In this document: piece by piece, positions 1 to 61,605 of the stretch | Position numbering within the stretch: the first letter of the stretch is position 1 | Layout of the letters: each line of letters opens with the position of its first letter | From: Patescibacteria group bacterium | GTDB lineage: Bacteria; Patescibacteriota; Gracilibacteria; JAHISY01 | Reading direction: 5' to 3' | Length of the DNA: 61,605 bases | Assembly (NCBI GenBank): GCA_043797545.1 | Contig: JAZDPN010000064.1 | Location: forward strand, 1-61,605 | The notes under the pieces: model-generated | Databases searched by the model: none | What the model saw: the letters and a program-made list of their open reading frames with translations, nothing else | What the model was told of the DNA's origin: nothing | Translations under genes and position numbers: made by a program

Positions 1-1077
1 TTTCTCGACGATCTCGCGAAATTGAATATCGAAACGCCGACGCATCTTCCCCGCGCGAGCGAGCACATCACCGAGCAAGTTGAATTAATTAAAACGCTGG
101 AAAAAAAGGGTTTTACTTACACGACCTCCGACGGCATTTATTTCGACACGAGCAAATTTGCGGATTACGGAAAATTATCCGGCCAAAAAATCGAAGACAA
201 AGCGGCCGGCGCGCGCGTCGCAGTGAAGTCGGAGAAACGGAATCCGGCCGATTTCGCACTGTGGAAATTTTGCGTCGGGGAAAACGCGCAGCACATTTTG
301 CGCTGGCCGAATCCCTCCGGCGACGGCGAAGGTTTCCCCGGCTGGCATCTCGAATGCTCCGCGATGTCGATGAAATATTTGGGAGAGACTTTTGATGTCC
401 ATACTGGCGGCGTCGATCACATTCCCGTGCATCACGAAAATGAGATCGCGCAGTCGGAGGCCGCGACGGGTCGGAAGTTCGTGAATTTTTGGCTGCACAA
501 TGAATTTCTCACCGTCGACGGCGGCAAAATGTCGAAGTCGCTCGGCAATCTTTTCACGCTGAATGATCTCGCGCAAAAAGGTTTCGAGCCGCTCGCTTTT
601 CGTTATTTTTGTTTGAATTCGAACTACCGCGGGAAATTGAATTTTTCTTGGGAAGCTTTGCAAAATGCGCAGAACTCGCTCCGAAAATTGCGCGCGGAAT
701 TCCGGAAATTGCCGACCGGAAAAATCGACGCGGCGGAAGTTGAGAAATTTGGCGCGGCACTCGCCGACGATTTGAATTCGCCGCGTGCGCTCGCTGTCGT
801 TTGGGATTATTTGAAAAATCCGCAAGCGAATCAAACGACGATTTTGAAATTCGACACTGTACTCGGTCTCGATCTCGCGAAAGCTGAAGACGAAAAAATT
901 GAGATTTCGCCGGAAGTGCAAAAACTACTCGACGAGCGCGCGACAGCTCGAGCGAAAAAAGATTTCAAAAAGTCGGACGAGCTCCGCGACCGGATTTTGG
1001 AAAAAGGTTTCGAAATCGAAGACGCGAAATCCGGCGAGCAAATTTTGAAAAAAAGGATTCCGGGTCAGGATAATTAG
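1..1077 (+). CDS. cysS: cysteinyl-tRNA synthetase, C-terminal part (5' end lies outside window)
   Basis: Frame is open from base 1. Contains GWHLECSAM and the class-I KMSKS loop (GGKMSKSLGN), plus a helical anticodon-binding tail. Stop TAG at 1075-1077. Confidence 0.93.
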   Translation, partial: FLDDLAKLNIETPTHLPRASEHITEQVELIKTLEKKGFTYTTSDGIYFDTSKFADYGKLSGQKIEDKAAGARVAVKSEKRNPADFALWKFCVGENAQHILRWPNPSGDGEGFPGWHLECSAMSMKYLGETFDVHTGGVDHIPVHHENEIAQSEAATGRKFVNFWLHNEFLTVDGGKMSKSLGNLFTLNDLAQKGFEPLAFRYFCLNSNYRGKLNFSWEALQNAQNSLRKLRAEFRKLPTGKIDAAEVEKFGAALADDLNSPRALAVVWDYLKNPQANQTTILKFDTVLGLDLAKAEDEKIEISPEVQKLLDERATARAKKDFKKSDELRDRILEKGFEIEDAKSGEQILKKRIPGQDN

Positions 1078-1312
1078 CCCAAGAGCCATCGAACATAATG
1101 GCGATTAATTCTCTCACTGACTCTGAAACTGGACACCGAAACTCAATCTTATTGTCATTGGTTCTTTTAATGCAATCTGTAGGAATACCAGCCCTAGTCA
1201 ACTCTGCATCCAACCCTAAAAGTAAGCGAATCATTCCCGCATCGCACAACTCTTGATGATTGAATCTAGGAAGACTTAAAACGTGGTGGACTCTTTCTTT
1301 TTTCTTAAACAT
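965..1312 (-). CDS. hypothetical protein (115 aa) in AT-rich spacer
   Basis: ATG ORF with AT-rich composition unlike the flanking core genes and no recognisable motif. The last ~37 codons run antisense through the cysS 3' end, so the true extent is uncertain. Confidence 0.3.
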   Translation of the reverse strand: MFKKKERVHHVLSLPRFNHQELCDAGMIRLLLGLDAELTRAGIPTDCIKRTNDNKIEFRCPVSESVRELIAIMFDGSWANYPDPESFFSKFARRISRLRFRNLFPKSGRGARPTF

Positions 1313-1698
1313 CAGAATTCCGATTCTACTCCTCGAAAATTTTTTCTAGCAAGTCGGAAATTTACAAAAAATGATCAGCCTTCGACCCAAAAGGAGCTCG
1401 GGAAAATACCCTGAATTTTCTGGCGAACTGACTGTCCTAGCTCTAAAAAGAAAAACAGGAAACCGGGAGTCTCTTTTTTTCTACGAATCAAATGAGTATT
1501 TAAACCGGCACTAGTAAAAAATCGAATTAGCTCCAAAATAAATTCAGGCAAATCAAGCGAGTCAATTCCAGAAACGTCGAGTGTGTGCTTTGGTTTGTCG
1601 ATAGTGTAGGGATAAGTTGGCTGTCGCAAGGTCAAAAATAAAAAATAGTTGCCGATTATACAAAATTTATTTTGGAAGGCAAAAATAAAATTAAAGTT

Positions 1699-1707
1699 TG
1701 TTAAAAT
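1699..1707 (+). promoter_or_regulatory. extended -10 promoter (TGTTAAAAT) for tilS, leaderless geometry
   Basis: TGTTAAAAT followed by 6 nt and then the GTG start at 1714. Confidence 0.5.
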
Positions 1708-1713
1708 CCCTGC

Positions 1714-2625
1714 GTGAAAGTCCTCATCGCCGTCTCGGGCGGGGTCGATTCGGTTGCCCTCCTCGACCTTCTCGCCAAAAAAAAGTTGGGCGGTTTTTTG
1801 GGTAAAAATTTGCCACCGATCGAACTCGTCGGCGTCGCGCATTTCAATCACCGCATTCACCGCGATGCCGCGGCGCACCAAAAATTCGTTCGCGATTTGG
1901 CCGCGAAATATCGCCTGCCATTTTTCACAAAACGCGCGACTACGAAACTGAAATCCGAGGCCGAGGCGCGCGATGCCAGATATAAATTTTTGAAAGCCGT
2001 CGCGCGAAAAACACGAGCCGACACGATCGCGCTCGCTCACCACGCCGACGATCAAGTCGAGACAGTTTTGCTAAATGTGATTCGCGGATCGGGACTTTTG
2101 GGTTTGTCGGGCATGGCCGAATCTCGCGATGGTCTGTGGCGGCCATTACTCGCAATTGCTAAAAAACGATTGTTCGAACATTGCAAAAAAAACAGACTGA
2201 AATTCGTTTATGATCCGACCAATGATGACGCAAATTATTCGCGTAATTTTGTGCGACTAAAAATTATCGGCGAAATGGAACGATTGAATCCGAAAGTCCG
2301 GGAAGCTTTTCTCCGGCTCGCGCAGCACGCCCGTGAAGGCGCGGAACTTGCCGAGCTGCTCGCGCGGGAATTTTTGATTCGCTGCGCGACTGCGAAAAGT
2401 ATTCCATTGAATGAATTCAACGCGCTGCCGCCCGCCGTCGCGAAAGCCGTGATTCGCCAAATTTATTGTCTCGCAGTCGGCAATCTGCAGAAAATCGAAG
2501 CGCTGCACGTCTCGGAAATTTTGGAATTGGCGAAAAATCCGGCGGGCAACAAAACGAAAAAATTCGGCGAGCTGACTTTTCGGACGGGGAAATCAGGCGA
2601 CAAGCGCGTCTTGGCATGGAAGTGA
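1714..2625 (+). CDS. tilS: tRNA(Ile)-lysidine synthase
   Basis: N-terminal PP-loop motif VLIAVSGGVDSVAL. Length and layout are typical of TilS. GTG start. Confidence 0.9.
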   Translation: MKVLIAVSGGVDSVALLDLLAKKKLGGFLGKNLPPIELVGVAHFNHRIHRDAAAHQKFVRDLAAKYRLPFFTKRATTKLKSEAEARDARYKFLKAVARKTRADTIALAHHADDQVETVLLNVIRGSGLLGLSGMAESRDGLWRPLLAIAKKRLFEHCKKNRLKFVYDPTNDDANYSRNFVRLKIIGEMERLNPKVREAFLRLAQHAREGAELAELLAREFLIRCATAKSIPLNEFNALPPAVAKAVIRQIYCLAVGNLQKIEALHVSEILELAKNPAGNKTKKFGELTFRTGKSGDKRVLAWK

Positions 2626-2661
2626 TTTTATGTTAAAATAACAGCACAAAATAAATATTGA

Positions 2662-3177
2662 ATGGGAATTTTGGACATATTCCGTGGCCCAGAAGCGGCT
2701 CAGGCAAAAGAGCTAACTTATGAGCTAAAAACTGAGGTTCTTAGAAATCTAGCCACGTCTTGTCAAGAAAAATTAGCAGGGATCGCTAGGCAGGCTGAGG
2801 CCAAAATCGCAAAAGAGAGCAAGCCGCAAAAGATTGTTACCCATGATATTTTGCGCAGCCGATCTATTCCGAGACCTATTGGAGAAGACCAATTGACCAT
2901 AAAGCTAGGATTCATCAAAACTGAAATTACTAAAAAAATTTTCGAAGGTGTGATATCGCCAGCTGAGCTGCAAGCTTGGCTGACCAGAAAAGGTCAAAAT
3001 ATATCTGTTCAGGAATTACAGCAAATTCTCAGCAAGAAACAACCCATAAATCAAATTACCCTGAAAGAACGTGAGGCGGCAAAGAAAAATAATATCGATG
3101 TTGAATCGGAAATTAATTTTTGGGTTGAGCGGGTTGCCAGCTCAGGAGTTTTCGAACAATTATTGAATCTAAAATAA
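2662..3177 (+). CDS. hypothetical protein (171 aa)
   Basis: Clean ATG ORF in an AT-richer islet. Predicted helical, no recognisable motif. Confidence 0.55.
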   Translation: MGILDIFRGPEAAQAKELTYELKTEVLRNLATSCQEKLAGIARQAEAKIAKESKPQKIVTHDILRSRSIPRPIGEDQLTIKLGFIKTEITKKIFEGVISPAELQAWLTRKGQNISVQELQQILSKKQPINQITLKEREAAKKNNIDVESEINFWVERVASSGVFEQLLNLK

Positions 3178-3186
3178 AAGAAGCCT

Positions 3187-3214
3187 TTGACAGTCGTCTA
3201 GTTTTTGCTAAAAT
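3187..3214 (+). promoter_or_regulatory. sigma70-type promoter of infC-rpmI-rplT (TTGACA-N16-TGCTAAAAT)
   Basis: Consensus -35 TTGACA and extended -10 TGCTAAAAT, seen directly upstream of infC. Confidence 0.6.
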
Positions 3215-3296
3215 TCCGCGGCTTTTTGTTTTTTTAATTTCTTTTTTGCCTCCTCGCAAGAGATACAGTCCAGCCGTGCGGATTCCCCGCCCGATC

Positions 3297-3827
3297 ATGA
3301 ATGAGCGCATTTTTGCGCGCGAAGTCTTCGTGGTTGGCTCGGATGGCGAGAAATTGGGAGTCCTGCCGACAATCGAAGCCATTGCCAAAGCTAAAGCGGA
3401 AGAACTCGACCTAATTCTGGTCGCACCCAAGGTCAATCCCCCCGTCGCCAAGATTCTCGATTTCGGAAAGTGGATGTATGAGCAGCAGAAAGCGCTTTCA
3501 AAAAATAAAGCGAGTGGCAAAGCCAAAGAGATGAAAGGCGTCCGACTCGGCGTGCGCATCGCGGAAGGCGATCTCAATACGCGCGTCAAGCAAGGTCGGG
3601 AATTCCTCGAAAAGGGCCACAAACTGAGAGTCGTCTTACAATTCAAAGGACGAGAGATGGCGCACTTCGATCTAGCGATTGGCAAGATGAAGGAGTTCGC
3701 CAAAAGATTGGACGAAGTCTCCTCAATCGAAGAGCTGCCCAAAAAAATGGGACGCCAGCTCATCATGATGCTCAAACCGGAAAAAAAGAAAATTTCTAAC
3801 TCTCCCTCAAATGAAGCTCAAAACTAA
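3297..3827 (+). CDS. infC: translation initiation factor IF-3
   Basis: [23 protein letters not shown]... matches the IF-3 N-domain and the C-domain is present. I took the ATG at 3297. The ORF is open from the TTG at 3246, and IF-3 often uses atypical starts, so the start is uncertain. Confidence 0.9.
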
Positions 3828-4005
3828 GCGCGCCGCAGCGAAAAGATTCCGCAAAACTGGGACGGGCAAGATCGTCGGACGCAAAGCCGGACGCGGCCAC
3901 CTCCTGATGCAAAAATCAAAATCGCAAAAGAAGCTCGCCAACAAGGCAAAGCAGTTTTCCAAAGGCGATACGAAGAGACTCGCCCGTCTGCTCCCCAATT
4001 TATAA
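3811..4005 (+). CDS. rpmI: 50S ribosomal protein L35
   Basis: [21 protein letters not shown]... is a typical L35. It overlaps the infC 3' end by 17 nt. Confidence 0.93.
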
Positions 4006-4020
4006 TTTTAATTTTTTCCC

Positions 4021-4389
4021 ATGAGAGTCAAAGGAGGCACCACTACCCGCGCCCGCCACAAAAAAGTTTTGAAAAGAAACAAAGGCTTTCGTGGTCGCCA
4101 AAAAACAACTTTTCGCGTCGCCAAGCAGGCTGACATGAAAGCCGGCAAGCATGCTTATGTCGGTCGCAAACTAAAAAAGCGAACTTACCGCGCGCTCTGG
4201 ATTCAGAGGTTAAATGCCGCTGTGCGCGCCGCTGGTTTGACTTATTCCCGTTTCATCGACGGACTGACGAAAGCCAAAGTCGTAGTAAATCGCAAAAACT
4301 TGAGCGAGCTGGCAATCAATGAGCCCAAGACTTTTGAGAAAATTGTCGAGACAGCCAAAGCCAAAGCCAGCTCCCCTGTCCGTAAGTAG
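4021..4389 (+). CDS. rplT: 50S ribosomal protein L20
   Basis: [26 protein letters not shown]... is a typical L20. Confidence 0.95.
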
Positions 4390-4424
4390 TTTTTGGTTTA
4401 AAATCGGAACTGTGGAAAAAATTT

Positions 4425-5012
4425 TTGGCGGTCGGACTAATCCTAGGCTCTCTTTTGGGTTGCGCCACAAACAAAATTCCTAACCTATCAGCCATGCACA
4501 AAAACGCCCTTTTTATCATCGCGCCGGAAAATTTCCGCGACGAGGAACTTTTTGTTCCCAGAGAAATTTTGGAAAAAGCGGGAGTGACGACGACAGTCGC
4601 TTCGCGCGAGCCGGGAATTTGTCGAGGTAATCGCGGCGGATCGGCTGAGGCTGTGATCGGGCTGAATCAAGTAAATGCCGAAGATTTCGATGTCGTGATT
4701 TTTGTTGGCGGCGGCGGAAGCCAAATTTTTCGCGCTGATCCCGCCGCGCATTTGATCGCGCAAAAGACTTTGGCGGCGGGCAAAATTCTGGCCGCGATCT
4801 GCGCCGCACCGACGATCCTCGCCCAAGCCGGAGTTTTGCAAAATAAAAATGCGACTGTTTTCCCCGATCCGGATTACGAAAAAGCTTTGATCGAAAATGG
4901 CGCGAATCTGACCAAATCCGAGCTTGAAATCGATGGCGATATCATCACTGCGAATAATGCCGATGTGGCAAAAGATTTCGGGGAGGCGATTATCAAAAAA
5001 CTTGTTCGATAG
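4425..5012 (+). CDS. DJ-1/PfpI family protein, probable lipoprotein
   Basis: DJ-1/PfpI core with nucleophile-elbow cysteine (AAICAAP). The N-terminus has a lipobox-like LLGC. An in-frame CTG at 4410 would give MWKKFLAVGLILGSLLGC, so the start is uncertain. Confidence 0.8.
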   Translation: MAVGLILGSLLGCATNKIPNLSAMHKNALFIIAPENFRDEELFVPREILEKAGVTTTVASREPGICRGNRGGSAEAVIGLNQVNAEDFDVVIFVGGGGSQIFRADPAAHLIAQKTLAAGKILAAICAAPTILAQAGVLQNKNATVFPDPDYEKALIENGANLTKSELEIDGDIITANNADVAKDFGEAIIKKLVR

Positions 5013-5298
5013 CTACGCGCAAGCGCAAACCGTGCAGCTCTTCTAAAGCTATACCCAAACACCCTGCGTTTGATAACCGGAAAAGTCGTCCACCAATATC
5101 AATTGACTTGGATATCTCTACATGTTTTGAAGTGCCATCAATTTGCAGCTCAACTACAGAAGCAAGTCCAGCATCATCACAACTGACGGTGCCAACATAC
5201 ATAACTTTATGGCCACCAACTGAAGCTTCCCTAATTTTCCGTAAGAAAATTCTTTGATTTTGAATCTCTGCCAGTGCTGGTCGTCGTGGTTCAGTCAT
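4993..5298 (-). CDS. small hypothetical protein, paralog A of a 3-member local family
   Basis: 101 aa. Shares the G-H-x-[IV]-[KM]-[FY]-[IV]-G ... [IL]-[EQ]-I-D-G-x-x-K-x-V pattern with ORFs 5502..5852 and 5870..6223. Its 3' end overlaps the DJ-1 gene end by 20 nt. Confidence 0.55.
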   Translation of the reverse strand: MTEPRRPALAEIQNQRIFLRKIREASVGGHKVMYVGTVSCDDAGLASVVELQIDGTSKHVEISKSIDIGGRLFRLSNAGCLGIALEELHGLRLRVAIEQVF

Positions 5299-5430
5299 AA
5301 GATTTTTGAAAGCTGGTTTTTTACCATAAAAATATTAATCAAGCAAACAAGGCTTTTGGTTAGGATCAAGCGTAATACCCAATTAGATCGAGATAGATTT
5401 AATTTTCTTACGACATTACAAGGCCTAAGC

Positions 5431-5508
5431 CCAAATTTGATCACCGCGGACAACCCCGACGTGGCGAATGTATTTGGGGAGGCGGTACTTGCCAAACTTG
5501 CTCAATAG
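5431..5508 (+). pseudogene. relic of a DJ-1/PfpI gene 3' end (last ~25 codons plus stop)
   Basis: PNLITADNPDVANVFGEAVLAKLAQ* versus the intact gene tail GDIITANNADVAKDFGEAIIKKLVR* (4935-5012). About 14/23 aa and ~70% nt identity. Nothing DJ-1-like lies upstream in that frame. Confidence 0.7.
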
Positions 5509-5852
5509 CTGCACGATTTTCCCCTCGCAAAACTTGATCCAAAAGTTCGGAGTTCCCGCAAAATTATCCTCGGCGACTCACCGGAATTAGAATTGGGCAC
5601 CAAATTCACAAAAAACTGTCGGCCATTGGCTCTAAGTTTGCCTGAATTTTTTACTGTTTTTCTTTCATCTCCAATCTGCAAGACAATCCTAATTCCTCCG
5701 GAACCGAAAAGAGTACGAAACGGATAAGTTTCTGTGCCGATGAATTTAACTGTAATTCCTGGAATTCGCCCAACAACTGCAGCTTCTTCATTCAATCCAA
5801 GAGCAATCCTCTCGCTAACCGGAATTTCGGGAATTGTTTTAGTTTGCTCCAT
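5502..5852 (-). CDS. small hypothetical protein, paralog B
   Basis: 116 aa with ...ITVKFIGTE...IVLQIGDERKTV... aligning to paralogs A and C. Its 3' end overlaps the DJ-1 relic. Confidence 0.55.
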   Translation of the reverse strand: MEQTKTIPEIPVSERIALGLNEEAAVVGRIPGITVKFIGTETYPFRTLFGSGGIRIVLQIGDERKTVKNSGKLRANGRQFFVNLVPNSNSGESPRIILRELRTFGSSFARGKSCSY

Positions 5853-5869
5853 GTTTCAAAAAAGTTTAA

Positions 5870-6223
5870 TTAGCAGGGCGACATTCTGCATAGCTCTTCA
5901 AAAAAAGCTCTGAAACATTCTCTGGATTTTCTGACTCGACTGATTTCGACAACATCCTTAGTTCTAAGATCATCGTTGGCTTTATAGCTTACACGAATGC
6001 TTAATTTATTATCGATCTTAACTTTCCGACCACTCACAACCAATTTTCTTTCGCCATCAATTTCGATCCAAAGCCTGTGTCTAGGAAATGGCAAAACACC
6101 TTCTACATCTCCATCCAAACCTATAAATTTAATCGTATGACCGTCTAATTGATCCGATTCACCCTGGGATAATCTGATTACATTTTTTTCAGACTTGGGC
6201 GAAATTGGTTCTGGTCCAAGCAT
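5870..6223 (-). CDS. small hypothetical protein, paralog C
   Basis: 117 aa with ...GHTIKFIGLDGD...LWIEIDGERKLVV... aligning to paralogs A and B. Confidence 0.55.
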   Translation of the reverse strand: MLGPEPISPKSEKNVIRLSQGESDQLDGHTIKFIGLDGDVEGVLPFPRHRLWIEIDGERKLVVSGRKVKIDNKLSIRVSYKANDDLRTKDVVEISRVRKSRECFRAFFEELCRMSPC

Positions 6224-6286
6224 TTCAAAAAATTAAGTCCCGATTCTCAACAAAAAAAATTCAATTCGTCAAATTTTTGTTTTGAT

Positions 6287-6315
6287 TTGCTCGACCGGAG
6301 CTTTTTGGGTAGAAT
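6287..6315 (+). promoter_or_regulatory. candidate promoter of rplO-secY (TTGCTC-N17-TAGAAT)
   Basis: Hexamers with 17-nt spacing, about 20 nt upstream of the rplO ATG. Confidence 0.4.
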
Positions 6316-6335
6316 CGCGCGGCTAATTTTTCCCA

Positions 6336-6818
6336 ATGCAACAACATACTTTGAAACCGAAAAAAGGTTCCACTCACCGCCACAATCGGCGCGGCATCGG
6401 CGACGGTTTCGCTGGTCGCGGCTGCAAAGGCCAACAAGCGCGCGTCGGCGGCCGATCGAAATTTGGCGCCGGTTTCGAGGGCGGTCAAATTTCCCTCTTG
6501 AGGAGAATGCCAAAATTAGGTGGTTTTCGTAATGTAAACCGGGTCGAATTCCAGCCGGTCAATCTGGGTGATTTGGAAAAACTCGGCATCGATAAAATTT
6601 CGCGCGAGACGCTCAAAAATGCCGGCCTGATTAGCAAAAAAAATTCCCCAGTGAAGATTCTCGGCTTTGGTCAATTAAGCAAAAAATTAACTTGCTTCGT
6701 CGATGCCGTTTCGAAATCAGCTCGCGCGGCGATCGAAAAAGCCGGCGGGTCAATCGAGCTGCCCGCCAAAAAACCGGTTGAGAAAAAGGCCAAAAAAGCG
6801 GAAAATCCAGCCAAATAA
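6336..6818 (+). CDS. rplO: 50S ribosomal protein L15
   Basis: LKPKKGSTHRHNRRGIGDGFAGRGCKGQQARVGG... is a typical L15. Confidence 0.93.
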   Translation: MQQHTLKPKKGSTHRHNRRGIGDGFAGRGCKGQQARVGGRSKFGAGFEGGQISLLRRMPKLGGFRNVNRVEFQPVNLGDLEKLGIDKISRETLKNAGLISKKNSPVKILGFGQLSKKLTCFVDAVSKSARAAIEKAGGSIELPAKKPVEKKAKKAENPAK

Positions 6819-6827
6819 TTTTTTCGG

Positions 6828-8126
6828 ATGAATTACTTCAAACGCATTTTTCAGGCTCCCGACCTACGCAAGAAGGTTTTGTTTACGATTTTCGCGCTCG
6901 TCCTCTATCGCGTCGTTTCGCATATCACCGTACCGGGAATCGACCATGCCGCTCTGACCGGACTCTTTGACAAGAATCAGTTGCTGGGCGTTTTCTCACT
7001 CCTGACTGGCGGCAGCTTGAAAAACTTTTCCATCGTCCTGATGGGCCTCACGCCCTACATCAATGCCTCGATCATCGTCCAGCTCATGACCGTTGTAATT
7101 CCCCGGCTCGAAGAATTGTCCAAGGAAGGCGAACAGGGCCGCAATAAAATCAATTCTTATACCCGCTGGCTCGCTTTTCCTTTAGCCTTTTTACAAAGCT
7201 ACGGAATGATTTTGCTTTTGAATAAGTCCGCCGGCGGCAATTTGATCCCCAATATCTCGGATTGGTCCGTCATCCTACCAATCATGCTAATTGTCTCGGC
7301 TGGGACGATTTTCATGATGTGGCTGGGCGAGCTGATGACAGAGAAAGGCATCGGTAATGGTATTTCTGTTTTGATTTTCGCTTCGATTGTTTCCGGTATT
7401 CCTGCCGTCCTGGGCCAAACTCTCGGCATCGCCCAATTCGACCAGTCGAAATTAATTCCTTTTGCCATCCTGCTCGTAGTCACGATCGCCCTCACGATTT
7501 TCGTCGTCCTCGTTACTGAGGGCGCGCGGCAGATTCCGGTGAATTACGGTTCGCGCGCTGGCAGTCGCGGCGCCCAGTCGGCTCTACCGATTCGCATCAA
7601 TCAAGCTGGCATGATTCCGATTATCTTCTCGGTCTCGCTGGTGACTTTCCCGACTATTATCGCTCAGTTCGTCCAAAACTCGAGCAATCCGACTGTCGCG
7701 GCAGCCGCTAAGTTTATTTTGGCGAATCTGAACGGTTCTGCGCCTGGACTGCTTTACATCGTCCTTTACCTTTTCTTCATCATCGCATTTACCTACTTCT
7801 ACGTTTCGATTACTTTTGACCCAGCTAAAATCGCGGAGAATATTCAGAAACGCGGTGGATTCATCCCTGGCATCCGACCAGGCCGCGAGACGGCTGAGTT
7901 TTTGTCCGGCGTCTCGAACCGCTTGAATCTCTGGGGTGGTTTGTTTTTGGGCTTTGTCGCCGTTCTGCCGATCCTTTTGACCAAGTTTTTTGCCAGTCAG
8001 TCTTTCGGCTCAGTTCCGCTTCTGATCTCAGGAGCCGGATTGATCATCGTGGTTGGAGTGGTGCTGGAATTGATTCGCCAGATCAACGCGCAGCTCATCA
8101 TGCACGATTACGATAAATTCAATTAG
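6828..8126 (+). CDS. secY: preprotein translocase subunit SecY
   Basis: 432 aa, 10-TM pattern, conserved SecY blocks (LGVFSLLTGGSL, GELMTEKGIGNGISVLIF). Follows rplO as usual. Confidence 0.95.
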   Translation: MNYFKRIFQAPDLRKKVLFTIFALVLYRVVSHITVPGIDHAALTGLFDKNQLLGVFSLLTGGSLKNFSIVLMGLTPYINASIIVQLMTVVIPRLEELSKEGEQGRNKINSYTRWLAFPLAFLQSYGMILLLNKSAGGNLIPNISDWSVILPIMLIVSAGTIFMMWLGELMTEKGIGNGISVLIFASIVSGIPAVLGQTLGIAQFDQSKLIPFAILLVVTIALTIFVVLVTEGARQIPVNYGSRAGSRGAQSALPIRINQAGMIPIIFSVSLVTFPTIIAQFVQNSSNPTVAAAAKFILANLNGSAPGLLYIVLYLFFIIAFTYFYVSITFDPAKIAENIQKRGGFIPGIRPGRETAEFLSGVSNRLNLWGGLFLGFVAVLPILLTKFFASQSFGSVPLLISGAGLIIVVGVVLELIRQINAQLIMHDYDKFN

Positions 8127-8130
8127 AACA

Positions 8131-8164
8131 GGATTAAGGAGTAAGGAGTAAGAATTAAGTTAAT
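8131..8164. repeat. purine-strand copy of the heptad repeat family (GGATTAAGGAGTAAGGAGTAAGAATTAAG)
   Basis: SD-like TAAGGAG units directly after the secY stop. This is the reverse complement of the CTTAMTY heptads seen at 44225, 57991 and 12801. Confidence 0.6.
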
Positions 8165-8221
8165 ATCGAAACTCCCCCGCCAAATAACGAAAACTCACTC
8201 GAACAGAAGCTCGACGAGATT

Positions 8222-8425
8222 TTGGAAACTTTGAAAAAAATCGAAAAACAAAATCACAAAAATCCTTGGATGAGCGGCGCGAAATTTTTCGTTTTGAATT
8301 TTACGAAAATCGCGGCGTCAATTTTGACACTGATCTTACTCTGGAAAATCTGGGGATTAGTCGACGGGATTGCAGGCGGAATGGATTTTTTACTCGAGAA
8401 AGCTGGCAGCTTAAAGTTCTGGTAA
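8222..8425 (+). CDS. hypothetical small membrane protein (67 aa)
   Basis: TTG ORF with one clear hydrophobic helix (AASILTLILLWKIWGLV). No supporting motif and the start is uncertain. Confidence 0.35.
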   Translation: METLKKIEKQNHKNPWMSGAKFFVLNFTKIAASILTLILLWKIWGLVDGIAGGMDFLLEKAGSLKFW

Positions 8426-8428
8426 AAT
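8420..8428 (+). promoter_or_regulatory. extended -10 (TGGTAAAAT) upstream of the 70-aa ORF
   Basis: Motif lies 20 nt upstream of the ATG at 8449. Confidence 0.35.
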
Positions 8429-8448
8429 ACCATCTTAATTTTTTTAGG

Positions 8449-8661
8449 ATGACTAACTCTAAACCAGAAACTTTCACAGTCGTGACTACTGACGGCCAAT
8501 CTCATGAAGGACAATCCTTAGTAGACGTGGCACGATTTAATCCGGAATTGATCAAAGAAATTCGCGACCAACTCGGAAATATTTTGACTCCTAAACGGTT
8601 GACTGAATTACTTCAAGAAAACCAACCTGCTCTCGCCGCTGCCATTGAAACGTGGAGATAA
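8449..8661 (+). CDS. hypothetical protein (70 aa)
   Basis: ATG-initiated part of ORF 8266..8661. The upstream 61 codons overlap the previous ORF and look non-coding. Confidence 0.45.
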   Translation: MTNSKPETFTVVTTDGQSHEGQSLVDVARFNPELIKEIRDQLGNILTPKRLTELLQENQPALAAAIETWR

Positions 8662-8669
8662 AAGCAATA

Positions 8670-9698
8670 TTACTGCAAAAACTCCGCCTTGTTTTCGTTG
8701 TGCTCAGTCAGCGTCTTGGCGAAATGAATCTGACCTTCCGAATCGTGTAGGTAGTAGTAGAAATCATTCAGCTCCGGGTGCAGCGCAGCCGCAATCGCGC
8801 TCTTGCTCGGCGAGCAAACTGGAGTCGGCGGCAAGTCACGGTATTTGCGCGTGTTGTAAGGCGAGTCGATTGCAAAGTCCTCAGTCGTTAAATTTTTCTT
8901 GTGACCGAGGACATAAAACAAAGTTGAGTCAGCATAGAGTCCCATCCCATTTTCGAGCCGCCGCCAGAGAATATCAGCTACTTTGGGACGATTGGCTTCG
9001 CTCGGCTCTTCCAGCTCGACAATCGAAGCCAGCGTCAAAACCTCGTGCAAAGTTTTGGGAGACTTGGCTGCGTCCCAGTCCAATTCAGCTAAAGTCCGAC
9101 TCATCGCAGCCAGCATTTTTCGAGTTAAATCTTGAACCGAGAAATTACTCGGATCGATTTTGTAAGTCGCCGGGAAAAGATAGCCCTCGAGTGAAGCGAC
9201 TCCCCGCTTGGCTGCGAAGCCTTCTTGGTCGGCGATGCCCGCGCCACCCGACCGGACGAAGTTTTGGAAATCGCCGGATTTGATCAAGCCCAAGCTGACC
9301 AACTTCGCGTCAATCTCTGCCGAATTCCAACCCTCGAGAACAGTCAAAGAAACTTGGGCCGCTTCCCCAGCCTGGAGGATCTGAGCCACAGCCGGGATAG
9401 TCTCACCGCCGCGAAATTGGAAATGACCTGCCTGAATCTTGGCATCCAAATTATTGTCTTTGAGATAATTCAAAAGCGCCCAGTCATCCGCCACCACTCC
9501 GATTGCTTTGAGTCGCGCAGCGACCGCTTTGGGGCTCTCGCCTTTTTCGATTGTGAAATCAATCGAGAGCTGGCTTGGACCGGTTTTTTGCAGGGCAGCC
9601 GGATAATAAACAAATTGGCGGTAGGCGAATACGCCACCCAAACCGACCAAAGCAACCCCGACCAGGATTGGCAAAACTTTTTGAGCCAAGCTTTTCAT
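8670..9698 (-). CDS. mltG: endolytic murein transglycosylase MltG (YceG family)
   Basis: N-terminal TM helix, LysM-like region, and YceG blocks (YLFPATYKI, ASIVELEE, SPYNTRKYRDLPPTPVCSP). Confidence 0.9.
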   Translation of the reverse strand: MKSLAQKVLPILVGVALVGLGGVFAYRQFVYYPAALQKTGPSQLSIDFTIEKGESPKAVAARLKAIGVVADDWALLNYLKDNNLDAKIQAGHFQFRGGETIPAVAQILQAGEAAQVSLTVLEGWNSAEIDAKLVSLGLIKSGDFQNFVRSGGAGIADQEGFAAKRGVASLEGYLFPATYKIDPSNFSVQDLTRKMLAAMSRTLAELDWDAAKSPKTLHEVLTLASIVELEEPSEANRPKVADILWRRLENGMGLYADSTLFYVLGHKKNLTTEDFAIDSPYNTRKYRDLPPTPVCSPSKSAIAAALHPELNDFYYYLHDSEGQIHFAKTLTEHNENKAEFLQ

Positions 9699-9709
9699 TT
9701 GGAGAAAAA

Positions 9710-10033
9710 TTAATTTTGCGCTGGCGCGCCGCCGCTTCCCATCAAACTCTGCATCTCAGCCATTACACCTTTCATCTTTTCAGCCGCAATCTCCTGCGCT
9801 TTTTTAATTCCCTTATTGGCGGCCGAGACAATCGCGGCACCCAATTTTTCCGCATTTTCCGTCGATTTCAGCTCTTCCGGAATCTTGACCGAAATAACTT
9901 CCATTTCGGCATTGACCGTGACGAGCACGCCATCCGTCTCCGCTTCGATGTGAATATTCGCGAGCTCTTTTTTAATTTGCTTCGCTTGCTTCTGCAATTT
10001 GTACATGTCGCGAACCTGACCCAGCATTCCCAT
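9710..10033 (-). CDS. ybaB: nucleoid-associated protein YbaB/EbfC
   Basis: MGMLGQVRDMYKLQKQAKQIKKEL...VTVNAEMEVISVKI is typical of YbaB. Start moved to M32 of the ORF, because the upstream part overlaps the promoter region. Confidence 0.88.
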   Translation of the reverse strand: MGMLGQVRDMYKLQKQAKQIKKELANIHIEAETDGVLVTVNAEMEVISVKIPEELKSTENAEKLGAAIVSAANKGIKKAQEIAAEKMKGVMAEMQSLMGSGGAPAQN

Positions 10034-10056
10034 ATTAAAAAAATTAAAGCGGGACG

Positions 10057-10065
10057 ATTTTAGCA
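10057..10065 (-). promoter_or_regulatory. extended -10 (TGCTAAAAT) for ybaB-mltG
   Basis: Plus strand reads ATTTTAGCA, 23 nt upstream of the ybaB ATG at 10033. Confidence 0.5.
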
Positions 10066-10068
10066 AAT

Positions 10069-10097
10069 TTGCGCCAAGAAAACTTTTCGCGTAAAAT
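10069..10097 (+). promoter_or_regulatory. candidate rpsB promoter (TTGCGC-N17-TAAAAT)
   Basis: Back-to-back with the ybaB promoter. Leaves a ~64-nt 5' UTR before rpsB. Confidence 0.45.
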
Positions 10098-10167
10098 CTC
10101 TTCACTTTTGCGGCGGATCGGGCCACTCCTCCCGAGCTGAAGCCACAAAAAATTTAACCCCAAAAGG

Positions 10168-10878
10168 ATGAATAACTCAGACGACCTACGCCGGCTGCTC
10201 GTGGCCGGACTCCACTTCGGACACAAGACCGCCAAGTGGAATCCCAAAATGAAACCCTATATTTTCGGGGAGAAAAACGGAATTCATATTTTTGATTTAG
10301 AAAAAACAGCGGCCTGCCTCAAGACTGCGATGGATTTTTTGACGAAAACGGCCAGCGAAGGCAAAACGATTTTATTAGTTTCGACCAAACAGCAAACTCT
10401 AGAAAGTCTGCCCGATCTGGCCATCGCGCTGAATTGTCCTTTTGTCACCCAGAAATGGTTTGGCGGACTCTTGACCAACTGGAAAACGACCAAGGAACGT
10501 CTCCGCCAATTGCGCGATCTTAAGAAAGAACGCGACGAAAATAATTTCGCGCGTTTCCTAAAAAAAGAGCGCAACCAAAAAATGAAGCAAATCGAAAAAC
10601 TTGAAAGCTGGCTCTCGGGCATCGAAAAACTGGAAAAAAAGCCTGATGTGCTTTTTGTCCTTGATGCTGTTCGTGACAAAATCGCCCTACGCGAAGCCAA
10701 AAAATGCGGTATTCCGGTCGTCGCCGTTTGCGATTCGAATGCTGATCCGAGCTTAGTCGACTTCCCGATCCCGGCCAATGATGATGCCGTCAAAGCGATC
10801 CAATTGATTTTAAATGAAGTCCACGAAGCGATCGAACGCGGCCAAAAGAGTCCGGCCGAGAAAAAATCGGAAAAATAA
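10168..10878 (+). CDS. rpsB: 30S ribosomal protein S2
   Basis: LLVAGLHFGHKTAKWNPKMKPYIFGEKNGIHIFDL is a typical S2. Confidence 0.95.
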   Translation: MNNSDDLRRLLVAGLHFGHKTAKWNPKMKPYIFGEKNGIHIFDLEKTAACLKTAMDFLTKTASEGKTILLVSTKQQTLESLPDLAIALNCPFVTQKWFGGLLTNWKTTKERLRQLRDLKKERDENNFARFLKKERNQKMKQIEKLESWLSGIEKLEKKPDVLFVLDAVRDKIALREAKKCGIPVVAVCDSNADPSLVDFPIPANDDAVKAIQLILNEVHEAIERGQKSPAEKKSEK

Positions 10879-10911
10879 TTTAGAATTTCCTCAAAATTAA
10901 TCTTTTGAGCA

Positions 10912-11922
10912 ATGAACGATCCCACCCCAAATCCGACCAGCCCGACTCCCCCGGCTGGCGATCCCAATCCGATTCAGCCAGCTCAGCCTAAGCCGCCAAA
11001 GCTTGATCTCGAGCATGAGCTAGCCACCGCCCCGACTCCGGTTGAGATTCCGGCTGCCCCGACTAGACCAGTCGAACCAGTCCAAGCTCAACCGATTCAG
11101 CCAACCGAACCGGTCAAGCCGCTTGAATCAACACCAATTCAACCGACCGAGCCAGCCAAACCGGCTCAATCGGCTCAAGTAAACCCCGTACCTGCTCAAC
11201 CGACTCCAGCGACCCAGCCTCAGCAACCACCCCAGGCTCAACCAGCAGCCCCAAATAATCCGATTGAGCGAATTATTAATAATCCGATCGGAACAGCCGA
11301 GCAGGTCGCTATCAACCCGGTCGGAGCGACAGCCGAGATTATCATGGGTGCACCGGCCAAACCCGGGGACAAACCTGAGCGGCCTGAAACCGAACTGGCA
11401 AACAAAGCCGCCGCTGGATTAGCCACAATGCTCAAAAATTCCCAGCAAAATCAAAGTGCTGGCCCGAATTACCAAACTGGCTTCCGACCGGACGGCAGCA
11501 CTCCTCTCGATGCCGAGGAAAAGATTTTCGCGGCGGTCGGCTATATTTCCTTTCTTTGCTTCCTGCCGTTACTGGCCCGGCGCGACTCGGAATTTGCTCA
11601 GCATCACGCCCGCCAAGCTGTCGTGGTTTTCGTGATTTTTATGTTTATCTGGGTCGTCGGCAAAATTTTCGGTCTGTCCGGCTTCGTCGGCTTTCTACAA
11701 ATTTTGGAATTCATTGCTGGTTTCGCCCTGGCTTACAAAGGTGATTGGTTCAAGATTCCGATTATTTACGATCTCTCACTCAATCTGAAAGTCGAACCAG
11801 CTGCGAACACCAATCCACCCGCGACACCAGGCAACCCTGCTAATCCAGCTGGGACAGGTCCAACGACTGGTAAATTTGATGAGCTGAATGACGACGATGG
11901 CAATGACGATGGCGACGACTAG
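10912..11922 (+). CDS. Pro-rich membrane protein with DUF4870-like C-terminal domain
   Basis: The first ~115 aa are P/Q/A-rich with PIQPTEP(V/A)KP repeats. The C-terminal part (AAVGYISFLCFLPLLARRDSEFAQHHARQAVVVFVIF...) resembles the DUF4870 membrane domain. Acidic tail. Confidence 0.7.
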   Translation: MNDPTPNPTSPTPPAGDPNPIQPAQPKPPKLDLEHELATAPTPVEIPAAPTRPVEPVQAQPIQPTEPVKPLESTPIQPTEPAKPAQSAQVNPVPAQPTPATQPQQPPQAQPAAPNNPIERIINNPIGTAEQVAINPVGATAEIIMGAPAKPGDKPERPETELANKAAAGLATMLKNSQQNQSAGPNYQTGFRPDGSTPLDAEEKIFAAVGYISFLCFLPLLARRDSEFAQHHARQAVVVFVIFMFIWVVGKIFGLSGFVGFLQILEFIAGFALAYKGDWFKIPIIYDLSLNLKVEPAANTNPPATPGNPANPAGTGPTTGKFDELNDDDGNDDGDD

Positions 11923-11968
11923 CATCGGATTTGCTTGTTTTTGATTTTAATTTTTAACCTTTTTCAAA

Positions 11969-12745
11969 ATGCCCCCAATCACTGCTGCCCTGGTCAAAGA
12001 ATTACGCGATGCCACTGGCATCTCGATGCTGAAATGTAAAAAAGCGCTTGAAGAGGCCGCTGGTGATCTCGAAAAAGCGCGTGAAGTTTTACGCAAAGCG
12101 GGCGAAGCTGATGCTGCGAAACGTTCCGAGCGCAAAGCGGGTGAAGGCGTGATCGCACTCAAAATCGCGACTAATGGTAAAAAAGGCATCGTCTTGCAAC
12201 TCTTCTGTGAGACCGATTTTGTCGCGGTAAATGAAGGTTTTAGCTGTCTGGCCGACGATCTCGCCAGCGAGGCACTCGAGGGCGTCGATATCATAAATGC
12301 GAGTGAGACAAAAATCCGTGAGGCGATCCAAAAAAACGGTGAGAATATCAAGATTGGTGAAGTGAAAATTTTAGAAGGCGAGACAATCGCGGGCTACCTG
12401 CATTCCAATAAAAAAATCGGCGTGCTCGTCGCTGGCAGCGGCGCCGCGGAAGTTTTGTCCGACATAGCGATGCAGATCGCTGCGATGAAGCCAGCCGTGA
12501 TTTCACCGGAGCAAGTTTCTGCCGATGAGATCGCCAAAGAAACCGAGATCCAGAAAGAAATCCTCGCCAAAGAAGGCAAGCCAGCCGCAATGCTGGATAA
12601 GATTTTGGAAGGTAAATTAAGGAAATTCCGCGAAGACAAAAGCCTCTTGAAACAAGCTTTTGTCAAGGACTCGTCTCAGACCGTCGAGCAATTTTTGGCA
12701 GCCAAGTCCGCCAAGGTTGAGCAATTCATCCGGCTCGCGATCTGA
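11969..12745 (+). CDS. tsf: elongation factor Ts
   Basis: ITAALVKELRDATGISMLKCKKALEEAAGDLEKAREVLRKAG is the UBA-like N-terminus, with the EF-Ts core following. Confidence 0.93.
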   Translation: MPPITAALVKELRDATGISMLKCKKALEEAAGDLEKAREVLRKAGEADAAKRSERKAGEGVIALKIATNGKKGIVLQLFCETDFVAVNEGFSCLADDLASEALEGVDIINASETKIREAIQKNGENIKIGEVKILEGETIAGYLHSNKKIGVLVAGSGAAEVLSDIAMQIAAMKPAVISPEQVSADEIAKETEIQKEILAKEGKPAAMLDKILEGKLRKFREDKSLLKQAFVKDSSQTVEQFLAAKSAKVEQFIRLAI

Positions 12746-12763
12746 AGAGGGATTGTAAAGATT

Positions 12764-12820
12764 ATAAGGAGCGATAAGGATGCTTATAGGAAATGTTTTT
12801 CTTACTCCTTAACTCCTTAT
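12764..12820. terminator. SD-like/anti-SD-like hairpin between convergent tsf and aroD (possible bidirectional terminator)
   Basis: ATAAGGAG..AAGGA pairs with TCCTT..CTCCTTAT (8+5 bp, ~25-nt loop). Built from the heptad repeat family in both orientations. No clean U-tract. Confidence 0.4.
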
Positions 12821-12830
12821 TTCTTAATCC

Positions 12831-13517
12831 TTATTCAAATACTTTCCACCACTCGCGCAATTCAGCAACAGTCAACTGCCCCGGCGCAGTCGCGTTTTTT
12901 TTGTCGAGCGGCGCGAACATACCAAGTCCGCCGATCAGCGGCGTAATCACGCGCGTCGGCTCGCCCGGCTCGCCCATCGCCATCGTGAGAAAACCTTTTT
13001 TCTTTTTCGCGAGCTCCCACGAGATTTGGAAAATCGGCGAGCAGTCGTCAAAAGTTTTCGCGGTCGCAACAATTTTCACAACTTCGGCTTTTAATTTCGC
13101 AGCTTTTTCCGCGATTTGGCGCAGTTTTTCGATCTTCGGCATTTTGGCGAAATCGTGAAACGAGAGAATCAATTTCGCGCCGGCGGAATTTTTTTGGAAT
13201 TGGCGAATCAGTGCGACGGGCGTGTCGAGCGCGAGATCGACGAAACTCGCACCGGATCGCGCCGCGCTCGTCAAAAGTTCGACACGTTTTTTGTCGCCGA
13301 AACGACAAACGCCGTTTTCTTTTTTTGTTTTCAAATTGACGATCACGGGTTTTTTCGCCGCCTGGAGAATTTTTTGAATTTTAGATTCGTCCAAACTTTT
13401 TACTTTGTCGAGCCAAACTTCGATCAAATCCGCCTGATCCTGCGAGTCGAGAATTTGGCGCTCGAAATCCGCGACCGAAATCGGCCGCAACGGAACGATA
13501 ATTTTGGGATTCAACAT
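12831..13517 (-). CDS. aroD: type I 3-dehydroquinate dehydratase
   Basis: 228 aa with the AroD type-I pattern (DLIEVWLD, ILSFHDF, KIVATAKTFDD, MAMGEPG). Confidence 0.88.
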   Translation of the reverse strand: MLNPKIIVPLRPISVADFERQILDSQDQADLIEVWLDKVKSLDESKIQKILQAAKKPVIVNLKTKKENGVCRFGDKKRVELLTSAARSGASFVDLALDTPVALIRQFQKNSAGAKLILSFHDFAKMPKIEKLRQIAEKAAKLKAEVVKIVATAKTFDDCSPIFQISWELAKKKKGFLTMAMGEPGEPTRVITPLIGGLGMFAPLDKKNATAPGQLTVAELREWWKVFE

Positions 13518-14713
13518 TTGCGAATCAAGGTGAATTGAGGCAAATCGTGATTAATTTCGAGCCAAACTTTGGCTTTTTGACCGCCGTGTGCCGCGGAAAT
13601 TTCAGTGAATTTTTCGTCGAAAATTTTACTGATTTCCAATTTTTTTAGCGAGTCGTACGGCGGGACAGCTTCGATTTTATCACCTTTCTGAAGCCGATTT
13701 TTCGGCGTGAGTAAAATTTTTCCGCGGGAACTTTTTTCGACCAGCCCGAGAAAATTTTGCGGATTTTCACTCCCCGACCGTTCGAAATTTTGGAGATTTT
13801 GGAGCGAACCGTCGAAAAATCCGAGCGTGAAATCACGATTGCCAGTCGTCAGAATTTCGTGCCACAAATTTCGGTCGAACTTTTTTCCCGCAGCGAAATC
13901 ATCGAGCGCTTGTCGATACGCGCGAACGATCGTCGCGAGATAGCCGAGCGATTTATTGCGACCTTCGATTTTGAACGAACAAATCCCCGCGCGCGTGAGC
14001 TGCGGAATTTTTTCGAGCAAACAGAGGTCGCGCGAATTCAAAATATAACTGCCTGCGGAATCTTCTTCGAGTGGAAAAAATTCGCCCGGGCGTTTTTCCT
14101 CGACGAGGGAATACGACCAGCGACACGGTTGCGCGCACTGCCCGCGATTCGCGTCGCGTTCAGTCAAAAAATTCGAGAGCAGACAACGCCCGGAGTACGA
14201 CATGCAAATCGCGCCGTGGACAAAAACTTCGAATTCCATTTTCGGATTCGCCGCGACGATTTTTTTAATTTCCGCGAAGGAAAGTTCCCGCGCGAGAATC
14301 ACCCGCGACACGCCGAGCTTTTTCCACTCCCCGACCGTCAGCGAATTGACGGAATTCGCCTGCACGGAAAGATGTTTCGCGACTTTCGGAAAAAATTTCC
14401 GCAGAACGGCGAGCACACCGAGGTCGGAAAAAATGAACGCGTCGGGCGGAGTTTTTTTCAATTTCGCGAGAAAATTCTCCAATTTTTTGAACTCATGATC
14501 GCGCGGAAAAGTGTTCGTCGTGAGGTAAATTTTCTTTTTCGCAGCACGACAAATCGCGATCGCTTTTTGGATCTGTGGAACGCCGAATTTGTTTTCACCG
14601 ACGCGCAGCGAAAAATCAGGTGTGCCGAGATACACCGCGTCCGCACCGAAGGCGAGCGCGACGCGCAATTTTTCGAGATCGCCCGCGGGCGCGAGCAGTT
14701 CGGGCAATTTCAT
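13511..14713 (-). CDS. peptidase U32 family protein
   Basis: MKLPELLAPAGDLEKLRVALAFGADAVYLG is a typical U32 N-terminus and the Cys-containing core is present. Overlaps the aroD start by 7 nt. Confidence 0.88.
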   Translation of the reverse strand: MKLPELLAPAGDLEKLRVALAFGADAVYLGTPDFSLRVGENKFGVPQIQKAIAICRAAKKKIYLTTNTFPRDHEFKKLENFLAKLKKTPPDAFIFSDLGVLAVLRKFFPKVAKHLSVQANSVNSLTVGEWKKLGVSRVILARELSFAEIKKIVAANPKMEFEVFVHGAICMSYSGRCLLSNFLTERDANRGQCAQPCRWSYSLVEEKRPGEFFPLEEDSAGSYILNSRDLCLLEKIPQLTRAGICSFKIEGRNKSLGYLATIVRAYRQALDDFAAGKKFDRNLWHEILTTGNRDFTLGFFDGSLQNLQNFERSGSENPQNFLGLVEKSSRGKILLTPKNRLQKGDKIEAVPPYDSLKKLEISKIFDEKFTEISAAHGGQKAKVWLEINHDLPQFTLIRKC

Positions 14714-14720
14714 TTCAGAG

Positions 14721-14729
14721 ATTTTACAA
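14721..14729 (-). promoter_or_regulatory. -10 element (TTGTAAAAT) 7 nt before the U32 ATG (leaderless geometry)
   Basis: Plus strand reads ATTTTACAA, followed by 7 nt and the CAT at 14711-14713. Confidence 0.45.
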
Positions 14730-14732
14730 GAT

Positions 14733-14760
14733 TTGACAAAAATATTTTTAATATTAAAAT
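14733..14760 (+). promoter_or_regulatory. promoter TTGACA-N16-TAAAAT, 6 nt before the ATG at 14767 (leaderless geometry)
   Basis: Consensus hexamers. The start codon sits at the expected transcription start. Confidence 0.55.
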
Positions 14761-14766
14761 AAATAA

Positions 14767-15363
14767 ATGCAAGATGGTTTGACTACAATCTCGCCAGAAT
14801 GCGGTGGAGGACTAGTTTTGCGTGAACGCGGTCTTTTGCGGCGACTTATTGTTGAAAACTTGCTTCTCCGTAGCTCGCATGCAGGCCAACTTCCACCAAA
14901 TATCAGTGAGGTGGGAATCAAAGGTCTACCATGTCAAATTTTCCGTAGCGGACGCGTGCAAATGGAGCATATATCCGGACTTCAAAACTTGGGTGTAAAA
15001 AGAGTTGTCTCCTTTTATAAACAAGAAAACCCTGCGGCTGATAAACTTCAAAAAAAATTACAATCGGCAGGTATCGAAAGTGAAATAGTCTTTCGTCCAG
15101 CTGAACTGATGGACGCAGATCTAGTACGTCAAATTATAAATACCGTTTTGAGCGATTCAAGAACAAAATTGATAAACTGCCACGCTGGATCTAATCGAAC
15201 CGGGATAATTATTGCAGCAATTCGTAGAATTTACGGGGAGAACTACCAACAAATTTTTCGCGACCTGTGGCTGCACGGCCATATTCCGTTTCCAAAATTC
15301 CGGCATTTTTACCGCGAAATTTTGCCGCAATTTGGAACGCAATCGAGTAAAATCGCGGGGTGA
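14767..15363 (+). CDS. protein tyrosine/dual-specificity phosphatase-like protein
   Basis: CX5R active-site signature INCHAGSNRTGIIIA. AT-richer than its neighbours. The stop overlaps the dus start (GTGA). Confidence 0.7.
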   Translation: MQDGLTTISPECGGGLVLRERGLLRRLIVENLLLRSSHAGQLPPNISEVGIKGLPCQIFRSGRVQMEHISGLQNLGVKRVVSFYKQENPAADKLQKKLQSAGIESEIVFRPAELMDADLVRQIINTVLSDSRTKLINCHAGSNRTGIIIAAIRRIYGENYQQIFRDLWLHGHIPFPKFRHFYREILPQFGTQSSKIAG

Positions 15364-16307
15364 ATTTTTGGCAAAAGACCGCTCGTCCGGTTCTCGCGCT
15401 CGCGCCGATGGCCGGCTACACCGACTCCGCGTTTCGGCAGCTCATTCGCAGCTTTTCGAGAAAAGTAATTTTGTGGAGTGAATTCGTTTCGGCCGACGCG
15501 CTCAAATTCGATTCGAAAAAGTCGAAAGAGATGCTCGCATTCGCGCGAAACGAGCAGCCTTTCGTCGCACAAATTTTCGGGAAACGCGTCGAGAATTTCG
15601 TCGAAGCCGCGAAATTCGTCGAGTCGATCGGCGCGGTCGGCGTCGATTTGAATTTCGGTTGTCCGGCGAAAAAAGTCGTGAATTCCGATCACGGCTCGGC
15701 GCTGCTGAAAAATCCGCAACTCGCGAGCGAAATAATTTCAGCGGTAGCGAATTCGGTCAAAATCCCGACGAGCGTAAAAATGCGACTTGGCATTTCGGAC
15801 GACAAAAATCTCGAAAGTTTCGCAAAAATGGTCGAAAATTCCGGCGCACAACTTTTGACAATTCACGGGCGGACAGCGAAACAAATGTACCACGGCGAAG
15901 CTGATTTCGCGCCGATTTACCGCGTAAAAAAACTTGTGAAAATTCCGGTGCTCGGCAACGGCGACATCGACTCCGCGGACAAATTTTTCGCAAAATTGGG
16001 CAATCTCGACGGGCTGATGATCGGTCGCGCGGCGGTCCAAAATCCGTGGATTTTTCGCGAAATCGAAAATCGACTCGCGGGCAAAACTTCGAAAACGCCG
16101 CGCACTTTGCGAGCAAAAATTCCGACGATTTTGCGACACGCGCGATTGCTCGTCGCGACGAAAGGCGAAAAACGCGGGATGCTCGAGATGCGAAAATTTT
16201 CGGCCAATTATGTTCGCGGCGAACCGAATGCGAAAAAACTGCGCGCTAGCCTAGTCCGAGTTGAGAAACTGGCTGAACTGAAAAAAATCCTAATTCGGGC
16301 CGTTTAA
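15360..16307 (+). CDS. dus: tRNA-dihydrouridine synthase
   Basis: LAPMAGYTDSAFRQLI, LNFGCPAKKV and catalytic Cys context. TIM-barrel Dus layout. Confidence 0.92.
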   Translation: MNFWQKTARPVLALAPMAGYTDSAFRQLIRSFSRKVILWSEFVSADALKFDSKKSKEMLAFARNEQPFVAQIFGKRVENFVEAAKFVESIGAVGVDLNFGCPAKKVVNSDHGSALLKNPQLASEIISAVANSVKIPTSVKMRLGISDDKNLESFAKMVENSGAQLLTIHGRTAKQMYHGEADFAPIYRVKKLVKIPVLGNGDIDSADKFFAKLGNLDGLMIGRAAVQNPWIFREIENRLAGKTSKTPRTLRAKIPTILRHARLLVATKGEKRGMLEMRKFSANYVRGEPNAKKLRASLVRVEKLAELKKILIRAV

Positions 16308-17362
16308 TTGTCGTCGTGGCGTAAAAACGGCTCGATATGAGCCTCATCGACCAAACCGCGCGCGATCAAATCCTGAGAGAAGCGGCGCATGCTAATCATG
16401 CCCTGATTGGAAGAAGTCGTAATTGTGTTGTCGAGCTGCGGCGTATCGCCTTTGCGAATCGCATTGCGAATCGCGGCAGTCGTGATCATCAATTCAAAAA
16501 CGGCAATCCGCCCGCCACCCTTCTTGGGAACCAACCTCTGACTCAAGATCGCAATCAAGGAATCAGCCAGGCGTGCCAAGACCGCATCGCGCTGATCAAG
16601 CGGATAAGCCTGCATTAAGCGATTCACGGTCTGGGAAGCTGAATTCGTGTGTAAAGTCGAGAAAACGAGATGGCCCGTCTCGCACAAATTCAAAGCAGCC
16701 GTAATCGTATCGCGATCGCGCATTTCGCCGACCATGACAATATCAGGATCTTCGCGCAGAGCGACGCGCAGAGCTGCATCAAACGAACGCGTATCGTAAT
16801 TCAGCTCGCGCTGCGAAAAAATACATTTCTTATTCGTAAAAATGTACTCGATTGGATCTTCAATCGTGATGACATGCTCAATCCGCGTTTCGTTAATTTC
16901 TTCCAGCATCGAACGCAAAGTCGTCGATTTACCGCTACCGGTGGGGCCACACATCAAAATCAAACCTTGTTTACGTCGAATCAAATCATGAATCGCGGCT
17001 GGCACGCCGATCTCTTCCAGGGCCGGTAGGACTTTATCGACTTGGCGCATCACCAGCGCAATCCGGCCGCGACGATAAAAAGCATTGCAGCGAAAATTCG
17101 TACCGTCGGAATGCTGGTAAGAGAAATCAAATTCGCGGTCGACTTTCAGTCTTTCGATTTCCACCTGACCTTTGAGCATTTTGAAAATCACCGCCTCGGC
17201 ACTCGGTTCGTCGAGGATCGGGAGCGACTCGACCAAATGGATTTCGCCGAAAATTCGCAAAGCGGTTTTTTGGTCGGCCCCGAGATGAATATCGGAAGCC
17301 TGCTTGGCGATCGCAAGGTCGAGCAATTTTTGGAGATCGAAGACTGCTGGAGTATCTGTCAT
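16304..17362 (-). CDS. pilT: type IV pilus retraction ATPase PilT
   Basis: 352 aa. Walker A GPTGSGKSTT, Asp box, Walker B DPDIVMVGEMRD, His box FSTLHTNSA. PilT-sized, with no PilB N-terminal extension. Confidence 0.9.
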   Translation of the reverse strand: MTDTPAVFDLQKLLDLAIAKQASDIHLGADQKTALRIFGEIHLVESLPILDEPSAEAVIFKMLKGQVEIERLKVDREFDFSYQHSDGTNFRCNAFYRRGRIALVMRQVDKVLPALEEIGVPAAIHDLIRRKQGLILMCGPTGSGKSTTLRSMLEEINETRIEHVITIEDPIEYIFTNKKCIFSQRELNYDTRSFDAALRVALREDPDIVMVGEMRDRDTITAALNLCETGHLVFSTLHTNSASQTVNRLMQAYPLDQRDAVLARLADSLIAILSQRLVPKKGGGRIAVFELMITTAAIRNAIRKGDTPQLDNTITTSSNQGMISMRRFSQDLIARGLVDEAHIEPFLRHDDN

Positions 17363-17800
17363 TTAGGCTTTTTGATAATCAATCTCGGCCCGGGCCTTTT
17401 CGCGCTCGATGAATCTCTTGCCAACTAGCAAGTCGAAACTCGGCACATCAGCCGCGAGCTGAGTCGCGGTCGGACGATCGAGAATCAGAACTTCCGAATT
17501 GGAAAAAGCGCGCGCCGAAGCATTGCGCGTCTTTTGGCCGAGTGCACCGAGTTCGCCGAAAACGTCGCCCGGTTCGAGAAAAGCGACTTCTTCCGCCATC
17601 CCGTCGGCGATGCGAACAATCTCGACTTCTCCACTTTTGATCACGAAAAGTTGATCGCCGGCTTCACCTTCATGGAAAATGAATTCCCCCGCCGGAAAGC
17701 TTTTAATTTGAATTTTATCAATCAAAGCGGAATCACGTACTGCATCTAGATCGGCAAAAAGCGATAGTTTTTTAATCGCTGCCAGATTTGTAGGGAGCAT
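17363..17800 (-). CDS. stand-alone cyclic-nucleotide-binding domain protein (145 aa)
   Basis: CAP/PKA-type cNMP-binding fold (FHEGEAGDQLFVIKSGEVEI ... FGELGAL...RNASARA). Its TAA stop abuts the pilT ATG with no spacer. Confidence 0.82.
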   Translation of the reverse strand: MLPTNLAAIKKLSLFADLDAVRDSALIDKIQIKSFPAGEFIFHEGEAGDQLFVIKSGEVEIVRIADGMAEEVAFLEPGDVFGELGALGQKTRNASARAFSNSEVLILDRPTATQLAADVPSFDLLVGKRFIEREKARAEIDYQKA

Positions 17801-17829
17801 CCTTTTGGTTTTAGTTTAAAAACGCTGTT

Positions 17830-17838
17830 ATTTTAGCA
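17830..17838 (-). promoter_or_regulatory. extended -10 (TGCTAAAAT) for the cNMP-binding gene and pilT
   Basis: Plus strand reads ATTTTAGCA, 29 nt upstream of the ATG at 17800. Confidence 0.5.
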
Positions 17839-17896
17839 TAAAAATGATTCGAGGACAATCTCTGCCTTGGCTCAAATCGGGTAAAATCCAATCGCT

Positions 17897-18457
17897 TTGA
17901 CCCTCTTTCTACTCTTCACGCTAGCTCATTTATTGGGCGACTACCCTTTTCAAACTAGCTGGATTTATCTCCAAAAAACTAAAGGTCTGCCTGGTCAACT
18001 GCTACATGTCAGCATTTTAGGAGCCTGTTTCTTAATCCTGACTGCTCCCCTGCTGAGCAATCGGATCGTATTAAACGCACTCACCCTGATTTTAGTCATG
18101 CATTTTTTGCAAGACTTTTTGAAAATTGAGCTGGTAAGCAAACGCGGTAAAATCCGCCCTTTTCCGGCTCTCGTACTTGATCAAGCGCTGCACTTCGCAC
18201 TCTTGTTTGGAGTGACGAACCGACTTAATTCAGTCAATCTAAAAATCGGTTTTGGGGCGGACCTACTCGGATCACCTAGTTTGCCCTGGATTCTGTTTTA
18301 CTTAGCCACTCTGATCTTGGGAACTTTTACCTGGGATGTCGTAAGATTTGTTTGGCGCAACGAAACGAAAGAGTTGCAACACGACTGGCTAGCGCTTGGC
18401 CTGCGCGGCGCGATTATTACAATTATTTTTGGGGCAGTTTATTTACTGGATTGCTGA
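17897..18457 (+). CDS. DUF3307-like membrane protein
   Basis: N-terminal HLLGDYPFQT motif and multiple TM helices. Its 3' end overlaps the convergent FecR-like gene by 19 nt. Confidence 0.65.
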   Translation: MTLFLLFTLAHLLGDYPFQTSWIYLQKTKGLPGQLLHVSILGACFLILTAPLLSNRIVLNALTLILVMHFLQDFLKIELVSKRGKIRPFPALVLDQALHFALLFGVTNRLNSVNLKIGFGADLLGSPSLPWILFYLATLILGTFTWDVVRFVWRNETKELQHDWLALGLRGAIITIIFGAVYLLDC

Positions 18458-20991
18458 TTGTTTATAATCCCGTTAATCCCATTTTGAATTTTATTGACTA
18501 AATCTTGGCCGGTACTTTGAAAAAGTTGGCCGCTATTGATTTGTTCACTGGAAGATTTTTGTAACTCAGAAAAATCACTGGTGGATTGTTTTAGGCTTTC
18601 GACCGCTTCGGAAGCCTTTTGAGCGGTCGCCGCGGCTTCTTCAGCCGCTTTTTTGGCAGTCGCAGCAGCATCCTCAGCCGCTTTCTTGGCGGCCGCCTCT
18701 TCAGCTGCTTTCTTGACTCTAAGCTCTTCAGCCGCTTTCTTGGCAGTATTTGCAGCTTCCTCGGCTGCTTTTTTGGCAGCTGCCTCTTCGGCTGCTTTCT
18801 TGGCGGCATTAGCAATCTCCTCAGCTGCTTTCTTGGCTGCCGCCTCCTCGGCGGCTTGCTTGGCTCTCAGCTCCTCGGCTGCTTTCTTGGCTACAGCTTC
18901 TTCAGCAGCTTTCTTCGCTGCAGCTTCTTCAGCAGCCTTGCGCGCAATAGCTTCCTCGTCGGCTTTACGTTTTTTGGCCTCCTCTTCCTCGACAGCACGA
19001 CGGGCCTTAGCTTCTTCTTCTTTTTTAAGCTCAGCTTCAGCCTTACGCTCAAGCTCTAAATTTTTCGCCAGGTCAGGCTCATTGAGATTAGTTTCGAGCT
19101 TGATCTCGCTCTTACCAGTTTCGCCGAAAAAGTAATTTGCGTCCTGCTGGGCAGCTGTCTGAACCTGAGCCGGAGCAGCGTTGTCGGTAATTTCTTTAGC
19201 CTTTGATTTCAACCATTCAGAGTTGGTTTCGGGAATAAAGTCAGGTTTGGCAATACCTTTGTCTTTCAGCTGAGAAACCTCCGATAAAACCTCGGTTAGT
19301 TTTTGAGAATCGAGATTTTGCTTAGCTGAATTTTCAGATGAGAGACCCGGCTCAGCCTCGATATGCTCATTCAGTAAGCGCGAATCTTCGTTCAGGTTTG
19401 GTTTGTAATCACCAGTATTTTCGGGACCAGGCTGATCCTCAGAAGTAACCGTCGAAAGCAAGGGCGCGACCGCGTGGCCAATTTTGTTTTCGAGGTTTTG
19501 AGCTGTTTTGTCAGTATTAGCCGGATTTTGCTCTGGCTTTGTCCCATCTTGCTGGGATTCGGTTTTGACAGCCCGCGCAATCGCATCTCGGGCTTTTTCC
19601 GTCTCGTCAATATTATTAATCGCAGCCTGCAAGTAAGGATTAACTATCAGCTCTTGCAGATTTTCATTGGAAATTTTTCTGACTTCCGGAGCGGCGGCGA
19701 AATCACCGCGAATATCATCAGCTAATTTCTGGACAATCTTCTTGGCAGTTGTTTGCTCACCAGCCTTAGCTAAATCATAGGCTTCGATAATGCGTCTCTG
19801 ATATTGTTCTTTTTTAATCTCGTCTTTCTGGTCAGCCGGAGCGGACTCGACTTCGACTTCGTAAAGAAATTCTTTGGCGGCATAATCTCGATCCGTCGCG
19901 ACCGTCGAATTGGTTGTTTGTTTAGCGTTATTGATTACGCGAACGATGTTCTGTGCAATCTCAGTTTTCTTGGCCGCGTCAGTCGTCTGATCACGCGCTT
20001 CGGCTACTTGCAGAATCAAATCTTTAGCAGCGGCGAGCTGAGTCGTCGCGACATCTTCAGCTCCCTGACGCAGTAAAACCTGAGCTTCAAGCACTTTACG
20101 CTCGGCGATCTTGGAGGCGACAACCGCCTTTTGCTCCACGCCAAAAGCCGTCGAGAGCAGAAGCTGGTCACGCAAATTTTTCAACTTGTAACCAAACTCC
20201 CCCGGTAAAGCACCAACCAATTTCTCCTGAGCACGCTCGATTTTGCGCTGAACCTTAATTTCTTGAATCGCGTCGGCCTGTTCATTGCCTTGAAACCAAT
20301 CAGCCTTCTTCTCGTTATCGGCAATTTGCTCGACTTTGAAACGTACCGACCGCTGAGCTTCAGCACTCTCGAGGGTCGCATTGGCACGGCGCACGCGCGG
20401 GAAAGAACCCGCTTTCTGACCTTCGATAATTACAGTCGACTCGTCTTTTTCGGCGCTCGCGCGCTGAACTTTTTTGAGCAACAAACTGTGTTCGACTGCC
20501 ATTACAGTCGTATTGCCGTCGCTATTTACCGCAATGTCAAAGGCTGAACCGCGCACAGCTGCGGCGACATCGGCGGTAGCCACCTCAAAAGTCGATTCAC
20601 TATTGACCAGCTTGGTGACCTTGGACCAAACCTCTCCCAAATCAAGCCGCAACCTGACCCGACTCGCCGTCGCATCTGAATCCTCACCGGCAATCTCGGT
20701 CAGAGTAATTTTGGTGCTGCCGGATAAGCGCGAAACAGAGTTGTCAAAGAAAACAATCTCAGCCGAAGCGTCAGCCGCGGTCTCGATATTATCGCCGACG
20801 TGTAGGACATCTCCATCCAGCGCCGCAATTCCATTAATCCAGGCACGACCGTGTTCCAGCTTGATATGCGTGGCTTCATGGATTTCCGCCAAGACGTCCG
20901 GCATCAAGGCAGCTCGTGAAAGCAGCCCACTCTCGAAAATCGAGAAGGCAAAGGTCAGCAAAATGATTGCAACCCAAAATGATTTTTTCAT
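18439..20991 (-). CDS. secreted FecR-domain protein with long coiled-coil and Ala/Glu/Lys repeat tail (850 aa)
   Basis: Signal-peptide-like N-terminus and a FecR-like beta domain (GRAWINGIAALDGDVLHVGDNIETAADASAEIVFFDNSVSRL). The C-terminus carries iterated AAEEAAAKKAAEE units. Confidence 0.8.
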   Translation of the reverse strand: MKKSFWVAIILLTFAFSIFESGLLSRAALMPDVLAEIHEATHIKLEHGRAWINGIAALDGDVLHVGDNIETAADASAEIVFFDNSVSRLSGSTKITLTEIAGEDSDATASRVRLRLDLGEVWSKVTKLVNSESTFEVATADVAAAVRGSAFDIAVNSDGNTTVMAVEHSLLLKKVQRASAEKDESTVIIEGQKAGSFPRVRRANATLESAEAQRSVRFKVEQIADNEKKADWFQGNEQADAIQEIKVQRKIERAQEKLVGALPGEFGYKLKNLRDQLLLSTAFGVEQKAVVASKIAERKVLEAQVLLRQGAEDVATTQLAAAKDLILQVAEARDQTTDAAKKTEIAQNIVRVINNAKQTTNSTVATDRDYAAKEFLYEVEVESAPADQKDEIKKEQYQRRIIEAYDLAKAGEQTTAKKIVQKLADDIRGDFAAAPEVRKISNENLQELIVNPYLQAAINNIDETEKARDAIARAVKTESQQDGTKPEQNPANTDKTAQNLENKIGHAVAPLLSTVTSEDQPGPENTGDYKPNLNEDSRLLNEHIEAEPGLSSENSAKQNLDSQKLTEVLSEVSQLKDKGIAKPDFIPETNSEWLKSKAKEITDNAAPAQVQTAAQQDANYFFGETGKSEIKLETNLNEPDLAKNLELERKAEAELKKEEEAKARRAVEEEEAKKRKADEEAIARKAAEEAAAKKAAEEAVAKKAAEELRAKQAAEEAAAKKAAEEIANAAKKAAEEAAAKKAAEEAANTAKKAAEELRVKKAAEEAAAKKAAEDAAATAKKAAEEAAATAQKASEAVESLKQSTSDFSELQKSSSEQINSGQLFQSTGQDLVNKIQNGINGIINNQQSSK
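18590..19070 (-). repeat. in-frame tandem repeats encoding (K)AAEEAAAKK units
   Basis: Iterated GCTGCTTTCTTGGC...GCCTCTTCAGC units on the plus strand. They produce the spurious antisense ORFs 18619..19059 and 18653..19135. Confidence 0.8.
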
Positions 20992-21015
20992 TTATTTTTG
21001 TTTTAAAATCATGGC

Positions 21016-21024
21016 ATTTTAGCA
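21016..21024 (-). promoter_or_regulatory. extended -10 (TGCTAAAAT) for the FecR-like gene
   Basis: Plus strand reads ATTTTAGCA, ~25 nt upstream of the ATG at 20991. Confidence 0.5.
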
Positions 21025-21071
21025 CAAAACACCCAAAATCACAAACCAAAGTTAACCTTTTCGCCTTAAGC

Positions 21072-21461
21072 CTACGCTCCGATCCGTCTCACGATTTCGT
21101 TGAAAACTTCGGTCGAAAGTCCAAGTTTGACATTATTAAAGGCAGTCGTCGGCAAAAAAAGGGTTTCAAGTTTTTCAGCCGCGCGCACAGTCGCCGTCCT
21201 GGGTTTAGCAATCGCCAGTAAAGCCAGCTCGCCGAAAAAGTCATTGACATGCAAATCGGCAATCTTGCGCTCACCGCGCTCGACAAGCGCCGAGCCAGCT
21301 ATGATGACGTACATCCCATCTGGGATCGCACCTTCTTGAATCACGACCGCATTTTCGGCGAAATTTTTCTTGATGCAGGCCGCCGCCACGACACGCAAAT
21401 GATCAGTCGTCAGACCTTTGAAAAAAGGGAGTGTGCGCAGAGTTTCGATTAAATCATTCAT
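21072..21461 (-). CDS. stand-alone cyclic-nucleotide-binding domain protein (129 aa)
   Basis: FFKGL...VIQEGAIPDGMYVIIAGSA...FFGELALL...RTATVRA is a canonical phosphate-binding cassette. Lies 22 nt downstream of the cyclase gene. Confidence 0.85.
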   Translation of the reverse strand: MNDLIETLRTLPFFKGLTTDHLRVVAAACIKKNFAENAVVIQEGAIPDGMYVIIAGSALVERGERKIADLHVNDFFGELALLAIAKPRTATVRAAEKLETLFLPTTAFNNVKLGLSTEVFNEIVRRIGA

Positions 21462-21483
21462 CGCGGAAGGTAAATTAGCATTT

Positions 21484-23472
21484 TTATTTGATTTTTAAAA
21501 TCGTTTCTCCGCGCCAGTTCACGGGCGGTGGATTTTTGCGAAAGCGGGTAATCCTGGCAAGCATGACTGCCGAGGCGGGATGATGAATAGTGCGATAGAT
21601 CTGAACTGCTGTTTTGAAATCTCTTTTTCTATAAGCCGAGAACGCTTTCAGGCTTTTCTCCGCCAAACTAATCTGAGCCGCAGTCGCCGATTTTTTTTCC
21701 GCTAGTAATTCGTAAATTTCCGTAAATTCGCGCCGTCCTTTGACTACGACCCGATCAATCAAACGCGCCAGCAATTCCTTTTGGACTTTTTGGAAAGTCT
21801 CGCCGGAAATCAGAATTTGGGTGCCATAAATTTTATTCACGCCTTCAAGTCGGCTGGCGACATTGACCGCATCACCAATCGCGGTGTAATTGAAGCGAGT
21901 CGCTAAACCGAGGTTACCGACTACGGCTGGCCCGGTATGGATGCCAGTTCGCGCCTTGGGAACTTTGTCGGCCAGTATTTTTTTAGTAGCGAGCGCGGCC
22001 CGACAAGCCGCCAAGGCGTGATCGGGATTGGGCAGAGGCGCATTCCAAAAAGCCATGACGGCATCACCGATAAATTTATCAAGCGTGCCGCCGGCTGCAA
22101 GAACAGTCTTCGTAATCGCCCCTAGTCGCTCGTCGAGCATACGTACGACGGCAGAGGGAGACATTTTTTCAGAAATCTTGGTGAAATTTTCTAGATCGGC
22201 GAAAAAAATCGTCAGCTCGCGTTTCGCACCACCCAAACCCAAAGCCCGCGGATCATCCTCAATCTTGCGAACGAGCTCAGGCGCGAGATAACGCGAAAAA
22301 GCCTTTTGAAGATAGCGTAATTCTGCTCCTTTGCCGAAATAATGGTAGATGAGTGCTACGACCAAAATCGCCAGCGTTCCCCAAAGCAAAAAGGCAAAAG
22401 GCAGCAAAATTCCATTTTCGAAAGCAAAAATCGCTCCCAAAAGCTCGGCGAGAATTCCCAGTCCAAACAAAATCAAAGAAGTGACGAGCGGGAGCGTAAA
22501 AAACAAAATTCCAAAAATAATCAACGTCGCTCCAAGTAAAACCACAGCTCCTGATTGATTTAAGTTCTGAAGTGTCTGGCCGGAAAGCAGGGTCTGCAAA
22601 ATATTGGCATGAATCTCGACCCCGGACATCGCCTGCCCGGCCGAAACCGGAGTAAGTTGCTCATCATGAATGCCAGTCGCGTCAGTAAATCCAAGCAGGA
22701 CTATTTTGCCGCGGACTAAATCTGGATTGAAATTATTGTGAAAAATATCAGTGAAAGAAATGCGCGCAAAACTGCCGGGGCGACCGAAAAAATTAATTAG
22801 CAGCGAGCCATTTTCGAGTGGTGCGACGATCGGACCGTAAGTTTTTTGCAAAGCGAATGGTGATCTCAATTTGGATTGAGAAAAAACCAATCGATTGGGA
22901 GTCAGGCTTTGCGACGTTGTGCCAAAAAATTTTTCTAGGAGAACTAAGTCAAAATTCGCGATTTTACCGGAAAAAATAGGAACGCGACGCACCACCCCAT
23001 CGACTTGGTCGGCCGCAAGATTGGTAAAACCAAAATCAGCCGCGGCGCGAAATTCCGACAAAGGCAGTAGATCGGAATCGACATTTTTCTGAGCTGCCAA
23101 AACAAGATTGGGATTTAGGTTGAGCGTCTCGGTCAACAGCGCGTCATCAGCAGAAGTAGCAGCCTCGGAAAAAATCACATCCAAGCCAATCACTGCCGCT
23201 CCAGCGGATTGCAGATTGCGGAGCGCGGTCGCGAAAAATCCACGCCGCCAGTCTTGCCAGCGTCCCAAAACCGGATCGGCCAAGCTCGCATCGTCAATCG
23301 CAACTAGAATAACTTCAGGAGCAGCCCGATTTGTAGTCGAATAAATCCTGTCTTGTAGCGCGAGCTGCCAGCCGCCAAAAATTCCCTGGCCATAGAACCA
23401 AGTCCATAAAAAAGCGTTCAAAAGAATCAGCCCGGCCGAAACGAAAAACTTTTGGCGTTTATTTTTTTCCAC
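21484..23472 (-). CDS. CHASE2 sensor domain-containing class III adenylate/guanylate cyclase
   Basis: N-terminal TM plus a periplasmic CHASE2-like region, a 3-4 TM block, then a cyclase homology domain (LTIFFADLENFT, KFIGDAVMAFWNAP, RTGIHTGPAVVGNLG, YTAIGDAVNVASRLE). GTG start. Confidence 0.88.
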   Translation of the reverse strand: MEKNKRQKFFVSAGLILLNAFLWTWFYGQGIFGGWQLALQDRIYSTTNRAAPEVILVAIDDASLADPVLGRWQDWRRGFFATALRNLQSAGAAVIGLDVIFSEAATSADDALLTETLNLNPNLVLAAQKNVDSDLLPLSEFRAAADFGFTNLAADQVDGVVRRVPIFSGKIANFDLVLLEKFFGTTSQSLTPNRLVFSQSKLRSPFALQKTYGPIVAPLENGSLLINFFGRPGSFARISFTDIFHNNFNPDLVRGKIVLLGFTDATGIHDEQLTPVSAGQAMSGVEIHANILQTLLSGQTLQNLNQSGAVVLLGATLIIFGILFFTLPLVTSLILFGLGILAELLGAIFAFENGILLPFAFLLWGTLAILVVALIYHYFGKGAELRYLQKAFSRYLAPELVRKIEDDPRALGLGGAKRELTIFFADLENFTKISEKMSPSAVVRMLDERLGAITKTVLAAGGTLDKFIGDAVMAFWNAPLPNPDHALAACRAALATKKILADKVPKARTGIHTGPAVVGNLGLATRFNYTAIGDAVNVASRLEGVNKIYGTQILISGETFQKVQKELLARLIDRVVVKGRREFTEIYELLAEKKSATAAQISLAEKSLKAFSAYRKRDFKTAVQIYRTIHHPASAVMLARITRFRKNPPPVNWRGETILKIK

Positions 23473-23478
23473 AGGGAA

Positions 23479-23487
23479 ATTTTAGCG
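23479..23487 (-). promoter_or_regulatory. -10 element (CGCTAAAAT) 6 nt before the cyclase GTG (leaderless geometry)
   Basis: Plus strand reads ATTTTAGCG, followed by 6 nt and the CAC at 23470-23472. Confidence 0.5.
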
Positions 23488-23511
23488 CAAAAGCGCGGCG
23501 TACTAAAAAAC

Positions 23512-23586
<75 letters not shown>

Positions 23587-23597
23587 ACGAGGCCTGA

Positions 23598-23606
23598 ATT
23601 TTAGCG
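23598..23606 (-). promoter_or_regulatory. -10 element (CGCTAAAAT) 11 nt upstream of the tRNA-fMet 5' end
   Basis: Plus strand reads ATTTTAGCG. Confidence 0.45.
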
Positions 23607-23788
23607 AATTGTTTATTTTTTTCAAACTAAAAAGTGTTTTATTCGCTTTTGCTAGAAATTAAATTTTTAAGTCAATTAATTGATTTACGCAATGAGCGAC
23701 CTAAAACTCTGGTCCTCTTTGGTTTTAACTTTTACTCTCTTGTTGCGAATTACAAAAGCTGCCTCGATATAATTACACTCAAGTAAAA

Positions 23789-24109
23789 TTACATGCTGGC
23801 CAGCGCATCTGACAACAAAGTATCTGCCAATTGAGCCTCTTTCTTCTGCTTACGATCATCAAAAGCGCTCAAATTCTTAAAGTGAATGCTATTAATTTCA
23901 TGTTTTAACTTGATCAGAATTTCGGGCGGCAAGCCTTTAACCAACTTTTCATCACGGCTTTTAAGTTCCAATAAACGCATCTGCAAAGCTTGCAAGCTTG
24001 CCACATTCATTTTTGGCAGCGCTTGAAGCATTTTGATTTTTTTCGATTTTTCTAAACTAATTGCAGTCAAAAGTAATTCTTTGACGGAATTTTGGAGGGA
24101 ATTTTCCAT
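23789..24109 (-). CDS. hypothetical helical protein (106 aa)
   Basis: ATG at M6 of ORF 23789..24124, 7 nt after the stop of the upstream small ORF. AT-rich, predicted all-helical, no known motif. Confidence 0.5.
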   Translation of the reverse strand: MENSLQNSVKELLLTAISLEKSKKIKMLQALPKMNVASLQALQMRLLELKSRDEKLVKGLPPEILIKLKHEINSIHFKNLSAFDDRKQKKEAQLADTLLSDALASM

Positions 24110-24116
24110 AAAAAAA

Positions 24117-24314
24117 TTAAGCACCTCTAGTGCGAATTTGGTTAATGCCGGAAGTAGTAGAGTTATCCGCTACTTGCCGATAATTCTCAAGAGCCTGACG
24201 AGTCGCGTCAGCAACATCCATTTGGCTTTGTTGATTTAAATCGGCATCTTGAGAAAAATTTTTTCGTACAAGATCAAGAACCTCCTGCCCTAACTTAGCG
24301 CTTTGCTGCTCCAA
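24117..24314 (-). CDS. hypothetical small protein (65 aa)
   Basis: TTG ORF, first gene of a 2-gene unit divergent from the 833-aa gene. Q/D-rich and helical. Confidence 0.4.
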   Translation of the reverse strand: MEQQSAKLGQEVLDLVRKNFSQDADLNQQSQMDVADATRQALENYRQVADNSTTSGINQIRTRGA

Positions 24315-24486
24315 AGTCGGGCTGGATTCAGTCCGACTTTCCGAACCTTGCGGAATATCGAGCTTTTTTGGTGTTTCTGGAGAGATTTTATTTTAATTTA
24401 AATTTAATTTTCGACTTGTTTTTCCGAATCTGTTAGTGTGAAAATTTCATATTTCTATCTTCAGATAGTTTTCAATGTTTCCTGGC

Positions 24487-24495
24487 ATTTTAGCA
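24487..24495 (-). promoter_or_regulatory. extended -10 (TGCTAAAAT) driving the two small minus-strand genes
   Basis: Plus strand reads ATTTTAGCA. An inverted repeat CTATCT-TC-AGATAG (24455-24468) lies ~20 nt downstream of it. Confidence 0.45.
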
Positions 24496-24552
24496 AAAAT
24501 ATGCGCGGATCTCAATCTCAAACAGTTGAGTTTTAATTTATTTTTAATCTAA

Positions 24553-27054
24553 ATGGAGCCTCCCGACTTACTTCGCGAAGACCCGCTCTTAACTGAAATT
24601 TTGGCAAAAATCGAGAATTGCATGCGTAGCTTCGATTTCGCTGCTCATAAAAAAGAACTCGAATCACAAAAACAGGCGAGAAAACGGCAAGGATTAGTGC
24701 TTTTCCGAGAAGATGATGACATAGCTATAGATCAAGATATTGAGGACGGCAATATCGCCGGACTCTCGAGAAGAGCTTCCGAAATTCAAAAAACTCGAAC
24801 TGACGAGCGGGCTCAAGCGCAGATTTTAAATCTGTATGAATTGATCGGATTACTACATCGCGCCAAAAACAATTTTGCCGGTTTTTTAGCTGGTTTCCAA
24901 AAAACCTTGGATTTTTTCGCAAAAGACCAGCTGAATTTTTCGGAACTTAGATTAAATTTACAAATTAGGGTCATTTATGCTTTAGAACAGCTGGTGGGCT
25001 ACGCGATCACTTATTCTCACGATTTTAATGAGGCCCTTTTATTAATGGAAAGGCTTGAAGAAAAAATTGAGCAACTTGATCCAAAGCTAATCGATGTCGA
25101 TACTTTCCGAGATAATCTGCGTCTCAATAGAGCTTCGGTATATCGCCGGCTCGGCAAACACAAGAAAGCAGAAGGCTTATTGTCCGAAGATCAGCACGAA
25201 GTACACTACCCGCAAAATCTAATACATCGCTACGTATATGTTTGTGAGCTTGCCCGAGCCAAGAGAGATCGTGAACAAATAAGACTTTGCTCTGATAATT
25301 TGCTTTTATTGATCGGAGGAATTAACGGGCAAGGCAAATTCGCTAATTTTTTCCAACAGCTTTTTATAGATCTCAGCGCAGCAGAAAAAAATGAAATTAC
25401 TGTGCGTATTCAAAAAGAATATCTGCTTTGTCTGCTGGAATTAGATCAACTTCCTGAATATGAGTCTAAGAAGATATCCTGGTCGGAAAGTTGGCGAGAA
25501 AACATGGCTAGCCAACCAGCTGATTTAGCAATACTTGAAGGAGATTTACTCTTAAAAGAAGCTGGAAAGTCGGGAACGGCCGATGATTCTGCGGATAGAA
25601 AATATCAAGGAGCAATAGGGCTGTATCAGGAAAATAACTTGGATTTTTGTGCTACCGAAGCTGTCATCCGCTATCTAAATAAATTTAAAGAAAAATTTCC
25701 TAGAGAAAAGTTGGAAGAGCTTTTTCTACGCCACTGGCAAATCGTCGAAAAAAATATCGGCCAAACAGTAATGCAGGTCTTCGCAGCCGAACATCAAGAA
25801 ACTGCCAGGGTTTCCTCTGTTCTATTCGAAATTGCCGAGTTGATAAAGTTCTTATACGGCACAGAAGGCTCAAACAAAGAAAAAACCTTACAGCAAGCAT
25901 TAATCTCTCTCGGTAAGAAAAACTTAACGGCCGCGAAAGAGAAAATAATTTTGCAAAATGACGATAACCCTGAGGATCAATATCGCAAATTAAGTGAGGC
26001 TTTCGGTGCGAAGGGTCTGCTAGCAATAAGCAAAGATGAAGGCGGAATGTGGAAAAAGGAATATTCTGCGCGAGCTGAAAAAGATGATTTCGACTGGCGA
26101 TATTTACTCGACCTCCCGGAAATTCAGGCAAAAATAGCCGAGGCAGACCGGACACAAAAAATGACCGAATTAAAATTTGTATTTACAAACACAAAATGTA
26201 CTGACGCTGCGATGCATTTAGTTTTTTTGCCCAATGAACCTGGACGGATCTCAATTGTTGACCGTGGCAGCAGACTTGGATTCTCGGACGCGGAAAAGCA
26301 ATTAATGCTGCCAGAGAAATTTCCACCGAAACGCATTCAAACAGGAGTCACAACAACTGTTGATAGAGACTACCAGCAAATTCAGCGGGCGATTGCGATG
26401 TTCTACCTGGAAAGAATTCCGCGCTTCCAAATTACGGCGGCCGAAAATATCGTCTATGCCTGGACCGAAGAAGACGGCCAAAAAAAAGTTCTCGGTGGTT
26501 TGTCAGCCAATATTTTGGAAAATGAAATTAACCACGCGGCTGGCGAGCATCTCAGCTATCCGGAAATTTTTGGCGGAGAGAATTTTTGGGAGACTTTAAA
26601 AACAGAGGTCGATAAGCAACTACAAGCTGGATCGCTATCACCGATTTGGCAAGAAGCTTTTCAACAAAAAGGTGAAGTCAAACGCGAACAATGCGCCGAG
26701 ATCGGCGGACTAGCCGCACGCGATGGAACAATAGCTCCAGCGATATTCCTGCAAACAACCAAGTTCTGCTTGGAAAAGAAACGACCCTGGATGATCATGA
26801 TTCGCAATGCAAGAGTCGAGCGCCTATTTAAACTAATCGGCATCGAAGCTGTGGACTTGGGATATGCCAATATCCAAGACAAAAAAGTACGAGCGGAGCT
26901 GTGCCAATCTGGTTGGGACACAGCAGGACTCACCGCCTGGGAAGCAGATTATTTCAATCGAGAATTGAATCCGAGGATGGTCATCCTAAATACTCAGCAA
27001 GCCCAAAATGCAATCTTGGCTTTCTTCCAAAAGAGGAATCGACCGCTAAAATAA
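24553..27054 (+). CDS. large hypothetical protein (833 aa): helical-repeat N-terminal region plus C-terminal GNAT/N-acyltransferase-like domain
   Basis: AT-rich ATG ORF. The first ~600 aa are helical/TPR-like with no motif I recognise. The last ~228 aa (nt 26368-27051) carry EIGGLAARDG...(25 aa)...WMIMIRNARVERLFKLIGIE...WEADYF...NPRMV. From memory this resembles the thermostable-hemolysin / N-acyl amino acid synthase branch of GNAT-fold enzymes. Confidence 0.75.
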   Translation: MEPPDLLREDPLLTEILAKIENCMRSFDFAAHKKELESQKQARKRQGLVLFREDDDIAIDQDIEDGNIAGLSRRASEIQKTRTDERAQAQILNLYELIGLLHRAKNNFAGFLAGFQKTLDFFAKDQLNFSELRLNLQIRVIYALEQLVGYAITYSHDFNEALLLMERLEEKIEQLDPKLIDVDTFRDNLRLNRASVYRRLGKHKKAEGLLSEDQHEVHYPQNLIHRYVYVCELARAKRDREQIRLCSDNLLLLIGGINGQGKFANFFQQLFIDLSAAEKNEITVRIQKEYLLCLLELDQLPEYESKKISWSESWRENMASQPADLAILEGDLLLKEAGKSGTADDSADRKYQGAIGLYQENNLDFCATEAVIRYLNKFKEKFPREKLEELFLRHWQIVEKNIGQTVMQVFAAEHQETARVSSVLFEIAELIKFLYGTEGSNKEKTLQQALISLGKKNLTAAKEKIILQNDDNPEDQYRKLSEAFGAKGLLAISKDEGGMWKKEYSARAEKDDFDWRYLLDLPEIQAKIAEADRTQKMTELKFVFTNTKCTDAAMHLVFLPNEPGRISIVDRGSRLGFSDAEKQLMLPEKFPPKRIQTGVTTTVDRDYQQIQRAIAMFYLERIPRFQITAAENIVYAWTEEDGQKKVLGGLSANILENEINHAAGEHLSYPEIFGGENFWETLKTEVDKQLQAGSLSPIWQEAFQQKGEVKREQCAEIGGLAARDGTIAPAIFLQTTKFCLEKKRPWMIMIRNARVERLFKLIGIEAVDLGYANIQDKKVRAELCQSGWDTAGLTAWEADYFNRELNPRMVILNTQQAQNAILAFFQKRNRPLK

Positions 27055-27058
27055 ACAA

Positions 27059-29164
27059 GTGCAAATAATAGTGTTTCTGCTCGCGCTCACGATCCTCTTC
27101 AATATTGTTGTTGCCATCACAGCTTTTTTAAAAACCAAGCGCAAGGACGCGGTAGTCTTTTTCGCGATTTATCTCTTGGGAGATATTCTCTGGACTGCAG
27201 GAATTCTCTATGCGATTTTGCACGCGCGCGAAACAGTTTTCCTCCCAGGCAGCACGGTCTTCGAAGTAATGAAATTGGTTTTTCTGGCGCCGCTTATTCT
27301 GTTAGTCGCACAAAATCTTTTTATCCAAACTTTACTTGGCGGCGTCAAACTGATGAAGACGAAGTTCAACTACTTTATTTTGGCTCTGACCATCATCACA
27401 GCCAGCATAATTCTTTTTGACAACACTCTGTTCTCAAGCGTGAAGGTTTATTTTGAGGGCTACATTGAGGTCGCGCGTGGCTTCATGAAAATTCCCTATT
27501 CACTTTTAGTCGTTTTTTACTACTTCTACCCGTTTTTTATTGTTAAAAAAAATCTAAAAAAACTGGATGACGAATTAAGTAAAAAACGAATCCGTCTTCT
27601 GCTTTGGACACACGGAATCGTGTATGGCAGCGGCATGATCACAAACATGATCCTTTCGGCTTTTCTCGGTATGCCGCAGCTAACCGGTATTGGCCCGATT
27701 TTTTCGCTAATCACGGCCGCGTTCTTTGTCTATGCGGTAACACGTTATCGCTTTCTCGACATCAAGTTCGTCATTTCCAAGACGGTCAAGATCGCCATCG
27801 CGTTGCTTTCGGCTTTCGGCACAGCCTACCTGCTGCCCAGATTTCTAGGAATTTTTTTGACAGGAAAATATATTACATATCTCAACCCCTTCAGTTTAAT
27901 CGCGGCATTGGCGGTTTACCTGTCTAGCATCCGGTTTTTTAATTCGGATAAATTTCACCGCTTTTTTGGTATTTCCAACGTGGAATATTTCCGAGCTACC
28001 ATCAAAGAATTTCGAAATAAAAACATTATCTACACAAATGTGCACGAACTCAGAAAGGATTTGCACGAAATTTTTTCTGTAAAATTAAGAGTCGATTTTG
28101 TCGATGTCCTCCTCTGGGATGATGAAAGCCGCAAAAAATTTCCACGTCTTTTAAAATTCGTTTCGCAGAGCAGCGAAACTTTAGTCTTGAAAGAACTGCT
28201 ATTTCTGAGCCAGAATAATCCCATTAAAAAAATGCTAGCCCAAGAAATTGAGAAATTGGGCGAAGTCATCGTCCCGCTTTTTCAGCCTTCTCGTGAACCA
28301 ATCGGCCTATTACTGCTCGGCAAAAAAGTTTTCGGGGATCCCTACTATGTCGGAGAAATCGAGGCGTTGCAGCGCGCCCAGTCACATCTCAGTCTGCGTT
28401 TGACCGGTGCAATTTTCAACTCGCAGCTCAAAAAAGAAGTACGCCGTAAAACCGAAAGCCTCAAAAAACAAAATGAGCGCATCCGTGAATTAATGCGCCA
28501 ACAAGCTGATTTTATCGCGGTCTCGGCGCACGAGCTTCGTACGCCGCTCTCTATCGCGATTTTACAAACCGAAATGCTCGAGGCTAGCTTGGCCAATTCT
28601 GACAAAGAGGATGATGCCAGGAACGCAAGCGAGGCTCTGCACAAATTGCAGGACTTGGTTCAAAAACTTTTTACAGTTCAAAAATTTGATATTAAAAAAG
28701 TTGACTTGAGCCTACGAAAAATCCGGCTAAGCGATTTTCTGGCTAAAATTTTCCGAGACTTTGAGGCCGTCATGCGAGAAAAGGCGATCGATTTTCGGCT
28801 CGAAAATAAGTTGAATCTTAATTTCACAGTCGCGCTTGATCCGCTCCAAATCCGACAGGTCTTACAAAATGTTTTATCCAATGCCGTGAAATTCACTCCT
28901 CGCAATGGTCGAGTCGTTTTACGGGCCGAGCAGCATGGTGAAAATGTTTTACTCGCAATTCGCAATTCGGGCAGCCTGATTCCTGATCAGGACAAAAAAG
29001 CGATCTTCGAAAAATTTCGCAGCTTGCGCAATTCCAAAAGCAAAGGTCTCGGACTCGGACTCTACTTGGCCAAAAAAATTATCGAGCTGCACCGAGGCAA
29101 AATCTGGGTCGAAGATGTCGATCGCGAAACCGAATTTCGGATTCAACTTCCCAGCAACGTCTGA
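27059..29164 (+). CDS. sensor histidine kinase with ~8-9 TM N-terminal sensor domain
   Basis: About 290 aa of closely spaced TM helices, a cytoplasmic linker/GAF-like region, H-box FIAVSAHELRTPLS, N-box LSNAVKFTP and G-box GLGLGLYLAKKIIELHRG. GTG start 4 nt after the upstream stop. Confidence 0.9.
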   Translation: MQIIVFLLALTILFNIVVAITAFLKTKRKDAVVFFAIYLLGDILWTAGILYAILHARETVFLPGSTVFEVMKLVFLAPLILLVAQNLFIQTLLGGVKLMKTKFNYFILALTIITASIILFDNTLFSSVKVYFEGYIEVARGFMKIPYSLLVVFYYFYPFFIVKKNLKKLDDELSKKRIRLLLWTHGIVYGSGMITNMILSAFLGMPQLTGIGPIFSLITAAFFVYAVTRYRFLDIKFVISKTVKIAIALLSAFGTAYLLPRFLGIFLTGKYITYLNPFSLIAALAVYLSSIRFFNSDKFHRFFGISNVEYFRATIKEFRNKNIIYTNVHELRKDLHEIFSVKLRVDFVDVLLWDDESRKKFPRLLKFVSQSSETLVLKELLFLSQNNPIKKMLAQEIEKLGEVIVPLFQPSREPIGLLLLGKKVFGDPYYVGEIEALQRAQSHLSLRLTGAIFNSQLKKEVRRKTESLKKQNERIRELMRQQADFIAVSAHELRTPLSIAILQTEMLEASLANSDKEDDARNASEALHKLQDLVQKLFTVQKFDIKKVDLSLRKIRLSDFLAKIFRDFEAVMREKAIDFRLENKLNLNFTVALDPLQIRQVLQNVLSNAVKFTPRNGRVVLRAEQHGENVLLAIRNSGSLIPDQDKKAIFEKFRSLRNSKSKGLGLGLYLAKKIIELHRGKIWVEDVDRETEFRIQLPSNV

Positions 29165-29499
29165 ACCCGCTCAAGTAAATTTTTGAGAGAGAGATCGACC
29201 TTGACCCAGTAATCATCCGCGCCAGCCGCCAGCGCGCGATCACGCAGCTCAAAAGGGCTGTAATTGGAAAAAACTACAATCTTGGCCTCAGGAAAGCGCT
29301 TTTTAGTTTGAGGGATCAATTCAATCCCGTCCAACTCTTCATCTGGTAAACCATGGTCCAATAGAATCAGATCCGGGCTGAAATCCCTGACTGAAGAAAT
29401 CGTCGGCGAGAGTCGTGCCTCAAATCCCGATCGCTCAAGATGCCCGCGATAAATTTTGCCAAGCTTTTCTTCATCCTCAACAATTAGGATTTTTTGCAT
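29143..29499 (-). CDS. single-domain response regulator (receiver only)
   Basis: MQKILIVEDEE, LILLDHGLPD (phospho-Asp), VVFSNY and a conserved Lys region. Start moved to ATG M7. Its 3' end overlaps the kinase 3' end by 22 nt, convergently. Confidence 0.85.
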   Translation of the reverse strand: MQKILIVEDEEKLGKIYRGHLERSGFEARLSPTISSVRDFSPDLILLDHGLPDEELDGIELIPQTKKRFPEAKIVVFSNYSPFELRDRALAAGADDYWVKVDLSLKNLLERVQTLLGS

Positions 29500-29506
29500 C
29501 GTGCTG

Positions 29507-29512
29507 ATTTTA
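29507..29512 (-). promoter_or_regulatory. -10 hexamer TAAAAT 7 nt before the receiver ATG (leaderless geometry)
   Basis: Minus strand reads TGTTTAAAAT-CAGCACG-ATG. Confidence 0.45.
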
Positions 29513-29514
29513 AA

Positions 29515-29542
29515 CAAAACAAGCCGTTTTTTTTCCTGGCTT
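29515..29542 (-). terminator. weak intrinsic terminator after metF
   Basis: AAGCC/GGCTT stem (5-6 bp, A-rich loop) followed by GTTTTGTTT on the minus strand. Confidence 0.3.
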
Positions 29543-29555
29543 CACTGTGATTTAA

Positions 29556-30368
29556 TTATTTTTTAAGAAAGTCGAAAATCTTATTGGCACTTTCGGTCCG
29601 ACCGAGCGGCATGATATGCACTCCAGCTAGACGATCTCGCAGCTTTGTCAGAAGCTCAATCGCCAAATCAGCACCGCAATTTTCATCCTTTTCTAGGCGT
29701 GCCAAAACGGATTTGGGAATCGAGACACCGTGCACTTTCGAATTGAAATACTCCGCAACCTTCAAGCTCTTGAGCGGCATGATGCCAAGCAGGACCGGAA
29801 TTTTGATACCGGCTTTCTGAACTGCCGTGAGAAATTTTTCAGCCGTTGCGACATCGAAAACTGGTTGCGTTTGGACGAATTGCGCGCCGGCCGCTTCCTT
29901 TTCTTTCAAATATTCGATCTGTCCTGCGACATTCGGATTAGCGGCGACTGCTATTTTCAAGTCAGTTGGCGATTTAGTCGGCTTACCGAGAAATTCACCC
30001 TGATTCAAATCGCGAATCAAACTGACCAAACCAGGCGCACGAATTTCGAAAACATTTTTTGCGCCAGCATCGCCTGAGAGCGCGAGAATTCCCGTCAAAC
30101 CAAGATTGCCAGCCGCCAAAATTTTTTGGGCCAAGCCGAGCCGGGTCGAGTCGCGGCAAGTCAAATGCGCGATGGCTGGAGTCTGGGTCGCCTCTTGAAC
30201 TCGGAAAGCCAAAGTAATCGGATCGATTGTCAATCGGCCCAAAATTCCATCTGGGATATTGAAAGCATCCGCCCGCAAACTTTTAGCCTCTTCAGTGACT
30301 TTCGTAAGATCGGTTCCCGCCAAAGAACTTAGCTCAACCGTAACCGGAAAATTCCTTAAATCCAGCAT
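29556..30368 (-). CDS. metF: methylenetetrahydrofolate reductase
   Basis: 270 aa. Contains AIAHLTCRDS and a TIM-barrel MTHFR pattern (IPVLLGIMPL, FVQTQPVFD). Confidence 0.85.
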   Translation of the reverse strand: MLDLRNFPVTVELSSLAGTDLTKVTEEAKSLRADAFNIPDGILGRLTIDPITLAFRVQEATQTPAIAHLTCRDSTRLGLAQKILAAGNLGLTGILALSGDAGAKNVFEIRAPGLVSLIRDLNQGEFLGKPTKSPTDLKIAVAANPNVAGQIEYLKEKEAAGAQFVQTQPVFDVATAEKFLTAVQKAGIKIPVLLGIMPLKSLKVAEYFNSKVHGVSIPKSVLARLEKDENCGADLAIELLTKLRDRLAGVHIMPLGRTESANKIFDFLKK

Positions 30369-30375
30369 TTTCTTA

Positions 30376-30384
30376 ATTTTAGCA
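30376..30384 (-). promoter_or_regulatory. extended -10 (TGCTAAAAT) 7 nt before the metF ATG (leaderless geometry)
   Basis: Minus strand reads TTTGCTAAAAT-TAAGAAA-ATG. Confidence 0.55.
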
Positions 30385-30419
30385 AATTAATTTGTGCTTC
30401 ATGCTCAATGTTCCATGTT

Positions 30420-31502
30420 TCATGTTCTGACCCAATGCATACCGCCCAAATTTTTGGCTAAGCCTTTCATCTCGAGCAAACTCAAAATTGCAGCTGCTTG
30501 ACTAGCGGCCAGTCCAGTTTCGCGCGAAATCTCATCAGCGTGTTGCGCCGTCTTTTGCAGGATTTGAAGAATCTGGGTTTCTTCAGCCGAATTGGCGATC
30601 GCCTCACGAACTTTGATTTTTTCCGGCAAATCGCACAACTCCAGAGAATCCAAAACATCAACCGCCGCGACGATCGGCTTGGCGCCTTGTTGGATCAAAC
30701 GAATCGGGCCGACCGAATTTTCGGAAAAAATCGAGCCCGGCACAGCAAAAACTTCCCGACCAAATTCATTGGCCAGTGAAGCGGTAATCAGACTGCCTGA
30801 CTTTTCACGACCCTCAGAAACTACAACTCCCCGCACGAGTCCAGCAATAATCCGATTGCGGAGCGGAAAATTATAGGCATTGGGCGGCGTCCCAATCGGA
30901 AATTCAGAAATAATCGCCCCGCCTTTGGACAAAATTTCTTCTCCCAGGCTTCTATTTCTGGGAGGATAAATCGAGTCAATTCCGTTGCCGAGCACTGCAA
31001 CCGTCCGGCCACCGACCTCGAGCGCGGCCTGGTGGGCAATCGCATCCGCCCCGAGCGCTAAACCGGAAATAATCGAAATACCGGCTATCGCCAAATCACG
31101 GGAAATCGCATGAGTCGCCTGGCGCCCGTAATAAGTCAAGATTCTCGAGCCGACCACCGCAATCGCGAAATCATCAGCCGGAATCGGAAACTCACCGCGC
31201 ACCAGCAAAACCGGAGGCGGATCGTAAATCGTTTTTAAAAGTTTAGGATAATTTTCAGAGCTAATCGGTAAAACCTTGGCGCCGATTTTTTGCAGCTTGG
31301 CGAAAACCTGATCCGGATCAATTTTTTCCTTTTCAGCCCAAATCTCAGTAACCGCTTTGAATTCTATCCCCGCTTCCTGCCAATCGTGGCGCGACGCTTT
31401 CCAAATCTTTTCGGCATCGTTTTGAAAAAACTGCAAAAGCCGACCGAAGCGTAAAGCAGTCAGTTTTTCGAGCGAATTCAGCGCAGCGAAATACTTCTCC
31501 AT
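30420..31502 (-). CDS. dprA: DNA-processing protein DprA
   Basis: Rossmann-like DprA core (VVGSR..T.YG, ISGLALGADAIAHQAAL, AVLGNGID.IYP, FPLRNRIIAGL) plus a C-terminal winged-helix-like tail. Confidence 0.92.
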   Translation of the reverse strand: MEKYFAALNSLEKLTALRFGRLLQFFQNDAEKIWKASRHDWQEAGIEFKAVTEIWAEKEKIDPDQVFAKLQKIGAKVLPISSENYPKLLKTIYDPPPVLLVRGEFPIPADDFAIAVVGSRILTYYGRQATHAISRDLAIAGISIISGLALGADAIAHQAALEVGGRTVAVLGNGIDSIYPPRNRSLGEEILSKGGAIISEFPIGTPPNAYNFPLRNRIIAGLVRGVVVSEGREKSGSLITASLANEFGREVFAVPGSIFSENSVGPIRLIQQGAKPIVAAVDVLDSLELCDLPEKIKVREAIANSAEETQILQILQKTAQHADEISRETGLAASQAAAILSLLEMKGLAKNLGGMHWVRT

Positions 31503-31516
31503 TTTGCCATTTCAGC

Positions 31517-32056
31517 TTACCAAAAAGTTTTTTTGAGGCCGAGGAAATAAGCCGACAAATTGACCAAAGGATTCGCGATCGAAGCAAAAAGCAGTAAAAA
31601 TAGACTCGCGCGCCATTCCCAATTAATTAAAAAATTGGTAAAAACTAAAAATCCCAAAATGTAATCAATCTGGTCAAGCGGTAAGAATGGTCGTCCGGGA
31701 GCAATACGCCAAAGCCTTTTGAGAAAACTGCCCGCCAAATCTCCGACCAAAGCACCCAGTCCGGCCAGCGCGCCGAAAAGCAAAAATTGCCCAAGATGCT
31801 CCAAGAGACCAGTCGAGTAGATTTGGTACTTTTGAAAACAAAACTGGAGCGCGCCAATTAGCGCGCCACCAAGCGTCCCGGCCAATAGGCCGCGCCAAGA
31901 CTTGTTTTGGCCGAAAATCTCGCGACCCAGAAATTTTTTACCGCAATCAACTGGCCGCGCCAAAACCGGGCAAAAATTAATTTTCGTCGCCAAGACTGGC
32001 AACATATTGGCCACAAAAGCCGGGAGTGCGAGATACAAAATCGCAAAATAGCTCAT
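31517..32056 (-). CDS. CarS-like (CDP-archaeol synthase family, DUF46) integral membrane cytidylyltransferase
   Basis: 179 aa. LPAFVANMLPV, GQNKSWRGLLAG, GDLAGSFLKR and GRPFLPLDQIDYILG match my recollection of the CarS family blocks. Confidence 0.75.
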   Translation of the reverse strand: MSYFAILYLALPAFVANMLPVLATKINFCPVLARPVDCGKKFLGREIFGQNKSWRGLLAGTLGGALIGALQFCFQKYQIYSTGLLEHLGQFLLFGALAGLGALVGDLAGSFLKRLWRIAPGRPFLPLDQIDYILGFLVFTNFLINWEWRASLFLLLFASIANPLVNLSAYFLGLKKTFW

Positions 32057-33009
32057 TTTTCAGATATTTTAAACCAATCGCGTAAACTTTTTTCGAGTGA
32101 AAATTGCGGTCGGAAGCCGAGTTCGCGGGAAATTTTTTTGGAATCGAAAACTCTTTTTTGGAAACCGAGAAAAATATTCTCGGCTGGAATCGGCGCGCCG
32201 AAAAATTCGGCGATGCGCGCGCAGCCGCTCGCCAGAGAACAGAGGTTTTGCGGCAAAATTCGAATCACAGTTCTTTGGCCCAGCACTCGCGCTGCTGTCC
32301 CGAAAAGTTTTTGAGAGGAAATATTTTCACCGAGCGCAATGAAATTTTCTTTCGGTTTGGCTTTGACCAAAACCAACCGAATCGCGGTCGCGAGATCACG
32401 CACATCGATAAAAGCATTGGCGCCATCGGGAACGAAAATCCGTTTTTTATTTTTCACGAAATCGAAAATCCGCACGGCGGAAGTCGGGTCGCCCGGGCCG
32501 AGCACGAGCGGCGGAAAGACTATATTTGTAGGGATTTTCGCCGAATCGATTTGGAAATTGGGAAAAAATTTGGAATGCGAGTAAGTCAGGTTTTGAAACT
32601 TTTCCCAAGCAAATTCGGTCGTCTCGGAAATTTTTTTCTGGCCGAAACCGAGCGCAGCGCTGGATGAAATTTGAACCAAGCGCGCGACTTTTTTTTGCTC
32701 GCAAACGCGCAAAAGATTGAGTGAACCGAGCGCGTTGATCTCGAAAACTTTACTGCGATCTTTGCGCAAAAAAGAAACCAATCCGGCCAAATTCACGACC
32801 CAATCGCGCGCGCGAATAATTTTGGCAAACGATTGCGGACGAGTCAGATCGACCCGCGAGAAATATTGAACGCCCGGAATTTTATTTTTCGGCGCGGAAC
32901 GATTCAAGGAAATAATTTGTTTAAAACCGCTTTTTTTTAAGGCTGCAATCAATTCACGTCCGACAAAACCATTGCCGCCAAACACGAGAAGTCGATCGGT
33001 TTTTTTCAC
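32053..33009 (-). CDS. NAD-dependent epimerase/dehydratase (extended SDR)
   Basis: LLVFGGNGFVGRELI Rossmann motif and a YxxxK region (YSHSK). GTG start at V22 of the ORF overlaps the pgpA stop (GTGA). Confidence 0.8.
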   Translation of the reverse strand: MKKTDRLLVFGGNGFVGRELIAALKKSGFKQIISLNRSAPKNKIPGVQYFSRVDLTRPQSFAKIIRARDWVVNLAGLVSFLRKDRSKVFEINALGSLNLLRVCEQKKVARLVQISSSAALGFGQKKISETTEFAWEKFQNLTYSHSKFFPNFQIDSAKIPTNIVFPPLVLGPGDPTSAVRIFDFVKNKKRIFVPDGANAFIDVRDLATAIRLVLVKAKPKENFIALGENISSQKLFGTAARVLGQRTVIRILPQNLCSLASGCARIAEFFGAPIPAENIFLGFQKRVFDSKKISRELGFRPQFSLEKSLRDWFKISEK

Positions 33010-33482
33010 ACAAAATAAATTAAAACCAAAACTCCGAGCGCGGCGTACAGTCCGGCGACGAGATCGTCCCAAAAAACCGAAGCGGGCGTTTTGCGAGCAT
33101 CGATTTTGCGGATTCCCCAGATTTTGGAAATATCAAAAAGACGAAAAAGTAAAAAGGCCGCGCCGATCAAGAGCCAATTTTTAGGAAAAAAGAAAAGTGG
33201 AAAACAGGCGACCAGCATCCCGGCGAACTCATCCAAAACTATCCAGCTCGAATCAGGATCTTTCTTAGGAGCAAAATTTTTGGTTGCCGCGATCCCCGAC
33301 CAGCAAACCAAAAGCAGCAAAACGATCCAAAAAGTGATTTGCGTCGGGAACGAAAATTTTTGAAAAAGGAGGTCGAAGCCGAACAAAATCGGCAAAGCGA
33401 GCAGCGATCCGGCCGTGCCCGGAGCGATCGGCACGAAGCCGATGCCAAAAAGCGAAAGCCAAAATCGAGCCAAGGATTTCAT
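33006..33482 (-). CDS. pgpA: phosphatidylglycerophosphatase A
   Basis: FGIGFVPIAPGTAGSLLALP, DEFAGMLVA and RLFDISKIWGIRKID are typical of PgpA. Confidence 0.88.
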   Translation of the reverse strand: MKSLARFWLSLFGIGFVPIAPGTAGSLLALPILFGFDLLFQKFSFPTQITFWIVLLLLVCWSGIAATKNFAPKKDPDSSWIVLDEFAGMLVACFPLFFFPKNWLLIGAAFLLFRLFDISKIWGIRKIDARKTPASVFWDDLVAGLYAALGVLVLIYFV

Positions 33483-34015
33483 TTGCGAAAAAAATTTTTG
33501 AGATAAATCGCGCCCGAAAAATACGCGGACAAAACAGCAAATGCAGCCGAAACCTCAGCGAGTCGGGTGAATAAATTTTGCGCGGGGAAAATGAGTGCAA
33601 GGAGCACGAAATTGAGCATCAAAACCTGAAAAACCATTTTCAATTTTCCCGAAAAAAGCGGCGCAATCGGCCGATTTTGCGAGAGCGAAAAATTTTTCAC
33701 TCCGTCGATCACGAGCTCGCGAATCAAAAGTAAAACGAAAACCCAAACCGGCAAAATGCCGGTCGGCGCGAGCAAAAGATACAAAGTCAGCGTGAGAATT
33801 TTGTCGAAAAGAGAGTCAAAAACCTTGCCAAATTTCGACTCGACTTTCCATTTTCTAGCTAAAAATCCGTCGAAAAAATCTGTCAACGACGCGAACCAAA
33901 ACAACGCGAAAATTATTTCGAATTGAAACGGAATCGCGACGAAAAATAAAACCACGATCGCGAGCGTCGCGAGAAAACGCGCGACAGTGAGAATATTTGG
34001 AAGATTTTTTTTCAC
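33479..34015 (-). CDS. pgsA: CDP-alcohol phosphatidyltransferase (phosphatidylglycerophosphate synthase-like)
   Basis: NLPNILTVARF ... DFFDGFLARKWKVESKFGKVFDSLFDKI contains the D(x)2DG(x)2AR...G(x)3D(x)3D motif. GTG start at V63 of the ORF is supported by a -10 element 7 nt upstream. Confidence 0.88.
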   Translation of the reverse strand: MKKNLPNILTVARFLATLAIVVLFFVAIPFQFEIIFALFWFASLTDFFDGFLARKWKVESKFGKVFDSLFDKILTLTLYLLLAPTGILPVWVFVLLLIRELVIDGVKNFSLSQNRPIAPLFSGKLKMVFQVLMLNFVLLALIFPAQNLFTRLAEVSAAFAVLSAYFSGAIYLKNFFRK

Positions 34016-34022
34016 GCGTTGG

Positions 34023-34031
34023 ATTTTAGAC
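34023..34031 (-). promoter_or_regulatory. -10 element (GTCTAAAAT) 7 nt before the pgsA GTG (leaderless geometry)
   Basis: Minus strand reads CGTCTAAAAT-CCAACGC-GTG. Heads the pgsA-pgpA-epimerase-CarS-like-dprA string. Confidence 0.5.
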
Positions 34032-34056
34032 GAAATACAGGCAAAATTGCGACTTC

Positions 34057-35094
34057 GTGAAAAAATCCATTCTTGAAAAAATCGATTTTGTGTCCGGTGG
34101 CGGGCGCTTCGCAATCGCAATCGCCCGGGTCGTCGCGCTGAACAATCCCGAACTCGCCGTCCAGATTTTGCTGCGTTATCCAGAGTACGTCGAAGCAGCA
34201 CAAAAAGGAAATTTCGATCATTTTTTCCCAGGAATTCGTCAAAATGTAGAAATCCCGAGGAATCTTTTTTTCTCGACGAACAAAGATTTCGCGAATATCG
34301 ATCCGGAGACGCTGAAATATTTTTTTATGGCCTATCCCGCACAAGACACTCCAGAAGCTTTGCAAAATCTCAAAGCGATGAATTTGCCCGCGCTGCTGAA
34401 TTGTCTTTTTCTCAGCGGGACGAAAGGCATCGTGATCAAAACTCGCCAATTGATGAGTCAGCTTTTGAAAGAAAAACTTCCGGGTTCATCAGAAAAAATC
34501 GCGGTTATGGTCGGACCGAATATCGCGGCCGATATTTTCGAAGGTGCCCCGGTCGTGAGTACGATCGCCGGTCCGCCCGCGACGACCGGAGAATTCGCGA
34601 AACTTTTTGCCGGGTCACCGATTTTGCGAGCGCACGAATCAGAGGAAATTTTAGGACTCGATTTTGCCGGAGTGATTAAAAATATTCATTCGATCGCGTT
34701 CGGAATCGCGCTCACATTCGGCCTACACGCATCTACTGTCGGAACAATTATGCAAGGTGCATTGCGAGAATTGGACAGCTTCGTCGCGGGATTCGGGTGC
34801 GATCGAAGCGCGGTATCGATCGGAATGAGCGGCGATTATCAACTCGCACTGTCCGGCGCGACTCGCAACGCGAAAGCTGGAATTGAATTCGCGCAAACTG
34901 GCAAACTGCCGGAAAATTATTTGGTCGAAGGCGTATTTTCACTCCCAATCATTCTCGAGCTGGCCCGCGAAAAAAATATTCGAATGCCGATCGTCGAAAT
35001 GCTCAACGAAGTTTTGAATAACGGGGTCAAACCGCAAAAAGCGCTCGAAGAATTAATTCGTTTTGGTCGCGATACCTACCGACTAAATTCATAA
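34057..35094 (+). CDS. gpsA: NAD(P)H-dependent glycerol-3-phosphate dehydrogenase-like protein
   Basis: GpsA layout (MVGPNIAADI, AGVIKNIHSIAFGIA, C-terminal helical domain). The N-terminal dinucleotide motif is degenerate. Divergent from pgsA. Confidence 0.75.
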   Translation: MKKSILEKIDFVSGGGRFAIAIARVVALNNPELAVQILLRYPEYVEAAQKGNFDHFFPGIRQNVEIPRNLFFSTNKDFANIDPETLKYFFMAYPAQDTPEALQNLKAMNLPALLNCLFLSGTKGIVIKTRQLMSQLLKEKLPGSSEKIAVMVGPNIAADIFEGAPVVSTIAGPPATTGEFAKLFAGSPILRAHESEEILGLDFAGVIKNIHSIAFGIALTFGLHASTVGTIMQGALRELDSFVAGFGCDRSAVSIGMSGDYQLALSGATRNAKAGIEFAQTGKLPENYLVEGVFSLPIILELAREKNIRMPIVEMLNEVLNNGVKPQKALEELIRFGRDTYRLNS

Positions 35095-36273
35095 TTTCTT
35101 GAAATTCGCGCGAATGAATTTCGTCGCTTTGGCCGGCTCATAAATTCCGTCTTTTTCGAAAGTCACGATTTTTTCGTCGTACAAAGTTTTCGGCGCTTCG
35201 CGACCGAGAATCTGGACATTGCCTTTGTAAAGTCCGAGCCGCACTTTGCCCGTCACTTTTTGACGCAATTTGTCGATCTGTTTCGCGAGCGCGATGCGAC
35301 GCTTCGAATACCAAAAACCGTTGTACACGAGCTCGGCATATTCCGCGGAAATGCGATCGCGCGCGTGCAGCTCGTCTTTCGGGACGGTCAAACTCTCGAC
35401 GGCGCGCAGCGCGGTGAAAAGAATCGTCCCGCCCGGCGTCTCGTACACTCCCCGACTCTTCATCCCGATGAAGCGATTTTCAACCAAATCAACTCGGCCA
35501 ATTCCGTTTTCTCCGCCGAGTTCGTTCAGTTTTTTGAAAATGTCGAGCGCGGGCATTTTTTGACCGTTCAATTTTGTCGGCACGCCTTTTTCGAGCTCGA
35601 GCTCGATCTCGGTCGTGCGGTCCGGCGCGCGCTGCGGCGAAACCGTCAATTCGAACATTTCCTCCGGCGGCGTGAGATTCGGATTTTCGAGAATCCCCGC
35701 CTCGTACGAAATGTGCAGTAAATTTTCATCCGAACTCCACGGCTTCGATTTCGACGCTTTGATCGGCAGTCCGTGCTTCGCGGCGTAATCAATCATCAAA
35801 TTGCGGCCGCCGAGTTTTTTGTAAAACTCCGGCTCGCGCCACGGAATGTACGGTTTCAATTTCGGTGCAAGCGCGTGGTAGGTCAATTCGAAACGCACCT
35901 GGTCGTTGCCTTTGCCCGTCGCGCCGTGCGAAAGAAATTGCGCGCCTTCTTTTTTCGCGACTTCGACCTGTGCTTTCGCGATCAAAGGTCGCGCGACTGA
36001 AGTCCCGAGCAAATAGTAATTTTCGTATTTCGCGGCCGACCATTGTAAAGGCAGGATGAAATCACGGAGAAATTCCTGCTGCAAATCGAGACAGACGAAT
36101 TTCGTAATTCCGGTCTTTTTCGCCCGCTCGCGAATCACATCAAGGTCTTCGACTTTTTGGCCGAGGTCAGCGAGACAGCCAATCACTTCGAAACCTTTTT
36201 GGATGAGGAAGTGGGCAATCACGGTCGTATCGAGACCCCCCGAATAGGCCAGCACCATTTTTTTATTAGGCAT
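35089..36273 (-). CDS. argG: argininosuccinate synthase
   Basis: MVLAYSGGLDTTV, HGATGKGNDQVRFE and ENRFIGMKSRGVYETPGG are typical of ArgG. Confidence 0.95.
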   Translation of the reverse strand: MPNKKMVLAYSGGLDTTVIAHFLIQKGFEVIGCLADLGQKVEDLDVIRERAKKTGITKFVCLDLQQEFLRDFILPLQWSAAKYENYYLLGTSVARPLIAKAQVEVAKKEGAQFLSHGATGKGNDQVRFELTYHALAPKLKPYIPWREPEFYKKLGGRNLMIDYAAKHGLPIKASKSKPWSSDENLLHISYEAGILENPNLTPPEEMFELTVSPQRAPDRTTEIELELEKGVPTKLNGQKMPALDIFKKLNELGGENGIGRVDLVENRFIGMKSRGVYETPGGTILFTALRAVESLTVPKDELHARDRISAEYAELVYNGFWYSKRRIALAKQIDKLRQKVTGKVRLGLYKGNVQILGREAPKTLYDEKIVTFEKDGIYEPAKATKFIRANFKKL

Positions 36274-36283
36274 TTGAAAAAAA

Positions 36284-36478
36284 TTAAATTGATAATTGAG
36301 TCAAAAAATAAGCTGAGATTGCAATTAGGGCGATGGAAACAATTATAAAAATCCAGGCAATAACCCTGATGCGCGGAGAAATATAGGAATAGCTAAAAGC
36401 ATGGTGCACCGCAAAACCAGCAAAAATCAGAAAGGCGGTTAGCAGCAGTCCGTAAAGAATATAGATTGCGGTTTGCAC
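36284..36478 (-). CDS. small 2-TM membrane protein (64 aa)
   Basis: Two clear hydrophobic helices. GTG start 7 nt after a TGCTAAAAT element. Lies 10 nt upstream of argG. Confidence 0.5.
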   Translation of the reverse strand: MQTAIYILYGLLLTAFLIFAGFAVHHAFSYSYISPRIRVIAWIFIIVSIALIAISAYFLTQLSI

Positions 36479-36485
36479 GAAGTTG

Positions 36486-36494
36486 ATTTTAGCA
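36486..36494 (-). promoter_or_regulatory. extended -10 (TGCTAAAAT) 7 nt before the GTG at 36478 (leaderless geometry)
   Basis: Minus strand reads TTTGCTAAAAT-CAACTTC-GTG. Confidence 0.55.
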
Positions 36495-36606
36495 AATCAG
36501 CTGGAACTTCCCCAAAGAGAGGGGTTATGCTGACCAATTAATCTCTTTTATTGAAATAATTTTACTTTTTCGGCAAGCCGGGACGTTTGAAAAACAAGCC
36601 TAAAGC

Positions 36607-36615
36607 TGCTAAAAT
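36607..36615 (+). promoter_or_regulatory. extended -10 (TGCTAAAAT) upstream of the ATG at 36638
   Basis: The motif lies inside the 5' end of track ORF 36587..37867, which argues for the downstream ATG as the true start. Confidence 0.5.
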
Positions 36616-36637
36616 CCCCGGATTTAAAAACATAAAA

Positions 36638-37867
36638 ATGCAAAACAAAAATCCTGGTCGTTTCCTCAAAGTTGCGGCCTTTACTCTGGGTCTCGGCATC
36701 ATGGTCGCTGGCACATTTGCCAATGAAAAAAATGCCGGCACTGTGGCAAGTTTCGATGCGAATCTGAATGCGGCCAGCGCGACCGCGATTGATTCCGCGA
36801 TCCCGAATAAAATCGGCGTGTGTGAACAAACCGCGACCGCCCAGGCCAATCAGAAAATCATAGCTAGCGCCGCAAACCTCGATACCATCCTGACTGGCGC
36901 GACCGAGCTGGAGTCCAAATTTATCGAGCCGATCCAGACTGCGATCGCAGCCCAGCGCCTCGAGATGCAAATCATCGAGCCGGGCAAGCGGTATGAATTT
37001 TTGGTGAAAGACGGCCAAACCGCTTTTTGGAAATGCGTCTTGTCAAATAATGCCTTGCTGGGCGATGTCGCCGACACGAATCTCGCTAGCGCTTTCCTGA
37101 GCCAAGCCGATATTTTCGCCAAGGAAATTAAAAAAATCGGCTATGCGATCGGATCCGCGAAAGAGGTTGATCAATTTTTGAATTTCGTGAATACACCTGA
37201 CGGCGAACCAGTTCTCGAGACTACGATTTTAAATTCGAGCGGAGCAGTCTTTTTCAAAGTTTTTGAAACTGAGCTGCCGAACTTCGAGAAATATAATGAT
37301 TTGCGCCAGGCGCTACGCGACCGGGTCGGTGTGACCAATTTGCGGCCAGCTGTTTTCGGCGCGGAGTCGTATTACTGGATGTGGGGCGAGAATGACAAAA
37401 TGGCAGCCAGCGTTTTCACGGCTGGCGGCAAAGTCTTCGGCGTCAGTTATCAAACCGCTCACTTCAAATCAATCCGCCGTGCGATCGATATCTTGCAAGC
37501 CGACTTCGATTTACTTGAGAAAAAAGTCGAGCTGGTGAAAAAGTCCAATGGCCGCTTCAAAGATTTGACGATCGGGGAATTTGAAAAGCTCACGGAAGAT
37601 GATCTAGGACCGGACCTCGTGCGCAAGCTCAAGGCGCTCGATACACCCAAGGTCGATGCCAATAGTCTCAAAGTCGATCTGCTGGAGTCCGAGCCGGCCG
37701 CCCTGATGCAGACTGAGCCAGCGGCAGCTGCAGCCGAGCCCGTCGAGGAATCGCCCCTGGCTAAATTCGAAAAAGCTCAGGCCACTGACCCGGCTCCCCT
37801 GCCTATCCCAGCCGAGGCCGGACAAGTCTTGGAAAATACGACCGCGCCAATACCGGCCAGTCTCTAG
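36638..37867 (+). CDS. secreted hypothetical protein (409 aa)
   Basis: MQNKNPGRFLKVAAFTLGLGIMVAGTFA is a signal peptide. No recognisable domain. Acidic/Pro-rich C-terminus. Confidence 0.6.
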   Translation: MQNKNPGRFLKVAAFTLGLGIMVAGTFANEKNAGTVASFDANLNAASATAIDSAIPNKIGVCEQTATAQANQKIIASAANLDTILTGATELESKFIEPIQTAIAAQRLEMQIIEPGKRYEFLVKDGQTAFWKCVLSNNALLGDVADTNLASAFLSQADIFAKEIKKIGYAIGSAKEVDQFLNFVNTPDGEPVLETTILNSSGAVFFKVFETELPNFEKYNDLRQALRDRVGVTNLRPAVFGAESYYWMWGENDKMAASVFTAGGKVFGVSYQTAHFKSIRRAIDILQADFDLLEKKVELVKKSNGRFKDLTIGEFEKLTEDDLGPDLVRKLKALDTPKVDANSLKVDLLESEPAALMQTEPAAAAAEPVEESPLAKFEKAQATDPAPLPIPAEAGQVLENTTAPIPASL

Positions 37868-37895
37868 GAGTCCGATTCGAGAATCGGTTGAGAAC

Positions 37896-37904
37896 TGCTA
37901 AAAT
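37896..37904 (+). promoter_or_regulatory. extended -10 (TGCTAAAAT) upstream of aspS
   Basis: Lies 18-21 nt before the TTG at 37923 / ATG at 37926. Preceded by the hairpin CCGATTC-GA-GAATCGG (37872-37887). Confidence 0.5.
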
Positions 37905-37922
37905 CAGGCAGCTTTAATTTTT

Positions 37923-40163
37923 TTGATGCTGCAAACTTTTTACCGTTCACACTCGTGCAATGATTTGACCGAGAAAAATCTCGACGAAAAAATCAAACTC
38001 GTCGGCTGGGTCGATCGCCGCCGCGATCACGGCGGACTGATTTTCATCGACTTGCGCGACCGCTACGGCATCACGCAAATCGTGACTGACCCGGAGATTT
38101 CCGGCGCGGCGCACAAAACTTTTGAGAAAGTGCGTCCGGAATGGGTTTTGCAAATCGAAGGCAAAGTCCGCGCGCGTCCGGCCGGTCAGGAAAACGCAAG
38201 GATGGCGACGGGAAAAATTGAAATTTTGGTTTCGGGTGTGAAAGTTTTGAACGAAGCCGAGACTCCGCCTTTCGAGATTGCCGAGGAAAATGATGAAAAC
38301 GAAGAAATTCGGCTGAAATATCGTTATCTTGATCTACGCCGAAAACGCTTACAAAAAAATATCGTTCTTCGCCACAAGCTACTTCAGGCGACGCGGAAAT
38401 ATTTTTACGAGCAAAATTTCGTCGAGATCGAAACGCCGATTCTCATCAAAGGGACGCCGGAGGGCGCGCGCGAATATCTCGTCCCGAGTCGCGTGCATCC
38501 GGGAAAATTTTATGTGCTACCGCAGTCGCCGCAGCAGCTGAAACAGCTATCGATGGTCGCGGGTTTCGATCGCTACATGCAGATCGCGCGCTGTTTTCGC
38601 GACGAAGATCAACGCGGCGATCGCCAGCCGGAGTTCACGCAAATGGATTTGGAAATGAGTTTTGTGAATTCGGATGATGTGATGGATGTGAATGAAAAGG
38701 CTCTAATCTCGGTAACGCAAGAGTGTCGGCCGGACGCGCAATTGAAGTTCGCGAAATTTCCGCGACTTTCTTTCGACGACGCGATGAATAAGTACGGAAG
38801 CGACAAACCGGATTTGCGTTACGAACTCGAAATCGTCGATATCACCGCAGAAACGCGCGGCTGCGGTTTCGGGATTTTCGCGAATGCGGCAGTCGTGAAA
38901 GTTTTGAAAGTTCCCGGCGGCGCGAAATTCAGTCGGAAAGATATCGAGGAATTGACCGATGCAGCGAAAATTTACGGCGCGAAAGGACTCGCGTGGATCA
39001 AGGTCGCGGAAAAATTCGAGGGCGTGCCGGTCGAAAAATTGGGTCAAGATTTGACGAAAAAGATTGCCGAAAAATGCGGCGCGGTGAAAGAAGACATTTT
39101 GCTTTTCGCGGCGGATGAATGGGAAACCGTTTGCACTTCGCTCGGCGCAGTGCGCATCGAGTCGGCGAAAAAATTGGGCTTGCTCGACGGCAAAGAAAAC
39201 GAATTCGCATTTTGCTGGATTACCGATTTCCCGATGTTTGCGAAAGATGCGGAAACTGGCGAGCTCGCGTCGATGCATCACCCCTTCACCCGTCCGAAAA
39301 ATCCGGCGGATCTCGACAGCGATCCGCTGAAAGCGAAAGCTGAGGCGTACGATGTCGTGCTGAACGGCTACGAAATCGGCGGCGGCTCGGTGCGGATTCA
39401 CGAGCGCGATCTACAAAAAAAGATTTTCGACATTTTGAAAATCTCGGACGAAGATGCCGAGCGTCGTTTCGGACACATTTTGAAAGCGTTCAGCTTCGGC
39501 GCGCCGCCGCACGGAGGGATCGCGTGGGGGCTCGATCGCATTGCGATGCTTTTCGCCGGCGAACCGAACATTCGCGAGGTGATCGCCTTCCCGAAGACAA
39601 ACAAAGCCGAGGATCTCATGCTGTCCGCGCCGGATGTCCTGCCCGCGGCGCAGCTCGCGGAGGCAAATATTCGCTCAACCGCGGATGGGAAAAAATCGAA
39701 ACGCGACATTTTCGCGGAGATCGTCGAGCTTTTGAATTCGCGCAAAATTAAATTTGAAAAACTCGAACACGCCGCGGTCAAAACTTCGGCGGAGGCGGCG
39801 AAAGTCCGCGGGACGACGCTCGAACAAGCTGCCCGCGCGCTCGTTTGGAAAACTGAAAACGGCTTTATTCAAAGTGTTTGCTCGGCGGCGCGAGAAGTCG
39901 ACGAGGCGCAATTGAAAAAAGTCGCGGGCGTGCAGAAACTCGAGCTCGCAAAACCGGAGGAGGTGAAAAAAATCACCGGCTGCGAGATCGGCTGTGTCCC
40001 GCCGTTCGGGAATATTTTCGATTTACCAGTTTTCGTCGACAAGTCGCTTGAGTCGGAAAAGATAATCGTCTTCAATGCCGGCGAGCACACGAAGTCGATC
40101 AAAATGCCGTTCGCCGATTATTTGAAAATCATCGGTGGGAAGACGAGTGAGTTTGCGAAATAA
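37923..40163 (+). CDS. aspS: aspartyl-tRNA synthetase fused to a C-terminal YbaK/ProX-type aminoacyl-tRNA deacylase domain
   Basis: Bacterial-type AspRS (OB fold, motif 2 FRDEDQRGDRQPEFTQMDLEMSF, GAD insertion, motif 3 GGIAWGLDRIAMLF) ends near aa 590. An extra 153 aa follow, with a YbaK-like pattern (..LEHAAVKTSAEAA...GCEIGCVPPFG..VFVD..L...IVFNAGE). Confidence 0.9.
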   Translation: MMLQTFYRSHSCNDLTEKNLDEKIKLVGWVDRRRDHGGLIFIDLRDRYGITQIVTDPEISGAAHKTFEKVRPEWVLQIEGKVRARPAGQENARMATGKIEILVSGVKVLNEAETPPFEIAEENDENEEIRLKYRYLDLRRKRLQKNIVLRHKLLQATRKYFYEQNFVEIETPILIKGTPEGAREYLVPSRVHPGKFYVLPQSPQQLKQLSMVAGFDRYMQIARCFRDEDQRGDRQPEFTQMDLEMSFVNSDDVMDVNEKALISVTQECRPDAQLKFAKFPRLSFDDAMNKYGSDKPDLRYELEIVDITAETRGCGFGIFANAAVVKVLKVPGGAKFSRKDIEELTDAAKIYGAKGLAWIKVAEKFEGVPVEKLGQDLTKKIAEKCGAVKEDILLFAADEWETVCTSLGAVRIESAKKLGLLDGKENEFAFCWITDFPMFAKDAETGELASMHHPFTRPKNPADLDSDPLKAKAEAYDVVLNGYEIGGGSVRIHERDLQKKIFDILKISDEDAERRFGHILKAFSFGAPPHGGIAWGLDRIAMLFAGEPNIREVIAFPKTNKAEDLMLSAPDVLPAAQLAEANIRSTADGKKSKRDIFAEIVELLNSRKIKFEKLEHAAVKTSAEAAKVRGTTLEQAARALVWKTENGFIQSVCSAAREVDEAQLKKVAGVQKLELAKPEEVKKITGCEIGCVPPFGNIFDLPVFVDKSLESEKIIVFNAGEHTKSIKMPFADYLKIIGGKTSEFAK

Positions 40164-40202
40164 AATCGGCAACCTCTAATTTGCAGACCGTTTTCAATAA
40201 AC

Positions 40203-40619
40203 TTATTGCCGAGGAGTTTTCGCAGCTTTAGCTGGGACAAACTTGAAATTTTTTGCTGGAAACTCTCCCTTTTGTAGACCAGCTTGCAATTTTTTCATAT
40301 CGGGAGTGACTCCAGCCGGGATATTGCACTCTATAACAACATCGGGAAATTTTCCCGGAACTAAACCTTTAAACTGTTGAGTGATATTTGGTTGACCTTC
40401 CTGAATATTATCCATACTAACTCCAGGAAAACCAGCAGCCCTTACGGCATCAAGCACTTGTATGCTGTGAGCAAAACCTCCCAAACCTTGGCGGTCATCG
40501 GTACCTTTAAAAACCACTCTCAAAGTTTGAGTCGGCTGCAAGGTTCTTTCGACTGCCTGTCTAGCGATATATTGTGGTCCTTTCAAAGGATCTAGACTTC
40601 GTGGAGTTTCTTTAGACAT
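40203..40619 (-). CDS. hypothetical protein (138 aa)
   Basis: ATG ORF in an AT-richer islet downstream of the GGDEF gene. No known motif. Confidence 0.5.
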   Translation of the reverse strand: MSKETPRSLDPLKGPQYIARQAVERTLQPTQTLRVVFKGTDDRQGLGGFAHSIQVLDAVRAAGFPGVSMDNIQEGQPNITQQFKGLVPGKFPDVVIECNIPAGVTPDMKKLQAGLQKGEFPAKNFKFVPAKAAKTPRQ

Positions 40620-40695
40620 TTTAAATTGGGTTAATATCTTTTGGATTTTAACTTAAATTTTTTTAAATGTCAAGATGTTGGTTTGCGAAATAAAA

Positions 40696-41400
40696 TTAAG
40701 CCGTCGTAACTTCACCAGATCCAGTTTTTCCGTCGCAAACAACAACTTTATTGCGTCCAGCATCTTTAGCCTCGTAAAGTTTGTCATCAGCTCGTTTCCG
40801 AAGCTGTTCTGCTGTCTCTTTTGGCAACCTCTGAGCAACGCCCAAGCTAGCCGTTGCAGTGAGAATCTTATTCTCACCTGTTTTTGGATCTTTAAAATTA
40901 ACTTCCATATTTTCGATTTTCTTACGTAATTTTTCAGCAATCGCTTGAGCGTCTTCCAAATCGGTGTTCGGCAAAATAATTGCAAGTTCGTCACCGCCAG
41001 TACGCGCCACAATGTCTGTATTGCGCACAGCACATTTGAGCAAAGCCGCTATATCTTTTAAAAATTTGTCCCCGGCAAGGTGACCGCCGAAGTTATCATT
41101 AATAATTTTGAAATGATCAATATCGATTACTATAATCGATAATGACTTGTCAGTTTCTCTTTCTTGGACAGCAATTTCTCGATCAAGACTAAGAGAAAAA
41201 CAACGAAGATTATGCAATTCTGTCAAACCGTCGATCATAGATTTATCATTAAGGTCACGAAACATAGCAGCGATTCCTGCACGGTTTTTTCTTCTCAGTT
41301 TTAAAAGCGTCAATAATTGATCTTCCGGCAAATCGGGAAACTCTTGTTTGAACTTAATAAGCTTACGACTCAAAAGACGCTCTTTAATTTTAAAATCCAT
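40696..41400 (-). CDS. diguanylate cyclase (GGDEF domain, GGDEL variant) without sensor domain
   Basis: DGLTELHNLRCF..., IIVIDIDHFKIINDNFGGHLAGD, RNTD I-site positioned 5 residues before ARTGGDELAIILP. Confidence 0.85.
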   Translation of the reverse strand: MDFKIKERLLSRKLIKFKQEFPDLPEDQLLTLLKLRRKNRAGIAAMFRDLNDKSMIDGLTELHNLRCFSLSLDREIAVQERETDKSLSIIVIDIDHFKIINDNFGGHLAGDKFLKDIAALLKCAVRNTDIVARTGGDELAIILPNTDLEDAQAIAEKLRKKIENMEVNFKDPKTGENKILTATASLGVAQRLPKETAEQLRKRADDKLYEAKDAGRNKVVVCDGKTGSGEVTTA

Positions 41401-41407
41401 GACCGAT

Positions 41408-41416
41408 AGTTTACCA
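41408..41416 (-). promoter_or_regulatory. extended -10 (TGGTAAACT) 7 nt before the GGDEF ATG (leaderless geometry)
   Basis: Minus strand reads TGGTAAACT-ATCGGTC-ATG. Confidence 0.45.
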
Positions 41417-41447
41417 CTAAACTTTATTTATGCAAGTCCACTCTGAA

Positions 41448-42656
41448 TTATTTTGTTTTCTTCTTGGCGATTTTTTTCTCTTCGTTTTTTTCAATCACTA
41501 AATCCAATCTTTTCGCCTGAAATTCCCGGATTTTTTCAAGGATTTTGCCTGATTCGCTTTCAACTTTTTTATTTGGGATCTTGAAACCGGCTGCCGCGTG
41601 ATGTCCGCCTCCGCCGAAAATTCCTGCGATTTCCGCCGCCGAAACAGCTGGGGTCGTCGTTCGAATGCTGCCTGAAACGGTTGCATCTCTTTGTTTGAGC
41701 AAAACAACCACCTCCGCGCCCGGCGCGTGCGAAAGCAGCTCGTCAATCAAACCATCGGTTTCCTCGATGTTTGCGCCCGCCGCACGGAAATCACTTTCCG
41801 TGATCGCGCTCCAAACGATACGATGGACCTGATCAAATTCAATTTTTGCCAAAGCCATCCCCCAAAGCTTCAGGGTCGAAAGCTGCTTTGTCTTGTAAAC
41901 ATGGCGAATGATTTCTTGCTGGCGCGCCCCCGCTTCGATCAAGTCTGCTGATAATTCGAAACTCCTGGGGGTCGTATTGGAATTTTGGAACGAACCGGTA
42001 TCGGTGATAATCCCAGTCAAAATCAAAGTCGCGACATCCTCGTCGAGCAATTTTTTGTTGAATTCAGACTCGAGCGAGCGCAGCACACGCAGGACTAATT
42101 CCGAACTTGAAGCTGCCGTAGTGTCGACGAAATTAACTTTACCGAAACCGGTATTGCTCGCGTGGTGATCGATATTGATCACCGGAGTTTCGTAAAAAAG
42201 ATTCGGATTCGCTTCGAAAAGTCGACCGAGCTGCGGTAAATCCGGGACATCGACGCAAACGATCAGATCGAAATCCGCCTCCCCGACCGCGAATTCGATT
42301 TCGTCGCGCGTGAACGGCGCGCCGCCGACTGGCCGGACGGAAATCTTCAAAACCCCGTCTTCGATTTTCGAAAAAACTTCAGCCGACTCACGATCTTTCA
42401 AGGAAAAATTCAGGACAAGATCATTCGCTCCAGCAATCGCCGTCTCAAAATTTTCTAGCGCCGGAAGAAAATCATAAAGCGCTGGGACCGGATCGGCCGC
42501 AGCTGCAATCGCACTTTTATCTAATTTTCGTAAAGCCAATAAAAGCGCCAGCGCACTTCCGATCGCGTCGCCGTCCGGATTTTGGTGTCCAAGAATCAAG
42601 ACTTTGCCGCTTTGGCGGATTAGATTGACGACTTGCTGGAGCGGGGTGGAGCTCAA
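41448..42656 (-). CDS. nrnA: DHH/DHHA1 phosphoesterase (NrnA-like nanoRNase / pAp phosphatase)
   Basis: ILGHQNPDGDAIGSALAL, NIDHHASN, GIITDTGSF, GGGGHHAAAGF. Lys-rich C-terminal tail. TTG start. Confidence 0.85.
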   Translation of the reverse strand: MSSTPLQQVVNLIRQSGKVLILGHQNPDGDAIGSALALLLALRKLDKSAIAAAADPVPALYDFLPALENFETAIAGANDLVLNFSLKDRESAEVFSKIEDGVLKISVRPVGGAPFTRDEIEFAVGEADFDLIVCVDVPDLPQLGRLFEANPNLFYETPVINIDHHASNTGFGKVNFVDTTAASSSELVLRVLRSLESEFNKKLLDEDVATLILTGIITDTGSFQNSNTTPRSFELSADLIEAGARQQEIIRHVYKTKQLSTLKLWGMALAKIEFDQVHRIVWSAITESDFRAAGANIEETDGLIDELLSHAPGAEVVVLLKQRDATVSGSIRTTTPAVSAAEIAGIFGGGGHHAAAGFKIPNKKVESESGKILEKIREFQAKRLDLVIEKNEEKKIAKKKTK

Positions 42657-42758
42657 AATTGTTTAGATTTAAGCGGAGATTCTAACTTTTTAATAAATCT
42701 TTTCAAAATTTATCCTGGTATTTTACCATCATAAAAAGTAAAAGTCAAGGTCTATTTT

Positions 42759-42787
42759 TTGCTGATCGGCTCGGCTTTTCCTAGAAT
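42759..42787 (+). promoter_or_regulatory. candidate rpsF-ssb-rpsR promoter (TTGCTG-N17-TAGAAT)
   Basis: Hexamers with 17-nt spacing. Leaves a ~50-nt 5' UTR before rpsF. Confidence 0.45.
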
Positions 42788-42843
42788 CTCGCCGCTTTTT
42801 TGGGGCTCGTCTAATCGGGTCTCAATTTAATTCCACAAAAAGC

Positions 42844-43374
42844 ATGACTAGCAAAACCACTATTTCTGGCAATTCTTATGAAGTTCTCGCGATTCTCGCG
42901 GGCACTTTGCGCGAGAGCGAAGTCAAAAAAGAATTGGAAAAATGGGAAGCTGAGCTCGCCAAGCTTGGTAAGATTTTAGCCAAAATTGTTTGGCCGAATC
43001 GCCCACTCGCTTACAAAGTCGCCAAAAATGAGCGGGGCACTTATTTGATCGTCCATCTCGAGGCAGCTGGTAAAAAAATTGCCGAGCTGGAAAATGCTTT
43101 ACGGCTCGACCCCAAAGTCATCCGTCATCTCATCGCCCGCACACCGAAGCAGTATGTTTGGCGTGATTACAGCGAGGAAGATCTTGAGCACGATTTCACG
43201 AAATTAGAGAGCGCTAAGCCTGCTCCCGAGCCGCGTTTTGTGAAGAAAAAAGGCAGCCGAACAAAACCGGAAAATGCCAAACCAGCCGCAAAGAAAGTTG
43301 AAAAAGAAGCCGAGCCGACTGCCAACGCCGGCGAAATCGACAAAAAACTCGATGATATCCTGGCTGATTTGTAA
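42844..43374 (+). CDS. rpsF: 30S ribosomal protein S6 with ~70-aa charged C-terminal extension
   Basis: YEVLAILAGTL...WPNRPLAYKVAKNERGTYLIVHLEA is the S6 core. At 176 aa it is longer than the usual ~100-130. Confidence 0.9.
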   Translation: MTSKTTISGNSYEVLAILAGTLRESEVKKELEKWEAELAKLGKILAKIVWPNRPLAYKVAKNERGTYLIVHLEAAGKKIAELENALRLDPKVIRHLIARTPKQYVWRDYSEEDLEHDFTKLESAKPAPEPRFVKKKGSRTKPENAKPAAKKVEKEAEPTANAGEIDKKLDDILADL

Positions 43375-43394
43375 TTTTATTTTTTTTAAAAAAA

Positions 43395-43841
43395 ATGCGT
43401 AGCGTCAATAAAGTCATCCTCGTCGGCAACCTCACCCGCGATCCTGAGCTCAAAGCCACGACTGGCGGACAGGCGATTTGCACTTTCGGACTCGCGACGA
43501 ATCGACAGTGGAAAGACCAGAACGGCGAACAAAAAGATTTAGTCGAGTTTCACGAAATCACAGCTTGGGCGCGTCGCGCTGAGATTTGCCACCAGATTTT
43601 GAAAAAAGGTAATCTCGTCTACATCGAAGGCTACCTCAAAACGCGCAGCTGGCTCGACGAGGAAACTCAAAAAAAGCGCTACCGGACCGAGATCGTGGTA
43701 GATGACATCATCAAGCTCGAGAAACGCAGTGGTGAAGCAATCGCCGAGGCAAGCAGCCCGGCCAATGAAAATGATGGTGCGTCCGCGACTGCAGCCTTCG
43801 ACGAAGCACCGATCGAGACTAATAACCCAGCCAACTTTTAA
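43395..43841 (+). CDS. ssb: single-stranded DNA-binding protein
   Basis: VNKVILVGNLTRDPELK...FHEITAWARRAE is the OB fold. Acidic/hydrophobic C-terminal tip. Confidence 0.93.
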   Translation: MRSVNKVILVGNLTRDPELKATTGGQAICTFGLATNRQWKDQNGEQKDLVEFHEITAWARRAEICHQILKKGNLVYIEGYLKTRSWLDEETQKKRYRTEIVVDDIIKLEKRSGEAIAEASSPANENDGASATAAFDEAPIETNNPANF

Positions 43842-43850
43842 TTTACAAAA

Positions 43851-44081
43851 ATGGTCAAAAATTCTTCAGTCCGCAAGCTCTGCAAATTTTGCGCCGCCAA
43901 AACCGAGTTTATTGATTACAAAAATGTCCGTATTTTGCGACGTTATGTGAATCTCGATGGCAAAATCCAGCCACGTCGTTATTCGGGCAATTGCATGAAG
44001 CACCAAAGAATGCTGTCTTCGGCGATCAAAAAAGCGCGCATCGCGGCGCTCATCCCTTTTACCCGAGACGCGGTTTTATAG
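43851..44081 (+). CDS. rpsR: 30S ribosomal protein S18
   Basis: [60 protein letters not shown] is a typical S18. Confidence 0.93.
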
Positions 44082-44097
44082 TTTTTTTCACGAACCC

Positions 44098-44172
<75 letters not shown>

Positions 44173-44224
44173 TTCGACTCGTCCCGCAAAAGCGGGGCTC
44201 GGAGCTACAACTAGCAATTGCAAA

Positions 44225-44294
44225 CTTAATCCTTACTTCTTACTTCTTAATCCTTACTTCTTAATTCTTAATCCTTACTTCTTAATTCTTAATC
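44225..44294 (+). repeat. ten perfect tandem heptads CTTA[A/C]T[C/T] (21-nt super-unit CTTAATC-CTTACTT-CTTAATT), G-free
   Basis: Read directly. The 70 nt end 5 nt before the rplU ATG. Confidence 0.9.
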
Positions 44295-44299
44295 CTGTA

Positions 44300-44617
44300 A
44301 TGACCAAATTTGCAATCATCGGCGTCGGCGGCAAACAATTCCGTGTCAGCGAAGGCGACAAAATCGTAGCTGAAAAAGTCGCGGAAGCGAGCGACCAACC
44401 GATCAAAATTAATCATGTCTTTCTGATCGCGGATGGCGACGAGGTAAAAATCGGCACACCTCTAGTCGAGGGCGCGAGTGTCGAGGCGAAAGTTTTGGAA
44501 GTAAAAAAAGGCGAGAAAGTACGCGTTTTCAAAATGAAGCAGCGCAAACGCTATCACCGCGAAAAAGGCCATCGCCAGCTCGAGGCGACGATCGAAATTT
44601 TGAAGATCAAAGGCTAA
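44300..44617 (+). CDS. rplU: 50S ribosomal protein L21
   Basis: FAIIGVGGKQFRVSEGDKIVAEK... is a typical L21. Confidence 0.93.
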   Translation: MTKFAIIGVGGKQFRVSEGDKIVAEKVAEASDQPIKINHVFLIADGDEVKIGTPLVEGASVEAKVLEVKKGEKVRVFKMKQRKRYHREKGHRQLEATIEILKIKG

Positions 44618-44626
44618 AATCTTGGG

Positions 44627-46189
44627 GTGAATTTTTTGCGCCGTCTCTCCCCGCTCGCGAACTTCAATGAGTTCTTCATCAGTTGGGTTTATTTCGTGCA
44701 AGGCAGCGCGAGTATTTTTGGCATCGCGGAAGCGTTAATTTTGCGCGAGCAGCTCGGATTGGATTTCGCGCAAATCGCACTCGTCGGCGCAGCCTCGATT
44801 ATTCCGTGGAGCATCAAACCGCTTTACGGAATTTTGACCGATCTCGTGCCGATCGGGAAATATCGGCGACGACCGTATTTGCATTTTTTCCCGCTGCTCG
44901 CGGTCGCGGGCTACGCTTGGATCGCGCTTTTTGGTGATAGTTTTTTGAGCTATTTGCTGCCGCTGGTCATCGCGAATATCGGTCTCGGCTTCGTCGATGT
45001 CGCGACGGACGGCTTCGTCGTCGAGCAGTCCAATCCGCAAAATGTCGCGCGTTTGCAGGGCATCACGCAAGCGTCGATTCGCGTCGCGGCTTTTCTCGCC
45101 AGCTTTTTTTCCGGGCTTTTAATTTTTCGCGCAATCCTCACTCCGCACCAAATTTTTTGGATTGCGGCGGCGCTTCCCCTTTTGACGACGATTTTTTCGT
45201 TTGGAATTCGCGAAGAGCCAGTGACGAAAAGTGAAGAAACCGTGGCGCGACACGAATTGACTCCAGCTTTCGTGGTGAGCTTGCTCGGTATTTTTGGCTT
45301 AATTATTTTTAATCTCGCACTGCCGGATTTTTTACCCGGGCTGACGCATTTGCCGGGAATGTTTTGGAGCACAGTTTCGTGGTCGGGATTTTTCGCGTGG
45401 CTGACCGCGTATTTTTGGCGGTTGAAAAAAATGCAACTCGCGAGCGGCATGATTTTTCTCGCAATGCTTTTTATTTTGCTTTGGCGCTTCAATCCCGGCG
45501 CGAGCACGCCGATGTTTTTTTATTTGAAAGATGAGCTGAAAATCTCGGAAGAAACGCTCGGTTTCATTTCGACGGCGTCGCAGGTCGCGTCGATTTTGGC
45601 AGTAATTCTGGCGGTGAAATTTTTCGATAAATTTCATTTGAAAAAAGTGCTCGGCTGGTCGGTCGTCGCAGCAGGATTATTCGGAATTTCCAGCTTCGCG
45701 CTGACGCGCGTCGACTGGTCAATCGCGCTCGGCTCGAATTTTTTTGTCAAAATTTTGGGGTCGGCGATCGCGCTGCCAGTTTATTTTTTCGAGGCGGTCT
45801 TCACGAAAATCGGCGGCGGAGCGTGGACGAATTTTTGGACGACCGCGACGAGCATGAGTCCGATTGAGAATTTTCTGTTCGTTCAAGGTTTTTTCGCGGA
45901 ATTACTTTTCATGATCGCGTACATTCCGCTTTTCAAATTGGCTGTGCTCATCACACCGAAACGCGCCGAAGCGACGAATTTCGCGGTGATCGCGGCGGTG
46001 ATGAATATTGGTCTCGCGCTCTCGACTTACGCGAGCGGCACGCTGTACGAATTTTTTCGCAATCCCGCGCTCGACGAATCCGCGCTCGACTTGAGCGCAA
46101 TCGAGATTTTGATTTGGATTAATGTCCTGACTTCGTTCGCCTGTCTTTTCGTTTTGCCGTTTATTCGGGAAAGAGAGATTGTGAAATAA
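44627..46189 (+). CDS. folate/biopterin transporter (BT1) family MFS protein
   Basis: About 12 TM helices. WSIKPLYGILTDLVPIGKYRRRPY is the BT1 signature region. Confidence 0.8.
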   Translation: MNFLRRLSPLANFNEFFISWVYFVQGSASIFGIAEALILREQLGLDFAQIALVGAASIIPWSIKPLYGILTDLVPIGKYRRRPYLHFFPLLAVAGYAWIALFGDSFLSYLLPLVIANIGLGFVDVATDGFVVEQSNPQNVARLQGITQASIRVAAFLASFFSGLLIFRAILTPHQIFWIAAALPLLTTIFSFGIREEPVTKSEETVARHELTPAFVVSLLGIFGLIIFNLALPDFLPGLTHLPGMFWSTVSWSGFFAWLTAYFWRLKKMQLASGMIFLAMLFILLWRFNPGASTPMFFYLKDELKISEETLGFISTASQVASILAVILAVKFFDKFHLKKVLGWSVVAAGLFGISSFALTRVDWSIALGSNFFVKILGSAIALPVYFFEAVFTKIGGGAWTNFWTTATSMSPIENFLFVQGFFAELLFMIAYIPLFKLAVLITPKRAEATNFAVIAAVMNIGLALSTYASGTLYEFFRNPALDESALDLSAIEILIWINVLTSFACLFVLPFIREREIVK

Positions 46190-46190
46190 A

Positions 46191-46388
46191 TTAAGTTGTG
46201 CCCTCGCTAACGCCTCTTCTTTTTAAAAGGAGAGCGCGACCAACTGCAGCGTGAATTTTATTCTTGCCAGGAAGTGTTTGCCGTCCTTTTAGATCTAAAC
46301 ACGCATGCAATGCTTCTCTAGAAATTTGAGCATCGACACTAATAATTAATTTGTAGGCTTCACATCCGGGAAATTCAAAATCTGGCAT
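46191..46388 (-). CDS. hypothetical small protein (65 aa)
   Basis: AT-rich ATG ORF downstream of the M23 peptidase gene. No motif. Confidence 0.3.
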   Translation of the reverse strand: MPDFEFPGCEAYKLIISVDAQISREALHACLDLKGRQTLPGKNKIHAAVGRALLLKRRGVSEGTT

Positions 46389-46428
46389 ATCAAAAATATT
46401 TTCGAGATTTTAGTCAAATTTTTTTAAA

Positions 46429-47862
46429 TTACAACTTGACTGCCTCGCTCATGTATTTCTGGGGAATATCTTGAAGACGCATTTTTTCGAGTGGGAGATA
46501 ATCAAGTGGGTCGACATGTTCGCCGTGATCGATGACTTCGAAATGCAAGTGCGCGCCAGTCGTCATGTAGCCCGCGCCCGGCGTCCCGGGAATCCCGCCG
46601 GACAATCCGATGAGATCGCCTGCTTTCACGATGTCACCTTCCCGCACGAGAATTTTCGAAATGTGACCGTAAGTCGTCGCGAGTCCGTTTGGGTGTGCGA
46701 TCGTGATGTACGAATAACCGTAGCCGTTGTCTTTCGCTTTGTACACGATTCCCGGCGCAGCAGCCGAGACGCGCGAACCGTAAGTCAGCCGAAAATCAAC
46801 CGCCTGGTGCTGCACACCGAAACGACCTTGATAACTCGAATCGTGAAAATACGCAGTGATCCCGCGTGCCGGACTCGCCGGCCAAAGTACTTTCGGAACA
46901 CGATTCGGAAAAACCACTCCCGCGACCGACGCAACCGATTGATCCTCGAGCAGCTGCGAAAATTGCTCTTCGCTGAGACTACCTTTCAGGCCTTTTAATT
47001 TCGCATCGATCACCCCGAGCTGCGAGCGCAATTCATCAATTTCGGAAAGAGCTTGCAATTGCTGCCGTTGTGAATTCTCGACTAATTTGCGATATTTCGC
47101 TTCCTGACCCTGTGTCTCGTTCAATAATTCTTGTTTCCCGGCACGCATTTTCGCGAGCTCACGCGTGCGAAGGATAATTTCCTGTTGGAGTAAAACGAGC
47201 TCGCCGCGTTTCGCCAAAAGTTGCGCTCTTGTTTTTTCGTAATTCGCCTGTTTGGCTTGTAAATCGAGAATCAGCCCAGCAGAAATATTTTGGAGAATGT
47301 CGAGATAAGTTTTTTTGGTCTCGACATCTGCGAGCGACTCGTCAGTGAAAAGAAATTTCAAAGCCGAAATCTCGCCAGTGTCCCAGTCGGTGTACTGCAT
47401 CGTCTCGGAATATTCGATGCGAATAAATTCATCCAAAAGTTCGCGCGACCGCGCCATCTCGACTTCGCGCATTTCGGACAATTCGGCTAGATCGGCGAGT
47501 TCAAGCTGGATCGCTTTGGTCTGCTCCTGCAAATTTTCTAAATTCGTATTTTCGATCGCGAGATTCGCGTCGAGAGTTTTGAGCTGCTCGGAAAGTGTGT
47601 TGATCTTCGCGTCGAGCAGCGGCAATTTGTCAGCCGCGACTTGATCGATTGAGCCAGACGCGTTGATGTAAGTTTCGTATTTTTTGTCGATCTGGTTGCG
47701 GATAAAAACGAGCGCGTCGACCGTCCGACTAGCCTGATCAAAAACACCTTCGCGCTGAGTCGCGGCGTGCGCGCAGGGCGCGACCAAAATCATCAGAGCA
47801 AAGGCGAGAGAAATAAATTTAGAAGTTTTCAATTTTTTGTGTAAGGCAAAAATTACGCACAT
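46429..47862 (-). CDS. M23 family metallopeptidase with N-terminal coiled coil (EnvC-like)
   Basis: Signal peptide and long coiled coil. C-terminal LytM domain (HQAVDF, ITIAHPNGLATTYGHIS, GAHLHFEV). An alternative TTG start at 47832 is possible, because the ATG at 47862 overlaps the -10 element. Confidence 0.88.
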   Translation of the reverse strand: MCVIFALHKKLKTSKFISLAFALMILVAPCAHAATQREGVFDQASRTVDALVFIRNQIDKKYETYINASGSIDQVAADKLPLLDAKINTLSEQLKTLDANLAIENTNLENLQEQTKAIQLELADLAELSEMREVEMARSRELLDEFIRIEYSETMQYTDWDTGEISALKFLFTDESLADVETKKTYLDILQNISAGLILDLQAKQANYEKTRAQLLAKRGELVLLQQEIILRTRELAKMRAGKQELLNETQGQEAKYRKLVENSQRQQLQALSEIDELRSQLGVIDAKLKGLKGSLSEEQFSQLLEDQSVASVAGVVFPNRVPKVLWPASPARGITAYFHDSSYQGRFGVQHQAVDFRLTYGSRVSAAAPGIVYKAKDNGYGYSYITIAHPNGLATTYGHISKILVREGDIVKAGDLIGLSGGIPGTPGAGYMTTGAHLHFEVIDHGEHVDPLDYLPLEKMRLQDIPQKYMSEAVKL

Positions 47863-47865
47863 TTT

Positions 47866-47896
47866 ACCCTAAACCCTATCCCCTATAATCTCAAAC
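47866..47896. repeat. heptad repeat block (CCCTAAA-CCCTATC-CCCTATA...)
   Basis: C-rich on the plus strand. On the minus strand the G-rich copy runs into GGGTAAAAT, the -10 of the M23 peptidase gene. Confidence 0.6.
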
Positions 47897-48364
47897 CTAT
47901 TCGGTCGGCTGGACTTTGACGATCCGCGTCCGCACATTGTCGAGCTTCGGAATCGTCAGAACCAGCACGCTTTTTTTGAATTCCGCGCGCGCTTTTTTCG
48001 AATCGACGGCCTCGGGCAAAACAATCGAGCGACTGAACGGACCGAAAAAACATTCCTGCACAAGGTAATCGCTGTCGACCGAACTCGGAATCGGCGCGGC
48101 GCGCTCGCCCTCGATCGTGACGACGTCCTCGGTAATTTCGACGCGAACTTCGTCGGGATGGACGCCCGCGAGCGGCGCGACAATAATCAAATTGTCGTTC
48201 GTCTCGACCACATCGACCGCGAGCTGCGCGACTTCCGAATCATCATTTTCCGCCATTTCGCCCGGTACTTTCTTCAAACTCTCCGGCGCGGGCGGCGGAT
48301 TTTTGGGACGTTGCAAATTGGTCGCGAGATTGCCGATGCCGATCGGTTTTTGGTCGAAGCTCAT
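47897..48364 (-). CDS. Hsp20/alpha-crystallin family small heat-shock protein
   Basis: VDVVETNDNLIIVAPLAGV...VRVEITEDVVTIEGER...FSRSIVLPEAVD...AEFKKSVLVLTIPK. Start at M28 of the ORF avoids overlap with thyX. Confidence 0.88.
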   Translation of the reverse strand: MSFDQKPIGIGNLATNLQRPKNPPPAPESLKKVPGEMAENDDSEVAQLAVDVVETNDNLIIVAPLAGVHPDEVRVEITEDVVTIEGERAAPIPSSVDSDYLVQECFFGPFSRSIVLPEAVDSKKARAEFKKSVLVLTIPKLDNVRTRIVKVQPTE

Positions 48365-48377
48365 TTCAGAATTTATT

Positions 48378-49085
48378 TTAACTTTTTGCGTTGCGTTTTC
48401 GCAATTCGCCGTCGAGCGCTTTCCATTTCCCGCAGGATAAATCACCTTCCCAGCAAATTTTTTGCGTTTCGCAGGTCGGACCGGCGTATTTGAAAATATT
48501 CGGCGCGACGGGTTTGACCAATTTCAACATTTCATTCGCCATCGCGCGAATCTCGGCCTGCGCACGAACACAAAGTCGATGCTCAAAAAAATTGAGTAAC
48601 GAGCGCGCATTCATCGTGAAAACGATTTTCGTCGCGGTTGCGTTCGGGAGAATCGCCCGCGCGTCTTCCGCCGGGATTTTCGCTTCCAACATTTTTTCGT
48701 AAAAAGCGCCAATTTCCTTCATTTTCGCTTCGAATTCTTTTTTCAATTTGGCGTCAGCGGCGATTTTCGGCGGCGTGACAAATTCGAATTCACCGTTTTT
48801 GAATTTCACGTAACGCTGCGATTGCTGCGAAAAACTCGCGATGCGGTGACGCACGAGCTGATGCGTGAGCGCGCGCGAAATTCCTTCGACGGCAAAAGTG
48901 AAACTCGCGTGTTCAACGGTCGAAAGATGACCGCCTTGAAGCACGATGTCGATCAGTCGCTCGCGTTTTTCCGGCGCTAAATTTTCTTTCAATTCGTCCC
49001 CGCCTTTCGCGGAATAACACTGATTGATCGCCGCCGCGACGACAGCTTCGGGATCTTGCGTGTGTGAAATCAGGACGACTTTCAT
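48378..49085 (-). CDS. thyX: FAD-dependent thymidylate synthase
   Basis: ThyX motif [18 protein letters not shown] (RHRxxSxxxxSxR). Confidence 0.93.
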
Positions 49086-49606
49086 TTGCGTTTTTTGAGA
49101 ATCTTCCCGAGTGAGCCTGCGACGACGGTTTTTTTCGGAACGTCATGAATGACAACCGCGAGCACACCGATTTTCGCATCGTCGCCGACTTTTACCGGCC
49201 CGAGAATTTTCGCGCCCGCACCGATGACGACGCGATTGCCGATCGTCGGATGCCGCTTTTTTTTCGGGGAACTTTTCCACCAGCCGATCGCACCGAGCGT
49301 GACATCATGATAAATCATCACATCGTCGCCGACTTCTGCAGTCTCACCAATCACGACACCGTAGCCGTGGTCGATAAAAAATCTTTTGCCAATTTCCGCG
49401 CCGGGATGAATTTCAATTCCAGTAAGTAGCCGACCAATTTGCGAAATAAGCCGCGGAACAAAAGGAACTCCGAGAATAAAAAGCGGATGCGCGACGCGGT
49501 GAAACGCGAGCGCCCACATCCCGGGATACAAAATTATTTCGAGCGGGCGCAACCCGCCGCGGAGTGCGGGATCGCGGTCAATCGCGGATTTGATCCAGTC
49601 GAACAT
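49082..49606 (-). CDS. cysE: serine O-acetyltransferase
   Basis: [43 protein letters not shown] is a hexapeptide-repeat CysE core. Confidence 0.88.
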
Positions 49607-49645
49607 AATTAGGGAATAGGTTTTAGGTTTTAGGGTTTAGTAATT
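49607..49645. repeat. heptad repeat block (AGGGAAT-AGGTTTT-AGGTTTT-AGGGTTT-AGTAATT on plus strand)
   Basis: On the minus strand it reads ...AAACCCT-AAAACCT-AAAACCT-ATTCCCT-AATT-ATG and abuts the cysE start. It overlaps the last codons of the four-helix-bundle gene. Confidence 0.65.
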
Positions 49646-49988
49646 TTTTCCGAATTGCGGTGAGCATTTTACCAACTTCACCCAAATCAGCGAGCAATTC
49701 TTTTGCCTGTCCGGAATTTAAATATTTGAATTCTTGCGAAAGTAAAATTTGAGTTTCCAACTCGGCGCAAGACCCAAGCGAATTACTTAAAAAATGTGCG
49801 TAATCTTTCCGAGTCGCGCGCGCGTAGCCTTCGGCAATATTAGAGACAATCGAAATCGCGCATCTCCTCATTTGTGATTTCAAACCAAATTCCTCATTTC
49901 GTGGAAAATTTTCAGTAAATTTATAGACCTTTTTTGACAGCACAAAAGCTTTCTGCCAAACAATCAGTTCTTTGAAATTTTTAATCAT
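49623..49988 (-). CDS. four-helix-bundle protein (23S rRNA intervening-sequence protein / S23-type family)
   Basis: [13 protein letters not shown]...[11 protein letters not shown]....[14 protein letters not shown] is the family signature. The ATG at M8 is preceded by TATAGT plus 6 nt. Confidence 0.85.
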
Positions 49989-50000
49989 AAATTTACTATA

Positions 50001-50029
50001 CCCTATCACCTAACCCCTATACCCTACTT
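50001..50029. repeat. heptad repeat block (CCTATCA-CCTAACC-CCTATAC-CCTACTT)
   Basis: Inverted relative to the block at 49607-49645. Overlaps the valS stop and the four-helix-bundle gene's -10 region. Confidence 0.6.
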
Positions 50030-52675
50030 CAAAATTTTGAGACGCTCCTCAATCTTCGCAATCTTTTCTTCGACGGCTTGCAATTTCGCTCGCTCAGCAT
50101 CGACGACATTCTTCGGGGCGCGTTCGGTAAAATCTTTGTTCGCCAATTTTTTCTGAATCACGCCGAGGTAAATTTGCGCTTCTTTCAGGTCGGCATTCAA
50201 GCGTTTTTTCTCGACTTTCGGATCGAGCAATTTGTCGAGCGGCAGATAAATTTCCAAATCCGCTTCGATTTTCGCGACTGCGTTTTCGACTTTTTTGCCA
50301 GACTTTTTGACTGTGAGCGAATTGAGTCGTGCGAGTTTTTTGATTTCGTTCGATTGCTTTTTGAGGAATGATTCGAACTTACCAGCGTGGACGATCGCGG
50401 CGATTTTGCGTCCCGGCTCGACGGACATTTCGGCTCGCACTGAGCGAATCGCAGAAATAATCGCAATCACAATTTTCATTTCTTCTTCCATCCTCAGATT
50501 GATTCGGCCTTTGCTCGGTTTCGGATATTTCTCAAGCGCGAGCAATTTTGGCTTTTTCGAATTCGGGAAAAAGTTCTCCCAAATTTTCTCCGTCGCGAAC
50601 GGAATGAATGGATGCGCGAGTCGGAGAATTTGCGCCAAAACATGGCCGAGCAATTTTTTGTTCGGCGCTTCTTTGGTCAGCTCGAGATACCAATCGCAAA
50701 AATCCGACCAAACAAATTCTTGAATTTTGGCGGCCGCCTCGGCAAACGCGTATTTGTCGAAAGCCTGATTCGTCTCGAGAATCAGCCTGTTCAATTTGGA
50801 AAGAATCCAGCGATCGGGCAAACCGCGCGGCGTTGGATTCGCGGGCATCTCGGGTTTTTTGCCGAGCACGCCGAAAACATAACGCGACGCATTCCAAAGT
50901 TTATTGACGAAATTGCGCTGACCGGTGACTTTCGTTTCGGAGAATTTGAGGTCTGTGCCGGGCGTCGAGCCGACGACGAGCGAAAGTCGCAACGCGTCCG
51001 TGCCGTATTTTTCGATCATCGCGAGCGGATCGATGCCGTTATTCAAAGATTTCGACATTTTGCGACCCTGCTCATCGCGCACGAGTCCGTGCAGATAAAC
51101 TGTTTTGAATGGAACTTTACCAGTGAATTCGAGGCCAAGCATGACCATCCGCGCGACCCAGAAAAAGAGAATATCGTAGCCAGTCTCGAGGATCGTATTC
51201 GGATAAAAAGTACGAAAATCTTTCGTCGATTTCGGCCAACCGAGCGTCGCGAAAGGCCACAGTCCGCTCGAAAACCAAGTGTCGAGAACATCCGCGTCGC
51301 GAACGAGACTGAGATTGCCGCAAGTCGGACATTTTTTCGGCTCTTTTTCGGAAACAATCACGCGCTGGCAACCTTCCTTTTTCTTACTTTTTTTGTCCGC
51401 AAATTCGGGTACTTTTTTGCAATACCAGACCGGCAATTGATGTCCCCACCACAGCTGGCGGGAAACGCACCAGTCCCGAATCTCGTCCAACCAGCGAACA
51501 AATTCTTTTTCGAAACGCGCCGGGACAAATTCGATTTGCTTCTTTTTGACTGCTTTCAAAGCCTTTTCCGCAAGCGGCTGCATTTTGACAAACCACTGCA
51601 TCGATTCGAGCGGTTCGATCGTCGCGTCGCAGCGCGAGCAGTGCCCGACCGAGTGCGCGTGTTTTTCAATTTTTTCGAGATTACCGATATCGTCAAGATA
51701 TTTGATCACGGCTTTGCGTGCTTCATTCAAAGGCATGCCAACGAAACGCCGGCCAGCGTGCTTCGTCATTTTTCCCTGCGGGCCGATCACGACGATCGAC
51801 GGCAATTTGTGATCGCGGCCGATTTCCGCGTCGAGCGGATCGTGCGCCGGCGTGATTTTCACCGCGCCAGTGCCAAATTTCGGATCAACTCGAGAATCGG
51901 CGATGACTTTAATTTCGCGATTCACGATCGGGAGTATCAAAGTTTTGCCAATGAAATCGTGGTATCGTCGGTCGTCCGGATGCACCGCGACTGCGACATC
52001 ACCGAGCATCGTCTCCGGTCGAGTCGTCGCGACACAAATCGAGCGGTCAGTCGCGGACACAAAGTAGCGAATGAAATATAAATTGCCTTCTTCTTCGCGG
52101 TGCTCGACTTCGATGTCGGAGAGAACGGTTTTGCAGCGCGGGCACCAATTCACGAGTCTTTTATCGCGGTAAATCAGTTTCTTTTTGTAAAGCTCGACAA
52201 AAGCTTTGGTCACGGCGGCGGAGCGCTCGTCGTCGAGCGTAAAAGCTTCGCGTTCCCAATCACAGCTCGCGCCCATTTTGCGAATTTGCTCGGAAATCCT
52301 GGCGTGATATTTGTCTTTCCACTGCCAAACTTTTTTGACAAATTCCTCCCGGCCTAGCTGATCACGAGTCAGACCTTTTTCGAATAATCTTTTTTCGACA
52401 ACATTTTGCGTCGCGATGCCAGCGTGATCCGTCCCCGGCAGCCAAAGCACATCGTGTCCGGTCATTCGCGAATGGCGCGCGATGATGTCCTCGATCGTCA
52501 AAGTAATCGCGTGTCCGAGATGCAGCGCGCCAGTCACATTCGCCGGCGGCATCATCATCGTGAAAACTTTTTTCTTGGCTTTACCGACAGCTTTACCAAG
52601 ATTTTGACTGGCCCATTTTTGCGCAATCTCGTTTTCGACTTCTTTCGGAATGTACGCTTTCGCGATTTCGTCCAT
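50024..52675 (-). CDS. valS: valyl-tRNA synthetase
   Basis: PPANVTGALHLGHA (HIGH), KMSKSLNN (KMSKS), CP1 editing domain and C-terminal coiled coil. The ATG at M18 of the ORF is supported by CGCTAAAAT 7 nt upstream. Confidence 0.95.
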   Translation of the reverse strand: MDEIAKAYIPKEVENEIAQKWASQNLGKAVGKAKKKVFTMMMPPANVTGALHLGHAITLTIEDIIARHSRMTGHDVLWLPGTDHAGIATQNVVEKRLFEKGLTRDQLGREEFVKKVWQWKDKYHARISEQIRKMGASCDWEREAFTLDDERSAAVTKAFVELYKKKLIYRDKRLVNWCPRCKTVLSDIEVEHREEEGNLYFIRYFVSATDRSICVATTRPETMLGDVAVAVHPDDRRYHDFIGKTLILPIVNREIKVIADSRVDPKFGTGAVKITPAHDPLDAEIGRDHKLPSIVVIGPQGKMTKHAGRRFVGMPLNEARKAVIKYLDDIGNLEKIEKHAHSVGHCSRCDATIEPLESMQWFVKMQPLAEKALKAVKKKQIEFVPARFEKEFVRWLDEIRDWCVSRQLWWGHQLPVWYCKKVPEFADKKSKKKEGCQRVIVSEKEPKKCPTCGNLSLVRDADVLDTWFSSGLWPFATLGWPKSTKDFRTFYPNTILETGYDILFFWVARMVMLGLEFTGKVPFKTVYLHGLVRDEQGRKMSKSLNNGIDPLAMIEKYGTDALRLSLVVGSTPGTDLKFSETKVTGQRNFVNKLWNASRYVFGVLGKKPEMPANPTPRGLPDRWILSKLNRLILETNQAFDKYAFAEAAAKIQEFVWSDFCDWYLELTKEAPNKKLLGHVLAQILRLAHPFIPFATEKIWENFFPNSKKPKLLALEKYPKPSKGRINLRMEEEMKIVIAIISAIRSVRAEMSVEPGRKIAAIVHAGKFESFLKKQSNEIKKLARLNSLTVKKSGKKVENAVAKIEADLEIYLPLDKLLDPKVEKKRLNADLKEAQIYLGVIQKKLANKDFTERAPKNVVDAERAKLQAVEEKIAKIEERLKILK

Positions 52676-52682
52676 CTTGTCG

Positions 52683-52691
52683 ATTTTAGCG
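52683..52691 (-). promoter_or_regulatory. -10 element (CGCTAAAAT) 7 nt before the valS ATG (leaderless geometry)
   Basis: Minus strand reads TCGCTAAAAT-CGACAAG-ATG. Confidence 0.55.
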
Positions 52692-52829
52692 AAATTTTGG
52701 CCGCCAGTTAAATTTATAGTGAACAAAAAATTTGTATCGTGGCTTTTTCAAGCTGAAAAGTCTGAATAACTGCAAAATTTACAAATATTATTTTTATGGC
52801 AAAAACAGCGAATCCGGTCGAGCGAGAAC

Positions 52830-52838
52830 TGCTAAAAT
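52830..52838 (+). promoter_or_regulatory. extended -10 (TGCTAAAAT) 7 nt before the TTG at 52846 (leaderless geometry)
   Basis: CTGCTAAAAT-CAGCTTA-TTG. Confidence 0.5.
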
Positions 52839-52845
52839 CAGCTTA

Positions 52846-53802
52846 TTGAATCCCAAATTTTCGATCGGTCTCGTTTTATTTGAAACGAAATTTTTGGAGC
52901 AAGCGCTCCCCTCGCTCTTCGCACAAAAATTTGAGTCAGTCGAATTTCTAATCCGCGATCACTCGTCCGATTTCGTCGCAAGTAAATTGATCGAAAAAAA
53001 TTTTCCGGAAATTGCGAAAAAAGCACAGATTTTTCGCGGAGAAAATCTCTGGCATTCGGGCGGAATGAATTTTTTGATCGGAAAATCCCGGGGTGAATTT
53101 TTCGTCGCGGCGTCGACCGATATACTTTACGAGCCGAATTTTTTGAAAAAAGCGGCGAAAATTTTGCACGATCCAGCGAACAAAAAAGTCGGCGTGCTCG
53201 GCGGAAAATTGAAAAAATGGAATGCAGAGAAAAACGCGCGACTCGAAATCCTCGACTCCGCTGGGATCGGCGCGACCCGCGCGGGGCGTTTTTTCGAAAT
53301 CGGCGGTGGACAAAATTCGCGGAAATTTTCCACGGAAAAAATCGTGTTCGGGATTTCCGCAGCGCTCGCGATTTATCGGCGCGCCGCACTAGAAGAAGTC
53401 GCCGTCGACGGGAAATTTTTCGACGAAAAATTACATTTCAAAAATGATGTCGACCTCGCGTTTCGCTTGAATTGGCTCGGCTGGTCGGCGAAATTTTCGC
53501 CAGAGATCGTGGCGTGGCACGCGCGCGGACTCGGTGATGCGAAGTCGCGCCGAAACCGCTCTGCGTTCGAACGCAAAAATTCTATGTTCGGACAATTCGT
53601 CGTGATCGCAAAAAATTGGGACGAAAACTTTTCGCTCCGCACAAAAATTGCTACGAAAATTCGGCAGCTCGCGCTCCGGATTTTTGCATTTTTCGCCGAA
53701 CCCGAAAAAAACGGAATTCGAAAATTTGACGCAATTCAGGGAGAATTGAAACCAACACCGCGCAAAATCTCAGCCGCGGAAGTTGAAAAACTTTTTACAT
53801 AA
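52846..53802 (+). CDS. family 2 glycosyltransferase
   Basis: FSIGLVLFETKFLEQALPSLFAQKF..VEFLIRDHSSD is a GT-A N-terminus, with a DxD-like STD. TTG start chosen from the promoter geometry. The track ORF is open from 52732. Confidence 0.75.
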   Translation: MNPKFSIGLVLFETKFLEQALPSLFAQKFESVEFLIRDHSSDFVASKLIEKNFPEIAKKAQIFRGENLWHSGGMNFLIGKSRGEFFVAASTDILYEPNFLKKAAKILHDPANKKVGVLGGKLKKWNAEKNARLEILDSAGIGATRAGRFFEIGGGQNSRKFSTEKIVFGISAALAIYRRAALEEVAVDGKFFDEKLHFKNDVDLAFRLNWLGWSAKFSPEIVAWHARGLGDAKSRRNRSAFERKNSMFGQFVVIAKNWDENFSLRTKIATKIRQLALRIFAFFAEPEKNGIRKFDAIQGELKPTPRKISAAEVEKLFT

Positions 53803-53868
53803 AGTAAAAAATAAATTTCGAAGTTAACCCCCGAGATATCTCGGTGGTTAACGGACTAATCATCAACC

Positions 53869-54684
53869 GTGAAGCTATCTATCATCATTCTCGACTTCGA
53901 AAAATCGACGCGCGTACTCGCAAATGTCGCCGCGCTTTTGGCACAAAAAACAGATTTTGATTTTGAAATCATCGTCGCGGTAAACGCTGCAAATGAAGCC
54001 AAAAAAGCGAAATTCGCTGGACTTGTGAATGAACCGAAAATCAAATTTATTTTCAACGCGGAGAATCTCGGCTACCCGCGCGGAATCAATTCCGCGGTGC
54101 AAAAATCGAGCGGTGAAATTCTCGCGATCGTGAATCCGGATTTGATTTGTCCCGACGAAAATTCGCTCGCGAAACTCGTCGCGAAGATCGAGTCAGACGC
54201 GAAAATCGGGGTGCTCGCACCGCGACAAATTCGTGAAACGGACGGCCAAACCGAAATGACCGCGCGTGCTTTCCCGCAGCTTTTGAATCAAATTGCGCGG
54301 CGAACTTGGCTGCGCAAAATTCCCGGAATCCGTGAGCGCGTCGCACATGATGAAATGCAACATCTCGATCTGGCGCGCGAACAACAGGTCGACTGGTTGC
54401 AGTCGAGCTTTTGGATTGTGCGAAGAAATTTTTGGGACGAGCTCGGCGGACTCGACGAACGCTTTTTTCTTTTTATGTCCGATCCGGATTTTTGTCGCCG
54501 CGTCTGGGATGCTGGAAAAATAGTGCTTTTTTGGCCTGAAGTCATCGTCCGCGCGGACGGACTGCGCGCAAGCGCGGGCGGATTTTTGGCGTTTTTCAAA
54601 AAGTGGACGCTGCGTCAACATCTCCGCGACGCGCTGAAATATTTTGGGAAATGGCGCGGAAAGAAAAATCCACGCGATCAGTAA
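53869..54684 (+). CDS. family 2 glycosyltransferase
   Basis: LSIIILDFEKS...EIIVAVNAANE...GYPRGINSAVQKSSGEILAIVNPDL is a GT-A fold. GTG start. Confidence 0.8.
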   Translation: MKLSIIILDFEKSTRVLANVAALLAQKTDFDFEIIVAVNAANEAKKAKFAGLVNEPKIKFIFNAENLGYPRGINSAVQKSSGEILAIVNPDLICPDENSLAKLVAKIESDAKIGVLAPRQIRETDGQTEMTARAFPQLLNQIARRTWLRKIPGIRERVAHDEMQHLDLAREQQVDWLQSSFWIVRRNFWDELGGLDERFFLFMSDPDFCRRVWDAGKIVLFWPEVIVRADGLRASAGGFLAFFKKWTLRQHLRDALKYFGKWRGKKNPRDQ

Positions 54685-57035
54685 AACTCGGGCAGAAGTT
54701 TCGCCGGGTGAATTTCGGGAATTTTCTCGAGCGTCGGCAGATCGCTGATCTTGATTTTGCCCAAATATAGTTTTTTGAGATCGCCGCCGTCCGCGACAAA
54801 TTTTTGGATTTTTTGCAGCCCGGAAAAATAAATCGCGTCTTTCGTGAAGCCGCCCGGTCCGGCAGTCGCAGTCAAACCGCGTTTCACTTTCACCGCAGTT
54901 TTCCACGCGCGCTCGTCGTCGAAACCGTATTTTTTGACCAGCGCGAAAATTTGGGAAAAAGATTTTTCGGCGGCAGCAGCGACCGCGAGACAGCTCGCGA
55001 TCGGCCAGAATTCTTTTTCATGCGCGGACTGTAAAACTTTATTTTGGTTGAAAATCGCGAGTCCTTCTTCGATCTCGAGATAATTCCCCGTTCCCCGCGC
55101 GAAGATTTCGTACTTTTGCGCGCGACCGTTTTCCGTGCGGAGAATGTGCGTCTCGACCTCGTGCGCGATCGTCGCGCGCAGTCGCTCGGGCGACCACTTC
55201 GCGCCGGCACGCACGAAAAGTGTCCCCGATTTTCCAGCAAGCGCGTCGGAGACGAGATCAGTTTTCAAAACAACTTTCCAATTTTTGAGACCATATTTGG
55301 CAAAAGTTTTTTGGAATTCTTCCGCAGCGGATTTCGCGTCGAGATCGATTTTTTCGGCCGAAAATTTTTTCGGTTTCGCAGCCAAAAGTTTCTCTGCTGT
55401 CGCAATAATTTCCGGACTCGGGAAACCGTAAAGTTGGCGCGATTTCTCGGCAAAATCCGGCTTGCCGATTGATTCGAGCAGCTCGATTTTGCGCCGCATT
55501 TCCAATTTTTTGCCGCGGAAAAGTGCACCGAGCGGCGACTCTGGAATTTCGATCGCGGCGAGCTCAGCAAGTAATTTTTGCGGATCGAAGGTTAATTTTT
55601 TGTAATGAAAAACTGGATCATAATTTTTGAGCGCGGAAAACTTTTTCTTTTCGGCCAGCAGATTGATCGGCTTGAGAAAATGCAAAAGCCGAATTTTTTT
55701 GTCGAGCACGACGAGCTTCCGATCAAGCACGGCGAAATCGACCGGCCGTGCGGTCGGCTTTTTTTCTTTCGGCAAAATCGGTTCCTCTTTCGCGACCGGG
55801 TTGATAAGGAAATTGCTGAGGTCGCGCCGCCCGAGAATGATTTTGTAATTCGCGTCCGACAAATCGGTTTTTTCGGCGACAGTCGTGAGTCGCTCGTCCG
55901 CGAGGATGATTTTGAGATGGACATTTTTCGAATTTTTTTCGACCGGCGCGAGCTGCAATTTTTCGGCGAGCTCGGCGTCAATCGCGGTCGTCGCGTGCGT
56001 CGGATCGAGCTCGACTTTCACCCGGTGGATCGTATTATCTTTGAGCAAAATCTCGGCCGGTTCGATGAAATCAACAACTGTTTTTTTCGGATATTTTTTC
56101 TTTTTCTGCGTTTTGCCGAAAAGCTCTTTGCCGAGTTTTACGCCTTTTTCCGGCGAATCGACTTTGAGTCCGCGAACTCTTTCTAATCTTTTTTTGAGCG
56201 GCGCGAGATTCGCGATCTGGACCATCAAACCCGCGCGCGCATTCACTTCGAGTAATAATGGTCCGTCTTTTTGATCGACAACAAGATCCGCTGCAAGATA
56301 GCCGAGGTTCGTGTGCAACTGCGCCGCGCTCGCGATTTTGAGAATTTCGTCGAAGTCCGGAATGAGATGTCCAGCGGTCGGAATCCCGCCCGGCAGCTCG
56401 TCGAGCAATTGATTGAAACGGACGGCGTGCGTAGTTTTGCCCGAAGCGAGATCGATCCCGAGTCCGATCCCGCCGAGATGGACATTCGCTTTCCCGCCCG
56501 ACTCGGGCGTCGGCACACGCAACATCGCCATCACCGGAATGAGATTGTGAACGATGACGCGCACGTCCGGCAAACCTTCGACTGCGAGTCCGGAAATGAA
56601 TTCGATCGAATCGACGCGACTTTCGAAAAACGCAATGTCGGGCAAACTCGCGATCGAAAATTCGCCGTCGAGAATGTCTTCGATGTGCTCGCGCAACTCC
56701 GCCTCGGTCAATTTCCCACCGCCGACTTTTTGCCAGACGCCGTCAAGAATTTTTTCCTTCACGACGACAATTCCCTCCCCGCCAAATCCGGCATTCGGTT
56801 TCAAAACGAACGAATCGGGCAAAATTTCAAAATCGAACCTGTCGAATTCTTCGCGATTGCGAATCGTGGCAATCAGCCTAGGGACGGGCACGCCGCGGGT
56901 CGAGAGAAATTGTTTGGTCGACAATTTTGAGTCAGCCATTTTGATCGCCTTTTTACGATTAAAAGGCCGCAAATATTCCAAATTGCGGGAATTAATCCCG
57001 AGGATCCCGTGATTTTTGAAAAACGGAAAAACCAT
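54678..57035 (-). CDS. fusion protein: RimK-type ATP-grasp ligase + DUF785/RimB-like domain + DUF1704 (MATCAP-like, HExxxH) domain
   Basis: aa 1-295: GILGINSRNLEYL, KPNAGFGGEGI, LLEVNARAG. aa ~320-435: ...YKIILGRRDLSNFLINP. aa ~450-785: IAHEVETHILRTENG, EIEEGLAIFNQ, LYLGKI. The start overlaps the leuD stop (TAATG). Confidence 0.85.
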   Translation of the reverse strand: MVFPFFKNHGILGINSRNLEYLRPFNRKKAIKMADSKLSTKQFLSTRGVPVPRLIATIRNREEFDRFDFEILPDSFVLKPNAGFGGEGIVVVKEKILDGVWQKVGGGKLTEAELREHIEDILDGEFSIASLPDIAFFESRVDSIEFISGLAVEGLPDVRVIVHNLIPVMAMLRVPTPESGGKANVHLGGIGLGIDLASGKTTHAVRFNQLLDELPGGIPTAGHLIPDFDEILKIASAAQLHTNLGYLAADLVVDQKDGPLLLEVNARAGLMVQIANLAPLKKRLERVRGLKVDSPEKGVKLGKELFGKTQKKKKYPKKTVVDFIEPAEILLKDNTIHRVKVELDPTHATTAIDAELAEKLQLAPVEKNSKNVHLKIILADERLTTVAEKTDLSDANYKIILGRRDLSNFLINPVAKEEPILPKEKKPTARPVDFAVLDRKLVVLDKKIRLLHFLKPINLLAEKKKFSALKNYDPVFHYKKLTFDPQKLLAELAAIEIPESPLGALFRGKKLEMRRKIELLESIGKPDFAEKSRQLYGFPSPEIIATAEKLLAAKPKKFSAEKIDLDAKSAAEEFQKTFAKYGLKNWKVVLKTDLVSDALAGKSGTLFVRAGAKWSPERLRATIAHEVETHILRTENGRAQKYEIFARGTGNYLEIEEGLAIFNQNKVLQSAHEKEFWPIASCLAVAAAAEKSFSQIFALVKKYGFDDERAWKTAVKVKRGLTATAGPGGFTKDAIYFSGLQKIQKFVADGGDLKKLYLGKIKISDLPTLEKIPEIHPAKLLPEFY

Positions 57036-57514
57036 TAAATTTGATTCAAAAGACCACCCGCCAAAACAATTTTTTGCAAAAATTCTGGCAACGGCTCAAG
57101 CGCAAATTCAGTTTTTTGGGTCAAATTTTTAATTTTCGAATTGGTTAAATCAATCTCGATCGCGTCATTTTCGGCAAATTTTGCGGTCGCGTTTTCGAGG
57201 ACGAAAGTCGGCAAACCAAAATTGACCGAGTTGCGGAAAAAAATCCGCGCGAACGAATCAGCTACAACGGCACGGACACCCGCACCGACGAGCGCCCAAA
57301 CTGCGTGCTCGCGGGAACTTCCGCAACCGAAATTTTGACCCGCAATCACAATCGGATTTTGGGCCGATTTTAATTTTTCTCCCCCAATCGCCTCGAGAGC
57401 ATGAGCCGCCAATTCGGTCTGATCTGAGCTGGTCAGATAGCAAGCCGGAATAATCAAGTCGGTATCGATATCGTCCCGGGCAAAAATTTGCGCCGAGCCA
57501 GAGATGTTTTTCAT
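57035..57514 (-). CDS. leuD: 3-isopropylmalate dehydratase small subunit (archaeal-type LeuD, 159 aa)
   Basis: DDIDTDLIIPACYL, IVIAGQNFGCGSSREHAVWAL, ADSFARIFFRNSVNFGLP. No leuC is adjacent. Confidence 0.88.
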   Translation of the reverse strand: MKNISGSAQIFARDDIDTDLIIPACYLTSSDQTELAAHALEAIGGEKLKSAQNPIVIAGQNFGCGSSREHAVWALVGAGVRAVVADSFARIFFRNSVNFGLPTFVLENATAKFAENDAIEIDLTNSKIKNLTQKTEFALEPLPEFLQKIVLAGGLLNQI

Positions 57515-57520
57515 AAGGGC

Positions 57521-57529
57521 ATTTTAGCA
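57521..57529 (-). promoter_or_regulatory. extended -10 (TGCTAAAAT) 6 nt before the leuD ATG (leaderless geometry)
   Basis: Minus strand reads TTTGCTAAAAT-GCCCTT-ATG. Confidence 0.55.
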
Positions 57530-57548
57530 AAAAGCTTGAATAATTGAT

Positions 57549-57577
57549 TTGCTCGGCTGAAAAAAGTCATTTAAAAT
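57549..57577 (+). promoter_or_regulatory. promoter TTGCTC-N17-TAAAAT for small membrane gene, leu leader and leuA
   Basis: Hexamers with 17-nt spacing, 23 nt upstream of the ATG at 57601. Confidence 0.5.
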
Positions 57578-57600
57578 TCAGACACTTTAATCCCCTCAAA

Positions 57601-57849
57601 ATGAGCACTCCATTTAAAGTCATGAAGGCGGTATACGTTTACCTTTCCGCGTTCGTTGGACTTCTCGTCGTCGCAGCTGGGCTTTATAGCATGCTTGAAT
57701 ATCTCTTAAGCATTCTTTTCATTGATTCAGCTTTTGACGCGATTTATGTGATTACTCCTATCACTCGTATTGTTGTCGGTCTCTTCATCATGGTTCCACA
57801 CTGGGCAATCGGTCACCACTTCCACACTCTCGAATCGAAAAAAAGATAA
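57601..57849 (+). CDS. small 2-TM membrane protein (82 aa)
   Basis: MSTPFKVMKAVYVYLSAFVGLLVVAAGLY... has two hydrophobic helices. ATG at M20 of the track ORF. Confidence 0.55.
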   Translation: MSTPFKVMKAVYVYLSAFVGLLVVAAGLYSMLEYLLSILFIDSAFDAIYVITPITRIVVGLFIMVPHWAIGHHFHTLESKKR

Positions 57850-57851
57850 AG

Positions 57852-57902
57852 ATGATGATTACGAAAAATCTCCTTCTCGAGCTCCTTCTCCTCACCCGCT
57901 GA
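57852..57902 (+). promoter_or_regulatory. Leu-rich leader peptide ORF (MMITKNLLLELLLLTR*) of a putative leu attenuator
   Basis: 16 codons, 7 of them Leu (CTC x5, CTT x2). Begins 2 nt after the upstream stop and lies 117 nt upstream of leuA. Confidence 0.6.
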
Positions 57903-57927
57903 GAGGCTCGATTTTGCAAATAAATTG

Positions 57928-57961
57928 AAGCCTCTCGCAACTGGGAGGCTTTTTATTTTTT
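57928..57961 (+). terminator. intrinsic terminator / attenuator hairpin upstream of leuA
   Basis: AAGCCTCTC-GCAACT-GGGAGGCTT forms a 9-bp stem followed by TTTTATTTTTT. Its 5' arm can instead pair with GAGAGGCT (57901-57908), which overlaps the leader stop codon. Confidence 0.7.
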
Positions 57962-57990
57962 CAACCGAGACAGATTAAAATAAAACCAAA

Positions 57991-58018
57991 TTTACTTCTT
58001 AATCCTTACCCCTTCCTA
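57991..58018 (+). repeat. four heptads TTTACTT-CTTAATC-CTTACCC-CTTCCTA ending at the leuA ATG
   Basis: Same family as 44225-44294. G-free. Confidence 0.65.
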
Positions 58019-59551
58019 ATGACTGAAATCGTAAAAATCTTCGACACGACATTGCGCGACGGCGAACAATGCCCCGGCGCGAGTTTGAACCACGATGAAA
58101 AACTGCAAATCGCGGCTCAGCTCGAGAAACTCGGTGTCGATGTGATCGAAGCGGGATTTCCGATCGCATCGCCCGACGATTTTCGCGCAGTGAAGGAAAT
58201 CGCGAAATTGGTCGAAAAATCGACGGTTTGCGGGCTTTCGCGCGCCATCACGAAAGATATTCAAGCGGCGGCGGACGCAATCGCGCCGGCGAAGAAAAAG
58301 CGCATTCACACTTTTCTTGCGACGAGCGACATGCACTTGAAATACAAATTGAAGATGAGCCGAACTGAGGCTCTAGAACGAATCGCCGAAATGATTAAAT
58401 TCGCGAAAAGTTTGGTGCGCGATGTGGAATTCAGTCCGGAAGATGCGAGCCGCAGCGATCCGAAATTCTTACTGAAAGCGCTCGCCGTCGCAGTCAAAAA
58501 TGGCGCGAAAACCTTGAATATTCCGGACACAGTCGGCTACGCTACACCGACAGAATTCGGGAAATTTATCAAAATGATTCGCCAAAATGTGCCGAAAGAT
58601 GTCGTGATTTCGGTGCATTGTCACGACGATCTGGGCTTGGCTGTAGCGAATTCTTTGGCGGCGGTCGAGAACGGCGCGCGGCAGGTCGAGTGCACAGTGA
58701 ACGGCATCGGCGAGCGCGCAGGCAATACGAGTCTCGAGGAAGTCGTAATGGCACTCAAAACGCGCAAAGATTTTTTCCGGAATTTGCGGACGAATATTCA
58801 GCCGAAAGAAATTTATCGGACGAGTCGGCTCGTTTCGAATTTGACTGGTTTCGTCGTCCCGCCGAACAAAGCGATCGTCGGCTCAAACGCTTTCGCGCAC
58901 GAAAGCGGCATTCACCAACACGGCATCATCGCGAAACGCGAAACTTACGAAATCATGAAAGCCGAGGATGTCGGCGTGGAGAAAAATAAATTGGTTTTGG
59001 GGAAACATTCCGGCCGGGCAGCGCTGATTCAGAGAATGGTCGAGCTCGGTTTCAAATTGACGCAAAACGAAGTCGACAAAACTTTCGAGCGCTTCAAAAT
59101 TTTGGCCGACAAAAAGAAAGAAATTTTCGACGAAGATCTCGAGGCTTTGGTTGTGAATGAAATTTCGGAAGCCGCGGCCGAATGGCATGTCGAATCGGTC
59201 GAAGTCGTAGCTGGCAATCGTCGGAAACCGACCGCCGAAATTGCTCTGCGCAATTCGCAAGGTAAGATTTTCAAAAAGAAATCTGGCGGGACTGGACCGG
59301 TCGACGCAGCGTATTCCGCGGTGAACGCGATCGTCGGCGAAAAAGTGAAATTGCTCGAATTTCGGATGGACGCGGTGAGCGAAGGCATCGACGCGCAAGC
59401 GACAGTCACGGTGAAAGTCGAAACAGAGACCGGGCGGATTTACACTGGCAAGGGTAGCCACACCGACATCGTCGTCGCGAGTGTCAAAAGTTATCTGAAT
59501 GCGCTGAATAAAATCGTCGCGGGGAAGGAGCGAATAAAAGTTATTTTGTAA
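58019..59551 (+). CDS. leuA: 2-isopropylmalate synthase
   Basis: IFDTTLRDGEQCPGASL, HCHDDLGLAVANSLAAV, and a C-terminal LeuA regulatory domain. Confidence 0.95.
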   Translation: MTEIVKIFDTTLRDGEQCPGASLNHDEKLQIAAQLEKLGVDVIEAGFPIASPDDFRAVKEIAKLVEKSTVCGLSRAITKDIQAAADAIAPAKKKRIHTFLATSDMHLKYKLKMSRTEALERIAEMIKFAKSLVRDVEFSPEDASRSDPKFLLKALAVAVKNGAKTLNIPDTVGYATPTEFGKFIKMIRQNVPKDVVISVHCHDDLGLAVANSLAAVENGARQVECTVNGIGERAGNTSLEEVVMALKTRKDFFRNLRTNIQPKEIYRTSRLVSNLTGFVVPPNKAIVGSNAFAHESGIHQHGIIAKRETYEIMKAEDVGVEKNKLVLGKHSGRAALIQRMVELGFKLTQNEVDKTFERFKILADKKKEIFDEDLEALVVNEISEAAAEWHVESVEVVAGNRRKPTAEIALRNSQGKIFKKKSGGTGPVDAAYSAVNAIVGEKVKLLEFRMDAVSEGIDAQATVTVKVETETGRIYTGKGSHTDIVVASVKSYLNALNKIVAGKERIKVIL

Positions 59552-59601
59552 ATTTTGGATACCGCTACGCAAATTCCCTTTATTTAAGCCAAATCAAGCT
59601 T

Positions 59602-59621
59602 TTCGCGCAAGCGAATTTTTT
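59602..59621 (+). terminator. short intrinsic terminator after leuA
   Basis: TTCGC-GCAA-GCGAA (5-bp stem, GNRA loop) followed by TTTTTT. Confidence 0.35.
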
Positions 59622-59681
59622 GTGAAAAGTATTGACCGAAATAAAGACCATCTATACTCTTTCGCAAACTTTTTTTCGGGT

Positions 59682-59810
59682 ATGACTGAATTGGAAGAGA
59701 TCGATCTGATGACTGGCAAGGCGCTCAAGCTGCTAACCAAGGTTTTGCTACTCGCTGGAGCTTTCACTTTATTTGGTCTACTAGCGATGAAACTTTTAAA
59801 AGTTTTTTAG
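59682..59810 (+). CDS. hypothetical tail-anchored small membrane peptide (42 aa)
   Basis: MTELEEIDLMTGKALKLLTKVLLLAGAFTLFGLLAMKLLKVF. Preceded by TTGACC-N15-TATACT (59632-59658). Its 3' end overlaps the convergent fumarase gene by 4 nt. Confidence 0.35.
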   Translation: MTELEEIDLMTGKALKLLTKVLLLAGAFTLFGLLAMKLLKVF

Positions 59811-61279
59811 ATTTTACCGCCCTGCGCATCCATCCCGACGATCGCGAGCAAATTTTCAACCTCCAATTCCCACATCGCCTCGGGCATGCCGAACTCGTCG
59901 AGAAAATCGACCCCGCGAACTTCGCGAATCGCGTCCGCGTAAAAAGCCGCCGCGCCGCCGATCGCGTGGCAATAAACCGCGCCGAATTTTTGGAGTGCTT
60001 TTTGGGTCGCCTCTCCCATTCCGCCTTTGCCGATCAAAATGCGAGCACCAGTTTTGGCGAGAAATTGCGGCGTGAATGCATCGAGCCGCGCACTCGTCGT
60101 CGGTCCCGCCGCGACAATTTTCCAAATTTCCTTTTCGGAAAATTTGCCTCGAGCTTGCTTGTAGTGAGCTTGTTGAACCTGTCGAGAGGCGACTTTTTGG
60201 CGAATCGCGATCGGACCGGCGTGAAAAATACCGAGATTTTGCAAATTTTTCGGCAATTTATTTTTGAGTGCGAACTGGTGCACCTGATCGCGCGCGGTGA
60301 AAATACAACCAGAAACCGCTACCAAATCGCCCACCCGTAATTCGCGAACTTCTTTTTCCGAAGTCGGAAGCGTTATTTTTCGCGCATTTTTCGGAGTGAA
60401 ATCCGTCGGGAGCATTCTTTTCGAAAAATCATTCGCGAGAATTTTGCCCGCGGAATCGACTACGATTTTCGCGCGGCGCGTCGCCCAGCACGAGTACGCG
60501 AGCGTCACGAAAAAGCTCGCGGGGTGGCGCGGCAGCTTAGCAATTTTGCAATCGAGCAGCGTCGTCCTCCCGCCGAGCCCGCCCGCGCCGATCCGCGTCG
60601 AATTAATTTTGCGGAGAATCGTCGCTTCCATTTTCGCCAAAACCGGATTGGAATTTGGTGTTCCGATTTTGGTAAGCAGGTTCTTCTTTGCCAATTTGAA
60701 AGCCTCGGCTCGGTCGCCGCCGACGACGATCGACGCGACTCCCGGCGGGCAGCCTTTCGCGACGGAATTTTCGAGCAACTCACGCGCAGCTTTTTCGATC
60801 CCGGCGAGATCGCGTCCGGCAAGCCCGAATTTTGTCTCCGCGGGAAGTGAAATTTGCGCGGACACATTTTCGCTCCCGCCGCCTTTCAGCAAAACTTGAA
60901 TTTTGCTGATCGAACTCGCGGAGATTTCAAATTCGATTTTCGGGCGATTCCCAAGATTTTTGCCGGAAATTGGATCGACAGAATTCGGGCGGAGCAATCC
61001 GACTTTCGTCGCTTTTTTCGTCGCGGCGATAATTGCCTTTCCAATTTTCTCCCAATTTTTTGGCAAGGATTTCACAAAAAAAGTGATCGCCCCGGTGTCT
61101 TGGCAAATCGGACGCGCCGATTTTTTCGCGCGAGCGATATTTTCGAGAATGATCTCGAATGCGATTTTTCCGCGGGCATCGGACTCGCGACTTTTCGCGG
61201 AAATGAGCGACTCGACGACATCCGCTGGCAAATTCGTCGCGGCAGCGTGAATGAGTTCGAAAATCGAGTCAGTAATCAC
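59807..61279 (-). CDS. class I (Fe-S) fumarate hydratase / tartrate dehydratase-type hydro-lyase, fused alpha+beta
   Basis: Alpha part has PICQDTGAITFFVK and KGGGSENVS. Beta part has VSGCIFTARDQVH, GPTTSARLD and LIGKGGMG. GTG start. Confidence 0.85.
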   Translation of the reverse strand: MITDSIFELIHAAATNLPADVVESLISAKSRESDARGKIAFEIILENIARAKKSARPICQDTGAITFFVKSLPKNWEKIGKAIIAATKKATKVGLLRPNSVDPISGKNLGNRPKIEFEISASSISKIQVLLKGGGSENVSAQISLPAETKFGLAGRDLAGIEKAARELLENSVAKGCPPGVASIVVGGDRAEAFKLAKKNLLTKIGTPNSNPVLAKMEATILRKINSTRIGAGGLGGRTTLLDCKIAKLPRHPASFFVTLAYSCWATRRAKIVVDSAGKILANDFSKRMLPTDFTPKNARKITLPTSEKEVRELRVGDLVAVSGCIFTARDQVHQFALKNKLPKNLQNLGIFHAGPIAIRQKVASRQVQQAHYKQARGKFSEKEIWKIVAAGPTTSARLDAFTPQFLAKTGARILIGKGGMGEATQKALQKFGAVYCHAIGGAAAFYADAIREVRGVDFLDEFGMPEAMWELEVENLLAIVGMDAQGGKI

Positions 61280-61285
61280 GCGCGC

Positions 61286-61294
61286 ATTTTAGCC
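61286..61294 (-). promoter_or_regulatory. -10 element (GGCTAAAAT) 6 nt before the fumarase GTG (leaderless geometry)
   Basis: Minus strand reads TGGGCTAAAAT-GCGCGC-GTG. Confidence 0.5.
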
Positions 61295-61299
61295 CAGAT

Positions 61300-61448
61300 G
61301 CAAAAATAGCCCGCCGAGGCGAACTATTTTTGTTTTTGGCTCGATTACTGATTTCGTTAGATAATCCGAGGATTAAAGGACGAGTGATTGAGAGATTTTT
61401 GATTCGCCGAGGCGAGTCAAGAAGAGCAGACAATCTCAGTAAAGGAAC
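61300..61448 (-). ncRNA. candidate ~145-nt small RNA (promoter-to-terminator unit without ORF)
   Basis: Bounded by TTGCAA-N17-TAGAAT (minus strand, 61455-61483) and the terminator at 61306-61327. Contains a second CGCC-GAG-GCG hairpin (61401-61418) and a CU-rich stretch, CCTTTAATCCTCGG. No ATG or GTG codon, and the only TTG frame is 15 codons long. Confidence 0.35.
61306..61337. terminator. bidirectional intrinsic terminator hairpin
   Basis: ATAGCCCGCC-GAGG-CGAACTAT imperfect hairpin, flanked by TTTTTGTTTTT on the plus strand and TTTTTG on the minus strand. Confidence 0.4.
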
Positions 61449-61454
61449 ATGTAT

Positions 61455-61483
61455 ATTCTATCAAAATTTGCCAAAAATTGCAA
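61455..61483 (-). promoter_or_regulatory. near-consensus promoter TTGCAA-N17-TAGAAT on the minus strand
   Basis: Plus strand reads ATTCTA (61455-61460) ... TTGCAA (61478-61483). Confidence 0.45.
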
Positions 61484-61505
61484 ATCTGTTTGCGCGGAAA
61501 TTTTG

Positions 61506-61514
61506 TGGTATCAT
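61506..61514 (+). promoter_or_regulatory. extended -10 (TGGTATCAT) 13 nt upstream of tRNA-Leu
   Basis: Same geometry as the tRNA-fMet promoter. Confidence 0.4.
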
Positions 61515-61527
61515 TCCGCAGTTGCGA

Positions 61528-61605
61528 GCCGGAGTGGCGGAATTGGTAGACGCGCACGACTCAAAATCGTGTGGGGCAACTCGTGAGGGTTCGATTCCCT
61601 CCTCC
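61528..61605 (+). tRNA. tRNA-Leu (CAA), 3' acceptor strand truncated by window edge
   Basis: GCCGGAGTGGCGGAATTGGTAGACGCGCACGACTCAAAATCGTGTGGGGCAACTCGTGAGGGTTCGATTCCCTCCTCC. Long variable arm (class II) and anticodon loop CTCAAAA. Confidence 0.85.

Follow-up and report, generated by a model that had tools for sequence, protein, structure and literature searches.

A candidate swappable cassette of signal-maker and membrane sensor at a two-component locus of a Patescibacteria genome

Several bacterial systems (LuxM-LuxN, CqsA-CqsS, LqsA-LqsS and PhcB-PhcS-PhcR) pair a synthase gene with a neighboring gene whose product is a multi-TM kinase responsive to a hydrophobic ligand of the cell's own making; two of these kinases, LuxN and CqsS, are hybrids that feed a phosphorelay. 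In the agr system of Staphylococcus (AgrBDCA) the maker and the sensor are variable and the core is conserved. To our knowledge, little has been learned about how CPR/Patescibacteria perceive one another or their hosts. The comQXP pherotype loci also follow the variable-maker pattern: the modifying enzyme, the pre-peptide and the N-terminal polytopic domain of ComP vary, the cytoplasmic part of ComP is conserved, and in some ComP proteins the TM domain is missing entirely (PMC4008528). The joint swapping of maker and sensor is known from cell-to-cell signalling systems; it is not known to have been described before in these tiny, poorly understood bacteria.

The stretch of DNA analysed here (the window, 61,605 nt) comprises positions 1 to 61,605 of the forward strand of contig JAZDPN010000064.1 from a Patescibacteria group bacterium (GCA_043797545.1). 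On its + strand an 833-aa gene (ORF A) precedes the gene for a 701-aa kinase (27059 to 29164, GTG start), and a receiver gene converges on the kinase from the opposite strand (Table 1). Two ORFs this long (833 and 701 aa), whose domains match with the E-values reported below, lie far beyond what chance produces. An earlier reading of the DNA (the original prediction) covered 27059-29517, that is, the kinase and the receiver only, with the 833-aa gene immediately 5' of that range; it proposed a signal synthase and its receptor in a luxM-luxN-like arrangement. The gap of 4 nt on which it based co-transcription is present, between the TAA of ORF A (27052-27054) and the kinase GTG.

Table 1. Features of the locus, in window coordinates.
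Feature	Position	Strand	Evidence or remark
tRNA-Met (CAT)	23512..23586	-	ARAGORN; Rfam tRNA 66.9 bits; left edge of replaced segment
s1, helical, cytoplasmic, ~100-106 aa	23789..24124	-	divergent from ORF A; likely start ATG 24109
s2, hydrophilic, hypervariable, 65 aa (78-95 aa elsewhere)	24117..24314	-	5' of s1, 8-nt overlap
Divergent intergenic region, s2 to ORF A	24315..24552	.	AT-rich, GC 0.37-0.39
ORF A, 833 aa, cytoplasmic	24553..27054	+	TPR-like solenoid followed by a small alpha/beta and a GNAT (LuxI-like) domain
ORF A aa 1-484, all-helical TPR-like repeats	24553..26004	+	AF2 secondary structure, Foldseek, phmmer
ORF A aa 488-570, small alpha/beta domain of no assigned fold	26014..26262	+	AF2 models
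ORF A aa 596-827, GNAT-fold domain	26338..27033	+	Foldseek on C-terminal model; borderline PF12261 match
Kinase aa 1-241, ORF-A-linked 7TM sensor (divergent HisKA_7TM)	27059..27781	+	blastp, hhalign, topology
Recombination junction, 39-nt island	27746..27784	+	blastn 90% to L001; (R)YRFLDIK motif, end of TM7
Kinase aa 242-460: TM8, TM9, GAF-like cytoplasmic domain	27782..28438	+	resident type; 45% identical to L001
Kinase aa 461-701, DHp and catalytic core	28439..29164	+	Pfam HisKA, HATPase_c; 81% identical to L001 (ortholog)
Single-domain receiver, 118 aa	29143..29499	-	Response_reg E 5e-13; ATG 29499
TAAAAT box, candidate -10	29507..29512	-	7 nt 5' of receiver ATG (29499-29497)

The output half of the locus has the features of a classical two-component system. 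In the kinase, Pfam matches cover aa 482-542 for HisKA (E 1e-8) and aa 594-699 for HATPase_c (E 3e-23); its H-box (HELRTPL), N-box and G2 box (GLGLGL) are intact, and its G1 box has the atypical reading RNSGS, which the syntenic Patescibacteria kinase of locus L001 shares. No Response_reg domain was found in the kinase by Pfam search, and it is not a hybrid. The receiver ORF extends from the first TTG over 29143..29517, and the internal ATG gives the 118-aa form, in which the acidic pocket and other key residues (E8/D9, D48, S78, K100) can be read from the sequence; it is 84% identical to the L001 receiver, whose gene shows the identical overlap with its kinase. The original prediction correctly gave this 3' overlap as 22 nt (29143-29164) and the opposite-strand receiver as the only partner, the 61.6-kb window holding no other ORF with a receiver domain. 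It erred in calling the receiver an orphan: adjacency of a convergent receiver is conserved with this kinase lineage in L001-L007. The TAAAAT-N7-ATG element that it described upstream of the receiver is in place (29512-29507), and the box is kept in L001 (N7) and L003 (N6), the mid-spacer having diverged; a two-hexamer promoter scan did not call it. The receiver mRNA may be leaderless or near-leaderless.

At the input end, hydropathy and the positive-inside rule (a rough method rather than a dedicated predictor) give nine TM helices within aa 3-295, with the N-terminus outside and the C-terminus inside; K+R residues number 16 inside and 4 outside, and external loops do not exceed 17 aa. The topology agrees with the ~290-aa sensor of 8-9 packed, almost loop-free helices that had been anticipated, and loops this short in a nine-TM sensor fit an intramembrane ligand. 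In blastp searches the N-terminal part of the kinase matches the kinases of other loci that encode an ORF A homolog (39% identity to L014, 3e-57; 30% to L010, 25% to L012, 28% to L015), and aa 1-217 give no match to the L001 kinase. A profile of the ORF-A-linked sensors aligns with PF16927-positive kinases (hhalign 99.4%, E 5e-21, 227 columns); direct hmmscan of the window kinase against PF16927 finds no match at E up to 0.1, the sensor being too diverged. By profile comparison the sensor is a divergent member of HisKA_7TM. Neither the Pfam name nor the papers that a search by name finds for this family indicate a ligand or partner for it, and no known, unrelated ligand emerges from these sources. 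The full architecture – 7TM, two further TM helices, GAF-like domain, HisKA and HATPase_c – is common to many Patescibacteria kinases. The GAF-like label is suggested by GAF_2/GAF_3 matches in the equivalent region of relatives, hmmscan finding no GAF match in the window kinase itself.

If ORF A and the sensor belong together, then their genes should stay together in other genomes. In all eight of the loci that encode an ORF A homolog (the window, L010/11, L012, L013/14, L015, L029 and L030), the gene for a kinase with the same type of 7TM sensor begins 0-23 nt after it, so the synteny of the pair, which the original prediction offered as a check, is conserved. The closest relatives of the genome carry other genes in the ORF A slot: ORF A is absent from L001 and L003, and the genes upstream of the L001 kinase are different ones. 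Homology between window and L001 at the DNA level (blastn) ends at 23626 and resumes at 28386, leaving a replaced stretch of 23627-28385 between flanking genes that are 64-91% identical; GC is low (0.37-0.41), and the tRNA gene at the left edge of the stretch is also present in the gap of L003. The window kinase itself is a mosaic, resembling ORF-A-linked kinases over aa 1-241, where its likeness to L014 stops, and L001 over the core; the segment in between (aa 242-460) is unusually diverged for the resident lineage, as judged by segment-wise blastp and sliding identity. A second case is provided by L010 and L014, whose kinases share 22-38% identity as far as aa ~231 and match fully (100%) over aa 241-560; despite these identical cores their ORF A proteins share only 24% identity. 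Both swaps (window/L001 and L010/L014) have their junction in the same RYxFLD motif. Sequence comparison therefore indicates that ORF A and the 7TM region have been exchanged as a unit relative to the kinase core, twice independently.

Other loci of the kinase family differ in what stands before the kinase. L031 has a stand-alone T_hemolysin-like protein and a SAM methyltransferase directly 5' of a related 7TM kinase, together with an OmpR-type regulator, and L018 is laid out likewise; both resemble the PhcB-type order of methyltransferase, kinase and regulator, and we count them as an independent recurrence in favor of a signalling role. An AdoMetDC-like gene lies directly 5' of the 7TM kinase in L001 and L007, a RimK-like gene lies near that of L008, and L003-5 have neither a TM domain nor accessory genes. 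Among the partner kinases of ORF A homologs, L010 and L014 have degenerate ATP-binding boxes and L012 has no H-box, which is counted against a signalling role.

ORF A belongs to a tiny family, with seven relatives in a search of 1.84 billion representative proteins and only 18-24% identity among homologs across the linked loci. Its start is backed by P0122 (54% identity over aa 12-178), hydropathy predicts no TM segment, and the AF2 models have pLDDT 79-81 (78.8 for one). The TPR-like region makes up 58% of the protein and is its best-conserved stretch, phmmer matches across the family being concentrated in aa 1-484; that conservation favors this region over the enzyme-like domain counts against a signal-making function. 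Foldseek relates the TPR region to APPBP2, LGN and APC, among others, and to Rap proteins (TMt 0.57 for 4gyo); matches of the full model include the NatA/E-ribosome chain 9f1b_DB, which we take to be the TPR subunit Naa15, and the Rap proteins 4gyo and 4i9c (TMt 0.47-0.57). Both resemblances are of a generic TPR kind: in NatA (Naa15/Naa10) the TPR and GNAT parts are separate polypeptides, and Rap proteins of the RRNPP receptors have no GNAT domain. An NCBIfam search with ORF A returned zero matches. PADLOC defence-system models match neither ORF A nor the small upstream genes s1 and s2, and give generic domain matches only for the kinase and receiver.

The first prediction had labelled ORF A a putative acyltransferase, and its C-terminal domain does adopt a GNAT fold in the models. 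LuxI-type AHL synthases fill the first eight places among the PDB matches of the C-terminal model (E 6e-6 to 9e-5, with MesI at 6e-6, TofI and LasI at 2e-5 and BjaI at 4e-5); generic GNATs follow from 3e-4 and FeeM, an N-acyl amino acid synthase (2g0b), is a structural neighbor at 5e-4. The lead of LuxI proteins over generic GNATs is only ~1-1.5 orders of E-value, with TM-scores alike (0.55-0.63), and is for its smallness counted against a signal synthase; agmatine, polyamine and arylalkylamine N-acetyltransferases are also among the matches. Compared with the LuxI-type synthases LasI (1ro5), TofI (3p2f), BjaI (5w8a), MesI (6wns) and EsaI (1kzf), the fold is shared (E 6e-6 to 1e-3, target-normalised TM-score 0.54-0.63), whereas identity is 7-13%, ORF A adds a 480-aa TPR region and the small alpha/beta domain, and a membrane kinase takes the place of LuxR as putative partner receptor.

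At the level of sequence, the sole Pfam match of ORF A is PF12261 (T_hemolysin, from the GNAT clan), which scores 29.8 bits over aa 705-775 where the cut-off is 27, spanning just 71 of the 174 profile positions (76-146); unlike ORF A, PF12261 proteins are single-domain, judging by that profile length. None of six homologs matches it at E up to 0.01. With ORF A or its C-terminal 233 aa, hmmscan at E up to 10 gave PF12261 only and no Autoind_synth (PF00765), LuxI or FeeM family, and a profile search of the PDB found no LuxI chain and no sequence-level match to any PDB chain. Both the restriction of PF12261 to the window member and the lack of a LuxI or FeeM match in these searches are counted against a signal synthase. 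AHL synthases have conserved N-terminal SAM-pocket residues and an E-x-S-R motif on beta4. In the family alignment the position of the E-x-S-R Arg is an invariant Gly (G718), and helix 1 carries a conserved Y-x-x-E motif. No polar residue of the domain is invariant among seven family members, only four of the seven have the beta4 Glu, and the window protein lacks five residues, including a P..R motif found after beta4 in other members; these points, too, are counted on the negative side.

Two small genes diverge from ORF A. For s1, positionally equivalent homologs exist in L010/L011, L012 and L013/L014 (phmmer 4e-15 to 4e-6, with profile and alignment), and s1 shows no TM segment by hydropathy and no Pfam match. 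The position of s2, likewise without a TM segment by hydropathy, is kept in four locus types; its sequence likeness is barely detectable, amounting to a weak NFS(C/Q)...QQ motif, and identity between L010 and L014 is 25%. Both genes are present in four loci including the window; they are lacking in L015 and none was detected in L029 (L030, where coverage begins at ORF A, is outside the count), and their patchiness is counted against a signalling role. The promoters of s2 and ORF A presumably both lie in the intergenic region between them, in which one 10/12 sigma-70-like site is directed at s2, the number of sites not exceeding shuffle expectation.

Our preferred explanation, to which we give slightly less than an even chance, is that the input end of a two-component system has been replaced by a mobile, self-matched cassette in which ORF A makes or matures an acylated signal. 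The cassette would consist of s2, s1, ORF A and the first seven TM helices of the kinase, inserted between tRNA-Met and the kinase core and fused at RYRFLD, the end of TM7, to a diverged, resident-type TM8-9/GAF-like segment, with the resident core beginning at aa ~443. The cytoplasmic TPR-GNAT protein would produce or mature a putatively lipid-like signal able to partition into membranes and presumably exported: either an N-acylated small molecule (an amine or an amino acid) or a peptide that originates from the hypervariable s2 and carries an acyl group. Given a sensor almost without external loops, the co-inherited HisKA_7TM-type domain is proposed to perceive it within the membrane; binding would alter autophosphorylation at the H-box His, and phosphate would pass to D48 of the receiver. 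The cassette encodes no exporter or processing protease, which is counted against the proposal, as is a doubtful acyl donor: CPR bacteria commonly lack fatty-acid synthesis.

The nearest precedent for this organization is ComQXPA of Bacillus, in which, as here, enzyme, small hydrophilic protein and TM sensor vary together over a conserved kinase core and regulator, and in which some alleles also lack the TM domain (here L003-5). At the sequence level the locus shows the pherotype-type combination of a hypervariable, co-inherited maker and TM sensor on a conserved core and receiver, and this match to comQXP lends partial support to the signal-synthase and receptor interpretation: linkage of the pair, the LuxI-like fold and the swap of both as a unit favor it, whereas homology to LuxM/LuxN is not supported. 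The parts differ from the precedents, since ORF A, a TPR-GNAT protein, has no relation in sequence or fold to ComQ (an isoprenyl transferase) or AgrB (a membrane peptidase); and, unlike in ComQXPA and AgrBDCA, the small genes are divergent, a single-domain receiver lies on the opposite strand, and a peptide signal is proposal only.

Other explanations make different use of the same data. ORF A may be an intracellular sensor subunit, its TPR region docking on those loops of the 7TM domain that face the cytoplasm, and perhaps on s1 and s2, and its GNAT domain sensing an acyl-CoA-type metabolite or acylating the kinase or a partner. We regard this as somewhat unlikely, though a serious contender: a large and well-conserved TPR region, a GNAT domain without invariant catalytic residues and the cytoplasmic nature of ORF A, s1 and s2 all suit a subunit, the short intergenic gaps suggest stoichiometric co-production, and a co-evolving protein interface would also account for the joint exchange of ORF A and 7TM region. 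SET-domain proteins, which are typically protein methyltransferases, are encoded upstream of some other HisKA_7TM kinases and point the same way. Yet a subunit gives no obvious reason for such divergent ORF A proteins between identical cores, a pattern that signal-receptor specificity groups typically show (PMC4008528); in fold, the GNAT domain comes closer to synthases of small-molecule signals than to protein acetyltransferases, and the proteins that L031 and L018 encode in this place are TPR-free and accompanied by a small-molecule-type methyltransferase. That ORF A is instead an envelope- or lipid-modifying enzyme (or one that N-acylates polyamines or amino acids) in housekeeping or host interaction, with the kinase as feedback monitor of membrane state, is very unlikely: the GNAT fold with its amine N-acetyltransferase matches, the AdoMetDC-like, SAM-methyltransferase and RimK-like neighbors of 7TM kinases and phospholipid head-group genes at a distance of a few kb within the synteny block of the window are in its favor, but it leaves unexplained the hypervariability, the joint swapping of enzyme and sensor and the rarity of the family.

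True homology to Vibrio LuxM-LuxN or to a LuxI-type AHL system is close to refuted, and we give it hardly any credence. The luxM-luxN-like arrangement of the original prediction stands as gene order, a synthase-like gene adjoining a multi-TM kinase as in all four of the systems named at the outset, and as topology, the kinase sharing with LuxN nine TM helices, an outside N-terminus and short external loops (by the rough hydropathy method); the LuxI-like fold would agree with common descent. Against it, the window kinase is, unlike LuxN and CqsS, not a hybrid, the sensor falls with HisKA_7TM, and neither ORF A nor the kinase has a sequence-level match to any LuxI, FeeM or LuxN model. We also know of no LuxI or LuxM protein with a TPR domain. 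It is just as extremely unlikely that the adjacency is meaningless and ORF A a hitch-hiking island gene: its absence from the closest relatives, the low GC and the tRNA gene at the insertion would fit, but this reading is contradicted by linkage in 8/8 loci across such divergent proteins, and by two independent exchanges of ORF A together with the sensor.

The locus is a concrete, testable candidate, in which a rare TPR-GNAT protein is obligately linked to one sensor subtype and natural domain swaps link the enzyme-like protein with the 7TM domain, not with the kinase core. If the product of ORF A is a signal, it would represent pherotype-like communication in reduced episymbionts and a new signal-maker architecture. 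The preferred explanation can be taken further, to a hitherto unrecognised pherotype-style quorum sensing in CPR/Patescibacteria, which we hold to be rather unlikely: the TPR region would bind s2 as a pre-signal, perhaps with s1 as chaperone or adaptor, the GNAT domain would acylate s2, HisKA_7TM would read the lipopeptide in the membrane, and cassettes would recombine at RYxFLD onto different cores. Were this true, HisKA_7TM would gain its first ligand class, and ultra-small episymbiotic bacteria their first described self-signalling circuit. The conserved RYxFLD junction also suggests a practical splice point for engineered chimeric sensors.

In the window, as at every other locus with ORF A, the TPR-like and GNAT-fold protein is followed directly by a kinase. 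The original prediction placed the kinase start 4 nt after ORF A and this is what the sequence reads; conservation of the pair, on which the proposed synthase–sensor reading depended, extends to 8 of 8 loci (window counted). A word-index homolog search with ORF A returned only ORF A itself; seven true relatives (those named are from Patescibacteria and Gracilibacteria) emerged when 1.84 billion representative proteins were searched exhaustively with HMMER: P0122, a 180-aa fragment, is 54% identical to ORF A, and P0123 to P0127 plus P0129 (789–867 aa) are 18–24% identical. P0128, from the same search, was dropped as a repeat-protein artefact. Of the family alignments, A1 and A2 proved too divergent for use in scanning loci; A3 was usable and added few close relatives. 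Wherever downstream sequence exists, a kinase of ~675–708 aa starts 0–23 nt after the ORF A homolog, and kinase TM regions at ORF A loci are homologous to that of the window (blastp E 2e-31 and 3e-29). At locus L029 the public gene call lists only short minus-strand ORFs and overlooks an intact 708-aa kinase (9612-11738): automated context tables can conceal a conserved partner gene. ORF A is further accompanied by two small divergent genes, s1 and s2, a pair found at four locus types, the window among these; PADLOC returned no defence-system match at the locus.

Positions of features in the window, in ORF A and at relatives' loci (L numbers)
Feature	Position	Strand	Description
tRNA-Met (CAT)	23512-23586	-	left edge of replaced segment; cassette region abuts
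s1	23789-24124		conserved, ~100 aa, helical; divergent from ORF A
s2	24117-24314		hypervariable, 65-95 aa, hydrophilic; divergent from ORF A
ORF A	24553..27054	+	833 aa, stop TAA
Kinase	27059..29164	+	start GTG, 701 aa
Receiver ORF	29143..29517	-	118 aa from ATG at 29499
ORF A helical region	aa 1-484		all-helical (AlphaFold2)
ORF A middle domain	aa 488-570		small alpha/beta domain (AlphaFold2)
ORF A C-terminal domain	aa 596-827		GNAT topology (AlphaFold2)
Slot genes	L001 6235-7899; L007 4282-5946; L008 4495-5991		conserved pair ahead of kinase, and the SET-fused recurrence of its second gene
Flanking repeats	L010 3067-3855, 9263-9414, 13758-13908; L014 56-924		

The kinase carries HisKA (E 1e-8) and HATPase_c (E 3e-23) matches. 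Its G1 box (28949-28963, aa 631-635) reads RNSGS, the usual form being DxGxG; the same box is present in L001, the closest syntenic locus, which makes this a conserved deviation and no defect of the window copy. Several of the kinases linked to ORF A appear to be catalytically degenerate (L010 7040-9073, L014 4109-6136, L012 4351-6426): at L010 and L014 the H-box His and N-box Asn are present and the G1 and G2 boxes absent, and at L012 the H-box is absent. As far as their sequence extends, the kinases of L029, L030 and L015 are canonical.

A closely packed sensor of 8–9 TM helices had been proposed, and hydropathy and charge analysis gives nine (aa 3-295), with external loops of at most 17 aa, K+R of 16 on inside loops vs 4 outside, the N-terminus outside and the kinase domain cytoplasmic; hydropathy analysis finds no TM segment in ORF A. 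The window TM region has no direct match to PF16927 (HisKA_7TM). Because a profile of ORF-A-linked sensors matches PF16927-positive Patescibacteria kinases (hhalign 99.4%, E 5e-21, 227 columns), the window sensor is a divergent HisKA_7TM domain, after which come two more TM helices and a GAF-like domain; kinases of relatives match GAF_2 and GAF_3 in the region equivalent to the latter. No ligand is indicated by the Pfam family name or by the abstracts of papers naming HisKA_7TM.

Segment-wise comparison shows that the kinase is a mosaic, since its N-terminal segment matches ORF-A-linked kinases and its core matches L001. Residues 1-241 resemble the kinases of L014 (39%, E 3e-57), L010 (30%), L012 (25%) and L015 (28%), and residues 1-217 have no match to L001; residues 461-701 are 81% identical to L001 and almost unrelated to the cores of L010, L012 and L014. 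The intervening residues 301-460 are 45% identical to L001-type kinases, with no significant match in L010, L012 or L014 and only 26% (E 2e-4) in L015. DNA homology between window and L001 covers 21094-23626 and 28386-33500, and the sole similarity between these blocks is a 39-nt island (27746-27784, 90% identical) coding for the (R)YRFLDIK motif where TM7 ends. The segment for TM8-9 and the GAF-like domain (aa 242-442, 27782-28385) is of the resident lineage type, at 45% identity to L001 vs 81% for the core, and shows no similarity to L001 at the level of DNA; a third donor or fast linker evolution after a sensor swap could account for its divergence.

Loci L010 and L014, which lie in differing genomic contexts of one metagenome, are an independent replicate of the window case. 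Identity between the two kinases is 22–38% as far as aa ~200 and reaches 100% for aa 241-560, with 95% identity in DNA beginning at aa 231; the ORF A, s2 and s1 products share 24%, 25% and 53% identity, and the junction falls, as in the window, in the RYxFLD motif. This pattern shows that ORF A – the putative maker – and the sensor move as one unit. Repeated DNA segments (84–88% identical, some inverted) flank the ORF A cassettes of L010 and L014, and may be mobile-element or recombination repeats. Comparison of the window cassette with other ORF A loci (blastn) revealed no DNA-level donor; GC content of the cassette region in the window is lower, at 0.37–0.41 vs ~0.47–0.50. Homology to L001 ends ~40 nt past the tRNA-Met gene, the tRNA being the only Rfam match, and tRNA genes are classic sites of island integration.

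The best full-length relative of the kinase (P0003, 50% identity) is encoded on contig L001 of a Patescibacteria MAG, which is syntenic with the window on both flanks: cNMP-binding protein, CHASE2 adenylate cyclase, a variable slot, kinase, convergent receiver, MTHFR, DprA, CarS-like protein and epimerase, with 64–91% identity among flanking proteins. The signalling neighbourhood common to both (window 18439-23472, L001 1-5978) comprises a large FecR/DUF5667-like protein, the cNMP-binding protein and the CHASE2 adenylate/guanylate cyclase; L001 further encodes a T2SSE-type ATPase and another cNMP-binding protein. The slot of L001 and L007 is occupied by a pair of conserved genes that have no relation to ORF A and come with a sensor type of their own: one of ~254 aa with a weak AdoMetDC-like (AdoMet_dc) match, and one of ~296 aa with a CxxC...CxxC Zn-ribbon. 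That these might be hidden ORF A homologs was rejected (blastp E 0.08 and 0.5, hhalign probability 0.5%). At L003-5, where the slot is empty, the kinase is without any TM domain: that of L003 (likewise L004 and L005) is only 429 aa, the whole TM region missing, and the ~1-kb gap upstream (L003 4139-5180) contains tRNA-Met only (89% identical to that of the window over 76 nt), with no remnant of sensor or accessory genes. Filled and empty slots together show that accessory genes vary in step with the 7TM domain, both its presence and its type.

The receiver (Response_reg, E 5e-13) is the only receiver-domain ORF within the 61.6-kb window, and its 3' end overlaps that of the kinase by 22 nt. The description of it as an orphan fails: a convergent single-domain receiver likewise lies after the kinase in L001 (84% identical, the overlap unchanged), L002, L003-5, L006 and L007, which makes it a conserved partner of the kinase lineage. 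The proposed upstream element was recovered, TAAAAT at 29512-29507 lying exactly 7 nt ahead of the ATG. The 28 nt ahead of the ATG, TAAAAT included, are conserved in L001, and the L003 receiver keeps TAAAAT at a spacing of N6, which supports a functional -10-like element; a promoter/terminator scan gave a count not above shuffle expectation. Translation may be leaderless; instead of a promoter of its own, the receiver could also depend on read-through from MTHFR, which lies 56 nt upstream.

The AlphaFold2 model of ORF A (seven-sequence alignment) has a mean pLDDT of 78.8. Foldseek against the PDB matches its N-terminus to TPR proteins, Rap proteins among these (TMt 0.47–0.57), and among the 50 matches listed the sole ones that are not helical repeats are LuxI-type AHL synthases. 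With a separate model of aa 480-833 (pLDDT 81.0) the top eight matches are MesI, TofI, LasI and BjaI (E 6e-6 to 9e-5), followed by generic GNATs (Rv2747, GCN5; E ~3e-4), FeeM (E 5e-4) and EsaI (E 1e-3). Because LuxI-type synthases top this ranking, the C-terminal domain is an acyltransferase fold nearest the signal-synthase branch, by a modest margin over generic GNATs. Thus the acyltransferase proposed for ORF A stands as to fold and lacks a counterpart in sequence: identity to structural neighbours is 7–13%, ORF A has no LuxI or FeeM sequence-level match, PDB searches with profiles A1 and A4 gave nothing meaningful, and the sole Pfam match (PF12261 T_hemolysin, aa 705-775) is borderline at 29.8 bits against a cut-off of 27 and reached by none of the homologs. 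Catalytic competence is putative, since no sequence match exists, no polar residue of the GNAT-like domain is invariant across the family, and window ORF A is missing five residues, including a P..R motif after beta4 present in other members.

In any reading the function of ORF A is one that we infer. The reading we tentatively favour, which we would put a little short of even, is that an acylated signal is produced or matured by ORF A and would be read within the membrane by the co-inherited 7TM sensor, which in turn would drive the resident core of the kinase as well as the 118-aa receiver. It is favoured because of the pherotype-like pattern and of loci without the TPR part. The locus recalls comQXPA in having a hypervariable maker, a small variable protein, and a polytopic N-terminal sensor on a conserved kinase part plus regulator, a combination known to mark pherotype quorum-sensing loci; agrBDC follows the same pattern. 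In ComP the N-terminal 8-10-TM domain is far more variable than the cytoplasmic domain, and some alleles are without a TM domain (PMC4008528). The likeness to comQXP and agr pherotype loci lies in population structure, that to synthase-next-to-polytopic-kinase systems in arrangement, and that of ORF A to LuxI and FeeM in fold. Fold, linkage at all loci and the swap as a unit partly support the proposed pairing of signal synthase and sensor; homology to LuxM/LuxN (or LuxI/LuxR) is very unlikely, there being no family-level sequence match, a kinase that is not hybrid, and an added TPR domain in ORF A.

Several observations count against a signal: the cassette contains no exporter, CPR bacteria offer no certain acyl donor, and some partner kinases have degenerate ATP-binding boxes. 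In the main rival, ORF A would be a cytoplasmic subunit of the sensor with an accessory or modifying role. This fits the dominant TPR domain and a GNAT-like domain in which no catalytic residue is invariant; the extreme diversification is harder to explain in this way, and we consider the rival rather unlikely. The TPR-less loci point the same way as the maker–sensor reading. In L031 (3750-7700) an OmpR-type regulator, a SAM methyltransferase and a T_hemolysin-like protein of 221 aa (PF12261 E 1.5e-4, below cut-off) precede a related 7TM-GAF kinase; L018 (4256-8058) has the same order without the regulator. The small proteins (221 aa in L031, 243 aa in L018) align weakly with the ORF A C-terminus (hhalign 23% and 4–6%) in a topologically consistent manner, a hint of kinship; a homolog search with that of L018 found itself and two 79%-identical relatives only. 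The gene order recalls operons of the phcBSR type, in which the signal synthase is of the methyltransferase type.

In the literature searched, a TPR-GNAT protein linked to a HisKA_7TM sensor is not described, whether accompanied by s1 and s2 or not, and nothing specific was found on PF12261 or on quorum sensing in Patescibacteria. Genes with an enzyme-like product seem to be a recurrent feature upstream of HisKA_7TM kinases. The N-terminal part of the ~296-aa Zn-ribbon protein recurs fused to a SET domain, in a 498-aa protein upstream of another HisKA_7TM kinase.

Follow-up and report, generated by a model that had tools for sequence, protein, structure and literature searches.

A three-domain fusion of an ATP-grasp ligase, a retropepsin-like barrel and a MATCAP-type carboxypeptidase in Patescibacteria: a candidate writer and eraser of C-terminal tails

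Introduction

[quoted passage not shown] MATCAP-family enzymes, whose third metal ligand is located in an EEG motif, take Tyr and Glu off C termini and cut back chains of polyglutamate (PMC10499314). Here we analyse a gene that combines relatives of a ligase, a retropepsin and a MATCAP-type peptidase in one protein. A preliminary description of this DNA named no characterised example of the architecture; for the combination of ligase and retropepsin there is precedent, as RimK–RimB and RloA–RloB–RloC are known systems of that kind (PMC11957051). A literature search found no paper describing the three-domain fusion. Public databases carry it already under automatic names, that of NCBI being ‘tyrosine/phenylalanine carboxypeptidase domain-containing’. 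New here are the linkage to a PKD+7TM partner with an EE tail, and two-domain relatives that nearly always keep DTG and have neither MATCAP nor EE partners.

Results

Architecture and spread of the fusion

The window (the whole stretch of DNA analysed, 61,605 nucleotides) contains one open reading frame that begins with ATG and runs through all three modules with no interruption, so that the single 785-residue protein described earlier is borne out by the list of open reading frames.

54678..57035, minus strand: fusion gene, 785 amino acids, three domains, stop codon included (open reading frame list)

From the N to the C terminus the modules are an ATP-grasp ligase, a retropepsin-like barrel and a MATCAP/DUF1704 metallocarboxypeptidase; all three assignments of the preliminary description proved right by Pfam, NCBIfam, structure matches and alignment to relatives. 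The AlphaFold model of the full-length protein (pLDDT 90.5) has a pTM of 0.52, meaning that the positions of the domains relative to each other are uncertain, and contains no signal peptide or membrane segment.

The fusion is a genuine gene architecture and not an assembly artefact or chimera, because its domain set recurs across homologues and loci of independent assemblies. As seen from the database comparison, which also answers the earlier concern about a chimeric contig, over 100 independent assemblies of Peregrinibacteria/Patescibacteria carry it, with homologues of near full length at 42–77% identity. The identical domain set, near full length, was present in the 120 top-ranking homologues of the database search and in the 80 top-ranking genome loci, with the sole exception of P0038, a shorter protein of 513 residues without a MATCAP match. 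The catalytic residues of the ligase and of the peptidase are intact, and K79, D250, E263, N265, R267, H625, E626, H630 and E657 are invariant (112/112 homologues).

The ligase and peptidase modules

56172..56987, minus strand: ATP-grasp ligase domain of the RloC/TIGR02291 type, residues 17–288 (PF14397, TIGR02291)
56235..56249, minus strand: E263-V-N265-A-R267, the Mg/ATP-binding ‘ExN’ motif (invariant in 112/112)
54687..55724, minus strand: MATCAP/DUF1704 (QEGLA-type) metallocarboxypeptidase domain, residues 438–783 (PF08014, TIGR02421)
55146..55163, minus strand: H625-E-V-E-T-H630, the HExxxH metal-binding/catalytic motif (pairs with HEIGTH of human MATCAP)
55056..55070, minus strand: E656-E657-G-L-A660, the ‘EEG/QEGLA’ motif, presumed third metal ligand (pairs with EEGLA of MATCAP)

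The Pfam model PF14397 (ATPgrasp_ST) covers residues 17–288 with E=1e-51, and the NCBIfam model TIGR02291 (‘alpha-L-glutamate ligase-like’) covers residues 7–309 with 252 bits, not reaching the equivalog cut-off of 314. Of the RimK-type ligase proposed earlier, the ATP-grasp part stands, but the module is not RimK proper, as it reaches 49.6 bits with the RimK family model, whose cut-off is 143.4; it is of the RloC/TIGR02291 type instead. Indeed, a Legionella RloC-type protein, whose gene sits in a DUF785 / Transglut_i_TM+7TM_transglut / ATPgrasp_ST operon, is 39% identical to the ATP-grasp domain. The closest ATP-grasp folds in the fold search were RimK and LysX/ArgX. RimK shows little pairwise similarity to the module, and its first ~90 residues were left unmatched in a rough alignment; the ExN motif matches RimK ...MEVNASPGL... 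in an alignment judged by eye. K79 and D250 share the invariance of this motif. The Pfam label of PF14397 suggests cell-surface polysaccharide synthesis, and was counted against the tail-enzyme reading.

PF08014 (MATCAP/DUF1704) covers residues 470–772 with E=1e-55, and TIGR02421 (‘QEGLA’) residues 438–783 with 206 bits, under its cut-off of 339. Human MATCAP (7z5g) was the top match in the sequence profile search (E=4e-26) as well as in the fold search (E=1e-11), with an identity of only ~23% over fold-search alignments of ~350 columns. The HEVETH and EEGLA motifs noted earlier are present, and within the latter E657, G658 and A660 are invariant in the family.

Decay of the retropepsin-like module

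55797..56081, minus strand: degenerate retropepsin-like beta-barrel of the DUF785/RimB/RloA type, residues 319–413 (Foldseek, transitive homology)
55998..56006, minus strand: D344-P-T346, at the position of the retropepsin catalytic D-T/S-G (aligned with the DTG of the L090 protein)

The Pfam search gave no match to the middle module (residues ~319–413) even at E<=10. Its AlphaFold model (pLDDT 90) has RloA2 (9g59), RloA (9g58) and the DUF785 protein Lpg0085 (2pma) as top PDB/Foldseek matches. By BLASTP, residues 11–416 of the window protein align with a two-domain relative at 36% identity (E=2e-93), and the corresponding region of that relative exceeds the PF05618 cut-off. These structure matches, the two-domain alignment and the DTG found in some fusions place the module in the DUF785/RimB/RloA type.

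The DPT of the window protein pairs with the DTG of L090, and a segment of ~45–50 residues found in two-domain relatives is deleted from its barrel. D[TS]G is retained in 16 of the 112 three-domain fusions and in 0/24 members of the window's clade, and in 41/112 fusions the first residue at this position is Asn. The earlier proposal of a non-catalytic RimB-like barrel fits these observations; the module is a vestigial one by sequence comparison, and probably does not catalyse.

Two-domain ligases, with ATP-grasp and RimB-like modules but no MATCAP, were found in other lineages that are uncultured and probably belong to Patescibacteria (among them L087, L089, L090 and 40 metagenome loci), and one intermediate form was seen among the relatives. 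D[TS]G is kept in 42/43 two-domain ligases, as against the minority of three-domain ones, so the best reading is that the MATCAP domain would have replaced the aspartic protease as the eraser.

The PKD+7TM partner and its EE tail

A PKD+7TM_transglut gene (PF14402, E=3e-26) lies immediately upstream of the fusion gene, on the same strand, in 70 of 82 loci; of the other 12, seven are the window's clade and five have too little upstream DNA for judgement. Counting only those more distant relatives whose upstream DNA is long enough, this RloB-like gene precedes the fusion in 70/70, and the partner protein ends in EE to EEEE in all 70. The same EE or longer C terminus was found in 119 of 120 database homologues of the partner, the exception being a truncated fragment. 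Encoded partner tails count two to five glutamates, and their codons vary synonymously (GAA 118, GAG 40). The EE tail is no by-product of a ribosome-binding site, since the gap between the two genes exceeds 60 nt in 18/65 loci. The partner tail follows the pattern ...RFRE..RH.EE. A crude hydropathy count gives the partner 6–7 helices, so that a cytoplasmic tail is suggested by its Arg/Lys-rich composition and by the published RloB topology.

The EE end goes with the MATCAP domain: pairs of partner and ligase comprised EE with MATCAP (73), EE without MATCAP (0), non-EE with MATCAP (1) and non-EE without MATCAP (43), the 7TM partners of two-domain ligases never ending in EE. The association (Fisher p=2e-31, with no phylogenetic correction) may largely reflect one evolutionary event. 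It is not absolute because of locus L103, where MATCAP is present, the partner is non-EE and DTG is intact. The C terminus of the classical Legionella RloB is not EE either. The preliminary description had suggested a writer and eraser of a C-terminal tail, an idea that gains strong comparative support from the co-occurrence of EE partner tails with MATCAP, and which stays a reading of sequences.

It is also conceivable that one residue other than glutamate, such as an aromatic amino acid, is added to -EE and removed by MATCAP, as a counterpart of the TTL/MATCAP tyrosination cycle. Human MATCAP, the nearest solved relative, is a tyrosine carboxypeptidase acting on -EEY; the EE end of the partner resembles detyrosinated alpha-tubulin; two relatives give weak TTL-family Pfam matches; and the NCBI name of the fusion points the same way, although that name is automatic. 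However, the ligase is nearest to glutamate ligases of the RloC/RimK type, MATCAP-family enzymes remove glutamates as well, and the range of encoded glutamates would be expected if tail length counts in Glu units. We therefore consider a tyrosination-like cycle decidedly unlikely.

Neighbours in the window

57035..57514, minus strand: LeuD-like gene (Aconitase_C, 159 amino acids), upstream neighbour (Pfam, open reading frame list)
52732..53802 and 53869..54684, plus strand: two GT2 glycosyltransferase genes (Pfam PF00535)

The surroundings of the fusion gene differ in the window's own clade. Neither the 61.6-kb window nor the DNA flanking the seven clade loci contained an RloB-like gene or any EE-ended open reading frame, except a spurious antisense one, and within the window no candidate substrate gene was found near the fusion gene. 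This absence of an adjacent 7TM partner would suit a peptidase and ligase that make and trim a free polymer (poly-alpha-glutamate or a short acidic peptide) and modify no protein tail; the 7TM partner of other family members would then export or sense the polymer, its EE end mimicking a primer, offering a docking site or acting as a regulatory pseudo-substrate. RimK also produces free poly-alpha-glutamate, and the RloA proteases of Pseudomonas reside in the periplasm and RloC in the cytoplasm, implying that some product crosses the membrane, possibly via RloB; free polyglutamate is an option discussed by the authors of that work (PMC11957051). At L087, moreover, the two-domain ligase is followed by a second RimK-like ligase and two Mur-ligase-like genes. 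A free polymer by itself, however, leaves unexplained the invariant EE end of the partner, exactly where MATCAP is present, and a carboxypeptidase acting on the product of its own polypeptide looks futile unless tightly regulated. We regard this alternative as doubtful, though worth bearing in mind.

The translational coupling to leuD noted earlier is real, as the TAA stop of the LeuD-like gene shares 1 nt with the ATG of the fusion gene (TAATG). The arrangement is kept in 7/8 loci, in the window's clade only, with a leuA-like gene nearby. Together with the RimK and LysX/ArgX folds of the ligase, it could point to a carrier-protein amino-acid pathway like that of LysX/LysW, or else to S6 as a RimK-like target. 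But neither leuC nor leuB is present in the window, no LysW-like carrier or other lysine/arginine pathway genes were seen among the neighbours examined, and the 70 other loci have no leuD linkage. S6, named earlier as a candidate substrate, fares no better: the window's S6 (42844–43374) ends in ...KKLDDILADL, without glutamates, whereas that of E. coli, the known RimK target, ends in -EE. This is weak evidence against S6, and the RimK family score is far under its cut-off. To S6 or a LysW-like pathway we give very little credence.

The two GT2 genes, thought earlier to flank the fusion gene, are found together on its 3′ side and converge with it, and the second runs 7 nt into its 3′ end. They adjoin it in the window and in 5–6 of 8 clade loci. 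The enzyme might accordingly decorate a cell-surface polysaccharide or glycoconjugate with amino acids, the peptidase editing the peptide decoration; PF14397 carries the name ‘sugar-transfer associated ATP-grasp’, and Rlo mutants of Pseudomonas have envelope phenotypes. Such a role is highly improbable, as the convergent GT2 genes share no transcript with the fusion gene, the other clade lacks GT2 genes at all 70 loci and has the 7TM gene alone in co-orientation, the fusion model lacks any signal peptide or membrane segment, and carboxypeptidases of the MATCAP type target peptide C termini. Neither the GT2 nor the leuD neighbours are conserved family-wide as partners; they reflect synteny confined to the window's narrow clade.

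Discussion

The reading that we favour, and hold to be reasonably probable, is that the fusion is a bifunctional enzyme acting on tail length in the cytoplasm, and that it represents a variant, in Patescibacteria, of the RimK–RimB and RloA–RloB–RloC systems. Its enzymatic activities, the added amino acid and the acceptor are what we infer here. The RloC-type ATP-grasp domain, as the writer, would spend ATP to join amino acids to the C terminus of a protein or peptide; the residue is not readable from sequence, and by family would most likely be alpha-linked glutamate. The MATCAP-type metallocarboxypeptidase, as the eraser, would take residues off the same end one by one. The middle domain may be the remnant of an aspartic protease, the eraser of an ancestral two-domain enzyme, which would have lost its catalytic motif and ~45–50-residue segment after the gain of MATCAP, and which today is probably a scaffold or a module binding acidic tails. 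In most family members the likely target would be the presumably cytoplasmic C-terminal tail of the co-transcribed RloB-like PKD+7TM protein; the proposal of a tail target covers these members, the partner not being adjacent in the window's own clade.

Among known proteins, the proteobacterial ‘flavohemoglobin expression-modulating QEGLA motif proteins’ (TIGR02421) share the DUF1704/MATCAP domain and a tie to glutamate-related enzymes: that of Vibrio is fused to an N-formylglutamate-amidohydrolase-like domain, and that of Sinorhizobium shares its operon with an enzyme of this kind and with an ATP-grasp ligase resembling GshB. However, the window protein is under the TIGR02421 cut-off, the fusion partners differ, the neighbouring ligase is of another ATP-grasp family, and the two proteobacterial QEGLA loci examined showed no 7TM partner. 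The tubulin carboxypeptidases MATCAP/TMCP1 and TMCP2 (KIAA0895L, KIAA0895), which trim Tyr/Glu from acidic -EE(Y) tails and also reduce the length of polyglutamate chains, share the Pfam family, the fold, and the HExxxH and EEG(LA) motifs; the fusion differs in being bacterial, joined to a presumed mark-writing ligase and without a microtubule substrate.

The two-domain proteins are similar over residues 11–416 and also have a PKD+7TM partner gene upstream, sometimes within the same YebC–RuvC neighbourhood, but they have no MATCAP, an intact DTGA, a full-length DUF785 domain and non-EE partners. RimK–RimB likewise joins an ATP-grasp ligase and a cytoplasmic retropepsin-like protein in an add-and-remove logic, with an -EE end on E. 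coli S6 as on the 7TM partners of the fusion; in contrast, the eraser of the fusion is a metallopeptidase, and the S6 of this organism has no terminal glutamates. From the RloA–RloB–RloC systems of Pseudomonas (PMC11957051), which have homologues elsewhere in Proteobacteria, for example in a Legionella adelaidensis plasmid operon, the fusion differs in having ligase and retropepsin in one cytoplasmic protein, RloA being secreted, in a retropepsin without DTG and the ~45–50-residue segment, in the added MATCAP-type metallocarboxypeptidase, in a partner with PKD in place of an inactive transglutaminase domain and with an EE end, and, in the window, in having no partner gene nearby. It shares with them the ligase family (ATPgrasp_ST/TIGR02291), the retropepsin family (DUF785/PF05618) that is the best structural match of its middle module and, in most fusion relatives, a 7TM_transglut membrane partner encoded directly upstream.

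Domain composition of the fusion protein

As seen from the ORF list, the fusion protein is encoded by a single uninterrupted reading frame, on which family profiles placed two enzymatic domains:

54678-57035, minus strand: fusion gene, one uninterrupted ORF, 785 aa
aa 17-288, minus strand: ATPgrasp_ST (PF14397), Pfam E=1e-51, 176 bits against a cut-off of 31.4
aa 7-309, minus strand: 'alpha-L-glutamate ligase-like protein' (TIGR02291), NCBIfam 252 bits, under the equivalog cut-off of 314
aa 470-772, minus strand: MATCAP, formerly DUF1704 (PF08014), Pfam E=1e-55, 189.7 bits against a cut-off of 27
aa 438-783, minus strand: 'QEGLA motif protein' (TIGR02421), NCBIfam, under the strict cut-off

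The full-length AlphaFold model, for which 112 homologues served as input, was confident inside the domains (pLDDT 90.5) and not in their packing (pTM 0.52), with disordered linkers at aa 310-316 and 415-427; it has no signal peptide and no membrane segment. Its best fold matches in the PDB were MATCAP, then RimK and LysX/ArgX.

The preliminary description had proposed three modules in one ORF and had raised the concern of a chimeric assembly. Precomputed ATP-grasp and MATCAP matches are common to the best 120 database homologues (754-832 aa), with one exception, a protein of 513 aa (P0038) without the MATCAP match. The best 80 loci, taken from a survey of one genome per GTDB species, have the same architecture with near-full-length matches. 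The carriers are Peregrinibacteria, Peribacteria, 'Gracilibacteria' and other Patescibacteria, in assemblies from many producing groups, which excludes an assembly chimera and dispels that concern; the three-module ORF itself is confirmed by the ORF list, the Pfam and NCBIfam profiles, the fold search and two-domain intermediates (see below). The architecture has already been catalogued automatically: NCBI names the homologues 'tyrosine/phenylalanine carboxypeptidase domain-containing protein' or 'DUF1704 domain-containing protein', and their JGI entries carry both TIGRFAM names. Full-text literature searches (DUF1704, MATCAP in bacteria or prokaryotes, RloB/RloC) found no paper describing it.

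With a Pfam score over its cut-off but an NCBIfam score under the equivalog threshold, the N-terminal domain is therefore a member of the PF14397 family and not a TIGR02291 equivalog. It had been called a 'RimK-type' ligase, which holds as far as an ATP-grasp fold and an amino-acid-ligase-like family are concerned: the best ATP-grasp fold matches were RimK and LysX, the Lys, Asp, Glu-x-Asn and Arg residues are conserved, and K37, K41, K79, the Gly-rich loop, R159, N184, D250, E263, N265 and R267 are invariant in all 112 homologues. The name does not extend to RimK proper, as the fusion protein stayed below its cut-offs (TIGR00768, 49.6 versus 143.4 bits; PF08443, 15.8 versus 21 bits). By eye, the ligase motifs line up with ...VVKLVEGTQGIG..., ...SNLHRGG..., ...GVDIL... 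and ...MEVNASPGL... of RimK, where the matching residues presumably have ATP- and Mg-related roles. These ATP-grasp families were reportedly defined by Iyer et al. in 2009. The fimbria-modifying ATP-grasp protein CfmP of Klebsiella belongs to another family (TupA-like) and is not relevant to the fusion protein.

For the C-terminal domain, a search of the PDB returned human MATCAP/KIAA0895L as the only solved relative by sequence, and its structure 7z5g was the best match (sequence profile E=4e-26, fold E=1e-11). HEVETH of the fusion protein lies opposite HEIGTH of MATCAP, and EEGLA opposite EEGLA; H625, E626, H630, E657, G658, A660 and the K718-R-G720 motif are invariant in 112 of 112 homologues. 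In the MATCAP family, HExxxH and the Glu of the EEG motif provide the metal ligands and the catalytic base (PMC10499314). The earlier assignment of a DUF1704 domain with these two motifs was borne out by the PF08014 match, the alignment with MATCAP and the invariance of the residues. Pfam and NCBIfam profiles recovered the ATP-grasp and DUF1704 assignments alike, and the model together with conservation (112/112) indicated that the active-site residues of both ligase and peptidase are intact.

The middle segment (aa ~319-413) did not match PF05618, gave nothing relevant in Pfam even at E<=10, and had no match in a profile search against PDB sequences. When aligned by hhalign with Legionella DUF785 (targets: a single protein, and 120 close Legionella homologues), it was in register, with weak statistics (probability 11% in the profile-profile comparison). 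Modelled on their own, however, aa 296-452 (pLDDT 90.2) had as top Foldseek matches the Pseudomonas retropepsins RloA2 (9g59) and RloA (9g58) and the DUF785 protein Lpg0085 (2pma), at E-values of 3e-5 to 9e-5, with Ddi1 and retroviral proteases ranking lower. Two-domain relatives of 430-509 aa, in which the ATP-grasp is followed by a C-terminal domain, exceed the PF05618 cut-off (one with 39.4 versus 27 bits). BLASTP of aa 11-416 against one such relative gave 36% identity (E=2e-93), with DTG opposite DPT of the fusion protein; some homologues have DTG or DSG at this position and show weak aspartyl-protease Pfam matches. As judged from the fold search and the two-domain intermediates, and not from direct profiles, the middle domain is a predicted retropepsin fold nearest to DUF785 members, with homology traceable via the intermediates.

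The catalytic D-T/S-G motif is absent from the middle domain (D344-P-T). Kinship ignored, 42 of 43 two-domain ligases retain D[TS]G, versus 16 of 112 three-domain ones, that is, those with MATCAP, and none of 24 proteins of the window's clade, the close relatives of the fusion protein; at the first motif position, 66 of the 112 have Asp and 41 have Asn. The domain is also ~45-50 residues shorter than in the two-domain relatives. Given both losses, the initial guess of a non-catalytic barrel is a fair description.

Gene neighbourhood

At 70 of 82 loci, a gene of ~512 aa lies just upstream of the ligase gene on the same strand, directly adjacent in 68; the two genes overlap or are separated by at most 15 nt in 44 of the 65 loci with a measurable gap. 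The product, hereafter the partner, combines a signal peptide with a PKD domain and a 7TM_transglut domain (PF14402, E=3e-26); by sequence, the partner is thus RloB-like, but without the transglutaminase-like domain. All other recurrent neighbours at the 70 loci are on the opposite strand. Among the 12 loci without a partner gene, five are short of upstream DNA and seven are close relatives (58-77% identity).

For the fusion gene of the window, both active sites are intact and the partner is absent nearby: a profile search found no 7TM_transglut gene in the 61.6-kb window (E<=10) or at seven related loci, and there is no ORF ending in EE among the neighbours of the fusion gene. Set against an Rlo-type system, the window has the RloC-type ligase and the DUF785-type module, both in one polypeptide, and lacks the co-oriented adjacent 7TM_transglut gene found at the 70 sister-clade loci.

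The GT2 and leuD genes, singled out in the preliminary description, are indeed present. The order leuA-like, DUF5671, leuD-like, fusion gene was found in 7 of 8 loci (the window and close relatives), and two convergent GT2 genes and valS follow the fusion gene in 5-6 of those. The survey of neighbour conservation nevertheless linked the 7TM gene to the ligase in 70 loci and confined GT2/leuD to the window's clade. Since they are clade-restricted, and the GT2 genes convergent, we rejected them as family-wide partners; we read the gene order as synteny inside a narrow lineage. The genes on the leuD side are:

57035-57514, minus strand: LeuD-like small subunit (Aconitase_C, 159 aa)
57544-57849, plus strand: small DUF5671 membrane protein
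58019-59551, plus strand, and 59807-61279, minus strand: LeuA-like synthase and class-I fumarate-hydratase-like gene

No LeuC or LeuB homologue was found in the 61.6-kb window. The LeuD-like, LeuA-like and fumarate-hydratase-like arrangement is conserved in related genomes, and the genome is reduced. The DUF5671 gene lies upstream of the leuD-fusion pair and points away from it, a placement shared by 7 of 8 related loci; its product has a His-rich end (...GHHFH...).

We also considered ribosomal protein S6 as an acceptor:

42844-43374, plus strand: ribosomal protein S6 homologue, 176 aa, whose C-terminal extension of ~45 residues is rich in Lys, Ala, Pro and Glu and ends ...KKLDDILADL

Unlike E. 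coli S6, which ends in -EE, this protein has a C-terminus that is not acidic (...DDILADL), and S6 was rejected. We took an acidic S6 C-terminus as a stand-in for acceptor status; RimK is not stated to require one.

The partner tail and the MATCAP domain

In each of the 70 partners, a conserved ...GLR..E..RFRE..RH. segment leads into a terminal EE, EEE or EEEE, as in ...GLRVLERIRFREILRHIEE, taken from the C-terminal ~25 residues at one locus (L002). Likewise, 119 of 120 database homologues of the partner end in 2-5 glutamates, the exception being a truncated fragment. We considered whether a Shine-Dalgarno sequence of the downstream gene gives rise to the tail. However, its Glu codons vary synonymously and are mostly GAA (GAA 118, GAG 40), and the intergenic gap exceeds 60 nt in 18 of 65 loci; selection therefore acts on the protein sequence of the tail, and a ribosome-binding-site artefact was rejected. 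The tail should be cytoplasmic, as it is Arg/Lys-rich and the published topology of RloB places the ectodomain outside the cell (PMC11957051); a crude hydropathy count of the partner gave 6-7 helices.

A search of 1.8 billion representative proteins with a profile of the 7TM region returned 1655 relatives, and an EE end is present in ~45% of the 150 best. Among representative proteins there is also a third 7TM_transglut class, defined against those with -EE or basic tails, which ends in -QE (...DSQE, ...NAQE; P0436, P0443, P0461, P0467, P0477 and P0489). In context look-ups, three non-EE partners precede two-domain ligases without MATCAP, and three more EE partners precede three-domain ligases with MATCAP, one of them in the same YebC-RuvC neighbourhood as the two-domain loci. 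Look-ups and a metagenome scan seeded with non-EE partners (subset alignment of 7 sequences) yielded a second set of 47 non-redundant partner/ligase pairs.

Table. Partner ends and the MATCAP domain of the paired ligase
Partner ending in EE or longer: ligase with MATCAP, 73; without MATCAP, 0
Partner not ending in EE: ligase with MATCAP, 1 (L103); without MATCAP, 43

The association of the EE tail with MATCAP gave a Fisher p=2e-31, shared ancestry ignored. Locus L103 (AMFJ01026683.1) is the only pair found in which a MATCAP-containing ligase (800 aa, intact DTGA) accompanies a partner ending ...RKKHRA; from its sequence, it may be an evolutionary intermediate. At another locus, L087 (7509-10793), the two-domain ligase is followed downstream by another ATP-grasp gene, RimK-like, and by two genes resembling Mur ligases; some lineages may thus have a larger cluster for building peptides or polymers.

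Discussion

RimK adds glutamates to the C-terminus of S6, and polyglutamylation of bacterial proteins has been reported only for S6 and the Legionella effector SdeA (PMC11957051). The RloA proteases of Pseudomonas cleave polyglutamate, and a mutant devoid of all three is rescued when rloB or rloC is deleted; Rlo systems are widespread, with effects on antibiotic tolerance and on biofilm formation in Pseudomonas, no physiological substrate having been reported for them (PMC11957051). By its domains, the fusion is to be placed with the Rlo/RimK-RimB ligase-protease systems, as a variant. Ancestrally, the system of Patescibacteria appears to have consisted of a 7TM gene and, behind it, a gene in which the ligase was fused to an active RimB-like protease. 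One lineage would then have gained a MATCAP-type carboxypeptidase, the aspartic protease decaying and the partner's end becoming fixed as EE or longer, so that a swap of erasers would be visible in the family.

MATCAP-family enzymes take C-terminal Tyr and Glu off acidic tails and shorten polyglutamate chains (PMC10499314). RimK extends S6, which in E. coli ends in -EE. In the simplest model, the ligase domain would extend the partner's tail and the MATCAP domain would trim the same tail, writer and eraser being joined in one polypeptide. It is also possible that a single residue is added to the tail, in a tyrosination-like cycle. A further possibility is that the enzyme makes a free polymer and not a protein tail. 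For most family members, the candidate acceptor would be the co-transcribed 7TM protein, at its invariant -EE end. The idea of a writer/eraser of a C-terminal tail, put forward in the preliminary description, is partly supported: the domains, the intact catalytic residues and the EE/MATCAP association speak for it, and no partner lies near the gene in the window. Returning to extension and trimming of the partner, we tentatively suggest, at somewhat less than even chance, a reversible 'tail code' in the Peregrinibacteria group, in which one enzyme lengthens (ATP-grasp) and shortens (MATCAP) the cytoplasmic -EE end of a PKD+7TM protein and so sets its activity. If true, this end would be the first concrete candidate for a substrate of Rlo-type systems.

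Proteobacterial DUF1704 proteins provide an independent link to glutamate-related enzymes. These 'QEGLA' proteins are about 630-660 aa long. On a Vibrio plasmid (L084, 5113-7104), one is fused to an N-formylglutamate-amidohydrolase-like N-terminal domain; on a Sinorhizobium megaplasmid (L085, 4403-8204), a DUF1704 gene lies between an N-formylglutamate-amidohydrolase-like gene and a GshB-like (glutathione-synthase-like) ATP-grasp gene, in one operon.

A Legionella adelaidensis plasmid protein, annotated as 'alpha-L-glutamate ligase-like', shares 39% identity with the ligase domain. Its gene comes last in an operon, after those for a DUF785 protease and an 'inactive transglutaminase' 7TM protein, which matches the rloA-rloB-rloC arrangement of Pseudomonas. 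In contrast to RloB, the partner of the fusion-family ligase has PKD in place of the transglutaminase-like domain, and its tail ends in EE, whereas Legionella RloB ends ...AKARS. The presence in bacteria of a tubulin-tail-trimming family beside an ATP-grasp ligase bears on the origin of tubulin-code enzymes, and the proposed tail code, if true, would be a prokaryotic counterpart, possibly an antecedent, of tubulin tail glutamylation/tyrosination and its reversal by MATCAP.

Follow-up and report, generated by a model that had tools for sequence, protein, structure and literature searches.

A candidate leucine leader-peptide attenuator upstream of leuA in a Patescibacteria group bacterium and its relatives

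The leuA locus and its leader

The stretch analysed here, referred to as the window, comprises 61,605 nucleotides of contig JAZDPN010000064.1 from a Patescibacteria group bacterium. It carries leuA, preceded on the same strand by a gene for a small membrane protein with a DUF5671 domain, and between the two lie a short leucine-rich open reading frame (sORF) and a set of alternative hairpins (Table 1). The TAA stop of the DUF5671 gene is followed by AG and then by the ATG of the leader at 57852, a gap of 2 nt. The leader sORF lies 116 nt from leuA, and 57 nt separate the end of the U-tract from the leuA start. The hairpin at 57927-57952 is the only terminator that a terminator scan finds 3′ of the DUF5671 gene in the window. 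The hexamers and spacing of the putative promoter ahead of this unit are also present in the related locus L001; a promoter scan makes no call at 57549..57577, and the -35 hexamer matches at only 3 of 6 positions. A -10-like TTAAAAT at 57974-57980, between the terminator and leuA, could serve as a second promoter bypassing the putative attenuator.

Table 1. Positions of the features at the leuA locus within the window
Feature	Position	Strand	Basis or remark
leuD-like gene, aconitase C-terminal domain, 159 aa, divergent (context only)	57035..57514	-	domain search
putative promoter of the DUF5671-leader-leuA unit: TTGCTC, 17 nt, TAAAAT	57549..57577	+	read from the sequence; inferred, low confidence
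small two-helix membrane protein gene, 82 aa, Pfam DUF5671 (E = 3.6e-7)	57601..57849	+	TAA stop at 57847-57849
leader sORF MMITKNLLLELLLLTR, then stop	57852..57902	+	sequence; orthologous sORFs in relatives
first Leu run, CTC CTT CTC	57870..57878	+	sequence
segment 1, able to pair with segment 2 (1:2 helix)	57877..57890	+	fold, weak
second Leu run, CTC CTT CTC CTC	57882..57893	+	LLLL invariant in 7 of 7 intact-leader lineages
segment 2, antiterminator 5′ arm; 2-nt overlap with the TGA stop	57901..57914	+	fold
segment 3, antiterminator 3′ arm; 57927-57936 doubles as terminator 5′ arm	57922..57936	+	fold and terminator scan
segment 4, terminator 3′ arm	57943..57952	+	terminator scan and fold
U-tract TTTTTATTTTTT	57950..57961	+	sequence and terminator scan
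leuA, 2-isopropylmalate synthase, 510 aa	58019..59551	+	Pfam HMGL-like, HCS_D2, LeuA_dimer; NCBI name

Close LeuA homologues are labelled Candidatus Peribacteraceae or Candidatus Gracilibacteria, and NCBI taxonomy places the Peribacteraceae under Candidatus Peregrinibacteriota; given these labels, the description of the genome as CPR-type in the first-pass annotation is reasonable. The bacteria concerned are uncultured. TGA ends 11 of the 42 long ORFs of the window, and intact ORFs reach 900 aa. Genetic code 25 is ruled out by these TGA-ended and unbroken ORFs. TGA is thus a true stop here, and the Gracilibacteria label on some of the relatives does not imply code 25. A Shine-Dalgarno core precedes none of the 26 ATG genes in the window, and both the leader sORF and leuA lack one too. 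As this absence is normal for the genome, it is no objection to translation of the leader.

The leader sORF reads ATG ATG ATT ACG AAA AAT CTC CTT CTC GAG CTC CTT CTC CTC ACC CGC TGA, and its coordinates, sequence and leucine count, as first annotated, agree with the DNA at every position. Leucine accounts for 7 of its 16 codons, compared with 10.9% of codons genome-wide. The start homologous to that of other leaders is probably the second ATG, at 57855. The leucine codons used are common rather than rare ones, CTC and CTT making up 28% and 13% of all Leu codons. The two strands of the window contain 285 sORFs of 10-25 codons that begin with ATG, and this leader, with two nested starts, is the only one of them to combine at least six leucines with an LLL run. 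When intergenic sORFs of the window with any start codon are ranked by identical residues in an 8-residue span, the leader has seven and the runner-up five. The arm motif AGAGGYT-N12-42-AGCCTCT, which describes the complementary segments downstream, occurs once in the window against an expectation of 0.00. A check of every intergenic sORF and of the sequence ahead of argG found no other leader with a run of one amino acid in the window. The arrangement of leader and hairpins is beyond chance.

The segment GAGAGGCT at 57901-57908 overlaps the TGA of the leader and is complementary to AGCCTCTC at 57929-57936. This pairing and the terminator had been placed correctly in the first-pass annotation. 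The hairpin called by the terminator scan has 11 pairs, 5 of them G-C, a T-rich tail and a free energy of -14.9 kcal/mol. The unconstrained minimum free energy fold of 57840-57970 is the antiterminator, not the terminator. In it, 57901-57914 pairs with 57922-57936 in a helix of 14 bp plus two closing pairs (-20.4 kcal/mol), so that the 8-nt pairing originally described stands, but the actual helix is longer. It is more stable than shuffled sequence, with z = -4.9 in the window and z = -3 to -6 across the lineages described below. The two structures are mutually exclusive, as 9 of the 16 antiterminator pairs use the terminator 5′ arm.

A further pairing precedes these two. When 57852-57916 is folded, 57877-57890 in the leucine codons pairs with 57901-57911 (-13.5 kcal/mol, z = -1.4). 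A 1:2 pairing is found in every lineage, at -7.5 to -16.5 kcal/mol, with z of only -0.6 to -2.2, and the stability of these helices is not significantly above that of shuffled sequence. L093, L097 and L098 have a clean hairpin of the form CCUCUC-3nt-GAGAGG, and in L095 the pairing is specific to the lineage, its CUG CUC CUC CUC codons matching its own segment 2. The proposal that the element was built with only three RNA segments is not supported in view of the weak 1:2 pairing in the window, L093, L095, L097 and L098; the design is probably the classical one of four segments, with a weak 1:2 helix.

Leaders in related genomes

Related loci were gathered from species-representative genomes by LeuA, from metagenomes by alignment of the membrane protein, and by exact look-ups of LeuA homologues, and were compared as loci of +/-2.5-4 kb. 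Leu-rich sORFs were scanned for up to 400 nt upstream of leuA in 86 loci, and loci added later were read directly. This search for the leader in relatives, which the first-pass annotation had proposed as a check, recovers the same design in at least six related lineages with LeuA identities of 66-86%. Counting the window, there are eight leader lineages, seven intact and one decayed (Table 2), and in all eight the leader is followed in order by antiterminator, terminator with U-tract, and leuA.

Table 2. Lineages carrying the leader, by identity of LeuA to that of the window
Locus	LeuA identity	Leader peptide
window	100%	MMITKNLLLELLLLTR
L001/L084	86%	MITPKFFLELLLLGF
L089/L090	82%	MTFQNLFLESLPKI (decayed)
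L097	72%	MTRTNLLLDLLLLSARG
L094	71%	MQKKLLLLELLLLRVRG
L088/L093	71%	MTTIKTLLVNLLLLSPRG
L095/L096	68%	MQHNSLLLSLLLLR
L098	66%	MLTIRTLLADLLLLSPRG

The peptides share a pattern of 4-6 variable residues, 2-4 leucines, one or two spacers, LLLL, 1-4 variable residues and the stop. In all eight lineages the ATG, the frame and a length of 14-18 codons are kept, and the frame closes with a stop at the antiterminator arm. The stop codon itself may be TGA, TAG or TAA, depending on the lineage. Differences within the LLLL block are exclusively synonymous in seven lineages (CTC/CTT/CTA/CTG), and the residues flanking it vary radically (TR, GF, RVRG, SPRG, SARG, R). Segment 2 follows the last Leu codon after 4-7 nt in the six intact lineages with GAGAGG-type arms; the distance is 7-8 nt in L095 and reaches 10 nt in L089, whose leader is decayed. 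The stop lies between 1 nt before the first base of the arm and about 8 nt inside it; in L095 it is about 5 nt upstream of the arm.

L095 has the same architecture as the other leaders despite arms of unrelated sequence. Its antiterminator pairs ACGGGAUGAG with CUCGUCCCG (-16 kcal/mol), and the terminator scan finds UCCCGAUCAAUCGGGA followed by U7 (-9.8 kcal/mol). L089 has only three leucines left and a weakened antiterminator (-12.3 kcal/mol, z = -2.1). Such joint decay of codons and structure is expected if both parts work as one unit. RNAalifold on MAFFT alignments gives no compensatory pairs in the outer antiterminator arms and two in the terminator, covariation being scant since seven of the eight sequences share almost the same GAGAGGCU/AGCCUCUC arms and L095 cannot be aligned by sequence. 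The structural case rests on L095, on one-sided changes from G-C to G-U, and on inner helices that differ between lineages. A match to the arm motif in L040 lies inside the leuC coding region and was set aside as chance.

The genes upstream of the leader differ. In the window and L094 the leader starts 2 nt past the DUF5671 stop, and in L001/L084 and L089 start and stop overlap as ATGA. A separate terminator closes the preceding gene in L093 and L098, where AT-rich sequence resembling a promoter lies ahead of the leader. The upstream gene is AhpC-type and 440 nt away in L097, and it is an ion-transport-family gene in L095. From this variety it follows that the leader element travels with leuA and not with the membrane gene. 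A TAnnnT hexamer stands 9-10 nt ahead of the ATG in each of the four free-standing leaders (L093, L095, L097, L098), which suggests near-leaderless initiation. A sigma-70 scan upstream of these four calls a promoter in L095 (TTGGCA, 18 nt, TAAAAT, with an upstream TG) and in none of the others.

About half of the clade (L002-L005, L081-L083, L085, L091, L092 and L103) has no leader. It is absent upstream of leuA in L008 and L099-L102 too, and from about 70 loci with LeuA identity of 60% or less, bar a few sORFs in unrelated phyla. The P0027 locus is leaderless. Nine leaderless related loci have a plain terminator at the same place after the DUF5671 gene, with terminator probabilities of 0.33-0.96 (about 0.95 in seven of the nine). 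The DUF5671 gene was also considered as a long leader in the leaderless relatives and was rejected as a general mechanism, a competing helix being present in L081 and L085 only; the other leaderless loci give terminator probabilities of 0.78-0.96 at each modelled ribosome position. In a neighbour-joining tree of LeuA, leaders sit on several deep branches of one clade. The leader is therefore probably ancestral and repeatedly lost, and the simplest history, as read from this tree, would be an ancestral leader, at least three losses and one decay under way. The DUF5671 gene adjoins leuA across the clade, and in L095 and L097 the leader is linked to leuA, not to DUF5671.

Ribosome position and the choice of structure

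The constrained folding recommended with the original description was run as ribosome masking. The mRNA was kept unpaired to 12 nt past the first A-site base, offsets of +9 and +15 were also run, and the mean base-pair probability of the terminator stem was read out for each A-site codon. In the window, over all three offsets, A-site positions from Leu7 to Leu13 give 0.00-0.07 and those from Leu14 to the stop give 0.83-0.96. The probability is 0.00 with the A site within the first Leu run (57870..57878); at the +12 offset it is 0.85 on Leu14 and 0.96 on the stop. Masking thus acts as a thermodynamic switch, taking the terminator from a probability of about 0 to 0.85-0.96.

L001, L093, L097 and L098 switch like the window, and L095 switches in a shallow manner, from 0.1 to 0.8. 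In L094 the terminator is favoured already from codon 9, an early switch attributed to the equilibrium model, in which an antiterminator made ahead of the terminator counts for too little. In the decayed L089 the terminator forms whatever the position of the ribosome. With no ribosome, the default is the antiterminator in the window, L001, L093 and L094, and the 1:2 hairpin together with the terminator in L097 and L098. In these models, the placement of codons and stop fits a stalled ribosome that would leave segment 2 free and a terminating ribosome that would mask it.

Interpretation and comparison with known systems

The element is likely to be a ribosome-mediated leader-peptide transcription attenuator through which leuA would respond to charged tRNA-Leu. 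Transcription would start upstream of the DUF5671 gene, and ribosomes finishing that gene would re-initiate 2 nt later on a leader of 15-16 codons (LLL, E, LLLL). When Leu-tRNA is plentiful, the ribosome would reach the TGA and cover segment 2 (57901-57914), so that segments 3 and 4 would pair into the terminator and, with the U-tract, end the transcript at about 57955-57961. Under a shortage of Leu-tRNA the ribosome would stall with one of the codons Leu7 to Leu13 in the A site; segment 2, left free, would pair with segment 3 (-20 kcal/mol), no terminator would form and RNA polymerase would enter leuA. Translation of the sORF, termination in vivo and specificity for leucine are the parts of this scheme that we infer. 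The core of the first-pass interpretation as leucine-leader attenuation is strongly supported by the comparative data and the masking folds; its three-segment detail is not.

Four alternatives or extensions were weighed against this reading. One, raised at the outset, holds that the hairpin is a plain terminator of the DUF5671 gene, that the sORF and its complementary segment are fortuitous, and that leuA has its own promoter. The nine related loci with a plain terminator after the DUF5671 gene and no Leu sORF are in line with it, as are the -10-like TTTAAAAT between terminator and leuA in many lineages and the lack of any other terminator after the DUF5671 gene in the window. However, sORF, antiterminator and terminator stand free of this gene, and always directly before leuA, in L093, L095, L097 and L098; the window has no second such sORF among its 285, antiterminator stability lies at z = -3 to -6, and L089 has lost Leu codons and antiterminator together. 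The hairpin is indeed the sole DUF5671 terminator here, as that alternative supposed, but the free-standing leader units speak against its being nothing more, and the explanation is very improbable. The hairpins could instead be real and be set by a factor acting in trans, an RNA-binding protein or uncharged tRNA, on the CU-rich tract, the ORF being incidental; a factor of this kind has been proposed for the actinobacterial LEU element. CUN repeats encode leucine in one frame, so that a CU-rich binding or pairing tract would mimic a Leu run; the arms are nearly invariant in seven lineages, and in the Streptomyces leuA leader mutations of the Leu codons did not act as classical attenuation predicts (PMC1262725). 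Such a factor would not account for the ATG, frame, length of 14-18 codons and in-frame stop kept in eight of eight lineages despite differing flanks and three different stops, nor for the Leu codons of L095, which are kept though its arms are unrelated. Moreover, there is no match to the T-box or any other Rfam family, no pairing involves the leuA ribosome-binding site, in contrast to the LEU element, 57 nt lie between the terminator and leuA, and the genome does without Shine-Dalgarno sequences. Control in trans is very improbable.

A further alternative, in which the product of the sORF is itself a working hydrophobic micropeptide (such as a membrane partner for the DUF5671 protein) and the hairpins are ordinary operon punctuation, is exceedingly improbable. 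The peptide core is hydrophobic, and the leader start is coupled to the DUF5671 gene by the 2-nt gap in the window and L094 and by ATGA in L001/L084 and L089; yet leucines are the only conserved residues while the flanks change radically, 14-18 residues are too short for a membrane span once the charged ends are counted, and the leader goes with leuA and not with DUF5671 in L095 and L097. A different kind of proposal would extend leader-peptide attenuation rather than replace it: read-through into leuA would combine translation of DUF5671 with the charging of Leu-tRNA. In the window, L001/L084, L089 and L094 the leader would lack a separate initiation signal and be translated only by ribosomes that terminate on DUF5671; the same hairpin is the only terminator of the DUF5671 gene in the window. 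As that gene adjoins leuA throughout the clade, DUF5671 could be tied to leucine, e.g., through export, uptake or sensing, and in the leaderless L081 and L085 the weak pairing after the DUF5671 stop would be what is left of this coupling, or a cruder version of it. Taken as a whole, this coupling is unlikely.

Upstream of leuA, enterobacteria have the leu leader leuL, in which a short ORF containing four successive Leu codons precedes alternative hairpins and a U-tract. Four of its segments can pair, ribosome position decides which structure forms, and the peptide is 28 aa long. The element described here resembles it in its Leu-run ORF, its antiterminator and terminator and its U-tract before leuA, and probably in having four segments. 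It differs in having no sequence or covariance-model similarity to leuL (RF00512), a shorter peptide (14-18 versus 28 aa), two Leu runs and no Shine-Dalgarno sequence; in addition, its Leu codons are the common CUC/CUU, and in the lineage of the window its start is coupled to an upstream protein gene. Searches of the window and seven related loci with the Rfam families Leu_leader (RF00512), leu/phe leader (RF01743) and T-box (RF00230) gave no match at the gathering threshold. At E values up to 10, only chance-level matches were found in 57400-58100; a match to Phe_leader (RF01859) has E = 1.3 and 19.6 bits against a gathering score of 55 and is driven by the terminator alone. RF01743 from Lactococcus, which does not match here, and RF01859 are leader-peptide attenuators of the same general kind.

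In S. aureus, a Leu-rich attenuator peptide is reported to control the branched-chain amino-acid genes of the ilv-leu operon by attenuation (PMC5794164). That system serves the whole operon and works with CodY, whereas the present one concerns leuA alone in a different phylum; the Rfam searches detected no sequence relationship to the S. aureus attenuator. The actinobacterial LEU element also has a Leu-run upstream ORF directly before leuA, a likeness shared with the leader described here (Seliverstov et al. 2005; PMC1262725). It folds into a pseudoknot, the base stem of which joins the Leu codons to the Shine-Dalgarno sequence of leuA; a terminator is not obvious, and classical attenuation was considered unlikely there (PMC1262725). 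The present element, in contrast, possesses an evident terminator whose U-tract ends 57 nt upstream of leuA; it does not touch the start region of that gene, and it does not belong to the LEU elements. A full-text search of the open-access literature for leader-peptide attenuation in Patescibacteria or CPR found no paper, which is absence of evidence only, and the same search for attenuation in Peregrinibacteria returned nothing relevant. The earlier statement that such attenuation is not described for CPR genomes agrees with this search, which covers open-access papers and is not proof.

Taking the folds and the comparison of lineages together, the element is genuine and conserved, and it very probably functions as a leucine leader-peptide attenuator of leuA. 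Its sequence family is new, it comes from a phylum-level group new for such elements, and its mechanism is a known one. The mechanism being textbook, the value of the finding lies in taxonomy and physiology and not in a new concept.

CPR/Patescibacteria are usually described as host-dependent organisms with reduced genomes and few biosynthetic pathways, and to our knowledge almost no gene regulation has been characterised in them. If the reading is correct, it would add to the known cis-regulatory RNAs a family that is absent from Rfam. It would also mean that transcription and translation are coupled closely enough for attenuation in a genome without Shine-Dalgarno sequences, where initiation is apparently leaderless or coupled. 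Some Peribacteria-like lineages would then keep leuA and tune it to the charging of their own tRNA-Leu, so that leucine synthesis would sometimes be needed and sometimes not. The patchy distribution of the leader could mark lineages that gave up regulated leucine synthesis.

Leader traces in the leuA neighbourhood

Throughout the clade, leuA is adjacent to a gene for a small DUF5671 membrane protein (in the window and at leuA loci L001-L004, L081-L095 and L103 of other genomes), which carries the motif PHWAIGHHFH and often has a divergent leuD on its far side from leuA. In the leaderless relatives, where a plain terminator follows the DUF5671 gene and no Leu-rich sORF is present, two loci stand out. 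The first 12 nt after the DUF5671 stop in L081 and L085 (CGAAUUUGAGAA/G) pair with the 5′ arm and loop of the terminator, and a compensatory change in this pairing distinguishes the two. It may be a vestigial antiterminator. In the remaining leaderless loci the corresponding pairing is weak or absent.

The leader copy in L089, MTFQNLFLESLPKI, retains three Leu codons and is decaying. Its antiterminator is weakened, and on folding the terminator always forms. A TAAAAT box 6 nt upstream of the leuA ATG in this locus may have taken over transcription. Leu-rich sORFs also precede leuA in unrelated bacteria: that of L063 encodes MLRTLPMAWTLLLLTLLRGEA, and that of L064, a Campylobacteraceae MAG, a peptide with the C-terminus NSLLLLQL. 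These may be independent Leu leaders.

Positions of the features discussed (strand in brackets where assigned)
Sequence	Position	Feature
Window	13511-14713 (-)	Gene start, initiation survey
Window	29556-30368 (-)	Gene start, initiation survey
Window	31517-32056 (-)	CDP-archaeol synthase-like gene; gene start, initiation survey
Window	35089-36273	argG
Window	36284-36478 (-)	64-aa membrane ORF
Window	37923-40163 (+)	Aspartyl-tRNA synthetase with editing domain
Window	54678-57514 (-)	leuD-like gene and 785-aa gene
Window	57035-57514 (-)	Gene start, initiation survey
Window	57601-57849 (+)	DUF5671 gene
Window	57974-57980	TTAAAAT
L063	3711-3776	Leu-rich sORF
L064	259-348	Leu-rich sORF
L081	2747-2800	Post-stop/terminator region
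L085	1134-1185	Post-stop/terminator region
L089	2393-2492	Decaying leader copy

Other genes of the window

An orphan leuD-like gene (159 aa) overlaps by one base a 785-aa gene whose product combines ATP-grasp and MATCAP-type peptidase domains in one fused protein; this neighbourhood recurs in L091 and L094. Neither leuC nor leuB is present in the 61-kb window. Directly upstream of argG lies an ORF of 64 aa, predicted to form two transmembrane helices, the second small membrane ORF to precede an amino-acid biosynthesis gene in the window, where a search for an Arg-rich leader before argG found none. At its C-terminus the aspartyl-tRNA synthetase has a YbaK-type domain for aminoacyl-tRNA editing (Pfam tRNA_edit, E = 2.4e-29), an apparently unusual fusion. 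There is also a CDP-archaeol synthase-like gene (Pfam CarS-like, E = 7e-30) in this bacterial genome.

Promoter-like boxes and translation initiation

Between the attenuator terminator and leuA the window holds a -10-like TTAAAAT, and similar boxes come after the terminator in most relatives. The window copy could be a secondary promoter escaping attenuation. Of 26 ATG-start genes in the window, none shows a Shine-Dalgarno core between -18 and -4, and in many of them a TAAAAT-like -10 box stands 6-15 nt upstream of the ATG. The missing core and the closeness of these boxes to the ATG suggest that initiation in this genome is SD-independent and often leaderless.
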